A stretch of 64,000 nucleotides of DNA from Perkinsela sp. CCAP 1560/9 (lineage: Eukaryota; Protista; Euglenozoa: Kinetoplastea): NCBI GenBank assembly GCA_965644495.1, contig CBFFSA010000007.1, positions 682,001 through 746,000 on the forward strand, written 5' to 3'. Below are positions 1 through 64,000 of the stretch, piece after piece. The notes beneath the pieces were generated by a model, which was given only the letters and a program-made list of their open reading frames with translations, had not been told where the DNA came from and made no database searches. Both the position numbers and the translations under genes were made by a program. Within the stretch, counting starts at the first letter, position 1. Each line of letters begins with the position of its first letter.

Positions 1-1222
1 CGCTCTTAAGCTCGAAGACGGACTCCACCGTCGTCCCCTTATCCACTTTGTAGACCATGTAGTTGCGCTTCCTCGTTCCGTAAGACGTCATCACCTTGAG
101 ACCCAGCAGACTGCGCGGCCCGTTCTTGTTGAGGTAGTCCAGCGCAGTTACACGTGCTTCCACATGACTTCGAGGATGAACAATGAGAACAACACCGTTG
201 TCTGTCAACTGGAATGTTGCAAAGTAACCAGGTACCACAATCATATCGCGATACACACGTTGCCGAGTGAAATCGCAGTATATTTTTCCTGTTCGGCGAA
301 GATCTAATGATTCCAGAATTCGGCATAACACATGATTGTACACTTGCATCGTTTGTTCCTCATTAGAGCGGGGGTTGAGTTGCACCTTAGTGATGTCTTC
401 TTTGCGTAGTTCCATTGTGGTCTTGAAAGATCCAAGGGAGACTTCACGTGAAAGCGGTTCTTGCAAATGTTCGGAGATATCCTCAAGGCAATAAAAGTTA
501 GTTCCAGAGATGATCAAATCGAGCTTCTTGAGGTATTCCTTTTCTAAGACTTGGCGAAGATATCCGAATAGAAGCTTCTTACGTTGAATTTCGCTGATGT
601 TTTCATTTTTCTCGATGCTGAGGGGATACATGTAGACCTCCGCCTTACTGATGGAGACATTGACAGCATTCCACATTACGTCGCGGCATGGTGCACGCTG
701 ACGGAGGGCGTCACGTTCGGATGCCATCAAACGACCACGTTCCGTCCTGTCTTTATCAGCCCAGAAACGATCCCAACAGCCACTGCAACAGCGTTTATTG
801 GGGACGTCCGCATGCTTTCCTACTCGGCATAACTTACCACAGCTGTCGCATTTGGCGTACTCGCTCCCAATGAAGGGCATCATGCTTCCGGTGCCCGGAC
901 CACCTCCCATGGGACCGCCCATCGGACGGGGACCACCGGGTGCACCACCCGGAGGGCCACCTGGTCGTCCTCCAGGAGCTGGGCCACGATCGTCTCTTCG
1001 GTAGTTGTCGTTTCGGCGATCATCGCGGCGGTTGTCATCCCGGCGATAGTCTTGGCGCTGGTCACGCGAGCGATCGTCCCTGCGATAGTCGTCGCGACGG
1101 TCATCGCGTCGATAATCATCACGACGGTCATCGCGCCGATAATCATCACGACGATCATCGCGCCGATAATCATCGCGCCGGTAGTCGTCACGTCGGTAGT
1201 CGTCGCGTCGATTGTAACTCAT
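1..1222 (-). CDS. PIWI/Argonaute-family protein, 5' part (runs off the left edge; absent from the ORF track)
   Basis: Manual translation from ATG at 1222 stays open to the window edge (~407 codons): MSYNRRDDYRRDD...; N-domain-like DVMWNAVNVSISKAEVYMYPLSI; QVYNHVLCRILESLDLRRTGKIYCD; L1-like VVPGYFATFQLTDNGVVLIVHPRSHVEARVTALDYL; PAZ start LLGLKVMTSYGTRKRNYMVYKVDKGTTVESVF. These follow the Piwi order QxYNxxxRxxxxxLxLxxxGRxYYD / PGYxTSI / LIGxIVLTxYNNxTYRIDDID. Confidence 0.85.
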   Translation of the reverse strand, partial: MSYNRRDDYRRDDYRRDDYRRDDRRDDYRRDDRRDDYRRDDRRDDYRRDDRSRDQRQDYRRDDNRRDDRRNDNYRRDDRGPAPGGRPGGPPGGAPGGPRPMGGPMGGGPGTGSMMPFIGSEYAKCDSCGKLCRVGKHADVPNKRCCSGCWDRFWADKDRTERGRLMASERDALRQRAPCRDVMWNAVNVSISKAEVYMYPLSIEKNENISEIQRKKLLFGYLRQVLEKEYLKKLDLIISGTNFYCLEDISEHLQEPLSREVSLGSFKTTMELRKEDITKVQLNPRSNEEQTMQVYNHVLCRILESLDLRRTGKIYCDFTRQRVYRDMIVVPGYFATFQLTDNGVVLIVHPRSHVEARVTALDYLNKNGPRSLLGLKVMTSYGTRKRNYMVYKVDKGTTVESVFELKS

Positions 1223-1925
1223 AGAATTTGGTTAAAAGTAGTTAAATTTTCAGGTTCCGTTGTATGTCCTTGTTGTATCTGACATACAACAATTAGGACA
1301 TAATGTCCGAGAAACGACTTATTGATGTTGCATGTGATTAAACAGAGAAACTATGGGAGACTTTTATACATTCAGCGAATTGTGGGTTAAGTTGTTTCAT
1401 ATCAGCGAATCACTACAAGAGTAATCATCATGGAATTTTCTGGAGATACGTGGAAACAGTGTTTCATTGTGACAACCGGTCATCTACAGACTCTCCATTG
1501 CATTTTTATCCCCCCAGACCCTTTTTTCATTCATTCTCGAGCCAGCAATCCTTCGGAGGTTTCACCTGCTTCGGATTCCGCTCCTTCGATTTCAAGTCCT
1601 TCAATCAAGACTTCCCCAAGTCAGCGAGATCGGATCGCAATCCCTGGACATAGCTACAACAATAATTGTTGTAATATTAATTGGTTAAAAGTAGCTAAGA
1701 AGAAAGAAATTAGTGACAAAGTTTATTGAAATTGTTCATGAGATGAAACCACAGGACCTTTTGAAGCTGAGTGAGCCGGCATAAAATATGGGAAATACAT
1801 GTATGCATAGACCATGAGGCTGGTATAGAAGGCGAGTGTGCACTGTTTGGATGTAGTGCGTGAGTTTTTATTGTAGTGGCATGGGCGAAATGAATCTTCG
1901 GGAAATGTACAGAAGTTCCATGTAG

Positions 1926-3878
1926 TTATTCGACCCATCCTGTTAGCCACGTTAATGAATTACTTTGTGAAACTGAAGGTTCATCAGAACCGTTTCGTGT
2001 TGCATCATCAGAAAGCTTTCGATTAGGAGCTTGTGACGGTTCTTTTTTAAGCATAGGAGGCGGAAGGACATGATTAAATCCCTTTAAGATTTCTGGGTGC
2101 CAGGGCAACTGTGATGTTGCTATGCGTCGACGATTAATCGGAAAAGGGAGGCCATGAGTTGATTTGCCTGTACTTATGTCATTCCTGGGAGAATGAGATT
2201 CTGTGATTCCTGATTCTTTTGAAACTTGCGCAGAATTAAACTTTTCCCAATTAAGGTAAGATCCTGCGCTCCATTGCCTAGTGAATAGATCATCACTAAA
2301 AGACAAGATAAACCAGTTGGTAGTTTGACATGTATGTGATTCAGGTGGGTAGAAGTCTGCGGTGTCTGGATAAGTGTCGATGGGACCCAAACAGTGAATG
2401 TCTAACTCCAGACAAGGGTTCACGTGTTGTTCAGGTGGCGTACTGACTTCGACCCCGTCTTCACTGACAAGAAAGGTACAATTTCGTAACACAGAAGAGC
2501 TGGCATCCTGTTCGCTAGAATCCTTGGGAATGAATCTGTCTGCTTCGGTACAAGGTAACAGCTGTGTGCGAACAGGATCTGGTAAGCACTCGGGATAGGT
2601 TACATAGCGTGCTAGCGTTGGATCCAATTTTATAATGTATCGATACATAGAATGATCAATGGACTCTGGAGCAAGCACACAGTTCCTACCGCCGCCCGAT
2701 ACATTATTACTATTACGGTTTAAGGCGCCCAAAGCGTCCATAGTTTCTTGTCTTTTGAGCTGCAGGGAGGTATGTATTCCCTTTGACTTCAGATAGTTAC
2801 CTTCTGATTCCATGTTTTTGAATGCTCGATTCAACAAAGGGTCTTGGCGTCTCGCATAACTCTGAAAGAAAAGGAGTACATGAAGCACTACCATAGTATA
2901 TTGACAATGTAACGCAAGAACACGTAGCCCATTGATTTCTTGTGAAGAATATCGAAGCCAAGTTCGATGGTGAAGTTCAACTTCCTGAGACCATAGAAAA
3001 TGCTGCAACTCCCCAATAATAGCTTCGAAAATATCTGGCCTTGTAAAAACAGAACCACTTTTGTTCGTCGTCAAAACCTGGTCTAGGTCCAAAAACCGAT
3101 ACGCAGTTTCAAACGCTGCGTTGCTGGTTATTCTAGAACACAGGTCGATACATAAAGATGGATCCGAGCCTATTAGTGCGCTGATAATTTCAAAGCTAAT
3201 GCAGTAGATTGTTTGATCACCAATCCACTCCATTCGGTCGAACGCATGACGCTCGTCATCGTAGCTCACGGAAAAGTTAAGGATACCGTAGCGAATGAGG
3301 AGGCTCAACGCTTTTCGAAGGTTCAAACCAGTGAGAACAAGGTCTGTAGGATCGCATAAATCGGGAATGAGCGGAAAAGGTGATGCAGTAGTGCAGCGCC
3401 TTTCGGATGATACATGACAATAAAGATTTACTGGATATCTACCAAAAGCGAGGAAAGCCCATCTACGTAGAACGCTCTCTCTGCGATGATACGGATATAG
3501 TGATAAGAAAGTTTTATACATTATACGAGATGTATCGTGTCCTCCAGTTGTCAGATGCTCTCTCAAACCTTTATCTGCCATTGAGTTGCACATCCAACAC
3601 CAATCTCGTTCAGATTCGTACCAGAATTCCTTCGAAAAAAAGTAGCAATCAGGGTGCGGATAGGCTTCAAGAAAATCCTCTATGAAAACTTTACCATCAA
3701 TTGATCTTCTGTCATCAAATTTAGAACTCGTTGTATCTATTCTTGGGTAAGGCTGAGATTCACAATTTCCATCAATTGAAAAGTTGTTTCGCTTACCTTC
3801 AGCGAAAGGAGAATTTCGATTATCACTCTTTTCTTCAAGCTTAGAAGCCAGCAGCCCTCTCGAAGTGCTGAGTAACAT
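1926..3878 (-). CDS. KREN-type RNA-editing endonuclease (U1-like zinc finger + RNase III); ORF open to 4106
   Basis: WCWMCNSMADKGLREHLTTGGH (U1/matrin ZnF), RNase III signature FDRMEWIGD and second motif DIFEAIIGEL. MLLSTSRGLLASK at 3878 resembles a mitochondrial presequence. Which KREN paralogue it is cannot be decided by eye. Confidence 0.8.
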   Translation of the reverse strand: MLLSTSRGLLASKLEEKSDNRNSPFAEGKRNNFSIDGNCESQPYPRIDTTSSKFDDRRSIDGKVFIEDFLEAYPHPDCYFFSKEFWYESERDWCWMCNSMADKGLREHLTTGGHDTSRIMYKTFLSLYPYHRRESVLRRWAFLAFGRYPVNLYCHVSSERRCTTASPFPLIPDLCDPTDLVLTGLNLRKALSLLIRYGILNFSVSYDDERHAFDRMEWIGDQTIYCISFEIISALIGSDPSLCIDLCSRITSNAAFETAYRFLDLDQVLTTNKSGSVFTRPDIFEAIIGELQHFLWSQEVELHHRTWLRYSSQEINGLRVLALHCQYTMVVLHVLLFFQSYARRQDPLLNRAFKNMESEGNYLKSKGIHTSLQLKRQETMDALGALNRNSNNVSGGGRNCVLAPESIDHSMYRYIIKLDPTLARYVTYPECLPDPVRTQLLPCTEADRFIPKDSSEQDASSSVLRNCTFLVSEDGVEVSTPPEQHVNPCLELDIHCLGPIDTYPDTADFYPPESHTCQTTNWFILSFSDDLFTRQWSAGSYLNWEKFNSAQVSKESGITESHSPRNDISTGKSTHGLPFPINRRRIATSQLPWHPEILKGFNHVLPPPMLKKEPSQAPNRKLSDDATRNGSDEPSVSQSNSLTWLTGWVE

Positions 3879-4616
3879 TTCTCGTAACGCCGAATTTGAA
3901 GACAAAGAAACTGAGTAAGAAGGGACAGGAGAATTTATAAAGTGACAAGGTTGGGCAACATTACTGTCGTCCTGCACCCCGGAAATATGTGTGGAATATC
4001 GAGTTCGTCTGGTATCAAAAATATAGCTCACTTCAAAAGGCACCAGAAAACATATTCGGTTTCTAATGGCGGCTTGATAAGCCCACGACTGCACCGTCAA
4101 CTTCATTTCTTAAAATCGAGTCTGTAGAGTCTGGAAATGAGTTGCCAAAGGATCATTTTTTGAAGGCTTAGCTCTGGCAACTTTTGTACGTGAACGTGCT
4201 TACATACCTCAAACTTTCGCTTACGTGCATCAAACTTTGCAAAACGGATAAAGACAGCTATTCGAACAGTTCTTTCGATATTGCGGGATCGATATTGCAC
4301 GTACGATATCTTATATTGTACAAATATTAAAAAAATGGCCTGCTGTATACCTACAGTGCCGGTTTCATTCTCAAAATACATCGATTTCCGAAACACATGT
4401 TTCGGCATTGTGCGATATTGACTGCATTAGTAATATACAGGTATACTTATACAGGTGTATATTCGTACATGTGAATTTACACATTTTGCGAAACATATTT
4501 ACAATTTACGAAACAAATATCCTGACGTTGCTGAAGTTCTAGATTAGAAGTTTGGTCGTTGCGTGATAGTGAAAATGTGCATTTTCATTGGCAACACGAA
4601 AGTGAACTCAGATGAA

Positions 4617-5714
4617 TTAATAATCCGTCCTCCTTAAGTCACTACCTTCGCTGAGGAAGAGCTCTCCGACACATGAAATTTTGTTATCCCTCCATGTACC
4701 CGTAAATCGAGTTCCATCGGGAAGCGTCACTGTGGCCTTCCCTTCCTTGCACCCCTTCACCCATTCACCGTCATAGACGCTGCCATCGGGGAGGTACAGC
4801 TTCCCACTTCCATGTCTTAACTCGTCCTTACACTGCCCCTCATATCGAGCCTTGTTGTTATACACCGTGACCCCTTTGCCATAAGGTGCATCATCGCGCC
4901 ACTCCCCTTTATAGCGGTTGCCGTTCGCGTAGCGCAACACGCCGCGGCCATGCTTTTTCCCCTCGACCCAGTTTCCGCGGTAGGTATCCCCCTCCGCGTA
5001 GGCAAGCGTTCCAGTGCCATGAGCCTTGTCCTCCCGCCACTCCCCTTCGTAGCGCTGTCCGTTGGCATAGACCAACGTCCCGGTACCGTGCTTGGCATCC
5101 GCACGCCACTCCCCCTCATAGACGTTTCCGTTCGGAAACCGGTACACCCCCTTCCCCTGCATCTTATCCTCCACCCAATCCCCATCATAGACCCCACCAT
5201 CGGCGTAGTGATAAACTCCACGACCATGCATCTTTCCCTCTCGCCACATCCCCTCATAGTACTCCACAACTGTCCCCGCACGGGTACTACCACCACCACC
5301 GCGGCTGCCATAACTCACCTTCCCCTTTCCATGTCTCTTATCCTCCCGCCACTCCCCCTCATACCGGTCCCCGTTCGCGTAGAGGTAGCTCCCGGTGCCG
5401 TGCATCTTCCCGTCCCGCCACTCCCCCTCATAGACATCCCCGTCGGCGTGCTCGAGTGTGCCGTTGCCGTTAATCCGGCCAAAGACCCAGGTTCCGGAGT
5501 ACCGATTGCCGCTGGCGTAGCGACACACCCCGGTGCCATGGACTTTGTCCTCGACCCAGTCCCCAGTGTAGACGGAGCCGTCGGCGTACTCGTACCGGCC
5601 GTTGCCGTGGCGCTTGCCGTAGACCCACTGGCCGTTGTACTTTTCCTTGTTCGGGTAGACCAGACACCCGGAGCCGTGCATCTGACCGTTTTCAATCTCC
5701 CCTTGGTAGTGCAT
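4617..5714 (-). CDS. MORN1: MORN-repeat protein, MORN1 orthologue
   Basis: ~15 MORN repeats (YxGxWxxxKxHGxG). N-terminus MHYQGEIENGQMHGSGCLVYPNKEKYNGQWVYGKRHG and C-terminus ..LSEGSDLRRTDY closely resemble trypanosomatid MORN1 as I recall it. Start placed at ATG 5714. Confidence 0.9.
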   Translation of the reverse strand: MHYQGEIENGQMHGSGCLVYPNKEKYNGQWVYGKRHGNGRYEYADGSVYTGDWVEDKVHGTGVCRYASGNRYSGTWVFGRINGNGTLEHADGDVYEGEWRDGKMHGTGSYLYANGDRYEGEWREDKRHGKGKVSYGSRGGGGSTRAGTVVEYYEGMWREGKMHGRGVYHYADGGVYDGDWVEDKMQGKGVYRFPNGNVYEGEWRADAKHGTGTLVYANGQRYEGEWREDKAHGTGTLAYAEGDTYRGNWVEGKKHGRGVLRYANGNRYKGEWRDDAPYGKGVTVYNNKARYEGQCKDELRHGSGKLYLPDGSVYDGEWVKGCKEGKATVTLPDGTRFTGTWRDNKISCVGELFLSEGSDLRRTDY

Positions 5715-6002
5715 GCGAAATGGGGAGGGTTGTAGGGGATGAGAAAGAACTTGAATGAGAAGAGGGTAAAGGGGTAATTTGCAAAGGTAAAGGATGGAGG
5801 GTATATACAATATACATGTATGTAAGTTGGAGAAAAGTGATAGTGACAAATCAAATGAAGAGATATGCTTTCTTTAATGCTGGATGGTTACGCATAGCAA
5901 ACAAAAATGAGCCAGCCTGCCTTATGATAGGAACATAGAAAAGAGGCCGTCGTTAAAATCATTGTTACTAAGTGGAGGCGAAACGTGTTTTAAGGCACCT
6001 AA

Positions 6003-7250
6003 TCATGTGGATGGATGAGCCTTCAGAACCCCGTCTTGCAAAGCAAAAGGAGAATCTTGAAAAATCGCTTCTGATTTATGCTCTGACTTTGGTGTTTTGA
6101 TTTGCGTCACTTTTTTCGAAGCTTGATTTTGCTGTTCACGGTTATAGTCCATTATACGGCGGAGCAACTTGGACAGCATTTCGGTCCAGTTAAAATCCTT
6201 TGTTGTGTAGTCCACAAATTTACCCTCAGGATCCATTAGGTAGTGAATAATGCTGTGATCAACAAGGTAATCAGTGGGACTTGTGCTTTCATCCGAAATA
6301 GAAAAATAGACACGATAGGCTCTTGCTACTCTTTCAATGTCTTCTAAATTCCCAGTCAACGCCAATATACGTGGATGGAAGTCGCTGATATATTCTTTTA
6401 GTACATCAGGTGTGTCTCGTTCAGGATCTACCGTAATAAATACAGGCTGCCATATTTCTTTTCCGATCTTTTTATCGAGTTGAGTAATCATGCGGGTCAG
6501 TTTCTGCATCTCGTTCGGACATATGTCTGGACAGTTCGAGAAGCCAAAATAGATGTACAGCCATTTCCCCCTGAGATCTGTGTCCTTAACTATTTTTCCG
6601 TTCGTATCAATCAATTCAAACGGACCCCCTATAGAAGGACCTCCTGGTTGATCAAAGGTTCGTATTTGTCGAATTCGTGGATCAAATCTACGGCGTTCGT
6701 TACGTAAACGAAAGCACACTATAACATATCCCACTGTGGCAGCAAGAAAAAGGAGTGCATAGAGCATCCAAATAGGATTATCGGTAAACTCGTCCAATGC
6801 AGTGAAGATTTTTTGTACTGATGTCTTCATTGCACTGTCCTCTCGGTCAAGGTATTCTTGCAAAGTATACACCGTGTAGGGCCTATCCTGTACAGAACCT
6901 TTTTGTGCATCATATAGCTCCAATTCATCGTCCCCGGCATCTGTGCGCCGTGCCCATCGTACTGAAGTTCTCCACAGGGAAAAAGACGCGAAATGGGGCC
7001 TGTATCGGCCTGGCACCTCACCAGAGGATTGCGTCAAGATCTGTGGGGTGTGAGATCTAAAAGAGAAATTAGCAGGGGTAGATGAATATACACGATCTTT
7101 CAACTTGCCGTAACTCAAACCAAAAAGTAAATTTCGTTTGCTTACGGAAGTTGAGCATCCTTTCTTGAAAGCTTTGTCTACAAAACAGATCCCATCAGAC
7201 TGACCACACTGCCCATTAGGAAGGCCAGATCTTCTAGCAAGAAGATTCAT
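6003..7250 (-). CDS. SCO1: SCO1/SenC cytochrome c oxidase copper chaperone
   Basis: TM helix, then IGGPFELID, YFGFSNCPDICPNE (CxxxC), FITVDPERD, YLVDHSIIHYLMDPEGKF. Confidence 0.95.
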   Translation of the reverse strand: MNLLARRSGLPNGQCGQSDGICFVDKAFKKGCSTSVSKRNLLFGLSYGKLKDRVYSSTPANFSFRSHTPQILTQSSGEVPGRYRPHFASFSLWRTSVRWARRTDAGDDELELYDAQKGSVQDRPYTVYTLQEYLDREDSAMKTSVQKIFTALDEFTDNPIWMLYALLFLAATVGYVIVCFRLRNERRRFDPRIRQIRTFDQPGGPSIGGPFELIDTNGKIVKDTDLRGKWLYIYFGFSNCPDICPNEMQKLTRMITQLDKKIGKEIWQPVFITVDPERDTPDVLKEYISDFHPRILALTGNLEDIERVARAYRVYFSISDESTSPTDYLVDHSIIHYLMDPEGKFVDYTTKDFNWTEMLSKLLRRIMDYNREQQNQASKKVTQIKTPKSEHKSEAIFQDSPFALQDGVLKAHPST

Positions 7251-7520
7251 CTTATGGGAACACCAAATATTATGGCAACGCCGTATTAAGACATTACTGT
7301 AAACAACCGCAACAGGAAAGTGATAAAAGGCTAAGAAAAAAAGAAATAGCATAATTTTAACAAAAAAAATCCAATATTTCAAAAAATTAGGAGTTTTTTA
7401 TCAAATATAGTTTCTTATTTTTTGAATATATCCAATCCTCACATGATGTGCGGGAACCAAGTGTCGCGCAACGTACTTCAAAAACAGAACAATACATTTT
7501 GTTCACTACATAAAGAGCAC

Positions 7521-8469
7521 TTTTTTTTCCTTCAGCCCCCGAGCCCATTAGCGCACGCCCCTACGGTACCAATTTTGTACCGCGGCATGCGCTATCTGGG
7601 CGTTCCCCTTTTGGATGGCTACCCCGATTGCCATGATAAAGTGGCTGAGGCAACCATTCTTCTCGCCTGTGGCCTTCCGAGCGACCAGATTTAGAAACTG
7701 GGGGGTCTCGGGGACGGGGACACCGTACGTGGTGAAGGCCAGCGGGAAGAAATCCATCTTCCTGGCCCCCGCCATTTCTTCGTGAGTACGCCTTTTGAGG
7801 CGTTCGGCCTGTCTCACGGTGAAGGAGGGGTCTGCTGCCTCCTTGTCCACATAAGACGGTGCCAGTGGGTTCACCACCGTCACGTCTACGAGGACGAGCT
7901 TCCGCCCCAAAAGGAAACAGATGTCCGGTCCCCGCCCGTTGTCGAACCTAGGTTCGACTAGGTCCGGGGAGAATCCGTACTGGGTCAGTAGGTTCCTGAA
8001 GGTTTCCTTAACCCCCTTATGGCGAGAGGCCTGTGTCTTGCCACGAAACTTTTTGCAATCCATGGCATGGACGCAGAAATCCTCGTTTTTGAGGGCTGCG
8101 CCACACACACATTGGATCTCAGGTTCGGAGGTGGGGGCCACCATGTACCGGAGCCTAGCGGCGGTCTCCTATTCGGGATCCCGCATGTAGTACTCCGGCC
8201 TGTTCGGCCACGCGTTCATCCACTTGGTGGAGTGGGTGTTCTGGATCTGTCGCATGCAGACCAGATGCGTGGCCGACGGTGCCTTGTCCATAGCCGCCGC
8301 CCCATAAGCGCTGCTCCCTGGCTGGGGTGCCAGGGGATCGGCCTTGTAAGGCCTTGACGGCTTTGGCCTGCATGTCCTCCGCCTTGTCTTCGAAGGGGAT
8401 GGTGCCCAGGAAGTCCGCCGTAAAAAGTTTGTTTGCGAACGGCGTCGTTCCTATTGCACCCATCCCCCC
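7521..8469 (-). mobile_element. 5'-truncated CRE-clade (SLACS/CZAR-like) non-LTR retrotransposon relic with REL endonuclease
   Basis: GGMG (RT thumb end), a frameshift near 8350, then KWMNAWPNRPEYYMRDPE*ETAARLR, CCHC knuckle CVCG..HAMDC, RH...VEPR...GPD...VDVTVV...AERLK...FFPLAFTTYG...IQKGNA. An A8 tail sits ~20 nt after the stop (T-run 7521-7528). Confidence 0.88.
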
Positions 8470-9306
8470 TATAGTTTATAGTGTTTCAAGAAAATGTGTA
8501 GTACTATTAACCTCGTTTATAGTACTATAAACACTATGTAGTACTATAAAAACTATATGGTGTTTATCAGTGTTTCATGTCCAGAAAGGCGCGCGGTAGA
8601 CAGATCGGTCGATGGACCTGGAGGAATTTCGCGGGGCAGGAGAGAGCCGATGAAGGTGTAGAGGCTTAGAGGGGTCACGTGATGTCAGGTGGAGCAAGTG
8701 GTGTGGATACGCTGACGCGTAGAAAAACGTGAAAAGAGTTGTAGTTTTTGTGCAGAAATGGAAAAAGACGGGATCCTATAGCTCACAACACGCATTACAG
8801 TTGTCCTTCAACGAGTTCCCGTTAGATCACTCGTTGAATCCTAGACGTGGCGTATTCAATGGCAAGATAAAACACAAAAACACATCGCAGAGCCTGCAAG
8901 ATTCAATATCTGCAAAATTCATAATCTTTTGAAGAAATTTGAAGAATCACTTACCCGCTATTTCACATTTATACATTATATTTCGGCAGGAAAGGCGACC
9001 TAAAAAGACAAGGCGTTTGGGCTGGAACACATCTGAAATTAAAGTAGGCGGACTTCCCCATCGACCTCAACGAAGTGTGAAACCACGACGCTTGTTGAGC
9101 ATAATGATGAGAAAAATAGTGAGAAATCTTTCAAGAAAACGGGAGGGATAAAAATAAATTGCGTCGAGTCGGCATTTCAAGCAAAACGTTCAGAAAAAAT
9201 TTACTAAGAAAAATAGTAAAAAATATAGTTTTTATATATAGTGTTTCAAAGTTTATAGTACTATAATAGTACTATAAAATAGTTTTTGTAGTTTTACGGA
9301 CCTCTG
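8470..9306. mobile_element. hAT-like non-autonomous element, copy 1 (left TIR lost)
   Basis: 8470-8790 is near-identical to 33950-33978 + 34640-34928. 9197-9306 matches 35740-35840 and ends in the TIR TAGTTTTACGGACCTCTG. Repeated TAGTACTATA subterminal palindromes are present. Confidence 0.85.
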
Positions 9307-9481
9307 GATGAAACAATTCAGGTTCGGGGTCGGTTCGCCTGGGTTCGCCTGGCGCAATCTATTCCCCTTCTACTAATTCTTATTTATTACTTTTTTATTA
9401 ATTCGTCCTTTTTATTCGTTTTTCTGTTTTTTAATGTATGTATTGAATACATACCTTATTCTAATATATCTATCATATTAA

Positions 9482-10290
9482 ATGTTGCAAGACAGCGACA
9501 ACTGCAACATCATTAAGGAACTGTACGGAGTTCCTATTGATGGGACTATTCTTCTTGAAGCATTAGTGCTCATGTCACAGGCTCGTGATACAGGGCTATT
9601 GTTTCATGAAAATGCGTCCAAAACGTCGCTTTGTCGGGTGAAGGAGAAGAATCTTACAAACACTTGCATGCATCCGTACCATCACCGGTACCTCCGACCC
9701 CTTTTTATAACAAGAATATAACATAAAAAGATCAACAACATCTCCCTAAAGCTCCTGGCTCAAAGCTTGAATGCGAAGCAACAATACGCAATCCGCGTAC
9801 ACACACCTTCAGAGACAGGTGAAGCTGTAAAATTGTTTGTTAAAAAGGTGGAGGAGGTTATTCAGACGTGGCTGGGTCTGCTTACGGCAGAGAAAATCGA
9901 GCCGGCTCGCCTTCCTATTAAGAAAGGGGGATTGCGATTGACTTCGCGTACTAACATTAGAGAGGCGGCATATACTTGTAATACTTCGCTTCATATGACA
10001 AAAGAGCGCCAAAATTCCTTTTCTGCTCGTGCCAATGGAGTGAGGGGCAACGGAATTCTCAACGCCGGTAACTCCCACGATCTAGTACCACCAACACACG
10101 ACAAGAACAATCGCAGCGATATACCACGACGAAGTACTAAAGATCATAGAGAAGGACCCATTCATCTCCAAGATCCTAAGGGCAACGACGATAAATGGGC
10201 CAGAGCGAGACATTCCTGCATCCAAGCGCGAAGCTGAGGTACGAAGTGTGCTTCGAGGAAAGGTTGCGAGAACTGGCGGTAATTTTTTTT
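9482..10290 (+). pseudogene. Second CRE-like reverse-transcriptase relic (thumb/C-terminal region)
   Basis: KQQYAIRVHTPSETGEAVKLF...WLGLLT...ARLPIKKGGLRLTS...REAAY matches the CRE-type LPxxxGGLG motif. It contains stops and frameshifts. Confidence 0.7.
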
Positions 10291-11439
10291 CTCCACCCTC
10301 AAAAGATAGAGTGGTTTTTTTGGTCAAGGGGCACCTTATTGCATTACCTAAGGTGCAGGGGCATGGCACACCCCACCTCCCTATCTTAGTGCTGCTGCTG
10401 TGACGTCAGTAGGGCACCTAGGCTCACCTCCGTAGGGCACCGCAAAAGCTATATTTTTGTAGCTGGCTCACGCAGCGAAAAGCACTCTTTTTGGAACCTT
10501 TCGAGGTATTTTTTTCGTGTCTGTGTAGATGACTCGTCATCTTCATGGGCGCCTACGTCCCGCTGATACAGGCTTCGGTACCAGAGAGGGATGAGACCAC
10601 ATCGCTTCGGCGACAAACAGTCCATTTTGAACATTGAACCGGCACCTCCATACTGCAAAGAAATTTTCCATGATACTGGAGGTTTTCTCCGTCTTCCAGT
10701 AAAGACTTCACTTCTCAGAGCCAGAAAAGTTTGCAGCTAACTTTGAAAAACACGCCAAGTAGAAATCGCCATTGGTTTCAATGGGATTCGGTCGGTTCGC
10801 CTCGGTTCGCTTCGGTCCGTCCAGGTGACGTTTTTTTAAGTTTCACCCCTCTAAATCTTCTTGTACATCTAGGCCCCCTGGATCAGTTCCCCTTCGGATC
10901 CCCGCGCACATTGCGGAAAGACCCCCCCCGTTGAAGCACGGCAATCCCCATCCTCAAATTCAGAAATTAACCACGAGGCTTAGGAACCAACTCCTATTTC
11001 AACATCATCATTTCCTCCGCGGACACAAGTGGAGCGAAAGGACGCCGCTGATACTCGTCGTAGGCGTCGAGTAGACGCCTTGGATTTTGCGTCTAGTGCG
11101 GTGCAAATGCATCTAAAGCGGAAGGAACGGGGCGGCAACAAAATGCTACAGAAAGCAAGGATAAAGAAAAACTTCGAAGAGGAACTTTGGGCTAAACTGA
11201 AGCAAAATTCGGTTTTTTCGTTTTTTTCATAAATCTGTTCAAAAATTGTTCAAAAATTGTTGAAAAACTTAAACTGACAACTTTAGGCTTAAAAAGCGGA
11301 CACTGTACATATACGCAAGCGCAATGCTCTTTTAGATTTTCAAGCACGCGCAACAAAGCATCCCCCCCATTACACTTCAAACTTCCGCTTCCCTGCTCTG
11401 CGTAGGCCTGCACCCGATCTTCTCTCCGGGCCCCGAGAC

Positions 11440-12125
11440 AAATATTGTGACGGGCGCCATCTGTTCAAATTCTGGTACGTTCTCCTGCAGATAGTTCTGT
11501 AATTCCGGGGACAAGAGAACCGGAAGTGCGATCTGGTACTACTTGCATTAAAATTTCGGATAACTTGTTGTTTCGAGTCGTCACCGCAACCGTTTGGGCG
11601 ACTTGCGCATCTTCTGCGCGAACGCGCCTCACACCATGACTACCTCGGTGACGTTTCCGAACCGAGAAAAAAGTTTCATCACACTGCATCGAGTGGACAC
11701 TCCCTCTTTATCGGGCGCGTCGACTCACATGACACGTTGCCATGATGGAATCAATCCACTGACGTGGTGATATAATTGTTTTCTCACTGAGCTCCGTCTC
11801 TGCAACAGACACCTCATGTCTATTTCCCCGAACGTAAAGTACAATGTACTTCAGTGTTTGTTTAGCGCTTCGCTGCGCCCTGCCCGGCAACAGTGGACCC
11901 GTCTTCTCATATATCCCTTTGCAAGACTTCGTACACTTCCATTTTTCACCATTGATTTCCATAGTGTGGTCACTCGTGTGATTTCGCTTGCAACATATGA
12001 CCTTTTGTGCCACCAACTCATTATTTTGTAGCGACTCCACGCACTGCTTTTCAGTCCAAGTTGCAATCTTACTTATTGTCAGCTTTCGCCGATAAGCGAA
12101 CCCAACACACCCCGTGCAAGGCATG
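11440..12125 (-). pseudogene. Merlin DDE transposase pseudogene
   Basis: Single frame: Cys-rich N-terminus, HTH-like ETELSEKTII, TAA (11708-11710), MQCDETFFSVRKRHRG, VVPDRTSGSL, RI*TDGARH (TGA at 11465-11467). The region with the third catalytic residue appears deleted. Confidence 0.85.
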
Positions 12126-12142
12126 GAAAGATAGCCCAAGTA

Positions 12143-12774
12143 CTATACCCCCCCTGCTTATGAGTTCCCCGGTTTTGAGAAAAAGGAACTCATAAGCATA
12201 CCAGACCAAAAATCGGGCCCTGAAAATATCGAAAAATCGGGCCCACGGCGCTTCGCGCCGCGAGTTATCCATTAAAATGATACTACACCGTGCAGCCCCA
12301 TGCGGCTTGCCCCCGTTTTTATCCCGCGTCGCGGTTTTCGATAAAAGGGCACATTATCAATATACATGTAAATTATTCACATTATCAATGTAAACTATGT
12401 GATCGGGGAATCCATTGCCAAATACGAAAAGAGAACCCATTTGCGATTGTCAAACGAATAATTTCAAAGATTACATACAGTCCGGGTTTTGTAATATAGG
12501 TGGGGTGCCCTTCTTATTTATCCTATATCAAACTTTTGTTTTTGTTTTTTTCTTGTTTTACTTTTTTCTTTTTCTTTTTTTATTAACGACCGCCCACTTT
12601 ATAGTCGCTTCTTGGGTCTCTTTTTCTGCTGAATGGTAGTTTAGAATTTTATGAAAATTTGTTAAGTGCCAAAAAATAATCGCTTCGCGAAAAGTGGGTA
12701 CCCAACCACTCACCTTAGAAAAGGAACTCATAAGCGTACCAGAATTGGGGGAACTCATAAGCAGGGGGGTATAG
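12143..12774. mobile_element. MITE with TA TSD nested in Merlin (Tc1/mariner/pogo type)
   Basis: TA|CTATACCCCCCCTGCTTATGAGTTCCCC ... GGGGAACTCATAAGCAGGGGGGTATAG|TA, with internal repeats of GGAACTCATAAGC. Confidence 0.9.
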
Positions 12775-12917
12775 TAACTGAAAATGACGAAAAGAATAGC
12801 GAAAAACTCAAGAAAATACGAATACGATCTCTGGAGAAGTATTTTCTACAATCAGAGAATTTGATCGACAAAAATTGAAAAAAAAACCGAATTTTGCTTC
12901 AGTTTCACCGAACTTTG

Positions 12918-13495
12918 CACTGATCGTGCGAACTGCACTTTATACGGCAGAAAGCACGCCGATGAACCAAAGGCACTTCGTGACAATATGCAGCAGCTGT
13001 TTCACCTAAAGTGCCGACATTGCGGCAATTTGTCACTCCTATGGCGAGAGTTATTACAACTCTCATCTAAACCATACGTGCCCCGGCCTTCAAAAGTCCG
13101 AGCCAAAAAAAACAATGCCTGAACAGGGCTCGGCTAGAACCATCCAAGAATACTGGAGTCATGTGTTTCCTTCCGTCATCGCAACAACAAACATTCCCTT
13201 ATCAAGGGCTCTCCGCACACAACAAACTCTGATGAAATTATTACCCAACGGTACGCGTAAGGAAGATATAGTTCTCGGCATGACAAGGACCGTGCATGAG
13301 CTGGCTCACCTTTCAACGATTGCGAAGCACATATGGGAGCAAGTCCACGCCAGCATTGATATGTATCACTTGTTCGGGAAGTTCACATGTATAATATTTA
13401 TAGGTGGAAGCACAAGTAGGTGCACTTACCCAGATGGAAAACGCGGCAATCGTTGCAAGCACCAGTTCTTCATTCGTATGACGCAATGGGAGTGA
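12918..13495 (+). pseudogene. Degenerate SWIM-zinc-finger-containing relic (possibly MULE-like), interrupted by Merlin
   Basis: RCTYPDGKRGNRCKHQFFI resembles SWIM CxCxD..CKH. Removing Merlin plus one TSD rejoins ORF 11029 in frame with 12918-13121 (..EEELCTDRANC..FHLKCRHC..). Confidence 0.45.
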
Positions 13496-13823
13496 ACGAA
13501 AATGATGAAAGTTTGTAAAAAGCGACGCTTTCGGCGTCTGACCTTCGGCGTTTACGATAAACAGTCAAGTTGAAAAGACACTGTAACATGAAGCTGGGGT
13601 GAAGAAATAAAAAATACAAAAACATCAAATAAAAATTGGATACCATCGAGCCAAACTTTAAGTACATTTGCAACAAGAATCCCTTTCAAACCGTCAAGCC
13701 GGACATAGGATGTCAAGGTTCCTTCCACATAGGGGGTTCCTTCTGCGTTGGTATCTACAGACTGATACCGTGGATAGGAACATCAGTATATAAAGCCCAA
13801 TCAGTTAGCACACAAATATACTA

Positions 13824-14186
13824 AAGGGAGGGTTCGTCTATTATTAACAGTTTTGTTTTGTTAATAATAGACGGTCTTTTAATAATAGATGAAATAATAC
13901 CTCCTTTTTCGAATACTAGATGAACATTTTTATCTATTATTAACAGTCGACCTTTTAGGCTTGTTATAGGCTCGTTTTCTACCCTTATCCCCACGAATAA
14001 GTTATTCGTTGGGTTACGTTTACGAAAAAAGCCCCATGAAAGTTGGTTTTAGCGATTTTGACTTTAGGGAAGCTGCGAAAAATGAAGGAAATTAATTCTT
14101 GTTAGTAATAGATGAATGTTAATAATAGATGAAATAATACTATTGTTAATAATACATGGTTGCTACTAATAGACGAACCTCCCCTT
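13824..14186. mobile_element. MITE with TA TSD
   Basis: TA|AAGGGAGGGTTCGTCTATTA ... TAATAGACGAACCTCCCCTT|TA, with many internal TTAATAATAGA(T/C)G repeats. Confidence 0.85.
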
Positions 14187-14259
14187 TAATTTCTTTTATA
14201 AATGTCTTTTATGAGCACAATTTAAGTTTACGAAGTCGCGTAAGCTTAATTTTGAGGTA

Positions 14260-14438
14260 CTGTTCCCCCCCGTTTAAGCGCACCTTGATTTCCGTGAAAA
14301 GTGCGCTTAAACGGGGGGAGTCTGAATCAGTACGTAACAAAAATTTGGCACCGCTTCGCGGCGCCGGAGTCCGCACCTCAACTCTATGTGCGCTTAAACG
14401 GGGGGTCTGACCGGGTGCGCTTAGGGGGGGGGGGACAG
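14260..14438. mobile_element. Short MITE with TA TSD
   Basis: TA|CTGTTCCCCCCCGTTTAAGCGCACC ... GGTGCGCTTAGGGGGGGGGGGACAG|TA, with internal GTGCGCTTAAACGGGGGG twice. Confidence 0.8.
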
Positions 14439-14808
14439 TATTACATTTTATCCCCACTCTAAGTGGGGGTAGCCCCAATCATCCCTTTGCAATTTTTTTT
14501 AATACCAGCAAATTGTCAGTGGCAGTTTTGTAGCAGATACAGTATGTTTGAAATTTATTCCGAATGTAAGTTTACGGTATGGGATATAGGGTAGAGGGAA
14601 GATAATGAGGGGTAAAGGAGATCAAGTCTCGCCCGTCTAAACGTGAGCTCTCGATCCTTGGAGGACGAATGAGATCTTCACAGAGGATAAATCTCCGAGA
14701 TTATTAGCATTTAAAAAAATTTGGATGAATCACACTCGTTGCAAAGCGAACGATAAAATGCATTTCTGTCTACTAGAAAAAACGAAGTTTCTACAGGAAA
14801 GCCTCTAG

Positions 14809-15237
14809 CTAGTCACTTATTAGATTACACGTATAAGGCACGGGTGTTTTATTTAGCCATTCGTATTGCGTAATAGGAATCAGACCCATCCACATGCATT
14901 TGAGAACAACAACGGAAAGTGCGATAAGATTGAACAATGCAAAATTCCATTTCGCTGCACGAACAGCTGGTTGAAGCTCTGCATCGTGCTCATACGTGTT
15001 GAAATGACTGGCCAAAGACATAATAGCTTTAATGGGCTGCAATATGGACATAACAGTTACAACAATGCTAAAAAGGTGAATTTCATTCCCGATCATCCAT
15101 AACATGAAGAGAGTCATCGGGATGCTTCGCAAAGGAGCACGACCGAGAGATCTAATGCGGTTTTCTTTTACATGCCAGTCTGTATTAAGCGTCGGTGAGT
15201 CACGTTTCAAACATGTTTCCGAACCGCTCGATTTCAT
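14809..15237 (-). CDS. EMC4: ER membrane protein complex subunit 4 (DUF1077)
   Basis: APLRSIPMTLFMLWMIGNEIHLFSI...QPIKAI...KCMWMGLIP...EWL. Confidence 0.9.
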   Translation of the reverse strand: MKSSGSETCLKRDSPTLNTDWHVKENRIRSLGRAPLRSIPMTLFMLWMIGNEIHLFSIVVTVMSILQPIKAIMSLASHFNTYEHDAELQPAVRAAKWNFALFNLIALSVVVLKCMWMGLIPITQYEWLNKTPVPYTCNLISD

Positions 15238-15491
15238 GTTTTACAATACGAAATGTCTTAATGCATTCAAACCGCCCCCTGTTTGACTAAAGTAAATAAC
15301 CGTTAATGCACCTAGTATAACAACATACCTAGTATACTCAGTAGAGATGTGTGTTGTATATCGCTTTAGAACGTATTACCACATCTTTTACGAAAGGAGT
15401 GCGGGAAGTCTCAATTCAAAGAGAGACAAAATATTGAGTCAATTTATCTTAATCAGTTGACTGTACATCATTGTTTTTATGTTCGTGTGAG

Positions 15492-16226
15492 TCACTCGAA
15501 AAGGTCTTCAATGGAAGAAAATAAGACGGTTGGCCCTTCAATTGGATCAGAGTCTTGATCATTCGGACCGGAGTCTTGGTGAATTGGTGCTACATCCACC
15601 AAAACACACGATGGAACTTCATCAGTCGAAAGCTGAATTTTCGTCATGCGCATATCAAAGGATATCAGAGATTTAGGTAGAGAAGTAGTTTGCAGAATGC
15701 CAGAAAACAAGTTGCTATCTATTCGAATGTAGCGAATTCCGGAAGGCAGTCTGCTAGTGTCCACAGTACCCTGAAAATAATTGTCTGAAATATTGAAGTA
15801 TATTAATGCTGAAGGGAGTAAAGTAAAATCGATAAATCCCGTGAATCGAGAGTACATGACGCTGAAGTCTTCGAGACATGAAGGCAATAAAGTTACGTCG
15901 ATAGAACCGTGAAGATGATTTCTGTCGTGATATCCGCTGACGTCAACCGAAACAACTGTTCGTGGCGTATGAGTCCATTTCATGATCCCATAGAGATCCC
16001 TTCCCAAGCGTGTAGAACTCCATAAAAGTTTTGAAACTTGACCACTCTCATCGCACTCCACACCTTCCCAAGCGCATGCCGAAGTTTGCTCAGTCCAGGA
16101 TGGAAATGTGTGAACTCGATTTTCTATTTCTTCAGTGAGACGCAATAACTCATACTCTTGAGGAAGCAATGCGCCATGAATCTTCCTTGCCTCATGATCC
16201 ATGTCGGAGAAAGAAGCGCGATACAT
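15492..16226 (-). CDS. Leucine-rich repeat protein with LRRNT cap
   Basis: ACAWEGVECD cap and repeats of LPxxLxxxxIxxNxFxGxxDxxx. Confidence 0.9.
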   Translation of the reverse strand: MYRASFSDMDHEARKIHGALLPQEYELLRLTEEIENRVHTFPSWTEQTSACAWEGVECDESGQVSKLLWSSTRLGRDLYGIMKWTHTPRTVVSVDVSGYHDRNHLHGSIDVTLLPSCLEDFSVMYSRFTGFIDFTLLPSALIYFNISDNYFQGTVDTSRLPSGIRYIRIDSNLFSGILQTTSLPKSLISFDMRMTKIQLSTDEVPSCVLVDVAPIHQDSGPNDQDSDPIEGPTVLFSSIEDLFE

Positions 16227-16525
16227 CGTAAAAAGGAACTAGAAAATGCCTCGATAAGGAAACTTAGCAACATGTGTAAGCAAGATTTTGGCACCACCGT
16301 AGACCGCACGACTGACACATCACATACATAACATCACATACTAAAGCTGATTGAGCGAATGTGCTCTACATATTGTATTAGAGATTGTGAAAGTAAGGTG
16401 GGGATGGCACCATACTTACTGTATTGGATTTGACGCATTCTTCTCGAAAACAAAAATGTGGAGAATTTTTGAATTCAGCTTTACTCTAAAGATTCTGAAA
16501 CTATTTTCAATAATACATCACTCCG

Positions 16526-17302
16526 TCAGTTCAGTTCTTGTGAGATTTCGCTCACGCACTTCTCAGCCACATCGGTAATGTGTTGAAAACGAACCGGGCC
16601 CAAAAGTATACCTCCGAACCATCGTGTAACTGAAACAAAATGAGAGATACAGCGATTTTTACGTAACACAGCCAATATCTTACCCCCAGCAAGTCGTTCT
16701 CCGTCGTCCACAGCACCTTCTTTTACGTGCATTGTAGAGTGGAAATCCGTGGATTCGCATTCTTTCCCGGCGCTCATACTTGAAGCAAGTTTGAAATCCA
16801 AGGGTGTCTGATTTTTTCTTTTTTTATTTAGCGACGTGGGCTCATTTGATCTTGAATTGATATTGGAGGCACACTTCATATGCACATTCTTGCTTGAAAA
16901 AAGGCCTATATCCGTCGAATATCGATACGCGTGTATGGATGGATGAGCAGCCTCAACGACATCAGGGAATCGAATCTTGATAAGCTCAAGTGTATCCACC
17001 ACGTCTTGTAGCGAGCGTATTCCTACAGCAACGTGACCAACAAACCGCGAGCCTCTGTCTTGTATTTCACGAGTTCCCCGAATCAAGCGTATCTGACGTG
17101 ATGACAAACGGGACGCAATCACGGTTTTTCTATCTTTTCTGAATAAGGATAACATGGGCGACATCGTTGTTGAGCGATGTCCATTTTCACTGATGTTTTC
17201 TTCGTCATCAACGTCTATGCTCTTCTGGTATAAACATTTGAAACCGTAGGTCGAGAGAGAACCACTTTTTTGAAAGGAATCATGGTTGTTTAGTGACTTC
17301 AT
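16526..17302 (-). CDS. IMPACT/YigZ (UPF0029) family protein
   Basis: DRGSRFVGH, AAHPSIHAYR, DDGERLAGGKIL, VTRWFGGILLGPVRFQHI. Confidence 0.9.
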   Translation of the reverse strand: MKSLNNHDSFQKSGSLSTYGFKCLYQKSIDVDDEENISENGHRSTTMSPMLSLFRKDRKTVIASRLSSRQIRLIRGTREIQDRGSRFVGHVAVGIRSLQDVVDTLELIKIRFPDVVEAAHPSIHAYRYSTDIGLFSSKNVHMKCASNINSRSNEPTSLNKKRKNQTPLDFKLASSMSAGKECESTDFHSTMHVKEGAVDDGERLAGGKILAVLRKNRCISHFVSVTRWFGGILLGPVRFQHITDVAEKCVSEISQELN

Positions 17303-17473
17303 ACAAATAAAGAGGGATAAACATTTATCACTTCCATGACTACTGCCTTCTATTGTTAGTGTTTTTCAGAAAATCCAGAACGGAAAAAAAACTCTGTTGT
17401 TCTGTCCTTGTATATTTTTCTGTCCTTGAATACATAGTTTTGTTAACTTGTTCGAACATGTTCAATTACGCAT

Positions 17474-18661
17474 TCATCTGGCGACCTCAATCTGAATGGA
17501 GGGAATCTTTTTCTTCCACAATCCCTCCGTAGCTTGTGAAAATTCTAAGGCTGCCTCATCCGACATCATTGCGGGATGCTGAAAGATTCGAGGTATTTCT
17601 TTGCAATCAGCATAGAATTCGCCCGATGTAAGTTGCTTAGAGTATATACAATGCAGGATACTATGTGATCCCTGTTGTGAAGTCTGAAACACTAAAGGGA
17701 GAAATGTTCGCGAAATAAAGTTATAAAAGGAACGAGGCAAAATGCGGTCGTAAAGATTCGACATCACAGCGCCCGGATGAACGGAAACGGAGGTAATACC
17801 CACCGCGCTGTGCTCTAAGTGCAATGCTCGAGCATCCAGAGCATTCGCAAGCTTGGATACACCATAGCACGAGACACCTGCGAAGCGCCCCTCCACCGGA
17901 TAGAGGTACTCCAGAGCGTTGATCTCCCTGGGGGCGGTCAGAAAACTCGCAATACTGGACACGCAGACCACCCGCGCGTGACTTCGTTTAAGTTCGCCCA
18001 TAAGCAGTCGGGTGAGAAGATAATGGCCAAGATAGTTCGTCCCATAATGAGCCTCAAATCCATCCGCTGTACATTGAGTTCCTTCAAGATAAAACACACC
18101 TGCATTGTTTATGAGGTAATCTAACGACGTTTGGTAGGATTGAAAAAGGTTTGCACAGTTTATTATGGAAGTAGAATCCGAAAGGTCCAAAGGAAGAATC
18201 GTCACTAATGCCTTCGTGTTTTCTTTGCGGATTTCAAGGGCTGTGAGTTTCCCTTTCTGAACATTCCGACATGTCAAAAAAACATGACAATCATGAGCGC
18301 AGAGATCTTTGACCACTTCACGCCCGATGCCGGAGTTTCCACCAGTGACCAGCGCGACCTTGCCCTGCAACGAGTGCCGACAGGTGCAGGATACCCCGCG
18401 TGCGATCCAACGGCAAAACGCGTATGATGCAATCAGGAGTGATCCCCAGGCAAGGGGTGTTGATGGTACCAAGCACTTGTATAGCACAGTAGGGACGAGT
18501 ACGCATGCCAATGCCGCTTTTCCTAGCGTGAAATACACAATCCGAGGAGTAAGCCGAAGGTTTATCATCTTTAACTCTAAGATGGTAAGGACTGTTAAAG
18601 TGTTGGAATGTATTTGATATGCGAAAATAATAGAATATCCCACATTCCTCAATACAGACAT
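17474..18661 (-). CDS. Short-chain dehydrogenase/reductase (retinol dehydrogenase/WWOX-like)
   Basis: TGGNSGIG, LINNAG, TNYLGHYLLT, YGVSK (YxxxK), VHPG, plus N-terminal TM segments. True start uncertain. Confidence 0.93.
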   Translation of the reverse strand: MSVLRNVGYSIIFAYQIHSNTLTVLTILELKMINLRLTPRIVYFTLGKAALACVLVPTVLYKCLVPSTPLAWGSLLIASYAFCRWIARGVSCTCRHSLQGKVALVTGGNSGIGREVVKDLCAHDCHVFLTCRNVQKGKLTALEIRKENTKALVTILPLDLSDSTSIINCANLFQSYQTSLDYLINNAGVFYLEGTQCTADGFEAHYGTNYLGHYLLTRLLMGELKRSHARVVCVSSIASFLTAPREINALEYLYPVEGRFAGVSCYGVSKLANALDARALHLEHSAVGITSVSVHPGAVMSNLYDRILPRSFYNFISRTFLPLVFQTSQQGSHSILHCIYSKQLTSGEFYADCKEIPRIFQHPAMMSDEAALEFSQATEGLWKKKIPSIQIEVAR

Positions 18662-18783
18662 GTTTCTTTTTTCAACATGGTTTCAATATGGTTTCGGGGT
18701 TCTTATTTATGTCAGTACTAAAGGTTGACAGTGATCTGTTGACGTTCAAGAAACAGAAAAAGAGAGAACAGACCTATCGATAT

Positions 18784-20073
18784 TCAGTGACCTCTCTTTC
18801 GCGCCCTCCAATGTGCCGACTTTGCGGACCACATATTACTGGGTGTTAGTCCGATCGCCGGGGCAACACGGCGACTGCGCTCACAGGCTCCAAGCTGATG
18901 AACATCCGAGAAATGTACACTTTCTGGGTCCGCAGTAGAGAACACTGGACGATATATTCGCCCAAGCGCATCGTAGATGGCTCGAAAAACAAGGCCTGTA
19001 GGGGAGGAAGAAGTGCCCATTGATAGAGTAGTGTCTTTACTGTCAACCGTATCCTCCAGTGCATGATCGGGAATACAAGATACGTGCGAGATAGAAGAGA
19101 GAACCCCGTACCCTTTCGGTGACGTATGTGAAATCGCAGCGTAAAATGGACCCAAATCAAGTGGCACATCTCGCGCTGGGAGGCGAACCTGCGTTAGTTT
19201 TCGTTTTAAGAAAAGGTTTAGATTTTTGAAAGGAGATAACGTGGCGCCGAGTCGTTCTAAATACGAAAGTTGCGGATACAACAGGAATAAGCCAATGAGC
19301 TGTGAACCCAAAGTATCAGTATCATTCTCTTCCGGGCTTCTCGGTAGAAAAATACTTTTATCAAGGGAAAAAACCCTCTCCCATGACTTCAGATGCTCAT
19401 AAAGCAAAAAATAATTTCTTAGGTTAACATGCGCTACTAGATTTTCAGAAAGTGTACGCAAATTCATGGTTTCTTCGGGTTCCATTTGACGTTCGTCAAC
19501 GATTTTAATTAAAGGCTTCACAAGTTTCTGAACAATGGATACTGTAAGGTTCGCCAAGTTTGCAAAAGAATTGCTAGAGACCGATTTTCGAGCACTTTCA
19601 AGTCGCACATGCGGTCGAAATAGATAATGGAGTATGGAAATAGGCCCATGAAGAGAATAGGTCGCACGTCCTATAAAATTGTGAGAAAGAACGCCTTTCC
19701 CTGCTTCGTTCAGATATATCTGATCCTGGCTAATAATGCCATATTTCAAAGATTTCATTAATGAAATTGGTCCACGTAAAGCAGAAGGGATGGTCGTGAC
19801 GGTTGATGAAGGTCGATCGACAAGATGCACTCTGCAAATCCTAGTTGACCCGGATCCAACAGGAGAAACACTTGTTATACTTGCATGAGGAGAATTTGAA
19901 ATCAATTCGAAATTCCTATATTGCAGCGCGGCACGAATGGACCAACAAGTTGGTGAATCATCATCATTTGCAAAGACAAGTTTCCCATGTCGGCCGTTTT
20001 TTTCCCATAATTCACTCTTTGATGATATTAGTCTCTTACTACGGGACTGAATGACGGAACTGATTCGTAGCAT
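18784..20073 (-). CDS. Hypothetical protein, probably mitochondrial, weak GST-like N-terminal motif
   Basis: 429-aa ORF in the cluster orientation. MLRISSVIQSR is presequence-like and SPTCWSIRAALQY is GST-N-like. Confidence 0.6.
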   Translation of the reverse strand: MLRISSVIQSRSKRLISSKSELWEKNGRHGKLVFANDDDSPTCWSIRAALQYRNFELISNSPHASITSVSPVGSGSTRICRVHLVDRPSSTVTTIPSALRGPISLMKSLKYGIISQDQIYLNEAGKGVLSHNFIGRATYSLHGPISILHYLFRPHVRLESARKSVSSNSFANLANLTVSIVQKLVKPLIKIVDERQMEPEETMNLRTLSENLVAHVNLRNYFLLYEHLKSWERVFSLDKSIFLPRSPEENDTDTLGSQLIGLFLLYPQLSYLERLGATLSPFKNLNLFLKRKLTQVRLPARDVPLDLGPFYAAISHTSPKGYGVLSSISHVSCIPDHALEDTVDSKDTTLSMGTSSSPTGLVFRAIYDALGRIYRPVFSTADPESVHFSDVHQLGACERSRRVAPAIGLTPSNMWSAKSAHWRARKRGH

Positions 20074-20356
20074 TTACCACACGTTACCACACATTAAGTT
20101 CAATTACCAAAATATAACGCGTAGGGGTGGAATACATGTAATACGGTATTATACGCGTGCTGTAATACGCGTATAATTATTGTAATTTAATTTATTGTAA
20201 TTTAATACGCTGGTGAAGTGGATCATTCCGGGACACACGTACAGGACTCTAAAATGTGTAGATACAATACATGTACAAGGAATACATGCACCTTGGCGCG
20301 CCGAAGCACGATAGATATCATGATAGAATCCCCAGTTAGAGCGATGCTACTACACG

Positions 20357-21328
20357 CTAAGTCGACTCGTGAAGCCTTTTATTCGCTTCGAGCAGCTTTT
20401 TCGCAATATCCGGAAAATCTGTAATGAAGATATCAGTTAGCTCACGAAAAGTAAGCGAAATACGACGCGAGGAAATGTTGCTTGTCGCAATAGCATGTTT
20501 CCAATAGTATCGGCTTGGACCTGAAAGAACGTATACGGCTCGTCTGGGAACCGTAATGCGAGCTACGTAAGAATCACGGACTTCCCTCTTACGCACTTGA
20601 TTGACCCAAGATTCAGACTCTGCATGAGTCAAAGACGAGTCCGAAGTATTTAGATTTTCGTGTTCCATCGTAAAAATGAGCTCCGTACCCGACAAAAGGT
20701 TGAATCCGACAATCCGTGGACCCCATGCCCACGTATCGTCCAGGTGTGGATCAATATGAGAGCCTCGAACGGGAGAATACTCTAGTGCTACCATCTCTGC
20801 TGCGCGAAAACCATGCATAACATCCTTCACTGTACCATATGGCATACCAGAGGTCTCCGTAGCAGTTCCTGAATGCTTGAAGTTAAACTCATAATTATCC
20901 GGTTGAACAACCTCAGTACAACTCGACAAACGTCGCAAAGCGTCACCCACGATACCTGGAATAGGTTCAAAGTCAGTGTCTAGCTTTGCTCTCCGACGCA
21001 AAAAGTTAATTTTCGGTCCAAAATCTTGTTTCCGGCGTCCGCTTTGTGATGGAGTCCAATTCCGCACTTTTGAAGCGTTTGTAATGGATTCATCCTTTGA
21101 GCAAGCAGATGATATGCATGGTTGAAATAGAGTGTCTTCATTGTCAAGGAATTGTACTAACGATTTTTCTTCAGATAAAGTGAGAAAATCAGGCAGAAGA
21201 ATTAATCCGGGAACATCAACTGCATTGGTGGTATCAATTCTAGTTGGTTCATAAAGAGGACGCTTGTTACAAAGCTTACAAGACCGTATTCTTGTGCAAC
21301 AACATGCCTCGACTCGGGATGTTTCCAT
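20357..21328 (-). CDS. ALKBH4: AlkB-family 2OG-Fe(II) dioxygenase, ALKBH4-like
   Basis: CCCTRIRSCKLC, SQSGRRKQDFGPKINF, EYSPVRGSHIDPHLDDTWAWG (HxD), RYYWKHAI, RRISLTFRE. Confidence 0.92.
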   Translation of the reverse strand: METSRVEACCCTRIRSCKLCNKRPLYEPTRIDTTNAVDVPGLILLPDFLTLSEEKSLVQFLDNEDTLFQPCISSACSKDESITNASKVRNWTPSQSGRRKQDFGPKINFLRRRAKLDTDFEPIPGIVGDALRRLSSCTEVVQPDNYEFNFKHSGTATETSGMPYGTVKDVMHGFRAAEMVALEYSPVRGSHIDPHLDDTWAWGPRIVGFNLLSGTELIFTMEHENLNTSDSSLTHAESESWVNQVRKREVRDSYVARITVPRRAVYVLSGPSRYYWKHAIATSNISSRRISLTFRELTDIFITDFPDIAKKLLEANKRLHEST

Positions 21329-21824
21329 AGTAACCAATCTGTACGTGTTAGCTCCACTTGGATATTCTCTTGCTCCGGTTAGGGATACTATGAATACATT
21401 TTCCTATTGATTTAGAGAAATAGCCTATAATTTATTTATGAATTTACATCTTACTATAATGTAGCCTAGCACACTAAGACTTGGTGTACCACATCTTAGA
21501 GCCCTGCCTGTGACATCTTTCGAAAAGGCAATATTAATGAATCCTTCTAAAAGTATCATACAGTATAAAATGCTTTGCTTACTTTTACACTGTGCGGTAT
21601 ACTGTAATGCATTGTACTGGCTGCATGACTACCCTATGCAATGGTTGCTTTAGAAATATAATGCTTATAGAAAATGAGAACATTGACCAAAATCTTGGTT
21701 GCACTAGACAAAAAAGTCTGGATTACAAGTGCATTCGAATAGGATTAGTTCTACATACTACTATATGAACGTACTAGAGATCATGTGCTAGATATCGACG
21801 CTAGGAGAAATACCCCACAGCCAC

Positions 21825-22979
21825 TCAAGTGCTCGGTTTTCGTCTCTTTCTTCCAATACCCTCTTCTACAGCTGTAATAGCATTCGGTGCAGTATCAGTA
21901 AAAGACAATGTACCCATTTTTGGTAAAGTAGACGATTCTTTCGGATCATTGGAATGATTTGGTGAGCTGAACGGTTCGAAACGACGCTTTTGGGCCGTTT
22001 TCATTTTTTCGGGAGGTGAATCGGCCGTTTCTAAAGATGAGTCTGTCCTCAGTGTCGCACTTGGCATGTCGCGCGCCTTGGATAACACATGAACCCATTC
22101 GTCACCCATCAATTTATTTCGCAAAACATTGTCTTTGAGTGGATTATCCAGCTCCCTTCCATGCTCCGGAGGTTCTGTGATAGAAGCGGGAAACGGCTCT
22201 CGATGCTTTGGGTCATGTACCGCATATGCGTTAGGATCCGCCGTTGCTTTAAACTGTGCGAAGCGGGAGAGAGTATCGTTACCTCTTGCTTCATCATTTT
22301 TGTCGGACAAATGTTTGGTGGAAGACAATTCCGGTTTCGGAATGAACACGGGTGTCCTTACTACGCCAGCAATGTCACCACCTCTACGATCTCGGGCGGA
22401 AGCGATAGACGGATCTGTGCTGGCCATCTCGTCAATAGACTGCATGGAAGGCAGCGGGGCTGATATCCGGTAAAAAAGCATGTCCTTCTTTAGCACAAGA
22501 TGTCGATCCATCCCGCTTCCTTCGCTGTGATGCCCAAGATTGTACAATTGTGCCAGTCGATGCAACTCTTTTCGATCGTAGCCGCTAAGATTTGACGGAC
22601 AAACGTAGCTTGTTTGGGTGTCATCCTCCACAAATTGCGCAATGTGCTTTGACCAAAAATGTACAAAACGGGGTCTATCTTCTGCCACAGTAAGTTCATT
22701 TCTTGCCTTTACAAGTCGAATATCTTCGGAAGTAAGCTTCATGTACTGCGGCAGTAACTGTAACGTCTCCGGAGCAGTCAGCGCGGCCAAAGTGTCCACT
22801 CCATACATCGTACTTGTCGAAAAAGACTTCCCGTCGTGTTCCGTGCTAAAATCACCGCCATTTCTTTGCTGTTGCAGAGCACGTGCAGCCTGGGAAGCAG
22901 CAGATAGGAAATGACGCTGCTTGCGAACAACATCGCTTGCAGCTTTTGCCATTGCCAACACTTCGTCAGACGAATTCAT
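21825..22979 (-). CDS. R3H-domain protein
   Basis: PSNLSGYDRKELHRLAQLYNLGHHSEGSGMDRHLVLKK (RxxxH). Confidence 0.85.
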   Translation of the reverse strand: MNSSDEVLAMAKAASDVVRKQRHFLSAASQAARALQQQRNGGDFSTEHDGKSFSTSTMYGVDTLAALTAPETLQLLPQYMKLTSEDIRLVKARNELTVAEDRPRFVHFWSKHIAQFVEDDTQTSYVCPSNLSGYDRKELHRLAQLYNLGHHSEGSGMDRHLVLKKDMLFYRISAPLPSMQSIDEMASTDPSIASARDRRGGDIAGVVRTPVFIPKPELSSTKHLSDKNDEARGNDTLSRFAQFKATADPNAYAVHDPKHREPFPASITEPPEHGRELDNPLKDNVLRNKLMGDEWVHVLSKARDMPSATLRTDSSLETADSPPEKMKTAQKRRFEPFSSPNHSNDPKESSTLPKMGTLSFTDTAPNAITAVEEGIGRKRRKPST

Positions 22980-23249
22980 TCAAGTAGTGGAAAAGATAAT
23001 AAAATTCTTCACCCTTATTATGGAGTGAAAAAGACTCTCTATGTCAATATCACATTTATTTATTTACGTCATATTATATGACATATTGATATGATGTACT
23101 CTATTTCTCATTGATTTTAATAAATGGCAAGTCACAAATTTTGAAAAACAGTTATGAAAATTCTAAAATTAATAAATTTAGTTTTTGTTCATAAAAATCT
23201 TTTAGAACATAAACGGGGGTACGGCTTAATGTACCGGGTACTTTTTTAT

Positions 23250-23336
23250 ATACTGGGGGGGTATATTGGGTAGCGATTATACCCCCCCAGTATTGCCCCT
23301 TCATGTATTACCCCCATCATGTATTGCCCCTTCTAA
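23250..23336. repeat. Inverted plus tandem repeat cluster (MITE-end-like relic)
   Basis: ATACTGGGGGGGTATA ... TATACCCCCCCAGTAT inverted pair, followed by three GTATT(G/A)CCCC units. Confidence 0.6.
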
Positions 23337-23374
23337 CATTTTTGGTTTACCGCAAAAAAACATTGGAGCTAATA

Positions 23375-24653
23375 CAGTAACTAACAAAAGTGTTCAAATG
23401 TTTTCACAAATTTTAATGTTTTTATATTTTACAAAAGAGATGCAGAGGATAATGCAGTAGTATATTACAGTAGTGTAGGCTGGAGTAGTGCTTACAATCC
23501 CACATACTTAGACTTCATCAACGATCTTACTATAAAAAACTATGAAAGATAATGCGAGCCCAACACTTGAACACTTTTTTCACTTTTTTGAGATTATTTT
23601 TTTTTGACCAAAACTTTGCCTTACTTCACCCTTACCAAACCAAAATGACCAAAACTTAATACTTCGTAAGTCCCCCCTTCGCCCTAATTCTGCCTTCAAA
23701 CGACGGGGCATGCTACGGACAAGAGGAAGACATGCACTCGGAGGAAGGCCTGCCCACGCTTTTTGGGCGCGTCCCCAAAGTTCCAACATTCCTACGGGAG
23801 GATCTGGATGATCCGCAGTTGACTTTTTGAGCTCGCCCCACAGGTGCTCTATGGGATTTAAATCAGGAGACTGCGGGGGCCAGTCTAGGACACACAATTC
23901 TTGTAAATGAAGGAATTCCAGGGCCTTCTTACTCGTGTGCTTTGGATCATTATCTTGCTGGAAGATGATCCAGTCCTTCATGACTTCCAACTTGTGGAGG
24001 GAAGGAGACAAATCCTGTGAAGTATTCGAACGTACTGTTCAGCATTCATGTTGCCATGAACCAGAGCAATGGAGCCCACGCCGTGAAACATCATACACCC
24101 CCATACCGTGATGGATCCCCACCGTACTTCACGGTGCTGTGTGTATTTCGCTCTGAAAGTGCTTCCCCAAAGCTCACCCACGCCCACCTGCAGCCATTCG
24201 ACTCGAAACGGCAGATCTTACTTTCATCAGTGAAAAGCACACGGCTCCAGTCGGCGTTCGTCCAATGCTCGTACTTCTTTGCAAAAGCAAGACGTAGAGC
24301 TTTGTGACGCTTCGTAAGGTGGGGTTTCCGTAATTTCTTCTTCCCCTTCAAACCACGCTACCAAAGGTAAACCCGAATGGTTTGGGGTGAAACATCTGCA
24401 ACCCCCTCATCTCTCAACCGTTTACTGGTAGCGACTGCATCCCTTAACAGGGCGACCTGTTTTCGGTTTGTTAACTAAGTTGGGTGTAATGTTATTTACA
24501 TTTCCTACGCTCAATTGTAGATATAACGATACTTTCCGAATTGATAATCCGTTCTTTAGTTTTTCTATAACAAGCCTACGTAGATCACTGGGTGTACTGC
24601 GCATAGTGCAATGAAACGCAAAGTAAATAACGAAAATCTTACTCCATTTACTG
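23375..24653 (-). mobile_element. Putative extent of the Tc1 element
   Basis: TA|CAGTAACTAACAAAAGTG at left and TTACTG|TA at right. Only ~6 bp of terminal match, so the boundaries are tentative. Confidence 0.45.
23656..24604 (-). pseudogene. Tc1-family DD34E transposase, frameshifted
   Basis: HTH N-terminus ..KTGRP; KPHLTKRHKALRLAFAK; VLFTDESK; TVKYGG; VWGCM; FQQDNDPKH-WPPQSPDLNPIEHLW (34 residues between D and E); C-terminus GGLTKY* (stop at 23656-23658). Split over at least four frame segments. Confidence 0.95.
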
Positions 24654-24713
24654 TACTTTTTATGCGCAGTACACCCAGTGATCTACGTAGGCTTGTTATA
24701 GAAAAGTTAAAGA
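24553..24713. repeat. Fold-back inverted repeat of the Tc1 start region
   Basis: 24561-24605 is the exact reverse complement of 24661-24705 (45 bp, extendable to 53 bp with 2 mismatches), with a 55-nt spacer. Confidence 0.95.
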
Positions 24714-25509
24714 CCGTCGCCGTCCCCTACGCCGGCCCTGCCTGCCGCCGTCCTCGCGCTCCTTCTGTCCATGCGTGAGTGACACCGCCCGGTATCGAAT
24801 ATAACAAGACACCAAACAATTATTGGTGTTATTCGGAGTCTCTTTTTACCGGCCGCTGATAAAGTAATTGCCTGCTTTGCTACGCTGATTCGTCAGCGAA
24901 GTATATGAAGTCTATGGAAATATAGCATGGCTCACACAGCACAAAGGCAGAACAATTGGAAATTCTCCGGCGGCTACGTCCCCTAGTTGGATATAAAGCC
25001 TCATCTATCTATCTAAACCTTCTTAACTGATGCAAAAAAGCCGACGCGAAAATCAGTATCCTTGAGAAGTTTTCTCATTGATTTTTATAATTATAATATA
25101 GTAAATATAAATTTTCATTTTTCTTGTAAATTATATTTATAAAAATCAATGAGAGGGAGACTGCATTATTCATGCATCTGTGCACAACGCCTTTTTTTAT
25201 ACCCGAAGCAAATATTCAATGCAACTACTGGATAATTCTGAAAGAACCACTCTGAACTTTCGTTAAAGCGCAAAATCGTTGTAAGTTGTCCCAAAGAATC
25301 GCTTAGAGTTCCATTGTCCATTTTCCCCAATAATTGAACAAAGTATCAAAGATCGTTCTATGTATGTACTATGTATGTATGATAGTATTTGCAACAAAAT
25401 TGCGTCAGGCAAGACATGTTAGAAAAGGAAGTATAAGACATTTATACAGAGTTACCACAATTAGTTATGATAAATTCGGTAAAGCCATTTAAGCGGACTC
25501 TTGTATGAG

Positions 25510-25893
25510 TTACGCTTTTGAATGCTTCAAGGAGTAATCATAAAGTTGTTCTAGAACACGTTCTTCGTTTTTATCAACACAGCGCTCAAAATCGTCAATA
25601 GTGGAAGAACAATGCTTCATCAAATTAATCTTGATAGTGTTCAAATTGCTGTTCTTAGCATCAGGGCTATGTTCCCAGTCTACAGACATGGAATCTTGTG
25701 ATCTTTCAGCCGAATACTTATTGTAGCATTGCGCAGCACGCTCCCATTCTTCCTTGCAGGGTTCATCTAATACTGGCGTATTACTCTGTATAACTTTCTG
25801 AAAGCTTTGGAACGAACGACTAAGGTGGTCTTGTACAACTCGATACGTGTTTATCTCCGAGTCCAACGCGTCTATATCTAGTGAATCTGTCAT
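25510..25893 (-). CDS. Hypothetical small helical protein
   Basis: 127-aa ATG-initiated ORF in the cluster orientation with protein-like composition; no recognisable motif. Confidence 0.6.
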   Translation of the reverse strand: MTDSLDIDALDSEINTYRVVQDHLSRSFQSFQKVIQSNTPVLDEPCKEEWERAAQCYNKYSAERSQDSMSVDWEHSPDAKNSNLNTIKINLMKHCSSTIDDFERCVDKNEERVLEQLYDYSLKHSKA

Positions 25894-26128
25894 TTAGTGA
25901 AAATTAAGGCTCATGTTAGTCAAAATTGTTGCGCTACAAAGTAATCCCATAAATTCTATATCGAAATACTGCGTTATGGTCGTAGTACTACATACAAGTT
26001 TTCATGTATTGCACTGTATATATCAGTCGTAAGAACTGAAATTCAATTCACAGATGATATGCCATCAAACTAGCATAAAAGCTTCACTAAACGACTTCCT
26101 ACGCGGTCTCAGACTAACAATTCACATT

Positions 26129-29100
26129 CTATGCATAACTCACAAAACTCGATTCCAGGGAAGCTAAGGCCGCATCCCATGTCGTCCACTCAGGTATGAT
26201 TCGACGAGCGGAGTGTAACTTTGGCGTCTTCGTTAAAGGGTTATTGCAGAGATCTATCGTTTTAGCCCGTGCTTTGCTCCTATCATCACACCAAGTCTCG
26301 CACCAGAGCCATTCCTCAGGCAAAGAGAAGATCGGGACGACCTCCTGAACGTAGTTGGGCAAATCCTGATCCAGATTAGCTAAGCTATGCGATTCTCCTG
26401 CAAGGCTATCATAGATTGTGCGATACACATCTCCAGCTGTTCTCTCTCGAAAACGTGTAAGATCGACAACATAAATCGCGCTAATGTGATAATTTTTACC
26501 TTGTAGATGTGTTTTCCAAAAGCCGTGTTTCCAAAAACGAAACCCTTCGGTTTCCTTTCGAGCATTTTTGGTACAAAATGGAGTGTATCCCACTGCATGA
26601 CCTTGTAAATCCATATTGTACAACTCTTGCACGTCAGATCGTATGACTTGATCGGCATCGACGAATATGATTCTTTGCACAGATAAAGGAAACAATACGT
26701 CAAGAAACAGAACCTTATATGCCCATATCAAACGCTGCTTTTCAGACTGGGCATGCAGCCAATCAGGCCATTTGTAAGTGACGAGTTCGTAGTCGCAACC
26801 AAAAGACTTGGCGTATTGTGGGAGAACCCTTTTAAAAGAAGGTGACAAAAAATTCTCTACAAGCCAGAATTTCACTCTAGCTTTTGTGTGATTCGTAAGA
26901 GTATACATCATCAGTCGAAGAAACCTCTCATAAAGAAACCCGGAAGCGATGCTGAATATATGTACCCTGGGATCATTTGTGGCAGGAACTCCCTTCACCC
27001 CTGAGTCGGAGTAAAACGGAGTTGTGGTGGCGTCCTTTCCATAACTTGCTTCACACCTTTCAACTTTAATTTCTAAGTGAAGATCCGAAAATTTGTCAAT
27101 GGAAATAGAGAATGAGCTCCCTTTTACGTTCATATTGAACTCGGAACTCATGGACACATGTACTACGCGATATTTCTTGCTCCAATCTCCTTCTAGTATT
27201 GATATGGTCCATTTGCCTGGGCTCAGTTGCAACTGAAAGTAACCAAAATTGGACATCACAGTGGTATCGCGTGTTTCAGTAGTACCAGATTTTCGAGCGA
27301 ATAATGGCAAACCTGGAACTGGTTGCCCTGTGACACGATCCGTACATGAACCGGAAAGTACTAGAGAGCGTAGCTCGTACTGGACCTTTACAGATGATAC
27401 TAAGCCATTTTCAAGGAATATATTGTCCAAATCGTGGTGAGAGCGACTTGGAAAACTCAGCCAAGTTACGGGCTCCTGTACACTCATGGTGTATAAAACT
27501 GTTTTTGGCAAATCGTGGAACACAATGGGGGGATGTAAATTATCGTGAGGAACCCAGTCATAGTTGAAGGCGTATTCATAATACGCAGGTGAGGGTATTT
27601 CAAACATAATTCGTTTAGGATTCAGGAATATACGAAGTGATAGAGTAAATTTCTCGTAAAGAAGATTTGCCAGTACCAACAACTTAGACGCATCTGGAGA
27701 AAGAGGATTTATGATTGCCGAAATGGAGTGAAGACCATGGGATCGATTGTTGGGAGAAAAAGGTAATCCTGGAAGACAATCTGTATAAAAGATATCTCTG
27801 TCCCCATGCTTCCGTGCATCTTTGTCCACGATGAGCGAAAAGACAGCACAAAACGCACTCAGAGTACCATTATTGACGTTTAGCCTATGTAAGATGCTGT
27901 TTAGCTGAGCTGAAAACTCTGGCGTAAATAACCGCAACAATTGTTCATTAAAAAGTGCAAAATCCTCCTTTGAAAAGAGAATCATCCCATCGTTGGATGT
28001 GCTCAAATCAACACAGCGACCATTGGATATCAAAAAAGCAGGTAACGCACCGCAGACCTGAGCAGCGATTCTTTCATCCAATATGTAACGTGTATAATCG
28101 ATTTTATCAGGGTGATCCATATTATCCGGAAATTGCAGTGAAAAGTCATGAATTAGCGATTCTGAAAGATTATGTATTCGGGGTTTACTAGCGCTTGGGG
28201 TACTAGCGTCTGCCAAATTCGACAAGTAGGCCTCTCTCAAATAGTTTGCTATTTTAAGTACTTTAGAAAAGCTTTGAGTCGAAAGAGCACTAGTTATCGC
28301 ACGGATAGAAAAGTCTTCGCTGCTTCCTATAAAATAGAAGGCTACGCGTATCGCATTTTCATGCTCATTTCCATTTTTGAATGGAAAAGTGCCATTCACA
28401 ATTTGTGATACTATACCAAGCAATGAGTCAATTCCTTGCAAAGTGCGAATGTCAGATACTACGATGTGTGACAAATTGAAAATTCGTGTATCTTTATCGT
28501 CGGAAATCCAATTGCCGCTCTGTAAAACACGTATGTAGTCATCAATACTCAAAGTCACATATTTCGGAGCTGTATACAATGCTGGTTGTAGATGTATTAC
28601 AGAACCTAAATTTTTCGCAATGTTTGTTGCACTGTCTTTTGTCAAAGAGTTCAAAAGTCCCTTTTTAACCAAGGGTCGAAGGGCAACACGCTCCTCATCC
28701 ACCGCTTTTGCAATGTCTAAATCCTTTGCCAGCGGATTTCCGTTCATGAAAGTAGCAGGCACTTCGTTGCCTCTTCCTGACTTTCGAACGTATTCCATCG
28801 CTTCTTTGTATGTTGCGTACCATTTTCGATTTTTTAAAATTTTGGTCAACGAATGTGTAGTAAATGTGTTCAAAGTTGATACTATTAACGATTTATCTAT
28901 AACGACGTTCTTTGTACCTGCCAGTTTATACAGGAATTTATAACCAAGCGTTGGATCAGATGCGTCGTTTTCGGAAAGAAAGAAAAAGCAAGAGATTATT
29001 ATTTCTGCAAGCGAGACTTTACTTCTGGAGAGGCTCATATCATTTTCAACGTTTCTGATGTCTTCCATATCAAGGGTGATGGGCGCTGAAGTTTGTAGCT

Positions 29101-30813
29101 TGTGTTGATCTACAAGGATAACGCCAAATCGGACGGGAAATGACTGCAAATACGCTTGCACAAGATGAGCAAGCGTTTGAAGACCTCCTCGGGTTGAAGG
29201 ATCGAGAACTGCCACGTAATTTATAATATTTTTAGACACAGCTTGAGGATTTTCACTTAGGATTAAGAGATTCGGATCAGAGGGTAAATTTTCTGTATTA
29301 GAATCACCTTCCAGATTGTTCAGCCATTGCACATATTTACCATTGATAAACCAACGAGGGATAGAAGAAGTCGATGGTTTAAAAGGAACACCCAAAAGAC
29401 TCCTGAATAAGATTACAGCAGTATCACGAAAGCTGATATTGCTATGGCATTCTTCATCGTGAAGTTTCGTATCTTTGATACAAGCATGAAGAAGACGCAT
29501 CAACTCATCGATAAGAGCATGCTCTGCAAGCATAGCGCTACAAATTCGGAAAATGTCAATGTTATTAGCATAATACATTCGGTTGTTCAGTAAAAGCATA
29601 GATGCTCCATCGGCGACGTTATTAGTATCTTCCCTTGATTGATTTGGTAGCAATAGAGGACTGACCTGGCGTAAATCTACCCGCGACATTGCTTTCAAAG
29701 AATCTGGCAACCGAGAACTAATGCGACGTAAAAAATGTTGAGGGTTCGTTGAAGACATTATCTGCGCACATGCCTTCATTCCCAAGTGTTGTATTTCCCA
29801 GGGACGTAAACGAGAAGACCGGGGAATCGAAGCCTTCGTAATATTAGCAAGATGTTCTAGAAAATTAGGGAAAAAAACTGAGGAAATCTTTTGAAAAGCA
29901 CATCAAGCTCAATTCCGCAAGCGATGTTGGTCACATTTCCGGTTCTGTCGTTTCCCATAGTTACATTCCTGGTGCTTTCATCTACAGCACGATATTCAGT
30001 ACTTTTAATCGTCATTGCAGCTCCAAAGTTCTGGAGAGAAACATGTGCATCGCGCTCATCGGAGACTAGGTCACCTAAGAATGTGCTCTGGAATGTATAA
30101 CGCAGTCGCTGCGGATACTTTGCAAGAAGTCCTTGAATGGCGACATGGAATATGGCAGTTGATAGGTTTCCTAAACGACCATATAAAGTCATATTGTGAA
30201 CTTTGTAACCATGGTTTACATTTTCTATACAACCCGATTCAAAGTCATTGACCTCCTTTCGAGAAAGCATCAGAAAGCTCCCTTCAAGATCGTCAGGAGA
30301 AAAGACGTAATTTCCCTGATCAAGTTCCACAAACGTTTGCATGAACATATCATGCCTTTCAACGATATTTTTGACTGGACCACTCGAGAACAGATCAAGA
30401 AAAATTCCTGCATTCGCTAGACCTTCCGTCTTTTCCTTAACAGGCTGACGCTGGGAAGCAATTTTTGGAGAATAAAAGCGGGAAGCCAGACACATTTCAA
30501 ATAGATTTCGTTTTTCCAGGTCGTACGCCATCACAATATTACCCACTTCAACTACATGCTCCCAATGTGATTTGTATGAATTTCCTACACTTTTGCCCGA
30601 CGCTACAATTATTTGTGAGCTTGTATCGATGAATTCCCTGGATATATTCGTGTTTGTGCAGAATTCGTAGGCCTCGTCAAGTACAGAAGTTTCTGTCCAT
30701 GAGGAAAGTAAAGTTACTTCCACATCTTTGCAGGGGCAACAACAGAAAATTTGAAGGACTAATAGTAGGAATAGGTGTGATGCACCCGATGCTCTGCTGA
30801 TTGAATGTGTCAT
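26129..30813 (-). CDS. UGGT: UDP-glucose:glycoprotein glucosyltransferase, split by a frameshift at ~29871-29877
   Basis: Signal peptide plus VEVTLLSSW N-terminus in ORF 29857-30822. The C-terminal GT24 domain (HIFSIASGFLYERF, YKVLFLDVLFP, FVDADQ, NLDQDLPN, WLWCETWC, TIDLCNNP) is in ORF 26129-29785. A one-base shift in the T7 run joins them via RLRPWEIQHLGMKA. Confidence 0.93.
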
Positions 30814-31112
30814 CTTTCGCACTTTTCATGAATTCATTCTGTAATTCTACTGGTACATAATTGAATTGTATGAATTCATAAAAATCCTTCGTCTTCAACA
30901 ACAAATATCCATTCCACAAGGAAATAAAGTGATCAAAATTTGACCAAACATGTTCCGTTTTTTTCGGTATCATGGAACTGTATTTCAATAGAGTAATAAT
31001 GTAATGGTTTACCCAAAACGAAAATTTGTGGGACGGTTTGCTCACATCTGAAGTGATGGTGATAGTAATAATAATGTTTCCAATTTTTATTCAATTTACT
31101 TGCTAATTTTAT

Positions 31113-32408
31113 TCAATCACCGGATAAGAGCCATGGGAAGTATCTCTTGGGTTTACTTTTCCCTAGCGCACTTTCATTAGTACCCAAATTTGTAGCGTAC
31201 GTAAGGGCATAATGTTCGTGTAGCAAGTTCCATTCTTCCATTTCATCCAAATGTTCGATTGAATTTATGTATTGGAGAAGAGCTGGATTGTTCCTAAAAA
31301 GATTCTCCGCGTATTCCTTGAGATCTGAGGATATCGCTTCAGCCCAACCTGCCCTTCGAAATCTGTCTTCTAGGAGAAAGGGATTATTCCCAGATACAGT
31401 AGACAACAAAGGACAACCTTTGATTTCAAGAGCTCCGCACCGCTTCCTACCAAATGCGTCTTCGTTTCGAATAGGATCATACGATATTATTGAACTCTCA
31501 AGAAAGTTCGTTTGCAACATTTGTAGCAAAGAATCAACCACAGCAGAATCCAAATAAGAAAGGACGCATTCAAAGATAAACAAAGTTGGACGACCCCAGT
31601 CAAGGAAAGCACCAAGTATTTTACCCATACACGAAACATATCGCATATCCGAGGAAAGATAGATGAGTGATGTTCCCTTAACATTTTTGTGACTTTCAAA
31701 CTCAGAATCAGTCTCGTTTCGGTATCCGTTGTTTATAGATGTATACGAGGAAAAATCTTGATCCTTTGTTACCTCGGCGGATGCCTCGCAAATACGTACG
31801 TGATTTTTAAGAAGAAGAGCAAGCACTGTTTCACTTCTCTGAAGTATCTCTTTTTTCTTATCAAGTACTTCCTTAAAATCTACATCAACCCAACAGACGC
31901 CGTCAGGCAGAGGGGACTCATGTGATGACAAATGGGACTCTTCCATGTTAGTGACTGTTTTATTTCTTTCTCTCGCTTCAAGAAGCGCGAAGAATAACGT
32001 ATCATAGCCGCAACCAAAGTTCACTACTTGACACTGTGTAGAATGGTTTTTGAGAAAATGTGAAACTGCGGAGTGAACAGCCATAGTGCGAAGCCAATAC
32101 CCGCGATTCATCACCGGCGAATTTCCTCTTGCGCTTACTAAGGGTCTGGATATAGAATTTAAATGAGTCGATTGCTCAGAATTCTGTGTGCCTCCAATCG
32201 ATGTTGCAGTAAATTCTATGTTCGACTTTCCGTATTTCGAGACTCCTACGTGTTGTGAAATGTTTTGCTCAGCGTTCAATTCTCCAAGAGGATTGGTTGC
32301 GACGTATTCGAACAAACGTAAGTATGGATCATTCCAATACCCACGTGCGATAGCTCTTATTTTGCTTGCAGTGGAGTCATCATTGGTAGACTGAACTAGA
32401 TGAGTCAT
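31113..32408 (-). CDS. Leucine carboxyl methyltransferase (LCMT1/PPM1 family)
   Basis: VQSTNDDSTASK..GYWNDPY, SPVMNRGYWLR, QVVNFGCGYDT, PTLFIFECVLSYL, DEMEEW..HY. Confidence 0.92.
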   Translation of the reverse strand: MTHLVQSTNDDSTASKIRAIARGYWNDPYLRLFEYVATNPLGELNAEQNISQHVGVSKYGKSNIEFTATSIGGTQNSEQSTHLNSISRPLVSARGNSPVMNRGYWLRTMAVHSAVSHFLKNHSTQCQVVNFGCGYDTLFFALLEARERNKTVTNMEESHLSSHESPLPDGVCWVDVDFKEVLDKKKEILQRSETVLALLLKNHVRICEASAEVTKDQDFSSYTSINNGYRNETDSEFESHKNVKGTSLIYLSSDMRYVSCMGKILGAFLDWGRPTLFIFECVLSYLDSAVVDSLLQMLQTNFLESSIISYDPIRNEDAFGRKRCGALEIKGCPLLSTVSGNNPFLLEDRFRRAGWAEAISSDLKEYAENLFRNNPALLQYINSIEHLDEMEEWNLLHEHYALTYATNLGTNESALGKSKPKRYFPWLLSGD

Positions 32409-32843
32409 AAGAACTGTGCGAGATGAGATAGAACAATTGTTTCAAGCATCTCCTGGAAGCCAAAGATACTTAGTATATTGGTGACACGGGCAATAATTGG
32501 GAAGTACGATGCGAAATCGTATTGCGAGAGTTTATCACCCGGAAGATCATGTCTTTTCGCCACAATAACTCGAAAAAAACTAGAAATATACAGACAAAAA
32601 CCAGAAACATACATGTACATGTATGTTTGTGCTGCAGACACATTAGTTGTGCTATTATCAAAATAATTTTATTGTTTAACTATGATCTAGTCAAGTTTAC
32701 GAAAACAGCATCTGGAATCAGAAGTATAATATTGCCTTTTGATACAATATCAATATATTACATTGTGGTCGATGATGTACGTTCGATTTGATAATCTTAT
32801 AAAAATATTACTAGTGTGTATACATGTAGCATCTTATCACGAT

Positions 32844-33680
32844 TCAATCTAAGTGGTCTTCACCAGCATCTGTACCTCTCTTGAGTTGCTTCATATAGAA
32901 CTGAGCTACGCTTGCACGGGCAACCTTATTACGCTTTTCAAATAAACTCCGCTGATTATCTCGACGTTCCACATGTTTCGGGGGAGCCAACTTAAAAGGA
33001 AGAATAAAGCGCGCGGCTTCCCAAAAGTACTTACACTTCTCACCCAATTCAAGAGCGTGAATTAAATCTTCTACGCACAACAAACCGTATGCCTCCAAGT
33101 GATTCTCCACAACTAAGTTATTGTCAAGCGGGAGCAAATTTCCCTTGTCATCGCGATATCGCGCGTGATGCTTAACTAAATCACTGAGTTGTTCCTGTGA
33201 AAGAGAACCCGCGAGCACGTAATCCTGCAATACATGCATGTCTTCCGCAACGTCTTTCGTGGAAGGAAGTATAACTGCGTCGTGAAGCTGGGACAAGCGA
33301 TATTTTTCTAATAGAATCTTCGTAATGCGGCTGACATCTGTGGAGCCTTTGGTTCGAACTGCCAGCAATGCTCCTCCAGTCACCGGTGTCTCCAATGTTG
33401 CCTTTTCCAAATGCTTTACTCGCATGTTGACTTTGCGCTCCAAGCGCTCTCTGCGTGACGCATTCAGCATAAACTCTTTCGCGGATCGGAGTCGCTTCTG
33501 CTTGGTTCCCGCCACAGCTTTTTTAGCGGTGTAGTGAGGTCGGGACAACTGATGGGAGCGGATTGCGTTTCGTATTTTCTGGTTCCGGTGTTCCTCGATT
33601 GATTTGCGACGCTGAAGTATGGTTACACGTACTCTCTCCCCTTCGCCCGCACCAATGTGCTTCGGGATGTTTTTTCCCAT
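32844..33680 (-). CDS. Ribosomal L7/L30-like biogenesis protein (RLP7-like)
   Basis: RVTILQRRK, LAVRTKG, RLSQLHDAV, LPLDNNLVVENHL..GLLCVEDLIH, FILPFKLAPP. Confidence 0.85.
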   Translation of the reverse strand: MGKNIPKHIGAGEGERVRVTILQRRKSIEEHRNQKIRNAIRSHQLSRPHYTAKKAVAGTKQKRLRSAKEFMLNASRRERLERKVNMRVKHLEKATLETPVTGGALLAVRTKGSTDVSRITKILLEKYRLSQLHDAVILPSTKDVAEDMHVLQDYVLAGSLSQEQLSDLVKHHARYRDDKGNLLPLDNNLVVENHLEAYGLLCVEDLIHALELGEKCKYFWEAARFILPFKLAPPKHVERRDNQRSLFEKRNKVARASVAQFYMKQLKRGTDAGEDHLD

Positions 33681-33923
33681 TGTAAGAAATGCAAGTAGTG
33701 AAAATCAAGGAAAGCGGAATAATGTTAGGAATATTCAAATCATCAAGATATATGGCATATTATATGATATAAGAATCAAAAAGTTTACCTTTCCGAAATA
33801 TTAGTTCCCGAAAATGAGTCATTCAGTTCAACGAACAAGGTTACTGTTTGCAGGCTCATATGTTCCCAACCATTAAGGCTGAGCTTGGGCCAAATCTGAG
33901 CATGTGATAAAGCTGAGTCATAG

Positions 33924-35840
33924 CAGAGGTCCCTAAAACTATATATAGATAGTTTATAGTGCTTCAAGAAAATTTATAAACCACCGTCCGGGTTATTATA
34001 CCTAGGAGGTATAATAAGTGTCCCTAGGTATAATAACTTTGCTTTGCAAAAATGGGTAAAAAAAACTTCGCGGCGCGTTCTTTTTCGTATTCCCCACAAC
34101 GTGTTATGATCCATTTGCAAGTTTCCCTATTGCGCCTGGGGAAACGTGCGCGAGTGTGGGAGGGAGTTTATTTTCTGGGGCTTTCCGGGGTAAAAGAACA
34201 TGAAATGCCATGAATACATATTTTTTCGTGGATACTATACCCCAACTCGTCAAAACTCTTGACAATGTCAATCTGATTTCTTGGTAAGTTTTCCTCATCA
34301 AACGCAACATTGAAATTTACGAGCAGTGAGGGGAAAAGATTGTGTTGCTTCGTAGTCGACAACAAAGAGCATGCACCAGCATGCTTTTACGTGTCCAGGC
34401 GAAGAATTAATACTTTCGGAGTGTTAGAGTTTAATTAACCCTTTCGGGGTGTTAATGTATGTTAGGGCGATCGTCCGTAATCCCGTCTTTGTGGCATAAA
34501 TCAGGGAGGCAATCAGAAAAATTGTGAAAAATGATGCGGTAGGGGGCAGGGGGAGGTATAATAAGGACCCTAGGGACACTTATTATACCTAGGAGGTACA
34601 ATATGTGTTCCTAGGTATAATAACCCGGACGGTGGTTTAGTACTATAAACCTCGTTTATAGTACTATAAACACTATATAGTATTATAAAAACTATATGGT
34701 GTTTATCAGTGTTTCATGTCCAGGAGGGCGCTCGGTAGACAGATCCGTCGATGGACCTGGAGGAATTTCGCAGGGAAGGAGAGAGCCGATGGAGGTGTAG
34801 AGGCTTAGAGGTCACGAGATGTCAGGTGGAGCAAGTGGTGTGGATACGCTGACGCGTAGAAAAAAGTGAAAAGAGTTCTAGTTTTTGTACAGAAATGGAA
34901 AAAGACGGGATCCTATAGCTCACAACAAGTTCTTCCCATAATGCTCTTTCCTTGTAGCGTGCAAACCGCCTTACAGTTGTACCTTGTTGTCATACTACAA
35001 CACGTTCTCAGACGGCCGCAGAGGTCGCGATGCGGCAGGAACAGATGAGTTCTCATCCAGAGGAACAAGTGGACGAGACATTACCAATCTATCCGTCTTC
35101 TCACAAGCGCAGAGCGACGCGACAACGCTCGCGTTCTGTTCCTCGTCTATCTAATCCTTTTACCCGAGTTGTAGAGGAGGAAATCCCGCAAACAAGCGTT
35201 CCAGACCCAAGATTGCACTCAGCGAACCAAATGGTGGAAGTATTTGGTGGTCTCTGTTGGAGGCGCTTGTTAGTTGGAGGCGCTTCTTAAGAACCAGCAG
35301 GAGCAGCAGTCTCTTTGGGAGCGGCGTAGCGCCCAAGCAAGTGAACGGTTTGAGACGCTTTAAGTAAAATACGGATCGGATCTTCGCTCCACGGCGGTGA
35401 ACGGGCGCATATGGCATCAACTCCCGGCACACCGGGAGATCAACCTTTGACACTGGACAAAGTCCGGGATGAAGTGCGAAAGATAAAAGATCTCTTGGAT
35501 GATTATGTCGTGGAATTGAAGGTAACCTGGTATTGGACAGGAGAGTCCCCAGCGTGTGCACAAACATGGAGAGGCGTGGCACACACGACGGGTCCTTGCT
35601 GGTGCCTGAGAAGGATTATGATGTGTTGGAAAATCGTCTCCGTGTGGGATTACGTATGCCGACTACATTAACTCCGGAATTGGAGGATAATATCATTGGA
35701 GGATAATATTGGAAAATTAAAATTCCAGGATCCAAGATTAAAATTTACTAAGAAAAATAGTAAAAAAATATAGTTATTATATATAATGTTTCAGAGTTTA
35801 TAGTACTATAAAATAGTTATTGTAGTTTTACTGACCTCTG
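33924..35840. mobile_element. hAT-like DNA transposon derivative with both TIRs and 8-bp TSD
   Basis: TIRs CAGAGGTCCCTAAAACTA / TAGTTTTACTGACCTCTG. TSD AGTCATAG at 33916-33923 and 35841-35848. No intact transposase; superfamily inferred from TSD length and CAG termini. Confidence 0.88.
33979..34637. mobile_element. MITE with TA TSD nested in the hAT-like element
   Basis: TA|AACCACCGTCCGGGTTATTATACCTAGGA ... TCCTAGGTATAATAACCCGGACGGTGGTT|TA. The empty site is visible in copy 1 near 8500 (AAGAAAATGTGTAGTACTAT). Confidence 0.93.
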
Positions 35841-35914
35841 AGTCATAGTGTTAGTCTTTTCAGGACAAATAGCACAAATAATGATAATCCACAAAATCCA
35901 ATGTCGAAGCACCC

Positions 35915-36583
35915 TTAATTTGCCTTTTTTCTTCTCTTATCAAATTTTCCCATAGAAGCAGTGGCAATATTTTTTTCTGTATGAGCAATCGCTCTTAGCT
36001 TTTCGGCATCCCGTGACTTCGGTTTGCGATCCTCTGTCCCACTTATTCCCCCACCGGCACGCTTCTTGTTTTTCAACCTCTTTCCCTCGATCACCTTCTG
36101 TTTTCGCTTTTTAGACTGTGCTTTGTCTAGAAAAGGATCTCCCTTCACGGCATTTGGAAGGTATGTCGTCTTTACCTCTTCAGCCCACTCAAACTTCCTA
36201 TTATGTTGTCGAGCTCGCTTTCCCCAACGATCTCTCCACTCTTTCGTGTTATCATCCCACATCTTATTTTGTTTTCTTCCCTTTGGTTTAATACCTTTTT
36301 TGCGGGCGAATTTTTCCCACGCCGTTTCTGTGTGACTTACTTGGGGAATGGGCTTCTCCCGGGGCAATACTTGCACCGGGGAAGGACATGTCACAATCTT
36401 GCCCTCCGGCAGAATGCGGCCTGGTAGTTCGTTGAGTTTATGTGAAAGAGTAGGCAGAGCGCTGCGCAGCGTATCAATCAAAGTCTTGTCGAAATCTGCG
36501 GCATGAGGGTCTGTAGAAACACCAGGACAATACCCGCAAAGGTTGCCGACATCGAATTCAACAGCACTGGGCAACTCCGTCAT
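35915..36583 (-). CDS. RRS1: Ribosome biogenesis regulatory protein RRS1
   Basis: FDVGNL, LPREKPIP..TAWEKFARKKGI, WDDNTKEWRDRWG, ATASMGKFD. Confidence 0.93.
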   Translation of the reverse strand: MTELPSAVEFDVGNLCGYCPGVSTDPHAADFDKTLIDTLRSALPTLSHKLNELPGRILPEGKIVTCPSPVQVLPREKPIPQVSHTETAWEKFARKKGIKPKGRKQNKMWDDNTKEWRDRWGKRARQHNRKFEWAEEVKTTYLPNAVKGDPFLDKAQSKKRKQKVIEGKRLKNKKRAGGGISGTEDRKPKSRDAEKLRAIAHTEKNIATASMGKFDKRRKKAN

Positions 36584-36783
36584 AATATACTACGTAAATG
36601 AAAAAAGGGTTCGAAAATGTACAGAGCGTTTTTCAACCAAATCAAGTTCTACGGAGTAAAGCACATCACTTCAAACGTCAAAAACACGAAGAACAAGAAC
36701 GTACTAAAACTATTTTCTCCAATAAAACCCACAATCAAAATCAACCCTTTTCACCAACCCTATCCCCCCTTTCCTACCTTCCC

Positions 36784-37947
36784 TTACTCCTCCCCTTCTC
36801 CCTCCCCTTCCCCCTCCTCCCCCTCCCCCACCGCCACCCACCTCTCCTCCCACACCCCCGTCCCCTCACACTCCATCGCATCCTCCCGCCCCCCCCGCGG
36901 CCGCAGCCCAAACCCGCTCTCCGACACCCCCCGCACCACCCCCAGCCCCCGCCCCAGCGTGCTGAGCACCACACTTCGGGGATCCGACACCGAGACGACC
37001 TCGGCGCGTATCGAGTCCCCGGGGCGGAAGCACGAACTCAGGGGGCAGTGCGTCGTAGCACTACTACTAGCACTCCCCCCTCCCCTGCCGCCCCCCGCGA
37101 CCCCCACCGGGACGTCCGGCCGTACCTCCTCGGGGCGCAGCACGGCGTGGTGGGGGAAGGGGAGGGGGGCGCCGCGCAGGGTGGTGAGGTCGACGAACAC
37201 GGCGGTGCGGGTGACCCGGGTGACGGTGCCGGTGACGGGGTCGTGCAGGGCGGGGAGGAGGGCGTCGAGGGGGGGAGGGGGGAGGGCGAGGGGGGTAGAG
37301 GGAGGGGGGAGGGGGGGAGAGGGGGCCGTGGGTGAAGGCGTAGAGCCGTGGGAAGGCACCGTGGTGGAGGGCGCATTGGAGCCGTGAGTAGGCACAGGGG
37401 TAGAGGGAGCAGTAGAGCCGTGAGAAGGGACAGGGGTAGAGGGGGGATTAGAGCCGGTAAAGGGGACGCCGGTAGAGGGGGGGTTAGAGCTGTTAGAGGG
37501 GGCAGGGGTAGAGGACGTGTTCGTAGGCAGAACGGGAGAGGACAGCGAAGTAGCCGTGGTAGAAGAGGCTTTAGGGGGGAAAGCGGGAGCGGAGGACGAG
37601 TTAGAGGGAACAGCGGTGGAGAGAGCTGCAGGGGAGGTGGAGGGAACCGGGATAGCGGGAGGGGTAGAGGCGTTGGAGTAGGAGGTGACAAGCGTTGTGC
37701 CGGATGGGAGAGAAAGGGAGTCGTTGTATAATGCAAACCGAGCCGGTCGGGAGAGTGGACGTACGGAGATTGTGGTGGAAGGAGACGAAGAGGAGGGGGA
37801 GGAAGCATCGGGGAGTAGAAGTAGACCGAGCCTCGCGGAGAGGAGATGGGAACCGTAGGGGTAGACGCCTTCACCGCAGGTGAGTTGGGAGGCGTCGCCG
37901 AGGGGGGTTCCGGGGAAGACAAGGGTATGGTGGGGGAGGAAGGCCAT
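36784..37947 (-). CDS. CSL4: Exosome cap subunit CSL4 with long Pro/Ser/Thr insertion
   Basis: N-terminal VFPGTPLG...GEGVY; S1 domain LPALHDPVTGTVTRV..AVLRPEEVR..CFRPGDSIRAEVVS..VLST..LGVV; C-terminal MECEGTGVWEERWVA. Confidence 0.85.
   Translation of the reverse strand: MAFLPHHTLVFPGTPLGDASQLTCGEGVYPYGSHLLSARLGLLLLPDASSPSSSSPSTTISVRPLSRPARFALYNDSLSLPSGTTLVTSYSNASTPPAIPVPSTSPAALSTAVPSNSSSAPAFPPKASSTTATSLSSPVLPTNTSSTPAPSNSSNPPSTGVPFTGSNPPSTPVPSHGSTAPSTPVPTHGSNAPSTTVPSHGSTPSPTAPSPPLPPPSTPLALPPPPLDALLPALHDPVTGTVTRVTRTAVFVDLTTLRGAPLPFPHHAVLRPEEVRPDVPVGVAGGGRGGGSASSSATTHCPLSSCFRPGDSIRAEVVSVSDPRSVVLSTLGRGLGVVRGVSESGFGLRPRGGREDAMECEGTGVWEERWVAVGEGEEGEGEGEGEE
37338..37515. repeat. 36-bp minisatellite (~5 copies) inside CSL4
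   Basis: Units like GTAGAGCCGTGAGAAGGGACAGGGGTAGAGGGGGGA, encoding PSTPVPSHGSTA-type 12-mers. Confidence 0.8.
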
Positions 37948-38362
37948 AGGAAAAAATGGGATGGTGGATGAAACGGTGTAGGAACAGACAGAAGGTTCTG
38001 TGTATAAAAACTCGATTGTTGTTTGATTATTGGATTGTACGAAGATGTTTTCAAAATACTGAGCTTGTTATAATTGCTCTATAATATAAGTCGTATATGT
38101 TTTAATGATTGGTCTGTTGACGTACTAGCCTTTGTCGGTTCTAAACCGATAAGAGTGAATGAACAGGTTTCTTTGAAAGATTTTCTGTTGCTGCACAAAT
38201 GTACTAATCAGCACCCACAAGATAAATTCCATGGATGACTGCATGCTATGATATTCCAAACGTACAATATTCATGTAAGAATTTCGCGAATCTGACAACC
38301 AAGTATTCTAGAATGTTTAAACTCGTTGAATTTTATCAAACTCAGTATCCTTGAAGTTTGCA

Positions 38363-41300
38363 TTACGATATTGCTTTTCGACGTCGCTGGACTTTTTTGT
38401 GACTAACCGACTCTACGCGAGGAGAATCAGTTAAGAACGCGTGCAGCGTGGAGGCCAGTGACTTATCCCTACCTGGAGACATTACAGGGACCAAAGAACG
38501 CATTACAGGAGAGACGCCCTCTTGTACCTTCGATATACTTTTCTCCTGTAGCTGTTCACGATGCCGGCGTGCCCATACACCCACCGGAGAGGCCTCTACA
38601 ACACCTGATTTATTTGACAACGTTCTTTTAGCGGGTGCTATGTGATTCGCCTTTGTAGGCCCCCGAGGCTTGCTTCTTGAGGTCTTGGACTTATTATTTG
38701 CTGTAGCTACGAGCGAAGGAGATGCGGAATGTTTATGCGAAGGATTCAAGCGGTTTTGAGTTGAAGAAAGGGGAGTATTGACATCTGCTTGTGATTGTGA
38801 GAGTCGTCGTTTTGGTAAAAGAGCGACTGTATCTGTGGGCAGTGTGTTGGCGATTTCTTTTTGCTTCGTAGCAGGTGATCGACGTGTTAAAACGGGCGTG
38901 ACATTGCGGAGAAGAGTTCGCGATGTGGGTGAAGATTGGAGTGTACGGTCCAATTTTTTAGTCTTTTCTAGAGGTTTGTTTGCAGACTTTCTGGTACTGG
39001 CACAGATTCCACGTGTTGCAGTTTTGCGCAGACGAGGAGGAGTGGATAATTTGGCTCTCGCCGTTGTGGGAAGGTTGTCTGCACCCGATTTTGATTCCCG
39101 ATTTTTAGACCTCACATCCTTTGGACCTTTCTGATGCGTCAAGCCGGTCCTAGACTTGGATCGCTTTGACTCCTTCTGTTTTTCGTAGGAGCGCGAGCGA
39201 TTGCGTTTTTGTGAACGAGAAACAGAGATCGAGGCTTTAAATAAAGATTTATGTTTTGTTACGCTGCGCGTGCCTAATTCAGTTTTTGAAGTCGGTAAAA
39301 CGTTCTTTCTGGATGACCCTTTAGATTCTGCTCTGGCCTTTACACGCGCTGCAATAGAGTGTGCATTCAAAGGTGACGAATGTATCACGGAGGGAGAAAC
39401 CGAACTACGTTTGCTTTTACCTTTGACAGGCGATGGGCTGCGACTGTTACTTTCAACGGGTGTACTTCCGTCTGAAATTGTGGAAAATGTTTGCGAAAAT
39501 ACGTCTAGCTCAAGAGCGCTGGTTTCAAGAGCTTCGTCGGTAATACACATCGGAGCTGAGGAATTTTTTTCGAGGACGGATTCGCGATTTGTGCTACAGA
39601 CATGCGCAGAGGAACCTGGAAAAGCATTTTTTTTTGTAGAGAGCAATGCAGAACTGGCGTTCAATTTGGTTGATAAACCAGTGCGAGTGTTCAATGCTTT
39701 GCGCCCAGGGTTGGATCTGCTAGATTTATTTTTTCCAGTAGTCTTGGCTAGGACTTTCCCGCTCTTCTTTGATGAAATACTTGGAGATTGTTCTATAAGC
39801 ATGCTGATGTTATGAAGTACACTAAATCCAGAATCCATTTCAGGGGGTGGTACTTCCGCACTTCTTTCTGGCAATTCTATTGACACACTGTGATTATAAG
39901 ATGCATGCTCCATTGCGATATCGGAACTTAGTGGCAGTGAAAGACTTTTTTGTCCGAATGCTCGCAGTTGTGCACTTAGGGCCCGAACTTCATGTTCACG
40001 TCCGGCAACTCTGCTGTGTATTAAAGAGAGCTCTGTAGTCATTTTTTCACTTTCTTGCGTGTATTGACCAGTAAGCGGGTCATTAGAGGGGTTCAAATCC
40101 CTACCTAATGATCTGGCCCGAGTATAGGTCTCACGTAATTGATGTAGGGTTCGAGTCTTGCGTTCGACATCCTGAACAAAATTATGAGGATGTACCATAG
40201 CGTGCTCTTTTTCAGATGCTTCTGTAGCTTCCATGTGCTTTTGACGCTTTGCTCGATGCTCGATCTCGTCTTCTCTTGTTCTTATGGACTTTTCCTGGGC
40301 TGCAGTAACTGCGTCAATCCAATGTTGCTTTCGAGTATTCGTAAGTGCCAATGCTTCAGCATTCACTGATGTCGCATGTTCGTACTCTATACGAGTTCTC
40401 TTGCGATCTCCTCGAATAGTATCAAGATCTTTTTGGCATTTTGCCAGGATATCTTGTGATTCTCTCCCTTGTTCCAAAACTCGGAGCAATTGATTTTTCC
40501 GCTCAGCGACTTCTTTTTGAGTCAAGCGGTGGGTACAGTATTCATCAAACAGTGTTTTAGCAATTGCATTAAGTTGCACGGTAGCCTTTTCTTTTACTTC
40601 CACCAGACTATGAACAAGTGAGGCTCTGAAAAAATTGCGTCGAAGAGATGTGAAACGCAGAGCTCCGCTTAAAGCTCCTCTCCATCCCGCGGCAACACCG
40701 CTAGCGTACGTATGCCGTAACCGTGCCTGCACACTTTGAGCATACTCTGGGAATGTTCCCAAACCGTCTCGAATGCGTGCCAAGACCCTTGAGTAATTTA
40801 TGGAAACATACAGTCGAGCGTCACGTAACGTTGTCAGATGACGTAGCGTATTAAGTGTCATGCCGACCGAGCGCGACTCATTCGCAATGCTCACTATGGT
40901 GGTGAATAATCCCCCACCAAGAAGGATATGAGAGCAAAGTTTTTCTATTGCATGAAGTGGACGCTTCATATTAAAATCTTTATTTTCTGAATCAACAGCA
41001 GTCCCTCCAGGAGCAGTCAGAATTCCAGTCGACTGTGAAGGAGTCAATATTTGTTTGGAATCAAGGGTACCATGCTCCACTAAAGATTCCATTGAGCTCC
41101 AAAACACGTCGATTAAATGCCGAGAAGGGTTGCCTTGCCACACCTTAGTATGAGACTCTTTATCAGAAAGTTGGGGAATATAGGCCAACGTAAGTGTAGA
41201 CCGTGCATCGCGTCCCTGTTCTATTGCTTGCAGAATCTCAACAACAATAAGGATGGCGCCTGTTTCTCGGGATTCTGCTTCATACTTTTCATCAGCGCCA

Positions 41301-41899
41301 GGTACGTTCTCTGTTGCTAAAAAGGAAGTGAAGAAATGATGCAAATCCTGCGCACAGCTCAATTCTTGGTAGTCCTCATGTGACGCAAACAATCCATGAT
41401 TGGTATGCCACAAGTCAAGATCAACAGCTTCTGGATTCTGTTTTCCATATAAACTAGTATGAAGAACTGAAGAGTTTACGTTTCGCTTTTTACGCAATGT
41501 AGTATCCCGGATAGTAAGAACTTCATTGTCCGGAGTAATATGGAGGGCTGCTGCCGAGCAGTAGCGCTCTGCTGCATCTGGTGCGGTGACAATTGTACGC
41601 AAAGAGTTCTTGCATAACGCCAGGAAAATTTCGGGTGTCTCGGTAGAGCTCCCAAGAAATACAAGCGAGACGTTTACGCCGCATAGAGCATGCTTCACTT
41701 TCCGTTCCAAGACTTCACGGTACAGATTGGGAACCGCATCAGAAGTTGTTATGTTTGGATAAATGGCTCCAGGAGCAAAACTTTCCGCTTCAGAACCCTT
41801 CAGTTTAAGCGTATGAGAACCAATTTTACTCCAAACTGGCTCTTGTTGAGCGCGACGATTCAGAAGTACCGCAACATCAACGGTGCCGTGGTTAGTCAT
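38363..41899 (-). CDS. Divergent kinesin-like protein (degenerate motor, coiled coil, basic disordered tail)
   Basis: LYREVLERKVKHALCGVNVSLVFLG and LLGGGLFTTIVSI..MTLNTLRH...VSIN resemble the start and end of a kinesin motor. The P-loop GxxGxGKT and the switch motifs are absent. Confidence 0.6.
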   Translation of the reverse strand: MTNHGTVDVAVLLNRRAQQEPVWSKIGSHTLKLKGSEAESFAPGAIYPNITTSDAVPNLYREVLERKVKHALCGVNVSLVFLGSSTETPEIFLALCKNSLRTIVTAPDAAERYCSAAALHITPDNEVLTIRDTTLRKKRNVNSSVLHTSLYGKQNPEAVDLDLWHTNHGLFASHEDYQELSCAQDLHHFFTSFLATENVPGADEKYEAESRETGAILIVVEILQAIEQGRDARSTLTLAYIPQLSDKESHTKVWQGNPSRHLIDVFWSSMESLVEHGTLDSKQILTPSQSTGILTAPGGTAVDSENKDFNMKRPLHAIEKLCSHILLGGGLFTTIVSIANESRSVGMTLNTLRHLTTLRDARLYVSINYSRVLARIRDGLGTFPEYAQSVQARLRHTYASGVAAGWRGALSGALRFTSLRRNFFRASLVHSLVEVKEKATVQLNAIAKTLFDEYCTHRLTQKEVAERKNQLLRVLEQGRESQDILAKCQKDLDTIRGDRKRTRIEYEHATSVNAEALALTNTRKQHWIDAVTAAQEKSIRTREDEIEHRAKRQKHMEATEASEKEHAMVHPHNFVQDVERKTRTLHQLRETYTRARSLGRDLNPSNDPLTGQYTQESEKMTTELSLIHSRVAGREHEVRALSAQLRAFGQKSLSLPLSSDIAMEHASYNHSVSIELPERSAEVPPPEMDSGFSVLHNISMLIEQSPSISSKKSGKVLAKTTGKNKSSRSNPGRKALNTRTGLSTKLNASSALLSTKKNAFPGSSAHVCSTNRESVLEKNSSAPMCITDEALETSALELDVFSQTFSTISDGSTPVESNSRSPSPVKGKSKRSSVSPSVIHSSPLNAHSIAARVKARAESKGSSRKNVLPTSKTELGTRSVTKHKSLFKASISVSRSQKRNRSRSYEKQKESKRSKSRTGLTHQKGPKDVRSKNRESKSGADNLPTTARAKLSTPPRLRKTATRGICASTRKSANKPLEKTKKLDRTLQSSPTSRTLLRNVTPVLTRRSPATKQKEIANTLPTDTVALLPKRRLSQSQADVNTPLSSTQNRLNPSHKHSASPSLVATANNKSKTSRSKPRGPTKANHIAPAKRTLSNKSGVVEASPVGVWARRHREQLQEKSISKVQEGVSPVMRSLVPVMSPGRDKSLASTLHAFLTDSPRVESVSHKKVQRRRKAIS

Positions 41900-42213
41900 T
41901 TAATAGAAATGTTCAGTGTTAAAGAAATGCATCATACGCGTAAATTCATTGGCCAATATTTATTGCCCAAGCAAAAATTATCTTTCTTTTTTAAGCTTAA
42001 TGTAAAAAGATAAATGTTTAAAAAATAGTATTCTCCTACATACTGTACAGATGTATGACAGAAAGAACTTTTGTTACATTCGATTGCAAAAGAAAAAAAG
42101 TGGACAATTTAAAAAAAGTGTACAATTTACTTACCGTCACAAGATTGGTTTTCGTGGAAAGGTTAGCTAGCAACAATCTTTGAAGCATTGCGGAATGAAA
42201 TATTATGTTTCGT

Positions 42214-42912
42214 TCACCCTACCAATCCTCTGTGCCTTCCATTTATTTGAAGCTTTTTATTGTTCGCCAATACGAGCACAAGGACGCGTTCTGATACGTT
42301 GCTAACATCAACCTCACCCTCAAGGCGGTTGTCATTTAGATTGAGCTCCTGTAATAACACAGGCAAACTGCTTAAAAAAATCTCTCCGCTGAACCGGTTT
42401 TCGTTTAGATGCAACCATTTTAGACGAGAGGGCAAGTGGGTCAGGTCGAGGCTACCGGTGAAGTCATTTTTCCCCAAGAAAACTTCAGTGAGACTGCGAG
42501 GAAAGGTAGGTAAGGGTACTTGTCCAGTGAAATGGTTGTCACTAAGGTAGAGTTCTATTAGATTTTTCGGCAAAGAAGAAAAACGAACTTCTCCTTGCAA
42601 ATCGTTGCTATGCAGATAAAGTGCTGTGAGTGTTTGCGGAATATACTCCCAGCTTATATTACCCTTCAGTCCTTGACGAGCCCAGTGGAGGCGATGCAAT
42701 TCTGTGTATGCCGTGTCAAATGCTACTCCACTCCAAAACGTGCATGGTACACCTTCTTTCCAGCTTACATGAAGGGGGTGCACATTCTGAAGTAGGCGCA
42801 GCAACAAAATTTCTGGAGGAAGCACGAGACCGCGTACTTTTCCGCAGCGAACAGGCGTCATCGCGTCAGCATGCGATACACACGAGAGAGAGTATCGTGA
42901 TGAATGTAGCAT
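42214..42912 (-). CDS. Leucine-rich repeat protein
   Basis: PCTFWSGV cap and LPxxLxxLxLxxNxFxG repeats. Confidence 0.9.
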   Translation of the reverse strand: MLHSSRYSLSCVSHADAMTPVRCGKVRGLVLPPEILLLRLLQNVHPLHVSWKEGVPCTFWSGVAFDTAYTELHRLHWARQGLKGNISWEYIPQTLTALYLHSNDLQGEVRFSSLPKNLIELYLSDNHFTGQVPLPTFPRSLTEVFLGKNDFTGSLDLTHLPSRLKWLHLNENRFSGEIFLSSLPVLLQELNLNDNRLEGEVDVSNVSERVLVLVLANNKKLQINGRHRGLVG

Positions 42913-43274
42913 GAAAGTTTAAAAAAGCTGGAAATAATAAAAGATAAAGCTGAATAAATCTAATAAAAACAAAGAAATTCAGTGTTTTTGATAAACACAG
43001 ACCGAGAATTGTACAAAAAAGAGAAGCAAAGTGGACAATAAAAACGAAGAGAGTGATCCCTTATTAGCTTTATATCTTAATGTGCACGATTCACGTATAA
43101 ATACACGTGAGGAATTTTGGGCCCTCATATTGGGCCTCACCCGCAGCCTCTCACGTATTTATACTGTTACAGTATAAATACAGTCTGTATACATTCTGTA
43201 TATCCGATCCTGGGTAAATAGAACAAAATAAACCAAATGAAAACACTGGTCCCAGTATCGTGAAGTGTCAGACT

Positions 43275-44354
43275 TCACCGCTGCAAACTCCTTTGAGGTC
43301 TGCCTTTATTCAAAACATCAAGCAACTGGCACGCTCTACACAGTCTTTGTGATGTCATGTAGCTACATCTCTCACATTTGCCAATGTCTGACGACCTCCA
43401 ATCACCCACATTTATTTCTCCTTTTCTCATGCATTGTCCGTGAAGTTCAATATTAGGCGAAGTTCTCGTGCTACTTTCTGTAATAGTATCTCGATTCTCA
43501 GGATCTTTTCGTTCAAACGATTCCCCACTCTGCACAATACGGAGCACGGACCTACTGTCGACGGATTCCAATTCCTTTAAAAAGTTTCGAACATATCCTC
43601 TGAATGCTTCCTTTGCGTAAGTACATTCGGTAGAGAAATAATCCAGCTTGCGGTGGCGCGCGTAGAGCACAATTTCTTTTTCGTAAGCATATTTCAAAGG
43701 TTTAACTCGAGGAAGCGTAAATCCAGCTTTCTCACCTGTGTTGGTAGAAATTGAGGTGCAACGAACAAGACGCGCGCTATCACCTCTTAAAAGATTCATT
43801 AGAATAGTCTCGGCCAAATCATCTAAATTATGGCCCGTTGCTATCTTGTCTACGTGAAGTTGTATCGCACCGCGATCCAATGCTTGTCGACGAAAAACGC
43901 CGCAAAAAGTACAGTTCGATTTTGTCCCTATATGGGACACAATTTCGTCCATCGACCACCCATACAATTCTCTATAGCTTAGCACGTGAAGAGGCAAATT
44001 GTACTCCATCATATTCCTCTGAACTGTACGAAGAGAATCATCTCGGTAACCACGAATGCCTTCATCAATACTCAACAAAACAAGCTCTAAACCATAATGG
44101 TGAGTACGATTTAGGCGAAACAATACATCAAGAAGGACGGTGCTATCTTTTCCACCACTCGCACCAATGGCAACTCGTTCACCCGAGTTAAATAATTGAT
44201 ATTTCGTAATAGTGCCGTGGACTTCCATCTCAAAAATTTGCAAAAAGCAAGAACGACACAACAGAGCGCCATTTTTAGGGCGCCGCAATACAGGTGCTGA
44301 TTCCCTGCAGTGCTCACAGATTGGTCCGATCGATGCGCTTGAATATGGTGGCAT
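43275..44354 (-). CDS. CTU1: Cytoplasmic tRNA 2-thiolation protein 1
   Basis: CxxC pairs, PP-loop [40 protein letters not shown]-terminal CERC..CRAC. Confidence 0.97.
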
Positions 44355-44777
44355 CTAGCGATGTTGCGTCAGATGTTTCATGTCGTTTAATACTATAAAG
44401 AGGCCGCTACAACCAACCAAAAAAATGAAGCAATTTTGTTTTGTACAGAGTGTGTAAGTAGGTGGTGCATTGATGTGTAAATGCATGTAGACACCTGTAA
44501 GAACCTGTACGGTATCCAGATATACATGAATGTTGGGTTTCGTCAAGATTTTACAAAATTTAGGTTGGATCTTTGCGTGATAAACCAATTTTTAGTAGTG
44601 AAACGCAGAGTATAAGAAGGCATATAATAAAGAAATATTGCGCTTAATCAACCATGTCCTCCTGCGATCTACAGTGAGCTACGTTCTGACATCACATTCT
44701 AGACTTTATAAATAACATTGCTTGGTACATTCAGAAGAACATCATTTTTAATATTCATTCCAAAACCGTTCAATTAT

Positions 44778-45611
44778 TCACCAAACGTCGGTCTCTTTTC
44801 TCATTTGTTCCAAAGCATTGCCGGGATGATGAGGTGGAAACCGAGGGATTTCTACATCATCTGCTTCCTGATGATCAATGTTCACATTCGAGAAAATCGT
44901 CCCCGTAGTTCTTAGAATCCGGTTCCCACTGAGTCGTATCGCAGTATCACATGTTTCGGGAGAAAGAATTACCGTGTCAAAGTAGTTGTCGCGAAGACTG
45001 AGATGAGTTAGACGACTCGGCAACTTCGTCAGATCGATAAGGCCTTTTAGAGCATTACCTGTCAGATTGATCCGCTGTACATTCGGAGGAAGATGCGTCA
45101 GGTCAGCGTGGCCGGTGAACAAATTTCGCCACGCAAGTAACGAAACAAGCTTTGGAGGAAGTGACGTTAGGTTAATTTCACCAGAAAATTTGTTGACAAA
45201 AATCTGAAGCGTCAGCAATCCTTGGGGAAGAGCATCAAAAGAGCAAGATCCTTGCAGGGTACGATGATTCTCCAAATAGATATCCACCACTGACTCGGGT
45301 ACGTAACCCCATGAAAGATTGCCACGCAGAGCTGCATGCTTTAATTCGAAACAAAGAGCAGAGTAGTCCCAGATTAACCGCGCCACACGCTGTTCTGAAT
45401 CACAATACACTCCGAACCACTGACAAGGGGAAACCGGTTGAGCTCCCCACAACCAATGTGACTTTGACAGCACCCATGAGGAATGCTTGTTCTCAATATG
45501 CTCAACAAGTCTCGTTATTAAGTCCTCTTGAGGAAGCGTGACGCGACTCACTCGATGAGGCCTTGCTTGCACATCAGCAAAGGAAAAAGCCAAAATACGA
45601 TCAGGTATCAT
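44778..45611 (-). CDS. Leucine-rich repeat protein
   Basis: SPCQWFGVYCD cap and LPxxL...NxFxG repeats; paralogous in style to the LRR genes at 15492 and 42214. Confidence 0.9.
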   Translation of the reverse strand: MIPDRILAFSFADVQARPHRVSRVTLPQEDLITRLVEHIENKHSSWVLSKSHWLWGAQPVSPCQWFGVYCDSEQRVARLIWDYSALCFELKHAALRGNLSWGYVPESVVDIYLENHRTLQGSCSFDALPQGLLTLQIFVNKFSGEINLTSLPPKLVSLLAWRNLFTGHADLTHLPPNVQRINLTGNALKGLIDLTKLPSRLTHLSLRDNYFDTVILSPETCDTAIRLSGNRILRTTGTIFSNVNIDHQEADDVEIPRFPPHHPGNALEQMRKETDVW

Positions 45612-46274
45612 TCGAATGTTGCAGACAATGTAGAAAAAAAATACGTACTCCTGTTCTGAAGGCTTTTGTCGTCCGTAGTGCCTTCTTCCAAAAATCGAAA
45701 TTAATTTTCAAAAATATATTCAAATCAAGAAACGAAATATTATACGTGCACAGGTATTGAAATACATATCTAATTTCTACAGGTCGTTGGTAAGTACCAC
45801 GTCGTTCGTATGGTTCTGCATCTAATTTCAAGGTAAAGAGTTTACAAGTACATGTAAAGAATATGCAGGCGGACATATCATGTAGATGTCGCTATCGCGG
45901 AAATAATTAGATCCATGAGATACAACCCCTCAAAACGTCCGAAATGCTAGGCGCAAAATGATGGCCGCAAAAGTGTGTTGTGTCATCTCGAAATTGAGTT
46001 TCGAAAATGGTACAGAATTGGTTTCGAAAGTAGGTACTATACCTATTTGAGTTATGCAGTTAATTTTCGAATATGTAGATTCGAACTGTATCCTGCCGAG
46101 AAAGAACACGAAGGAAAGCAAAAATGTAGAGCGCTTTTAAAGAGTTCCACCTTTAATAATCGGTTAGGACCACATTGAAATGTGACACCTCTTGATTCTC
46201 CATCCTAACAGTTACTTTAATAGTATAAGGCAACGAAAGACGTGAAAAAATAATGCCTGATAGAAAAACGTCAC

Positions 46275-47783
46275 CTACGAAAATCTCCGATGTGACCGCA
46301 TGATTGTTTGAATATGGTTTGCATTTTCCTCCTGAATAAGAGCATAGGGGTTAGTCTCCTTTTCCGCCACCCTTCGACTTTCAATGCTACAATACTCCAT
46401 CACACACGCATAGGGGGACAACAACAGCTGGTAATCCAGCACAATCGGGGTCGCAAAAAAGGCAAAGAAAATAACCAGCGCCACGACGGTGGCCACAGAA
46501 AACACGGCCGTGCCTACCCAGTACGCCGCAGCGAGGTAGGAGGTCGTGTTTAACACGTGGTTGGTCCCGAAACACCGTTTCAGTAGACTCAGCGTCTGGG
46601 ACAGGGTAAACACCGCCACCACGGGCAGGACCAGCAGCAGGGTGTAGCTCATGGTCGTGCTCACCAGGTAGTGCAGCCCGGTGGCGCGGGGGAGTACAAA
46701 CCCACACGCGGCCATCTCCCCAAACAGTAGGGCCCCGGAGAGCAGGGCGCGTCGGGAGTACCCGCGGGGGAGCCGCCGGGCGTTTCGCTGTAACGTCTTA
46801 CGTAAGGCTTTGTGTACTGTCCGGGGGGTTGAGCCAATGGGTTGTGACACGGCAATGTTGGTTTTGTTATTGTTGTTAGGTTGCGAGCTGCTGGGAGGTT
46901 GTGCTAACCTCTCACTGGTCCACAGGACCGTGGCACTGGACTCCTCCCCGGGGGCGGAGAGCAACCCCTCATGAGGGGAGAGGGCTCCGAGCTCCGAGGG
47001 GGAGGCACGGAGGTAGGTGTGGGTGAGGGCGGTGTAGAGCCGTTCTCGGGGGAGGTACCAGTTGTATCGAAGGTTGCCACAGGCAATGCCAAGGAACAGG
47101 TAGCACAGCAGACGGAGTTTGAAATAGGGAATCGCGTGGGGGAGATCACCGCCTAGAGCCCAGCCGAGAAGGAAGGCGACAACGTAGTACAGCTCGCGGG
47201 CAGTGTCGGGCATGAATCCCTCGTGGAAGAACATGACGGCAACCCAGAAGGCGAGGAAGTAGGAAATGAGAAGTGGACGACTAGTCCATGTTGGGGCCAC
47301 CTCGGCCGGCGTGGACAGGTTTGTAGAATGCGAGGAAGACCGGAACAGGGCCTTCCATGTAGATAGGGCGGACGATAGAGATTCCCAGGAAAAGTGATCG
47401 GAAAATAGAACCGTTTCCCCTATCGGAAAGACATTCGACTGATTACCCCATTTTATCTTTTGGTGCATTCCCCGCACGTGAGGTTCTGTAACCATTTTTC
47501 TTTCATGTTTTGATGAATTGTTCCGGTCTTTTGACGACGACGTACTTCCAATAGAAGGGCCGCTTTTCGTGGGATACGGTTCTTCATACTGTAGTAAGGA
47601 CAGGGTGAATATAGGAATCCATACCAACAAGCCCCATTTTACACGGCTAAGGGTTTCATTCCAAGTAAGGGGAGGGATACGGTGTGAACGTGGAGTGCGT
47701 GGGGTACGAGGACTTGACCGAGGTGTATGCTTTCCATGTCGACGAGAGGATAGACGACCTGCATGAGCTTCACTGTCATCCAT
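46275..47783 (-). CDS. Multi-pass membrane hypothetical protein
   Basis: 502-aa ORF with roughly 7-8 hydrophobic segments; no family recognised. Confidence 0.7.
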   Translation of the reverse strand: MDDSEAHAGRLSSRRHGKHTPRSSPRTPRTPRSHRIPPLTWNETLSRVKWGLLVWIPIFTLSLLQYEEPYPTKSGPSIGSTSSSKDRNNSSKHERKMVTEPHVRGMHQKIKWGNQSNVFPIGETVLFSDHFSWESLSSALSTWKALFRSSSHSTNLSTPAEVAPTWTSRPLLISYFLAFWVAVMFFHEGFMPDTARELYYVVAFLLGWALGGDLPHAIPYFKLRLLCYLFLGIACGNLRYNWYLPRERLYTALTHTYLRASPSELGALSPHEGLLSAPGEESSATVLWTSERLAQPPSSSQPNNNNKTNIAVSQPIGSTPRTVHKALRKTLQRNARRLPRGYSRRALLSGALLFGEMAACGFVLPRATGLHYLVSTTMSYTLLLVLPVVAVFTLSQTLSLLKRCFGTNHVLNTTSYLAAAYWVGTAVFSVATVVALVIFFAFFATPIVLDYQLLLSPYACVMEYCSIESRRVAEKETNPYALIQEENANHIQTIMRSHRRFS

Positions 47784-48021
47784 TGTACCAGATTTCCATT
47801 CAATAATTTAGGAAAACTCGGAACTAATGTTTAAAATATTATGGTAGTTAAAATACGTAGTCACTGGACGTGATATGGTGGAGCGCTCTATGAACGCGTT
47901 GAACACCATGGATTTATGCTACAAGGCATTTGATCTTGTAACTAATTTAATCTTTATAAGTTGAACGGAGAATATAATGTATGTACACGTGATTCATAGC
48001 TTTGCACGCGTCTCGAAACTT

Positions 48022-50064
48022 CTAATCACGCTCCATTTCCAATGAAAGACCAAGTTCATCCTCTAAGAAATTATACTGAAAAGTAAACCCCTGTTTTACG
48101 CGTTGTTCCCACCCATTCTCGTAATCAAAGTACAAGTAATTCCCTTGCTCACAATCCTCATTCACTGTGGTTGGTTTATTGTGACGTTGAAACCATGTCA
48201 AAAACTTTTTATGGTAGCGCCAACTCTGCCTTTTAAGCTCTCGAGCCGCAAGAAATTGCTGATACGTTGCCTGCTGGTAGTAAAAAATAAAGAAAAGGGT
48301 ATCCGTGTCAAATTTTGAAAAAATGTCCGGAGAGCGAAACGCAGAATGCGGCTCTTGAGGATACCAGGACATGGTGGCATAGGGATTTGGTGGGACGTAT
48401 GGCTTTCGACGTTCCGCATCAAATGGCTGTGGCAGTTGTGCGGCGGACATAGAGAACATTCGCAATGCTTGTTCCGCAGACCACGTCGGGGTATCGGAGA
48501 GAGGCAAGGACTCCACAATAGTCTCATCGGTGCTGTGGGGGGTGGCAGGGCTCATGGCGACGGGTCGAGGCCCTTGCGGGGCAAAGCCTTGTGGGGCAGA
48601 GGGCAAGGAGATGTCCTCAAGGGTGCCGCCCGCGGCAGAACCCAGCGTAATTCGCTCTCCTGTGCCAAGCCGTAGAGTCTTCCCCTCAGAAAGAGGAGTT
48701 GGGCGCTCCGCGCCTTTTCGAGTGCCAAAAGAAGTGGCTCCCTGACGGGTATCTTTCTCCGTGGTCCCGCCGCTCGAAAAGGTTTGAATGGGACTCGCCA
48801 CTTTCTGTGTCGCAGTAGCTGTAGCAGGTACTTTGCCGGGAACTCCGTGAGTCGCAGTCCGACCCTTTGTGGTTTCATGAGGTGCCGAGGCCGTGGTCTC
48901 GACTGCACTCCCGCCTACGCTGCTTGATCCTCCGTTAGGGTGTCCCATCACTACGGGCGCGGTACTCACGGGCGTGAGCGTCTTCACCACCGCCGGTTGA
49001 ATTGCGGGAGCCTGCCCCCCGGTGCGAGGCGACGGTCCTTTCACCATGCCCGCACTCGGAGCATTTGCGTGAGTCTTGTCTTGCATGATCCCTTTTCGGG
49101 CTCCACCCACTTCCTCCGTACGTGCATCTGAAAGTGGTTTACCACTTGTGGTACGTGGCCGATCGCTTTTTTTCGGACTGAGATCCGCCGTCTTGGTCGT
49201 CTTTCCTGATAACACAGATGTGGAGGATTTACCCTCCTCTTCCACTTTCGCGGGGATTTCCTCCGTGGTGACACTGACTGAGGGCTCCCTGGTCCCGAGA
49301 GTGACCCCTGCTGTTTGGGGTGTACTCGGATGGAGTAACCCAATCGGCGTGTCCAGCACGGGGAGGTCGAGGCTCTCATAGGTGTGATCGTCCTCTTCCT
49401 CATCCACCACCCCTTTCTCCTCTATGTAGTACTCGACCGTGTCCTGGGTCTCATCGACATCCGCCGGGACCAACTCGTCGTTGTCCATCATGCGCAAGAT
49501 TTGCTCCAGGGTCGCAATGTGCCATTTATGTCGAGTGCTGCGCTGAGTAGCAGCTTCGTGGGCATCGCCGGAGTGTCGGGAGGAGGTAGATTTCTTTCGA
49601 CCCCCGCGGGGTTGCGACTCGGTGGTTTCCACCTCCAGCTCACACTCGTCCACAAGCTCTTGAAGAGACTGTAGGGACGTGTTGATCCACGAAATGGTGT
49701 GGTGTTTGGCGACTTCAGCAGGATCAGTCTTAATGGGGAGGGCGAGGCCCTCCTTGCTGTATGCCTTCGTCTTGGTTTCTTTCTCCACAACTTTAAAGGC
49801 CTCCATCTTGCCCTCGATGATCTTGCGCGACTCGTTTAAGGAGGTTTTGTCTTTTATTTCAGGAGTACTTTGCCAGTTTTTAATCTGCTCTCTAAGACGC
49901 TGGAGCTTTTTGATTTCTTTTTTTAAGTCGGACTCATGTCTCTCCTTTTGCACTTGGGTTGGGGCAGAGTGTACTTTGTCCCACAAGGCATCAAAAATTT
50001 CAATACCTTCCTGCACCTTCTTTAGTGTTCGTTCGATTTCAGATTGTATTTTGCGACTGGTCAT
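48022..50064 (-). CDS. CCR4-NOT complex subunit NOT3/NOT5
   Basis: RKIQSEIERTLKKVQEG..DLKKEIKKLQRLREQIK..KTKAYSKEGL; NOT-box DTLFFIFYYQ..QFLAARELKRQSWRYHKK..YFDYE. Confidence 0.97.
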   Translation of the reverse strand: MTSRKIQSEIERTLKKVQEGIEIFDALWDKVHSAPTQVQKERHESDLKKEIKKLQRLREQIKNWQSTPEIKDKTSLNESRKIIEGKMEAFKVVEKETKTKAYSKEGLALPIKTDPAEVAKHHTISWINTSLQSLQELVDECELEVETTESQPRGGRKKSTSSRHSGDAHEAATQRSTRHKWHIATLEQILRMMDNDELVPADVDETQDTVEYYIEEKGVVDEEEDDHTYESLDLPVLDTPIGLLHPSTPQTAGVTLGTREPSVSVTTEEIPAKVEEEGKSSTSVLSGKTTKTADLSPKKSDRPRTTSGKPLSDARTEEVGGARKGIMQDKTHANAPSAGMVKGPSPRTGGQAPAIQPAVVKTLTPVSTAPVVMGHPNGGSSSVGGSAVETTASAPHETTKGRTATHGVPGKVPATATATQKVASPIQTFSSGGTTEKDTRQGATSFGTRKGAERPTPLSEGKTLRLGTGERITLGSAAGGTLEDISLPSAPQGFAPQGPRPVAMSPATPHSTDETIVESLPLSDTPTWSAEQALRMFSMSAAQLPQPFDAERRKPYVPPNPYATMSWYPQEPHSAFRSPDIFSKFDTDTLFFIFYYQQATYQQFLAARELKRQSWRYHKKFLTWFQRHNKPTTVNEDCEQGNYLYFDYENGWEQRVKQGFTFQYNFLEDELGLSLEMERD

Positions 50065-50319
50065 GGTTGATAAGTTGATATAAGCCTGTTTACTACACTA
50101 CAGTACTGTGATTTACGAACTTGTTCCAGTAAACATGAATAGGCAAATAAGATGTACGTTCTTTTGGTTCACAATATCTGCTATTTATCTGATTTATATC
50201 TAATTTATCTATAGGTCCTAAATTTATGTAATTGTTTTGAAGGCTTTTGCTTATTCGGTCAAATAATCTATCACCCGGCCGCGTCAGAAATACTGAAGGG
50301 ACGTATAACTGACCGTGTT

Positions 50320-51381
50320 TTATAGGCCTAGTGCTTGTTCATACTCATAGGTTAGCTGAGCACAACATCGAGCCGCTGAAAGCGTATCTGGTGCGATGCG
50401 AACCCGTTTTAAGCCCACACCATGAGCTTTTGCTTCTTTATCCCATAATTCGTCATCGATTTTACCCTCATGTGAAAAACCTCCTATTATGAACACAGGG
50501 GCAATAGGTACATTTTCATATAGGCTAGACGAAGTTTCTACCTCCTTTCGGTTCTTCTTTGTTACATTCTCTGAAGTAATTTCGTTTTCGTCTGTAGCTC
50601 CAGCTGTTTCTGGATTATTGAAGTTGTCGTCCTGTTTTACTTTTTCTGTACTCAGTGACCAAGGATCTATGGGAGCATGGAGACGAGCAAGTTTACGAAG
50701 AGAAGAAACTGGATGCTCTGCAGATGTTGAAAAAATGTATATCGAAGGTGCTGGATTGCTAATTTGTACAGAACTGTAGGATTCTGTTGCGAGTCTATGA
50801 CTATCAACCAAAGTAAGTGGCACGTGCTGAAGCAATGATCCCTTCATAGTTCGCAGTACAGATATCGGGATACTTTTTTTGGCAAAGTCTGATGCGGCAG
50901 AGAGTCCATTCTGCTGACCATGAGCGCTCGCTCGTACTTTGTACTCCAGTAAAACCCCAGTGATCATTTCACAAAATTCCTCTATTTTTAGTGGACAACG
51001 AAGTCGAGGATCGACCCTAATTAGTATTCCGCGTATAGTGCGAAGATAAACCTCCATATGGCCGCTGAGGCTTAGTGCACTGTCTAGGAGCTGCAAGAGA
51101 CTTTGTAAAATCACGTCGGGGCGATATTTTCGAATCTCTGAATCTTTTAATACCCGACGAATATAGGAACGGTGAGATGCGTGCCTAGAGTCTAAGAGGG
51201 TGGGAAGCGCCTCCTTGCTCCCAAATTTCTTTGTCTTTAATTTCGCAGATCGATCGGCATCCTTATGACCTTGTAAAGGCTTTACCGTAGCTACATCCAG
51301 TGCGCACCCATCTAACAAAACAACAACGCGTGACCAGTGATGATTCTCAGAGAGGTTACGTGGAACTCGAGGAGTTTGCAT
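50320..51381 (-). CDS. EMG1: EMG1/NEP1 rRNA SPOUT methyltransferase (divergent)
   Basis: YRPDVILQSLLQLLDS..EVYLRT..LIRVDPRLRCP, VFIIGGFSH, LSAARCC..YE. Confidence 0.85.
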   Translation of the reverse strand: MQTPRVPRNLSENHHWSRVVVLLDGCALDVATVKPLQGHKDADRSAKLKTKKFGSKEALPTLLDSRHASHRSYIRRVLKDSEIRKYRPDVILQSLLQLLDSALSLSGHMEVYLRTIRGILIRVDPRLRCPLKIEEFCEMITGVLLEYKVRASAHGQQNGLSAASDFAKKSIPISVLRTMKGSLLQHVPLTLVDSHRLATESYSSVQISNPAPSIYIFSTSAEHPVSSLRKLARLHAPIDPWSLSTEKVKQDDNFNNPETAGATDENEITSENVTKKNRKEVETSSSLYENVPIAPVFIIGGFSHEGKIDDELWDKEAKAHGVGLKRVRIAPDTLSAARCCAQLTYEYEQALGL

Positions 51382-51562
51382 TCGTATTTAGCTAAGGAGG
51401 TAGTGTCAAAAATATGCGAGCGAACTATTACTGTAGTAGTACTTAAAAATGTATGAAATGCAGCGTATAGAAATCCAGCTGTCACAATGCATGATATGTT
51501 AAGAATCATAATGCTCAAGAATGAATAATGCTCAAGAAATTGAATTGAAAAAATATCGTTAA

Positions 51563-51619
51563 TACAAAGCGACTACTGGTACAAACAGCGACTACTGGTA
51601 CAAACAGCGACTACTTGTA
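51563..51619. repeat. 19-bp tandem repeat, ~3 copies
   Basis: (TACAAACAGCGACTACTGG)n with minor variants. Confidence 0.85.
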
Positions 51620-51977
51620 TTGTACATAAACATCTTTTTTCAGTGGATGACGCTCAGTTAAAAACTTATTCTTCGCTCCATGTAGTCTTTGTACGTCGTA
51701 TTGACGTAGTTGTACTGTTCAAGACATGACTCATATGTAAATCTCGAAGTATTGCATTCAGGTCACCGAACGTACGTCAGAATGATATGAAACCGAAAAT
51801 TATAGCCCGAATACAGTTTACCTTCACCTACTCTAACTATCAATATAACCTCTTTTCCACACATAAAATATCATGTCACTGGTATGCTTAGAAGTATTTT
51901 TGGATTATTTCGGTTACTCCAAGCACGGCTCACACGACTATGTACTGAAATAGACTACATACTAACATGACAACGTA

Positions 51978-54506
51978 CTAAGATGGAGCGCTGCACTTAG
52001 AAAGTGAAGCCATTTGGTTCCAGAATAAACAAGGCGTATTCAAAAGACCAGGTGGCATGTGGAGCTTACTGCACTTCGGCGTGGAGCAACACCCAGACGT
52101 AGAAAATTCCTTACACGGTTTTGTAAGTTTGGACCACTCAGCCACAGAGGAACAAAGCACTGGCACAGGTATGGGCACATATACAGGTATCGCATCATCC
52201 GACAAGGAAAGAAGCGTATCCTTCACTTCCTCGTCCTGCTCTCCAGTTTTTACCTTTGAATCCTCATTAGAACCCGCTGCCGTCATCGAATTTTCACCCC
52301 CCTTCTTCGCTTCCACATCCTTCTTCGTCCCCCCTCCTTCCCTTTGCGTTTTCTTCTTTCCCCCCTCCACCCCCTCCCCCTCCGCCACCCGCGATGGCCA
52401 GTGCGGCGATCCCGCATACACTCTCGGAAACGACCCTTCCGTTTTCATTGTCGCTGCCATCACCCCCTCCTCCTCCTCCTCCCCCGTCTCTCCCCCCCTC
52501 CCCCACCGCCGCACCATCCTCCCCCGGCGCTCCACCTCATCCGGGTGCACGTACGGGCAGCACGCCGCGAGCAGGTGTTCCTGGCACAGCCCCCCTGCGG
52601 GGCACGCCACGGCCTCGTGCACGTACACACACCCGCGGTCGCCGCACGCCCCGAACTCCTTGTAGGCCGCACACGGCAGCGTGGGCTCCGCGCACACCCG
52701 GCAGCGGTACGCGAGCCGGGGGGCGGCGGGGGCCAGGGAGCACAGCTCGGGGACGGGGGTACACATGAAGTGGGGCGCTACCCGGCGGCAGTCGATGCAG
52801 CGCTCCAGCAGGGCGTGCCGGAGCTGGGCGCGCTTGGTGTGGAGACGACGCGCCCGGCGTAGGCTGGCACGGGAACGGGGGAGGGGTGGTTGTGGTTGTT
52901 GTTCATTTTCTTGTTCTTGTTCATTTTCTTCTTCTTGTTTATTTTCTTTTTCTTGATCATTTTGTTGTTGTTGTTGTTCATTTTCTTGTTGTTGTTGTTG
53001 TTGTTGTTTATTTTCTTCTTCTTCTCGTTGTGGTTGTGGTTGTGGTTGTGGTTTGTTGGTTTTGGATTGATTCTTGTTGATTTCGGATGGGGTTGGGTTG
53101 GGTTTCGTTTGTTCGTCGGATGGGGTTTCTGGTTGGTGTGCCTCGGTTTGAGGTTTGTAGGTTTGTGCTTGTGGGTTGTGGGCTTCGGTTTGTGGTTTCT
53201 TAGTTTGTGTTTGTGGTTGGCTTGTTTTTGTTTGTGGTTTGTTTAGATTTGGTTGTTGTTTTCGTGTAGATGGAAAGGCGGAGGACACGAAAACCTTATA
53301 GCCGACGCTGTGGCTACGGAGAGGTTTGGAGCTTCCTGTGGGGGTCGCCTTACGCTGTTGAGTGGTACTGTAATGAGGTCCGGATGGAATGGAGGAAGAC
53401 GGGGGGTGTTTTTGGCTGCGAGGGTAGTGGGTGGATTTAGCTGGAGCCGTGCTTCGAGCGCGTTGATGGGGATTGAAATTCGCTCGTTCATAGTCCTTGT
53501 GAGAGAATCCGTGTCTTCTTGACATCTCCTGGCCGTGTTCTCCTGTGTCTTCGAGAGTCATGGCACCGCGTTCGGTGTAGTGCGCATAGGCAATATCCAG
53601 GGGTACGTAGGGGAGAGGCTGCAAGTCCAACCGACAATCAGTGGACAGAAATTTAATACTATTGCGCTGCAGTTTACACCAGAAATTACGCGTGCCTGCC
53701 TGAAAACTTGCTAGCATGGAGGCGTATTCGCTTAAATCATGGGACGTAGCGAGTGCATGCCGTATGGGATCTTCCTGGAAAGGGAAGTAGTCCCCCATAG
53801 CAGGTAGTCGCAATACACCACGACGATTACGACCGCGATGTTCCTCGGTATGTGTCCCTGTCATTGTCATGGCTAGTGCAATGTCAATGAAATTATGAGG
53901 ACGGAAGGGTGGTGGGACCCTTCCACCTGGCGCTACGCCATACGCTGACTCTGCGGGGTGAATTTGCTGCACTGCAGCAAGTAGAGGACGTGCATCCCAG
54001 ACAGCTTTGCTGATCGTGTTGCACTCCAGCAGTGGGACGAGGTGGGTGAGAACGGACTCTGAGGTTAAGGACGCGGGCTCGCACAGTAATATGTAGTTTC
54101 GCTGAGTAATCGATATCGCTAGGTGCGTGGGAAGGGGTCGGAACGGGGATCCGGAGGGTGAGACGTCGGCCAGATTCATCCAAATCGGACAGAGACCCAC
54201 AATGGCGACGTCCATTTTACGTTGACTCACCCGAGTTGAGACCGTTCCGATGTAGTCACGCAGTTGGCATCCCAGCTCGTGAGGGGTCGAGACTTTTCGC
54301 ACGGGGATACTGGGGGAAAAACCTGTAGTGGCAGTGGAGGTGATGCCACGTGGTTTCGGAGATTCTACATTAGAAGAGCAAGTTTGGAAAGGCTTATCCG
54401 CTGATTTACCATATACACTTGTTGTAGCTCCGTCTGATGCGTCCGGATGCGCTGCCATTCCTGTATTTATCTTGCTTTCTTGGTTCTGAAGCTCCTTGTT
54501 CGACAT
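51978..54506 (-). CDS. Protein with degenerate 3'-5' exonuclease-like N-terminus, Q/E-rich linker and CCCH zinc fingers
   Basis: LVPLLECNTISKAVWDAR..NFIDIALA resembles the DEDDy/EXD core. CAAYKEFGACGDRGCVYVH and CKEFSTSGCCSTPKCSKLH are CCCH fingers. Confidence 0.6.
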   Translation of the reverse strand: MSNKELQNQESKINTGMAAHPDASDGATTSVYGKSADKPFQTCSSNVESPKPRGITSTATTGFSPSIPVRKVSTPHELGCQLRDYIGTVSTRVSQRKMDVAIVGLCPIWMNLADVSPSGSPFRPLPTHLAISITQRNYILLCEPASLTSESVLTHLVPLLECNTISKAVWDARPLLAAVQQIHPAESAYGVAPGGRVPPPFRPHNFIDIALAMTMTGTHTEEHRGRNRRGVLRLPAMGDYFPFQEDPIRHALATSHDLSEYASMLASFQAGTRNFWCKLQRNSIKFLSTDCRLDLQPLPYVPLDIAYAHYTERGAMTLEDTGEHGQEMSRRHGFSHKDYERANFNPHQRARSTAPAKSTHYPRSQKHPPSSSIPSGPHYSTTQQRKATPTGSSKPLRSHSVGYKVFVSSAFPSTRKQQPNLNKPQTKTSQPQTQTKKPQTEAHNPQAQTYKPQTEAHQPETPSDEQTKPNPTPSEINKNQSKTNKPQPQPQPQREEEENKQQQQQQQENEQQQQQNDQEKENKQEEENEQEQENEQQPQPPLPRSRASLRRARRLHTKRAQLRHALLERCIDCRRVAPHFMCTPVPELCSLAPAAPRLAYRCRVCAEPTLPCAAYKEFGACGDRGCVYVHEAVACPAGGLCQEHLLAACCPYVHPDEVERRGRMVRRWGRGGETGEEEEEGVMAATMKTEGSFPRVYAGSPHWPSRVAEGEGVEGGKKKTQREGGGTKKDVEAKKGGENSMTAAGSNEDSKVKTGEQDEEVKDTLLSLSDDAIPVYVPIPVPVLCSSVAEWSKLTKPCKEFSTSGCCSTPKCSKLHMPPGLLNTPCLFWNQMASLSKCSAPS
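52886..53262. repeat. G/T-rich microsatellite-like tract (TTG, TGTGGT, ~21-bp units) inside CDS
   Basis: Plus strand is almost free of A; it encodes poly-Q/E and KPQT repeats on the minus strand. Confidence 0.85.
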
Positions 54507-54760
54507 AAGAGTATACTTTTAGTCTGAAGTAGAAAAAAATGCAAGAATTATAAAAGCGTGTACAACCGTGGGAAAAGAAAAGAAACTTTGAAAAGCTTTC
54601 TAAACGTAAAAATTTGTTTACACGCCTTTATGGAACGAGCCCTGGACTGCGACAATTAGAATCCACGCGGAACCCTTCCTGTAATTATCTATTGGCGTTA
54701 ATCATTTTTAAGAAATCGTTCGGATAATGCGTAGATAAATCACTGTGCCTTACTCTACTG

Positions 54761-57700
54761 CTACGACGATTTTAAATAATTCCGAAGTGAGTCATATCGT
54801 ACATTTTTAACTAGTGTCCCGGGTCCCAAAAGTTTCTTAAAACCCTCCCCCAATAACTCAAGTTCAGCGGTTTTACAAACACAGAGTATGTATCGTGCAG
54901 AGACTTGTAACACTTGTGAAAGTTGTGGGGCTGCTCTACGCCATATTTCAGGTGCCGCCATTTGCTTTGCAGTTTCGTAGTATGTTTGGGGAAGTAGCCC
55001 GAGACAGTGAGAGAGAGCACTGGAGCGTACGTCGGAAACGGTTGCCCATGATGAGCAAGCCGAATATCTAAAACTGCACATTGCATTCGTGTATTTATCT
55101 CCGGACAACCAGTCAGGTAGTGCTGAGGTACCCTCGCGTAAATGTATATTTGTCACTTTTCTATCTTTCACGTGTTCTAGGGCACGCTCTATTGGTAATA
55201 GCATGCTTTTGAGCGCTTTCACGGGGTCAGTACAATCATGTGCTTTAACCGTCAGAAGTTCATAATATTTATCGATACGTGCGTACGCCCCGTACGCGTA
55301 TCCCGCGTCGCGTACAGAAGTTTGCAGTGGCCCATCCATCGTGCTGAGTGCGTGGCATACAAAAGAGGTAGCAATGAAGTCTTCAGAACTATCTATGCGT
55401 AGTGGAACAATAATCCGAACGTCTGCTCCGTCGGCCTCGTCGACACCGGTCAGGAGACATTTCCCTGCCCAATTGCAAATCAAGTCATTAAGGAATGAGT
55501 TATTACGTTTAACAATATTTTCGTCGTCGGCCAGTATTTCCGAAGTTCGTTCTTTCTGAGAATCTAAAGTTGCAGTGGTAATTACTTTTCGATGAAGAGT
55601 TACGGATTTTTTGACCAAGACCTGTCTTTGCCATTCGTCTGAATCCACCGTGCTGTCCGAAGACTCATTTGCTTGTTTCAAGAAATAATCCATTTCTTGC
55701 ATTTGCGAAGCTATTTTCCAAACATCCTTCGCAATTCGGGCAGATGATTCATGCCCTGGGGAGGTTACAAGTATATAACAAGGACTCTGTTTCACTAAAA
55801 CTCTTTCGTATACTTTGGACAGTGCCTCGACGTCATCATTGGTGCATACTTTTCGTATTCTTTGGAGAAAACATTCCAAGTGGAATGAAGACAAGTAATA
55901 CAATAAAAAGTTATCTTTGCTAGCTTTGAGAAGTAGTGCAAGCTGACTCTCAACAAAGCTTTTTTCCCTTCGCGATTCTTGAATAGCAACAAACAAACGA
56001 TGCGCTATGACCTGCACCCGCGCTGCTGTAAATTTAACCTTTTGAGTAACATTTTCGAACCATTTCAAAAGTGAAGGAACAGCTTCTTGACGGACAGTAA
56101 GTTCAATACAAAATAGATGAGGAGCTGCACCCGCAGAAAAATAACGATTCGGACCTATTCCAAAATAGCAACTGTAGGATTGAATCTCATGGTGCAGATC
56201 GAAAGCTACTTGGGCGTAAGACATGTCTGGAGACATGTCAGATTCGAATAGTAGATCCCCCATCATAGCCAAATATTGAATCAGCTGAGGTGTATGTGGC
56301 ACCTCGGAGACATCATAAAAGGCTTGCACGCTTACAAATTCCGTACAAGGAACAACCGTAAGGCACTGTAGCTTTGTACATAAATCTGTGTCAGGCATCG
56401 CTAGTGATTTTTTGCACTGCATTTTTTGTCGTCGAGAGAAATGAAGATATTCAACTATCACTTCGTGCGGAAGCAATGATACACTGGAAGAAAGCATCGC
56501 AGGGTGATCATGAAATACGTTCTTGCATAACTCAATGTTTTTGCGAAGCAAAACTCTTTGTTGGTAATGTCTCATTAGACTTCGATGACCCGATCTACTG
56601 ATGCTATGTTGCAGTAACCCTTGTAATCTTTTAGAACATTTTTCTTTGTTTTTAGTGGCTCTCCTGCTCGGAATCATATGTATCTCCACGTGATGACAAG
56701 TCGCCTTCATAAAATACGTTTCAAAAGTAGACAACCATTGCGGCGCACTAAATTGTTTACATGTCGTAACTGCGCCACTGAGTACATCCTTCACACATGT
56801 TTGGGGATGTGAGGGATGGTAGACAAGTTCATGTAATAAATGTGAGCTGATATGCTCAAGGGGTTCCTCTTCATATCCATATTGTGCATCATCACATGAT
56901 TTTTCCACCTGTCTAGAAAGCTCTCGTAGAACACAGGAGCTGTTTCCTTCTAGGTCCCGATGGATTTGATGAAAAACTTCTTCGAATTTATTCCAAAATT
57001 CTTCAAATTTACGCTTTCGCTGAACACCTTGAAAACACACAACGATTGAGCTTTCTTGGCGCAGAATAACATCGAAAGATACTGATGTTGCCCATGGTGG
57101 ATCACATTCTACAAAGGCTTGATGGCATGGAGAAGCATTGTGTCCATTTATGTATCCGATCAGTACATTTATCGCGAGACTGAGTGCGGGATCCTTCCTA
57201 TGGCACTGGGGTAGTCTCCAGGCAAGATAGACAGTTGACGATGAGAGATCTGTACTTGGAAATAAAATGCGGCGTCGACGGGTGACCGCGCGTTTCAGAC
57301 GATTTCCGAAATCATGAATTGTATTGAAGGATTCTGGGTTAACAGTCCTCCCTGCGACAGTCCTATAACCTGGGCTTTGCATTCCACACAAAAAGTCGAA
57401 ATACTTGTCAATGTGTCCCAGTATGCTTTCACGGTTCCGAAACTGGCCGACAAAAACAAAGATCAGATTTTGAGGGTAGTAATGCTGTCGGTGATATCGT
57501 CGCACATCTCCCACGGAAAGTGTAGCAAGATCTTTCGTGCGACCTCCACTATCGTATATGTAGCGACTTCGAGGGTAGAGAAGTCGATGTAACGCATTTT
57601 GGGCTAGATCGGTTTCCGAATTCTCACGGTTAAGCATTTCACTATACACCACTCCGCCATGTGTGCCACGGGAAGTGAAGTGCTGCACCTCGGTTCGGAA

Positions 57701-58117
57701 ATCTGAAGGCAGGAGAGATGGTCGTAATACGTGCTCCAAATACATGGGCAACATTGCGGTAATGCCATCTTCGGATAGAGTATCTATGGTATATACGGTG
57801 TGATCTGTGGCAGTGTACGCATTCGTCCCGTGACTAAGACAACGCAATGCCACGGCGTCTAGATGACCCCTCGAGTGGTGCTTAGTTCCCATAAAACACA
57901 AATGCTCCAGGCAGTGTGGTAACCCTCGGTTGTCATGAACTGGTGTACGAACCGCAATGTTGAGGCGATAATTCGGACCTGGAACACTAGCAAAAGCTAT
58001 TTACGTGAGATACGACTTGTGCTCATAGACACATACGCCGTGCCTCGCGCAGCCGTCGAAAAATTCCCATGGTCCGATATCATAATTCTTGGAGGCACAG
58101 CTATCACTGTCAGGCAT
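54761..58117 (-). CDS. M16C-family metallopeptidase with an in-frame TAA at 58001-58003
   Basis: Same frame from ATG 58117: ..VYEHKSYLT*IAFASVPGP..DNRGLPHCLEHLCFMG (HxxEH)..GTNAYTATDHTVY..GVVYSEM..SGG..YHRQHYYPQN. Confidence 0.88.
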
Positions 58118-58468
58118 TTGCTCGTAGAGTTTCTTTCTACTATAAGGGACATGTAAAACAGAATGTAGAAAAATTAATTGTCTAAACATTTGCGCATGTA
58201 TGAACTAGGTTACTTAGTTCATGAAGTAAGTACATGTCACAAAAATGACATTATCTAATTCATATTGATTCGCCATCAAATTTTGAGTAAAGAAGCAAGG
58301 TCAAATTGATCAACGTGTAACTGACGAGTTTGTATTGGCATTTTAGAGTTTTGAGTTGGTTTTTTCTAACCGCTGTTGAGTGAAACGTTCCCCCCAAAAT
58401 TCGTGGCCAATGAATTAAGCTACATGAGGCCATGCTACCCAGTAGAAGTATCACAAAGGTATCACAAC

Positions 58469-59998
58469 CTATCCAGGACATAATTCGTAAAAAGCCATGT
58501 AGATTTCACATCTATCTACCTCTTCCTCCGACACGGCTCGGTAACTGTTATCGCTAACGTAATACCACTGATGTCCGCGTTGCAAATAACACACGAAATG
58601 TCCCGAGTTCGTGGCCTCCCCTTCGTGAACTACAGCTGCACGGAGCTGATATGATTTCGCCAAAGAAGGCGAATGAGTGAAATCGTTTCGCCCAGTTTGG
58701 CTGGGATTAAAAATTCCTCCTGGAACAAGATCTGCGAAGCAAACGGGTAATTTTTCTCGAATTTTAAGAGTGCGGGGGGGTACGGAACCGAGCGCTGGTG
58801 TAGTGCTGCCGCTGTTCGTATGCTGCGCAGGTTTTAAATGTCTTTCGAGGTGAACTGTAAGAATAACTGGCCACTGGACGGAGTGCGGTATATCGTTTCG
58901 TGGGGCTTGTTCAACCGCAATAGCGTAATTCTCAGTACTAGAATTAGTACGTGCACTTGTTCCTAAAGACTTCTGCCCTACAACTAGATTCTCGAAATCT
59001 TTAATCATCTTATGAGGCTCTGGTAATTTTTGTGATATTATTTCATTACCCAAAGCCAAGAGTGTGGGTTGTATTCTTCTGTAGCTCGTAGGGTTTCTTT
59101 TGAAAATCGGTTTAGCTCCATATTTCAAAAGGCTTGATGCTGATTTCCTTTCATCGTGACGCGCCAAATCAGTATTCTTCGCGAATTGTTTCCATGAATT
59201 GTATGGAAAAGAAATGATTGAAAAATAGTCTTTCTCCATACGACCTGTAAAACATTCCTTGAAGAGCGCCAATGTCTTCGAAAATGGTGAATTTTCAGTG
59301 CAACATTCTTCGAATTTATTGAGTATTTCTCCGTAAACAACGGCACAATCCCGCATCCCCCGTTTGCTTTCCTTTTGGAACAACGAAGGATAGTCAGATC
59401 TCAGATGGATTTTATCTTTAGAGCACTTCTGTAGCTCAGTCAGAACGCCGAGCAAATCAAAACAATACGAAGTATTAAGACAATTTCTAGTGGCATTAAA
59501 AGTCCCCGAACGAAGTGAACTCCTGTACTCCAGAGTACTATCTCGAAATTGCTGAAACATGTTTAACGGTATCACGCTTCCAAGACACTGCAGTAGAACA
59601 ATGAGAGCACAGTCCTCCGCCTCGTTTACTACGGATCGTGGAGCACCTCGTAGAGGGGATGAATTATGCGGTAGCAAAATATATCCTCCTTCATCGTAAT
59701 TTTCACTCCGGTCATAGTACGCACCTTGTTCTACAGGGTCCCTTATCTCTAAGGCGGAGAATACGTTCCTTACTCTGCGGCGCTTCTGATGGCTCAATAG
59801 ATGTTCTTCACATAGCGCGATGTGACAAAAACGACATGATACGCTTACACGTTTACAACATGAACCATTTATTTGGTTAGTTTTGCGGTTTCCCGACACG
59901 ATGTTTTTTCGATGAAAACGGCAGCTTGCTAAGTTGCCCTCTCGACTCAAATGCGATGTGGAAGTTAGTAATTTGCATTCAATGCAAACTTGCAGCAT
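58469..59998 (-). CDS. Ubiquitin-specific protease (C19), divergent
   Basis: Cys box VVNEAEDCALIVLLQCL; His box YQLRAAVVHEG..SGHFVCY..WYYVSD; Cys/His-rich N-terminus. Confidence 0.85.
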   Translation of the reverse strand: MLQVCIECKLLTSTSHLSREGNLASCRFHRKNIVSGNRKTNQINGSCCKRVSVSCRFCHIALCEEHLLSHQKRRRVRNVFSALEIRDPVEQGAYYDRSENYDEGGYILLPHNSSPLRGAPRSVVNEAEDCALIVLLQCLGSVIPLNMFQQFRDSTLEYRSSLRSGTFNATRNCLNTSYCFDLLGVLTELQKCSKDKIHLRSDYPSLFQKESKRGMRDCAVVYGEILNKFEECCTENSPFSKTLALFKECFTGRMEKDYFSIISFPYNSWKQFAKNTDLARHDERKSASSLLKYGAKPIFKRNPTSYRRIQPTLLALGNEIISQKLPEPHKMIKDFENLVVGQKSLGTSARTNSSTENYAIAVEQAPRNDIPHSVQWPVILTVHLERHLKPAQHTNSGSTTPALGSVPPRTLKIREKLPVCFADLVPGGIFNPSQTGRNDFTHSPSLAKSYQLRAAVVHEGEATNSGHFVCYLQRGHQWYYVSDNSYRAVSEEEVDRCEIYMAFYELCPG

Positions 59999-60473
59999 TG
60001 TAATCTTTGCGAAACTTCAATTTCTATACCTGTTTTACGTGGAGAAAACGTGGCAGAAAACTTTTTGTTCTAACTTTACTCTTATTAAAGGAGGCTTGAG
60101 ACATTAAAGAAAGCAAGAAGAATTCAGAGGATGAGGAAGGAGAAATTCGATGGAATGAGAAGAGGGAAAGGAAGACGAAGCAAAGGACGGCGACAGGAAA
60201 TCCGTAAAAAGTACATTAACTGGGGCATCCCCCAAAAAGACAACACTCTAAAAAACAGTGCAACTTAATCCGACGTACACGGAAAATAGGATACGGCTTA
60301 CAGTATACACAGTACACATCATCTAAAAAAAAATTTGCGGGTGGGTGCGGGCTGGGTGCATATACATGTAAACTGTATTAATATTTTTCTGATATAAAGT
60401 ATGATCTGGGACACATTGTCCCACAGAGAGTAGTCAATGCGCCTGTAAAAGTACTAGCCAAGATGCAGGTGGT

Positions 60474-61376
60474 TTAGCCCTGCTCCGACGTCGCCCTGTA
60501 GTGCGCATTCTCAATGAGGTAGCCATAATCGTCACTTCTAAACCCTGGAATGAGTTTCGCGCGATTAGGGTGAGGGAGCAGCTCCTGACCATACTCCCTC
60601 CAAACAGCCTCTATGCGGGTAACGTACTCCATCATGCGTACGTAGATGGCTTCACAGATCAACGAAGTGGCAACGTAGGACGCCAAGGTGTGCTCGACCC
60701 CTGTAAAAGCTGTCGGGTATGGTTCGTCGGGTGGGGGGTCCACATACTCCTGTAGTTCCCCTAGTATCGAGCGTAGCATTGTGGATTTTTCGAAAAAACA
60801 CGGCCTGAACCCCTTTGGAATATTTAAAATCTGATCCACTCCGAGCAAATCCCAGAGAGTCTCCATGTTATAGGTTGCCATAGCCTGTTGAGAGAGTGCC
60901 GTATGATGTTTGGCCTCAGCCATTGGAAACAAATGTAATAGGGGATAGACGGAGAGCTTGTGCATCAGGACCGCTCCCTTGGTTAATTCCTGTCGGGCGG
61001 CCTGATAACGTCGAAGAAACATCCCTTCGGGAATCTGTGCACATTCAGGGAGAGACCACCGGATGACGCCTTTTCGTTTTAGGTAATGCATCGCGGCTAA
61101 TATTTTTTCGCGTCGAATCCGGTCATCCAAGTCAAGAGACTTTTGTGCACTTGCCACAGAGAACGAATGCAACGTCATTCTTTTCCACATGTCCTTCGGC
61201 ACCCAGCGCCGGGAATAGGAAATGAGACACTCAAGGAACATTTGAAGACACATGTGATCCTTCTTTCCCACGTGTTCTCCCCACGCGTTGTACGGCTCTT
61301 TGCACAAACTACACCAATTTGGCGTCATATTCCACTGTCGGCACTTAGCATCTAAGAATTTTGTTGCACGTTTCAT
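60474..61376 (-). CDS. KREPB-type editosome protein (U1-like ZnF + non-catalytic RNase III-like domain)
   Basis: WCSLCKEPYNAWGEHVGKKDH, YNMETLWDLLG, LRSILGELQ. The catalytic ExLGD motif is absent. Confidence 0.8.
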   Translation of the reverse strand: MKRATKFLDAKCRQWNMTPNWCSLCKEPYNAWGEHVGKKDHMCLQMFLECLISYSRRWVPKDMWKRMTLHSFSVASAQKSLDLDDRIRREKILAAMHYLKRKGVIRWSLPECAQIPEGMFLRRYQAARQELTKGAVLMHKLSVYPLLHLFPMAEAKHHTALSQQAMATYNMETLWDLLGVDQILNIPKGFRPCFFEKSTMLRSILGELQEYVDPPPDEPYPTAFTGVEHTLASYVATSLICEAIYVRMMEYVTRIEAVWREYGQELLPHPNRAKLIPGFRSDDYGYLIENAHYRATSEQG

Positions 61377-61612
61377 GAAAAGCAATGTGGAATGTTCGAA
61401 TACAGTCGTAATATAGGCAGAGTGTGGAATAGCTTTGATTCAAGATAATTAATTAATAATTCAAGATAAGAAATTACTTTAAAGGAAACATATTTTTTTT
61501 AAACATAAACATAGTGCTACTTCGAATTGAAAGGGAAATAGGCAATAGGACTCCTTCAGACACGTGATACACGTTCACTGGGGGGAAAGCAAATAAATCC
61601 CTGTGATTCGTT

Positions 61613-63940
61613 TTACGTGTTGTTGTTTGCCTCTACTTGTGCAGAACCTTCTGAAATATTGCCCGGAGAGGAAGATAACGGCGTGTCCATTGTATTTGCA
61701 ACTTTCGTGTTATCGGTTAGTCGTCCTTTCGAGGTCGGAGTGGCCCAAATATCAAGTCTTCCTTCTAGTGGCAGAATGCTCCCTGGGGCAAACGTTTTCT
61801 CGCTTTCATTCGCCTCGTGATGTGTAGGTTGGGAACCAGGGGTACTCATAGGAGAACACAACGAAGTCGGTCGAGGAGCGGAAACGTCCTTTGGAGTGAA
61901 GAAGGACGTAGTTGGTGTGGCAATCAAATGTTTCGGTGTAACAGGAGCCTCTGATCCCAGGACAGAAGTCGGTGCTAGGCTTGGGATCGGAGAGACATCA
62001 TCGGCGAGTAGGATCGCGTTTGGGGTACCCGGACCAGATCCCTGAGAGAACAAATCGCGTTGGGGGGTGTACGCGGGAGAAGTCTGACTAAGCGGCGTTT
62101 GACTGAGACGTGCCTTTTCCGATTCCTGCGAAGGAATGGAAAGCTTCGGCTGTGAAGCGGAAAATTGGGTTTGCGATGGTGATACAGCTTTGTCCGCCTT
62201 GTCCTTGTTCTTTCTCCTGGCGGTGAGTACGTTCGGTTTGTTTGTCGGTTGCACCGCTCGACCCTGGAGAAAGGAGGCATTGTTTTCTCGCAACGATTGA
62301 CGCAGACTCTCTAAACGATCAAGATAAATACGAATGAGAGGAGAAATAACTTTGTTATCGGTATCATTTTCGAGCGTCTCATTTCGTGACGCATCGATCG
62401 GCCGAAATATTGAATGAAGCGTAGCAAGAGTCACAGTTCCATCTTCGGAGCTTATGGCGATGCGTAGTCCATCTGAGCACCATGAAAGTCCGGATATCGG
62501 TGCGGGGTGCATATTCGAGAATTGGACTCTCGGATAACCTCTGTTCGTTGAAAAAATAGTAACCGTTTCAGACGTGAATAGGGCAATAGCCATCATGTAT
62601 TCTGCAGGACCCCAGATATTCTCATTTTTCATAATTTCGCTTGAGGTGGGACCCTCGTCTATGGCTTCGGAGACCGAAGAACCTTCACCAAGATTGTCTT
62701 TCGGAAGAGCACTGCTTGATTTGTCTTCGTCCCCCTGATAAAGTATAGGAGAAAATATGGAGCCTATGACAGATACAGAAGACTTTATCCTCAGAGCTTT
62801 ATACGGACGGTGGAAAGCATGACGAAGGAAAACGTAGGCGCATTGTTGATATTCGGTCCTACTGGACGTGGGCCTGATCTCCATATTTTCTGCCTCAGAA
62901 GGATCAGGATCTTGTTCCTTGGGTTTCCCAGGAGCGTGATCCGAGTTTTGATTCCTCTGAGGATCTTTCGTGGGATCGTAAAACCCACAAGGTATAGCCA
63001 TCATACCCCCATCAGGAGAGAAAGAGCCATGACGGTAGTACGGTGAGGCATCATAAGCGCGAAATAAGAACCCTCCCTGCTCTCCATGAGTTATGTTGTC
63101 ATGCACAGAGAAGGCTTGGGCACGTCCAGGTCGGGTCTCACGGCGGTTGTAAATAATTACCGCCTTGCGGTCGGCCCCAATCGAGACAGCGTATGTTCCC
63201 CAAGGATCCCAAAACACACCTTGGACTGATGCACTGTGAGAACTCTCCATTCGGATACGAGCATATCCGTCGAGGATATCGTGTATAACCACCAACCCCT
63301 CCTGTGAGGCGCTGAGCAAAAACCTCCCATCGTGAGAAAAACTCAGAGCATACACTTCGCGATCTCCAAACACGCGAAGAATTTTTACTGCAGACCAGTT
63401 CTCCACATTATACTCATAGGCACTGTCAAAGAGGCTGGTTCGCGCTCGTGCCGCAGGGGTGACTTCGGATTCTTCCTCTTGTGACGGAAACTCCTTGATC
63501 GGGGAGGGCCCGGAAAAGTTGCCCTCGTTTGCTTCCATCAGTTGGGTGAGACGGCCCGCTGTGGAATCTTGTGTGGCAGCGTTCTCCGCATCGGATCCTG
63601 CCTGCTGCCACATGACAACTTCCCCACTGTTGTATCCGGCTCCTATTAACCGGCCCTGTGGACTCCATCGCGCTACGTTACATGGGGAGCGCTCCGCAAG
63701 GTACATGGTGGTGAGATGGGAAATAGACTCCGCGAGAGGAGATTGGAGGTTGTAACTCCAGATCTTAATGGCACCGTCGAAGCCGGAGGTTAGAAGTTTC
63801 ATCTCGTTAGGGTGCCAGTGGACGCTGAGCACCGCACCAGGCTTGTCCGCGTCTTTTCCGCTCAGAAGTCCCGAGGCACCACTGTCAATATCGTGTGGGA
63901 AGTGCCAACGTAGCTCCAGGGTCTTTACGGAGTCAGTCAT
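61613..63940 (-). CDS. Chromatin assembly factor 1 subunit B (p60/CAC2)-like WD40 protein
   Basis: VKTLELRWH, LLTSGFDGAIKIW, NVARWSPQG, HSASVQGVFWDP, FSPDG..IPCG, NMHPAPISGLSW..SSEDG, followed by an S/P-rich tail. Confidence 0.88.
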   Translation of the reverse strand: MTDSVKTLELRWHFPHDIDSGASGLLSGKDADKPGAVLSVHWHPNEMKLLTSGFDGAIKIWSYNLQSPLAESISHLTTMYLAERSPCNVARWSPQGRLIGAGYNSGEVVMWQQAGSDAENAATQDSTAGRLTQLMEANEGNFSGPSPIKEFPSQEEESEVTPAARARTSLFDSAYEYNVENWSAVKILRVFGDREVYALSFSHDGRFLLSASQEGLVVIHDILDGYARIRMESSHSASVQGVFWDPWGTYAVSIGADRKAVIIYNRRETRPGRAQAFSVHDNITHGEQGGFLFRAYDASPYYRHGSFSPDGGMMAIPCGFYDPTKDPQRNQNSDHAPGKPKEQDPDPSEAENMEIRPTSSRTEYQQCAYVFLRHAFHRPYKALRIKSSVSVIGSIFSPILYQGDEDKSSSALPKDNLGEGSSVSEAIDEGPTSSEIMKNENIWGPAEYMMAIALFTSETVTIFSTNRGYPRVQFSNMHPAPISGLSWCSDGLRIAISSEDGTVTLATLHSIFRPIDASRNETLENDTDNKVISPLIRIYLDRLESLRQSLRENNASFLQGRAVQPTNKPNVLTARRKNKDKADKAVSPSQTQFSASQPKLSIPSQESEKARLSQTPLSQTSPAYTPQRDLFSQGSGPGTPNAILLADDVSPIPSLAPTSVLGSEAPVTPKHLIATPTTSFFTPKDVSAPRPTSLCSPMSTPGSQPTHHEANESEKTFAPGSILPLEGRLDIWATPTSKGRLTDNTKVANTMDTPLSSSPGNISEGSAQVEANNNT

Positions 63941-64000
63941 GAAACAGTGTAGGAGGTACGAAAACCTATTTCACAAATCACTGCATCTCGTACAATAATA

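What the first reader, a model, noticed from the sequence alone, without database searches (positions are those of the whole stretch)
1..1222. Hidden PIWI-like Argonaute with (Y)RRDD repeats and a putative N-terminal zinc finger
Seen: an unlisted open frame from 1222 to the window edge with N, L1 and start-of-PAZ motifs in Piwi order. These are preceded by ~75 aa of RRDDY/RRDD repeats, a Gly/Pro linker and KCDSCGKLCRVGKHADVPNKRCCSGCW (CxxC...CCxxC). Known: trypanosome AGO1 and animal Piwis carry RGG/RG/RA methyl-arginine tails, and zinc fingers are not part of the standard Argonaute architecture. Inference: a distinct Argonaute type using a mixed-charge condensate-type tail and a metal-binding module, possibly the effector of an undescribed small-RNA pathway in this lineage.
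Basis: partly seen in the sequence, partly recalled or inferred. Interest (0 to 1): 0.85.

Follow-up and report, generated by a model that had tools for sequence, protein, structure and literature searches.

The report
Zinc-finger Argonaute of a kinetoplastid endosymbiont
A Perkinsela-like kinetoplastid (a trypanosome relative living inside an amoeba) has an expressed small-RNA-binding Argonaute protein with an extra, conserved zinc-finger-like module that no solved Argonaute has, and it has lost half of the usual RNA-cutting residues, so it probably silences transposons in a modified way.

Summary
Confirmed. The frame 1222→1 (−) is the first 407 residues of an intact, intron-free 970-aa Argonaute (PAZ 62 bits, Piwi 115 bits), present in three 99.2–99.7% identical copies among transposon remnants. 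Near-identical public contigs carry a spliced leader and poly(A), so it is expressed. The genome looks like Perkinsela (inferred). The Cys module is a CxxC-x17/18-CxxC motif, invariant in four full-length relatives (43–65% identical) and as conserved as the core domains. AlphaFold models it as a treble-clef finger plus long helix (pLDDT 93–95) in front of the N domain, where no solved Argonaute aligns; none of 88 other long Argonautes carries it. The clade includes free-living Apiculatamorpha. The Arg/Asp tail is less special: one relative lacks it and unrelated Argonautes have similar tails. The guide-binding pocket is intact but the slicer tetrad reads D-K-D-S (the most distant relative keeps DEDH). 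Two PIWI-domain insertions link it to trypanosome AGO1 and amoebozoan proteins rather than animal Piwi; trees are unresolved. Best reading: the Prokinetoplastina counterpart of AGO1, silencing retroelements, with a lineage-specific finger. Zinc binding, guides and Dicer are untested. Other first readers of this scan noted the other copies in this genome.

The parts
2..1222 (-). 5' part (codons 1–407) of an intact 970-aa Argonaute gene; the CDS continues beyond the window's left edge to G000:C7:680310 (rest of PAZ, L2, MID, PIWI)
1223..1258 (-). 34-nt 5' UTR (1256–1223) and spliced-leader acceptor; the genomic dinucleotide before the junction is GG (1258–1257), not AG
   Evidence: Contigs L037–L039 begin with a non-genomic SL 3' end joined at this point; SL-like motif in the genome
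986..1222 (-). Residues 1–79: (Y)RRDD mixed-charge low-complexity tail (32 R, 29 D, 9 Y; net +3), mixed synonymous codons
   Evidence: similar tail in the 62%-identical orthologue L019, absent in L020
884..985 (-). Residues 80–113: Gly/Pro linker (RGG-rich in orthologue L019)
773..862 (-). Residues 121–150: predicted C4 treble-clef zinc finger; ligands C125 (850–848), C128 (841–839), C146 (787–785), C149 (778–776); W150 and W154 also invariant
   Evidence: invariant in 4 of 4 full-length clade members; AF2 hairpin–hairpin–helix, pLDDT 93–95; weak matches to A20, ZAD, ZZ, LIM fingers
698..784 (-). Residues 147–175: long helix that starts in the second CxxC and leads into the Argonaute N domain; 50–65% identical across the clade over 157–176
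143..694 (-). Residues ~177–360: Argonaute N domain and linker L1 (boundaries approximate)
   Evidence: structural alignment to Piwi/Ago chains starts here; phmmer to PIWIL1 from residue 289
2..118 (-). Start of the PAZ domain (Pfam match 369–449; residues 369–407 lie in the window)
1223..1680 (-). About 400–460 nt of upstream DNA that was duplicated together with the gene in the other two copies
   Evidence: self-BLAST of C7:645000–696000; upstream comparison

Best explanation
This is the main small-RNA effector Argonaute of a Perkinsela-like kinetoplastid and the type member of a clade that includes Prokinetoplastina and stands in the place of trypanosome AGO1. Shown here: intact, expressed, three copies; MID pocket residues Y634, K638, Q649, K676 and a PAZ domain retained; slicer tetrad degenerate (D704-K755-D815-S943); a conserved four-cysteine module plus helix in front of the N domain. 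Inferred: it loads 5'-phosphorylated small RNAs made from retroposon and repeat transcripts, as TbAGO1 does for ingi, SLACS and CIR147, and base-pairs with their RNAs. Because Glu and His are lost, it silences mainly by binding and recruiting decay or translation-blocking partners, or by a weak non-canonical cut as in trypanosome AGO1, whose tetrad is also degenerate. The finger most likely binds one zinc ion, packs on the Argonaute body and serves as a protein- or RNA-contact surface; it predates the loss of catalysis, since the most distant relative has both finger and DEDH. The Arg/Asp tail replaces the RGG tail of AGO1 as the disordered segment for granule or ribosome association.
For: Full domain set and fold. 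Only match to T. congolense AGO1 in the genome, E 3e-22; the only other Piwi-domain gene is a divergent 922-aa protein without PAZ hit. Distance between the two catalytic Asp positions is 98–111 in this clade, 103–111 in the AGO1 group, 110–114 in the group holding the amoebozoan Arcella protein, but 70–74 in animal-type Piwi; the CTL motif follows the same split. AU test does not reject one clade with AGO1 (p 0.074). Spliced-leader and poly(A) contigs with two different 3' UTRs, so at least two copies are transcribed in a close strain. Fragment in free-living Apiculatamorpha spiralis, 57% identical. Finger 39–70% identical across the clade, the same range as N, PAZ and MID. The locus lies among IS30-like and DDE transposase frames; Perkinsela has ingi-type retroposons (PMC5601477). 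TbAGO1 pathway: PMC3359990. Arg/Asp repeats condense: 10.1101/771592.
Against: Trees do not group the clade with AGO1; it is a long branch whose place changes, and a grouping with animal-type Piwi is not rejected either (p 0.41). Sequence scores to amoebozoan-type proteins exceed those to AGO1. No Dicer-like gene was found; all RNase III matches are single-domain editosome-type proteins, though these profiles also missed those editosome proteins, so the search is insensitive. No HEN1 or RdRP match. No small-RNA data. Zinc binding and docking of the finger are predictions; I could not read the model's coordinates.
Confidence: 0.6

Rival explanations
1. A separate Argonaute paralogue running a Dicer-independent, piRNA-like or otherwise new small-RNA pathway; AGO1 and the Dicers were lost in this lineage and the finger is a built-in cofactor (in the role GTSF1 plays for animal Piwi) or recruits a nuclease or chromatin factor.
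For: Best PDB matches by sequence and fold are Piwi proteins; long separate branch with full support; no Dicer found; degenerate tetrad needs a partner for target destruction.
Against: Shared insertions with AGO1; Dicer searches are insensitive; the finger matches no CHHC/GTSF1 structure and coexists with an intact DEDH in L020.
Confidence: 0.22
2. An ordinary AGO1-type protein in which the finger and helix are only a structural cap that stabilises the N domain, with no partner or regulatory role; cysteines might hold another metal.
For: Confidence of the module rises from pLDDT 71 alone to 93–95 in the full model, as expected if it packs on the body; no functional family match.
Against: Other Argonautes fold without it; surface residues around the second CxxC (W-x3-W-x-D-x-D) and along the helix are invariant over 57% divergence.
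Confidence: 0.13
3. The gene came from the amoeba host (contamination or endosymbiosis-related gene transfer).
For: The assembly holds an AT-rich amoeba-like rDNA contig; the next-best protein hits include an amoebozoan (Arcella) protein.
Against: The gene is intron-free, sits on an 894-kb contig beside kinetoplastid editosome genes, is trans-spliced, and has 57–65% relatives in free-living Apiculatamorpha and other samples, against about 26% to the amoebozoan-type proteins.
Confidence: 0.03
4. A decaying relic: RNAi is being lost in this reduced symbiont and the copies are by-products of transposon activity.
For: Half the tetrad is lost; no Dicer found; copies lie among transposon remnants.
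Against: All three frames are intact, transcribed, 62% identical to an orthologue over all domains, and the MID pocket is intact.
Confidence: 0.02

Closest known systems
Trypanosomatid AGO1 (TbAGO1; here T. congolense TCIL3000_10_9140, P0107)
   Same: N-L1-PAZ-L2-MID-PIWI; low-complexity Arg-rich N-terminal tail; the two PIWI-domain insertions and CTL motif; intact MID pocket; degenerate tetrad with Ser at the last position; sole match in this genome.
   Different: Only ~24% identical; no zinc finger in AGO1; tail is (Y)RRDD instead of RGG; tetrad D-K-D-S versus D-E-G-S; not grouped together in the best trees.
Animal PIWI-clade proteins (MIWI, MILI, Siwi, EfPiwi)
   Same: Best PDB matches by sequence (E 4e-31) and fold (Z 33–36); similar L1/PAZ and C-terminal motifs.
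   Different: Lack both insertions and the finger; keep DEDH; their zinc-finger activator GTSF1 is a separate CHHC protein.
Amoebozoan-type protist Argonautes (e.g. Arcella intermedia A0A6B2KY93, P0020)
   Same: Highest-scoring hits outside the clade (E 1e-47 to 1e-57); share both insertions and CTL-type motif.
   Different: About 26% identical; DEDH intact; no finger in those sequences (several are incomplete at the N-terminus).
Treble-clef C4 zinc fingers followed by a long helix (A20 finger of Rabex-5, ZAD, ClpX zinc-binding domain, ZZ, LIM)
   Same: Knuckle hairpin, loop, helix starting at the second CxxC; CxxC-x17-CxxC spacing.
   Different: All matches are weak (Z ≤ 4.3; Foldseek E ≥ 1.7; TM about 0.6 over 60 residues); no sequence family match, so no function can be transferred.
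PIWI-tryp (PWI1)
   Same: Kinetoplastid Piwi-domain protein.
   Different: That role is probably filled by the separate 922-aa gene on C11 and C21 (no PAZ hit, altered MID pocket); no BLAST similarity at 1e-5 to this protein.

Membership tests
Long eukaryotic Argonaute | PAZ and PIWI domains above Pfam cut-off in one frame | tested here: met
   61.8 and 115.4 bits
Long eukaryotic Argonaute | N-L1-PAZ-L2-MID-PIWI fold | tested here: met
   AF2 pLDDT 90.9, pTM 0.90; Z 30–36 to Ago/Piwi over residues ~175–970
Long eukaryotic Argonaute | MID 5'-phosphate pocket (Y, K, Q, K) | tested here: met
   Y634, K638, Q649, K676
Slicer-active Argonaute | DEDH/D tetrad | tested here: not met
   D704-K755-D815-S943; orthologues D-R-D-G, D-K-D-H, D-E-D-H. 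The Glu position lies beside a variable loop, so its alignment is the least certain of the four.
Trypanosome AGO1 | One clade with AGO1 in a tree | tested here: inconclusive
   not grouped in quick trees; AU p 0.074
Trypanosome AGO1 | Shared PIWI-domain insertions and CTL motif (my own diagnostic; also in amoebozoan-type proteins) | tested here: met
Trypanosome AGO1 | N-terminal RGG domain | tested here: not met
   no RGG in the first 250 residues; orthologue L019 has a short RGG linker
Trypanosome AGO1 | Works with DCL1/DCL2, RIF4, RIF5 and Dicer-made siRNAs | tested here: inconclusive
   no Dicer by four searches that are shown to be insensitive; no trypanosome DCL or RIF query was available
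Animal-type PIWI clade | Short D1–D2 spacing without the two insertions | tested here: not met
   111 versus 70–74 residues
Animal-type PIWI clade | One clade with Piwi proteins in a tree | tested here: inconclusive
   AU p 0.41
Animal-type PIWI clade | Binds Dicer-independent, 2'-O-methylated piRNAs | not testable with these tools
   no small-RNA data; bacterial Hen1 profile found nothing
C4 treble-clef zinc finger | Two invariant CxxC pairs, first in a knuckle, second at a helix start | tested here: met
C4 treble-clef zinc finger | Binds one Zn2+ | not testable with these tools
Any named zinc-finger family (A20, ZAD, ZZ, ClpX, CHHC/GTSF1) | Significant sequence or structure match | tested here: not met
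   Pfam best E 2.7, PDB best E 0.06, Z ≤ 4.3

The most novel reading that the evidence does not exclude
An undescribed Argonaute subfamily of early-branching kinetoplastids with a built-in zinc-finger cofactor, which in the endosymbiont has become slicer-dead and runs a Dicer-independent small-RNA pathway from Arg/Asp condensates.
Probability: 0.17. Interest if true: 0.85.

Novelty: new variant of a known kind. Interest (0 to 1): 0.6.

Why it matters
Eukaryotic Argonautes almost always have only a disordered tail before the N domain. A folded, conserved zinc-finger module there is a new architecture and gives a concrete surface to test for partners. The clade also shows stepwise loss of the slicer tetrad (DEDH, DKDH, DKDS or DRDG) among close relatives, a natural series for asking how a kinetoplastid Argonaute silences without canonical catalysis, which is still unclear for TbAGO1. 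It shows that a highly reduced endosymbiont kept, expresses and amplified an Argonaute; the Perkinsela and Prokinetoplastina genome papers I could read do not mention RNAi genes. It also informs the ancestral kinetoplastid RNAi set.

Tried and rejected
Word-based homologue searches found only the two closest relatives and nothing further for the finger. The ESM Atlas gave no usable hit for the finger. Pfam and PDB profile searches with the finger alignment gave only chance-level hits (vicilin, cytochrome c, nucleocapsid). The finger profile found no other gene in this genome. The RNase III gene next door (window 4106–1926) was considered as a linked Dicer and rejected: it is a single-domain editosome endonuclease-like protein (best hit MP61). 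Assembly artefact for the three copies is unlikely: they differ by substitutions, have different flanks, and two 3' UTR types appear as transcripts. Laying Logan contigs showed the gene in five runs but none on record as RNA, so it does not show expression. In the first tree I labelled P0076 and P0146 as AGO1-like by guess; that was wrong and was corrected. The careful tree did not finish; trees are quick-mode, on the C-terminal 760–800 residues, leaving out most animal Piwi hits and short fragments. Matveyev et al. 2017 (PMC5744689) and Burroughs et al. 2014 were not held, so prior mention of this gene there cannot be excluded.

Full report
Observation. In the whole genome the frame continues to a stop at G000:C7:680310 and encodes 970 residues without introns. 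PAZ (61.8 bits) and Piwi (115.4 bits) both pass the Pfam cut-offs, so the stated refutation test is passed. Two more intact copies lie 13 and 24 kb away, 99.2–99.7% identical in DNA, with 4 and 7 amino-acid differences. IS30-like and DDE transposase frames lie between them.

Organism. The window's genes are intron-free and include two editosome-type proteins. The assembly holds two SSU rRNA types, one AT-rich and amoeba-like and one kinetoplastid-like by my reading of the sequence. Three public contigs 99.6–99.8% identical to the gene start with a non-genomic spliced-leader end, joined 34 nt before the ATG at a GG acceptor; two end in a short poly(A), and they carry two different 3' UTRs matching different copies. 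Non-AG acceptors are typical of Perkinsela (PMC5601477). I infer a Perkinsela-like endosymbiont of an amoeba; no tool named it. The transcripts confirm the start codon and expression in a close strain.

The finger. A search of 1.84 billion representatives gave a tight group of close relatives, then a gap. Three are full-length over this region: L019 (62% identical), P0164 (65%) and L020 (43%, itself spliced-leader-capped), plus a 57% fragment from the free-living prokinetoplastid Apiculatamorpha spiralis that does not reach the N-terminus. In two of them the gene caller had cut the finger off by choosing a later start, which may be why it has gone unnoticed. All four keep C125, C128, C146 and C149 (CxxC-x17/18-CxxC), W150, W154, D156 and D158; the extra C145 and H137 vary, and a fifth Cys sits at 132 or 133. 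Identity over the finger (39–70%) equals that of N, PAZ and MID. AlphaFold gives a knuckle hairpin, a second hairpin and a 29-residue helix beginning at the second CxxC, at pLDDT 93–95 in the full protein against 71 alone; the rise suggests packing on the Argonaute body (inference). Fold searches return treble-clef fingers (Rabex-5 A20 Z 4.3, ZAD 3.3–3.5, ZZ, LIM, ClpX), all too weak to name a family. Fifty solved Argonaute and Piwi chains align only from about residue 175 onward. None of 88 other long hits has two CxxC motifs in its first 300 residues, and the finger profile scores none of them. Zinc binding itself is a prediction.

The tail. Residues 1–79 are 77% Arg plus Asp with net charge +3 and mixed codons. 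L019 has a similar tail followed by an RGG linker, so it is maintained. L020 has a Gln/Pro/Ala/Gly tail instead, and two unrelated Argonautes among the hits have Arg/Asp-rich tails. Arg/Asp repeats form condensates in other systems (10.1101/771592), so that role is plausible but untested, and the tail is the less distinctive feature.

Guide pocket and catalysis. The MID residues Y634, K638, Q649 and K676 are intact. The tetrad positions read D704, K755, D815, S943; relatives read D-R-D-G, D-K-D-H and, in the most distant member, D-E-D-H. The finger is therefore older than the loss of catalytic residues. T. congolense AGO1 is also degenerate (D-E-G-S), and TbAGO1 still drives target decay and relies on the RIF4 exonuclease for passenger removal (PMC3359990), so a broken tetrad does not mean no function.

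Which family. PDB hits by sequence and fold are Piwi proteins. However, the clade has an extended hairpin after D704 and a 22–34-residue loop at the Glu-finger position, which lengthen the D1–D2 distance to 98–111 residues. The same insertions and a CTL-type motif occur in the AGO1 group (103–111) and in a group holding an amoebozoan protein (110–114), not in animal-type Piwi (70–74). Quick trees give the clade full support on a long branch, with unstable placement; AU tests reject neither union with AGO1 (p 0.074) nor with animal-type Piwi (p 0.41). T. congolense AGO1 finds only these three copies in the genome. The other Piwi-domain gene (922 aa, C11 and C21) lacks a PAZ hit and is probably PIWI-tryp (identification from my knowledge, not tested against the trypanosome sequence). 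The genome thus has the usual kinetoplastid pair, with this gene in the AGO1 slot. Tandem Piwi copies are known from Diplonema (PMC10161547), so the triplication is not unusual.

Pathway partners. RNase III profiles found no Dicer but also missed the five editosome-type RNase III proteins that a direct query found; absence is not shown. RdRP and bacterial Hen1 profiles found nothing; the RdRP search had no positive control.

Mechanism. Most likely (0.6) the protein binds small RNAs from retroposons and repeats and silences their transcripts with little or no canonical slicing, the finger providing a contact surface and the tail providing granule or ribosome association. Architecture, expression, pocket and tetrad states are shown; guides, targets, zinc and partners are inferred. 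The main rival (0.22) is a separate, possibly Dicer-independent pathway.

Novelty. No held paper contains both Perkinsela and Argonaute; the Perkinsela and Prokinetoplastina genome papers do not mention RNAi genes; a 2025 survey of 17,461 Argonautes does not mention zinc (PMC12477606). Two relevant reviews were unavailable. I rate it a new variant of a known kind, interest 0.6.

Noticed in passing
window 4106-1926 (−): 726-aa protein with a U1-like zinc finger and one RNase III domain, best PDB hit editosome MP61 (E 5.5e-6); four paralogues elsewhere (C8, C7, two adjacent on C3). A KREN-type editing endonuclease directly upstream of the Argonaute, not a Dicer.
   Followed up: yes
window 61385-60474 (−): 303-aa KREPB7-like editosome protein (E 1.4e-26 to PDB 9z0h_B).
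   Followed up: partly
G000:C11:35628-38396 and C21:113017-115785 (L012, L013): Second Piwi-domain gene, 922 aa, two copies differing at 4 residues with the same neighbours; probably PIWI-tryp on two haplotypes or a duplicated segment.
   Followed up: partly
L016:1709-2656 (G000:C7 ~671700-672650): Intact 315-aa IS30-like transposase (HTH_38 plus rve) between two Argonaute copies; a DDE_3 transposase frame lies in L015:4413-5444.
   Followed up: partly
L017 (G000:C58:31267-36372): AT-rich (32% GC) rDNA contig unlike the 51% GC rDNA on C11; probably host amoeba DNA left in the assembly.
   Followed up: partly
window 1223-1240 and ~1677-1694: A short motif (CTACTTTTAACCAA core) occurs just before the ATG and again about 450 nt upstream, near the edge of the duplicated unit.
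   Followed up: no
window 7548-10369: Fragmentary frames resembling site-specific non-LTR retroposons (Cys/His motif and PD-like endonuclease motif); no Pfam hit for 8144-7551. Possible small-RNA sources.
   Followed up: partly
L023/L024 (ENA ERZ25333188): An unrelated, unnamed protist has two tandem identical 1096-aa Argonaute calls with long Arg/Asp/Gly tails and a degenerate Glu position (P0043), grouping near AGO1.
   Followed up: partly
G000:C3:214246, C5:790775, C9:532533, C12:255060, C21:14576: Five dispersed spliced-leader-like motifs on different contigs; the transcript leader differs from the commonest genomic one at one position.
   Followed up: no

Follow-up and report, generated by a model that had tools for sequence, protein, structure and literature searches.

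What process turns one strand of an essential gene abruptly from C-rich to G-rich, and does it act elsewhere? The question is raised by the gene for the exosome subunit CSL4 in a 64,000-nucleotide stretch (hereafter the window) that covers positions 682001-746000 of contig C7, in a genome of 21 Mb and 110 contigs. The genes of the window lie on the minus strand and have no introns. A sequence-only reading had proposed that CSL4 and three other genes of the window harbor fixed replication origins or recombination hotspots. We analyzed 264 kb of contig C7 in detail; the rest of the genome was covered by pattern counts only.

A sharp inversion of strand skew within CSL4

The CSL4 gene hosts the strongest of the window's islands (Table 1). 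Its product has a weak Pfam match to ECR1_N and can be aligned to CSL4-like proteins, which have 180-221 aa; a word-based homolog search with the C-terminal part returned nothing, whereas a HMMER search did find homologs, and the syntenic ortholog in a relative adjoins RRS1. On the plus strand, GC skew passes from -0.61 (36601-37000) to +0.62 (37201-37800), and GC content is 0.74 in the core as against about 0.43 elsewhere, which confirms the C-rich-then-G-rich order first described. At fourfold-degenerate sites of the coding strand, residues 241-270 use A0 C20 G5 T0 and residues 331-360 use A0 C0 G22 T0, with a background GC3 of about 0.38. The jump had been described as one of both G and T. 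Its G part held, but raw AT skew to the right of the flip is +0.32 (A-rich), and G/T richness is visible only at two-fold sites and Ile codons.

The significance of the skew jump was assessed with 500 synonymous-codon shuffles per gene. None of the 500 matched the jump in CSL4, MORN1 or the CCCH-type gene, and 26 of 500 reached it in the membrane-protein gene (P ~0.05). Thus, of the three further islands proposed for the window, two stand and the third is borderline.

Table 1. Features of the window and of the surrounding part of contig C7 (window coordinates unless marked C7)
Feature	Position	Strand	Remarks
CSL4 exosome subunit gene, 387 aa	36784-37947	-	ORF
CSL4 island, left arm	36500-36950	C-rich on +, G-rich on -	CSL4 3' end, its 3' UTR, intergenic spacer
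CSL4 island, core with overlapping arms	36950-37200		flip centre ~37,125-37,145; GC3 near 100%
CSL4 island, right arm	37200-37980	G-rich on +, C-rich on coding strand	
Pro/Ser/Thr insertion in CSL4, ~130-150 aa	37273-37725	-	lineage-specific, in C arm
36-bp minisatellite	37341-37514		within the Pro/Ser/Thr insertion
Gly/Ser-rich 18-aa insertion in CSL4	37060-37113	-	at the flip, within the conserved C-terminal region; from alignment
Gly/Glu C-terminal extension of CSL4	36787-36822	-	not in relatives
Island two, MORN1	4800-5850		centre ~5,380-5,560
Island three, 842-aa CCCH-type gene	52100-53400		centre ~52,705; Q/E/N microsatellite in one arm
Weak island, 502-aa membrane-protein gene	46300-47300		centre ~46,650-46,800
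Split UDP-glucose:glycoprotein glucosyltransferase region	26129-30822	-	two ORFs, in both assemblies
198-aa ORF	7548-8144	-	by eye, like the C-terminal restriction-like endonuclease region of a site-specific non-LTR retroelement
Three near-identical 970-aa ORFs	C7 656115-659027, 667225-670137, 680310-683222		start with Arg-Arg-Asp-Asp-Tyr repeats
Mobile-element-end skew peaks	C7 ~838,290; C7 ~640,400-640,850		the latter in a convergent strand-switch region

The CSL4 island is identical base for base in a second public assembly (ENA ERZ24900291), which also carries four further islands. This assembly looks like a second haplotype and probably shares source material with the first (possibly the same material) rather than being an independent sample; with that limit, islands at faulty assembly joins were not borne out. 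The two assemblies agree over 18 kb of the window (25916-44099) in all but two single-base homopolymer indels, against a divergence of 0.5-1.3% in most neighbouring blocks, and this stretch looks like a loss-of-heterozygosity or shared-haplotype tract.

Two further kinds of ORF were noted in the region. A Pfam search with the 198-aa ORF gave no match, and pieces similar to it occur at C7 ~619,000, ~629,500 and ~771,200. The three 970-aa ORFs are spaced 11-13 kb apart, the third reaching into the start of the window.

Islands recur with one polarity

In the 264 kb of contig C7 we found 15 clear genic islands, together with weaker ones. Five are in plus-strand and ten in minus-strand genes, and every one is C-left/G-right. 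They measure about 1.3 kb and follow one another at a mean spacing of ~15-17 kb, irregularly (CV 0.79). When genes were picked solely by peak GC3, and thus blind to skew, 16 of 17 flipped in the same sense (P=1.4e-4). Genome-wide, a C-tract followed by a G-tract was matched 144 times as against 10 in the reversed order, and a looser form of the pattern 772 times as against 165, although in these counts matches overlap one another and some are transposon ends. Polarity is therefore not random, and we conclude that the phenomenon is real and genome-wide. The host genes are unrelated, and include those for MCM5, an E1 dehydrogenase, ribulose-phosphate epimerase, a kinase, an LRR protein and a CCT-like chaperonin subunit (the last named by sequence resemblance).

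The islands had been said to ignore gene boundaries. This is true of the arms, which reach into UTRs and other non-coding DNA with strong G/C skew and more frequent A. It does not apply to the centres: all 15 are set 250 bp or more into coding sequence, in genes of one-strand clusters, whereas such DNA makes up 44% of the non-transposon total (P ~5e-6). It had also been argued, from the symmetry of the pattern between strands, that unidirectional transcription cannot explain it. Symmetry alone is insufficient, because a gradient from C at the 5' end to G at the 3' end of genes looks alike on both strands; what rules out such a general gradient is that background genes show none. Ordinary transcription here leaves a slight T>A bias only, with no G/C skew. 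Across the 264 kb, no leading/lagging skew extends beyond 1 kb between islands, and there is no divergent strand-switch region. Two non-genic skew peaks in the same 264 kb are mobile-element ends with one-sided C or G richness (Table 1).

Two mirrored arms overlap across the centre

Skew does not vanish at fourfold sites but is strongest there. From -300 to -150 of the centre, their composition is A.05 C.70 G.10 T.16, from +150 to +300 it is A.14 C.12 G.68 T.07, and the background is A.27 C.20 G.21 T.32. The two arms are thus reverse-complement mirrors, alike in plus- and minus-strand genes, and the effect is over by 700-800 bp. We then placed centres by fourfold sites alone and viewed two-fold sites on the purine strand. 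Their G fraction is 0.25 at -400 to -200, 0.53 at -200 to -100 and 0.68-0.82 over -100 to +500, returning to background by +700. Hence, the G-gain tract of each strand begins about 200 bp before the centre, and it is the overlap of the tracts of both strands across ~350 bp that makes the core GC-rich. The flips are sharp to ~200 bp, and within one island gene codon choice in one half is the opposite of that in the other. The preference for G is the same whether C, G or T precedes it and whichever base follows (0.58-0.65), so that runs of G are not specifically favoured. Of the 45 G4 motifs in the 264 kb, 36 fall in islands; near the centres, all 36 are plus-right or minus-left, a sidedness that is partly circular because the centres were chosen by skew.

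A simple k-mer test of the 15 cores found no shared motif or homologous sequence of the ARS-like or mobile-element kind, and arm-to-arm complementarity did not exceed that given by composition. Searches for tRNAs and Rfam families gave no match. An origin of the islands in hairpins or quasi-palindromes was rejected, as 14 of 15 cores fold like composition-matched shuffles. The only core to fold better (z -4.3) is in a short minus-strand gene at C7 809,731-810,278 with a Pro-rich start and an Arg-Gly tail. A reading as CpG islands was also rejected: CpG observed/expected is 1.02 in the background and 0.84 in cores, so that the background is not CpG-depleted and the cores do not stand out as CpG-rich.

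Model fits to silent sites favour directional mutation

Downstream of the centre, C at NNY sites drops to 0.27 (background 0.39), and upstream, G at NNR sites drops to 0.27 (background 0.42). That both fall below background on the "wrong" side means that GC-biased conversion (gBGC) is not the driver. Moreover, when the downstream T/C ratio is scaled to background, fourfold sites give 0.43 and two-fold sites 1.56 (z 6.5), with an upstream mirror of 0.59 versus 1.53 (z 3.8). The T/C and A/G ratios are 2.6- to 3.6-fold apart between the two classes of site. T drains to G only where the transversion is silent, and an additive base preference therefore cannot explain the pattern.

An equilibrium fit in which the outward strand receives extra A>G and T>G and a little C>T gave a deviance of 42 (11 df), and a directional-mutation fit with finite time gave 26, which is still significant. 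Additive preference (102), G-protection (92), deamination only (576), gBGC only (991) and gBGC combined with deamination (243) all did worse, whereas an abasic-site model (45) did about equally well but with unbounded parameters. With rates inferred from composition and a background matrix of unpolarised SNPs, these fits suggest that, on the strand leaving the centre, A>G exceeds background about 5-fold and T>G about 15-fold, and that some weak C>T is added.

Fourfold SNP density between the two haplotypes is 14/1029 in islands versus 49/3904 elsewhere, a ratio of 1.09 from few SNPs, unpolarised because the relatives are saturated at silent sites. The mutation model predicts about 1.6, with which this value is compatible at low power while lending no support; none of the 14 island SNPs is G/T. 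In-frame repeat indels, conversely, cluster in islands. The genome has matches to REV1, three Y-family and four B-family polymerases, MutS homologs, a SPO11-type protein and JBP, the presence of which does not discriminate between mechanisms. The REV1-like protein has 654 aa (L015:1423-3387, minus strand), and the matched yeast chain 985 aa. Cdc6_C was not detected in the genome, which is uninformative because kinetoplastid ORC is divergent.

Islands are confined to one sampled lineage and alter proteins

The closest named relatives of the host are the prokinetoplastids PhF-6 and PhM-4 by NOT3 and Perkinsela by MCM5. The MCM5 tree puts the host outside a well-supported Perkinsela CCAP 1560/4 group and fixes its position no further. 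On the syntenic contig of a relative (ENA ERZ25072283), the CSL4 (221 aa), membrane-protein and CCCH genes have a GC3 of 0.41-0.44 and show no skew flip. In four relatives, including Perkinsela CCAP 1560/4, we found no island at MCM5 and none in ~90-96 kb (Poisson P 0.004-0.04). By these comparisons, the islands are specific to the host lineage among those sampled.

A Perkinsela-group relative (ENA ERZ25074155, positions 883-20902) has a composition of its own. Within 20 kb, its GC3 varies between 0.44 and 0.99, third positions of MCM5 are almost 100% G/C along the whole gene, and in most genes C exceeds G in the first third and G is increased in the last. This is either a weaker, gene-wide relative of the islands or a separate GC-biasing process.

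The island genes keep open reading frames, and their proteins align with orthologs throughout. That the process rewrites protein sequence, as first proposed, is nonetheless upheld. In addition to the CSL4 insertions (Table 1), MCM5 has a poly-Gly insert, and otherwise invariant residues are replaced at 17 of 144 positions inside its island versus 7 of 237 outside, in a region that is also more variable in PhM-4. Where arms can be aligned, the outward strand shows, at codon positions 1-2, 114 changes to G versus 54 from G, as compared to 274 versus 244 in control regions (P=7e-4). In island arms, Pro makes up on average 12% of residues upstream and Gly 15% downstream, versus 4.6-4.7%.

Discussion

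In composition, the islands behave like the skew jump of an origin and are not explained by known codon or conversion effects. A bias that is point-symmetric, blind to transcription and context, and several hundred bases long points to bidirectional synthesis, or strand opening, from a fixed place. We thus favour the reading, at a probability of about 0.5, that the islands are the mutational footprint of a fixed bidirectional start of DNA synthesis, most likely a replication origin. Priming of each leading strand would take place across the origin, on its far side, and the first few hundred bases of the strand would be made in an error-prone or poorly proof-read phase, during which the outward new strand receives dG or oxidised dG opposite T and A. 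Equivalently, the displaced template could be lesion-prone and copied with dC by a Rev1-like activity. The G-rich arms would form G4-prone, slippage-prone DNA and may reinforce the site. A fuller version is tentative and somewhat less probable: that this lineage evolved about a thousand position-fixed, motif-free intragenic origins with mutagenic initiation (A>G, T>G, over ~800 bp). It is with the same reserve that we suggest that an origin map and a polymerase hand-over tract may be recorded in the sequence, and that protein evolution of the host genes may be driven by them.

Several observations count against origins. There is no leading/lagging skew past 1 kb, which efficient fixed origins might leave, and SNP density is not raised; the sidedness of G4 motifs at T. 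brucei origins is opposite, and the initiation zones of L. major are AT-rich. Nor does the origin reading explain why the centres lie deep inside coding sequence.

Internal bidirectional Pol II starts or R-loop sites form the alternative that survives best, although we regard it as unlikely. G (and T) would then accumulate on the displaced non-template strand, in the manner of GT-rich trypanosome promoters and of CpG-island-like promoters. An arm of about 600 bp is a width suited to promoter-proximal R-loops. The polarity agrees: downstream of T. brucei starts, a G/T-rich coding strand drives directional transcription, the G-rich strand pointing away from the start as it does here, and divergent promoter pairs give an island-like polarity (Wedel et al., 2017; PMC5579346). 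Internal starts would also be compatible with origins; in L. major, origins and start regions coincide (PMC7511235). However, the T. brucei promoters are outside genes at transcription start regions and are rich in T runs (PMC5579346), whereas our fourfold sites are T-poor, all 15 centres are inside genes, including the essential CSL4 and MCM5, and none is at a gene-cluster boundary. The arms are equally strong in sense and antisense despite the long one-strand clusters, and ordinary transcription leaves no comparable G/C skew.

The other half of the sequence-only reading, recurrent double-strand-break hotspots, fares less well and seems rather improbable to us. Resection followed by error-prone fill-in on the outward strand, with or without GC-biased conversion, would give the geometry of an origin; the point symmetry and arm length resemble resection, a SPO11-type gene is present and in-frame repeat indels cluster in the islands. 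Meiotic hotspots show a point-symmetric mutation asymmetry over ~1 kb per side; in human ones, the forward strand acquires A>N and C>N to the left of the break (Hinch et al., 2023; PMC7615360). This is the side opposite to the gains suggested here, which are on the forward strand to the right of the centre. Peaks of gBGC raise C and G on both strands, unlike the islands, and the two-fold sites exclude it as the driver (0.27 versus 0.39 and 0.42). The sole clear haplotype-block edge (~44,100) is not at an island.

We find it doubtful, slightly more so than break hotspots, that selection wrote the islands as a DNA element, such as paired G4/G-rich arms for a protein, a chromatin boundary or a kinetochore. 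The bias is extreme, 36 of 45 G4 motifs are in islands, SNP density is not raised and L. major sites with a like signature bind KKT1 (PMC7511235). Yet G is favoured whatever its neighbour rather than in runs, neither a shared motif nor arm complementarity was found, and intergenic DNA would be a cheaper place for selection to act. The divergence between fourfold and two-fold ratios (2.6- to 3.6-fold; z 6.5 and 3.8) is, moreover, impossible under an additive preference.

Fixed sites of fork convergence or fork barriers, where G-rich leading templates face incoming forks and final gaps are filled outward with errors, appear more improbable still. The new-strand geometry is equal, leading strands pass each other at termination (PMC6728351), and L. 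major termination zones are GC-enriched (PMC12890776); but termination zones are normally broad whereas the flips are sharp to ~200 bp, and nothing places islands midway between other features. Assembly artefacts, mobile-element relics, codon optimisation and mRNA hairpins are very hard to credit, since, although G/C runs are error-prone in reads and two skew peaks in 264 kb are mobile-element ends, frames stay open through islands that align with orthologs and recur in the second assembly, opposite codons are used within one gene, and cores fold like shuffles in 14 of 15 cases with no Rfam match.

Of the two explanations first offered, then, the origin one fits best, albeit with no long-range skew, and the hotspot one is made less likely by two-fold sites, which exclude gBGC, and by the opposite human polarity. 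Were the islands origins, a eukaryotic origin map would be readable from sequence alone at ~100-bp resolution, in a group for which there is dispute over how origins are specified and how many exist (one per chromosome or thousands). From the sharp tract one could also test directly how faithful the initiation phase is and where leading strands are primed. Independently of its cause, a focal, strand-specific process prevails over codon usage, adds Pro/Ser/Thr and Gly/Glu tracts and alters conserved residues of essential genes (CSL4, MCM5). Islands also hide genes from gene callers and bias phylogenies.

Comparison with known origins

In yeast, leading strands are primed across the origin, and Pol delta extends the first ~180 bp (PMC6728351); the overlap of the arms across the centre fits this far-side priming. 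Human constitutive origins have an excess of T>G and T>C, the strand bias of which inverts at the origin, more long indels, a local rise in GC, skew and G4s (Murat et al., 2022; PMC9645720), and vertebrate origins show skew inversions (Massip et al., 2019; PMC6547456). The GC rise, skew inversion, G4s and indels are shared with the islands, and the strand-flipping T>G and T>C would match the changes suggested by the model fits. However, the human effect reaches ~2 kb to either side and is linked to CpG islands, whereas there is no CpG depletion here (observed/expected 1.02) and a single base occupies 65-70% of fourfold sites.

Among kinetoplastids, the centromeric origin of L. major shows a local flip of G/T skew from negative to positive, and its G4s lie on the reverse strand upstream and the forward strand downstream, whatever the direction of transcription and with no broad replication skew (Damasceno et al., 2020; PMC7511235). 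The flip sites carry AcH3, base J and KKT1. The local flip, G4 sidedness, independence of transcription and absence of broad skew are thus shared. Leishmania, however, has one such site per chromosome, at strand-switch regions, whereas here there is about one per 17 kb, centred in coding sequence; the islands dominate synonymous sites and alter proteins, and T skew at fourfold sites does not flip in the same way. In T. brucei, origins mapped by SNS-seq are intergenic and run from poly(dA) to poly(dT) (Stanojcic et al.; PMC13179062), alike in having strand-polar composition and G4s around the centre but with the opposite G4 sidedness. SNS-seq is itself biased by G4s, which makes it unsafe as a sole method (PMC12890776). 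In L. major, initiation zones are AT-rich (PMC12890776).

In view of the L. major flip (PMC7511235) and the GT-rich directional promoters of T. brucei (PMC5579346), the statement that no such elements had been described in kinetoplastids was too strong. In the literature searched (mostly open, with few subscription journals) we did not find islands of this density, strength, intragenic position and protein effect. The type of signature is known, including from one kinetoplastid; what is new is its density, its strength, its position within genes and the remodelling of the proteins that they encode.
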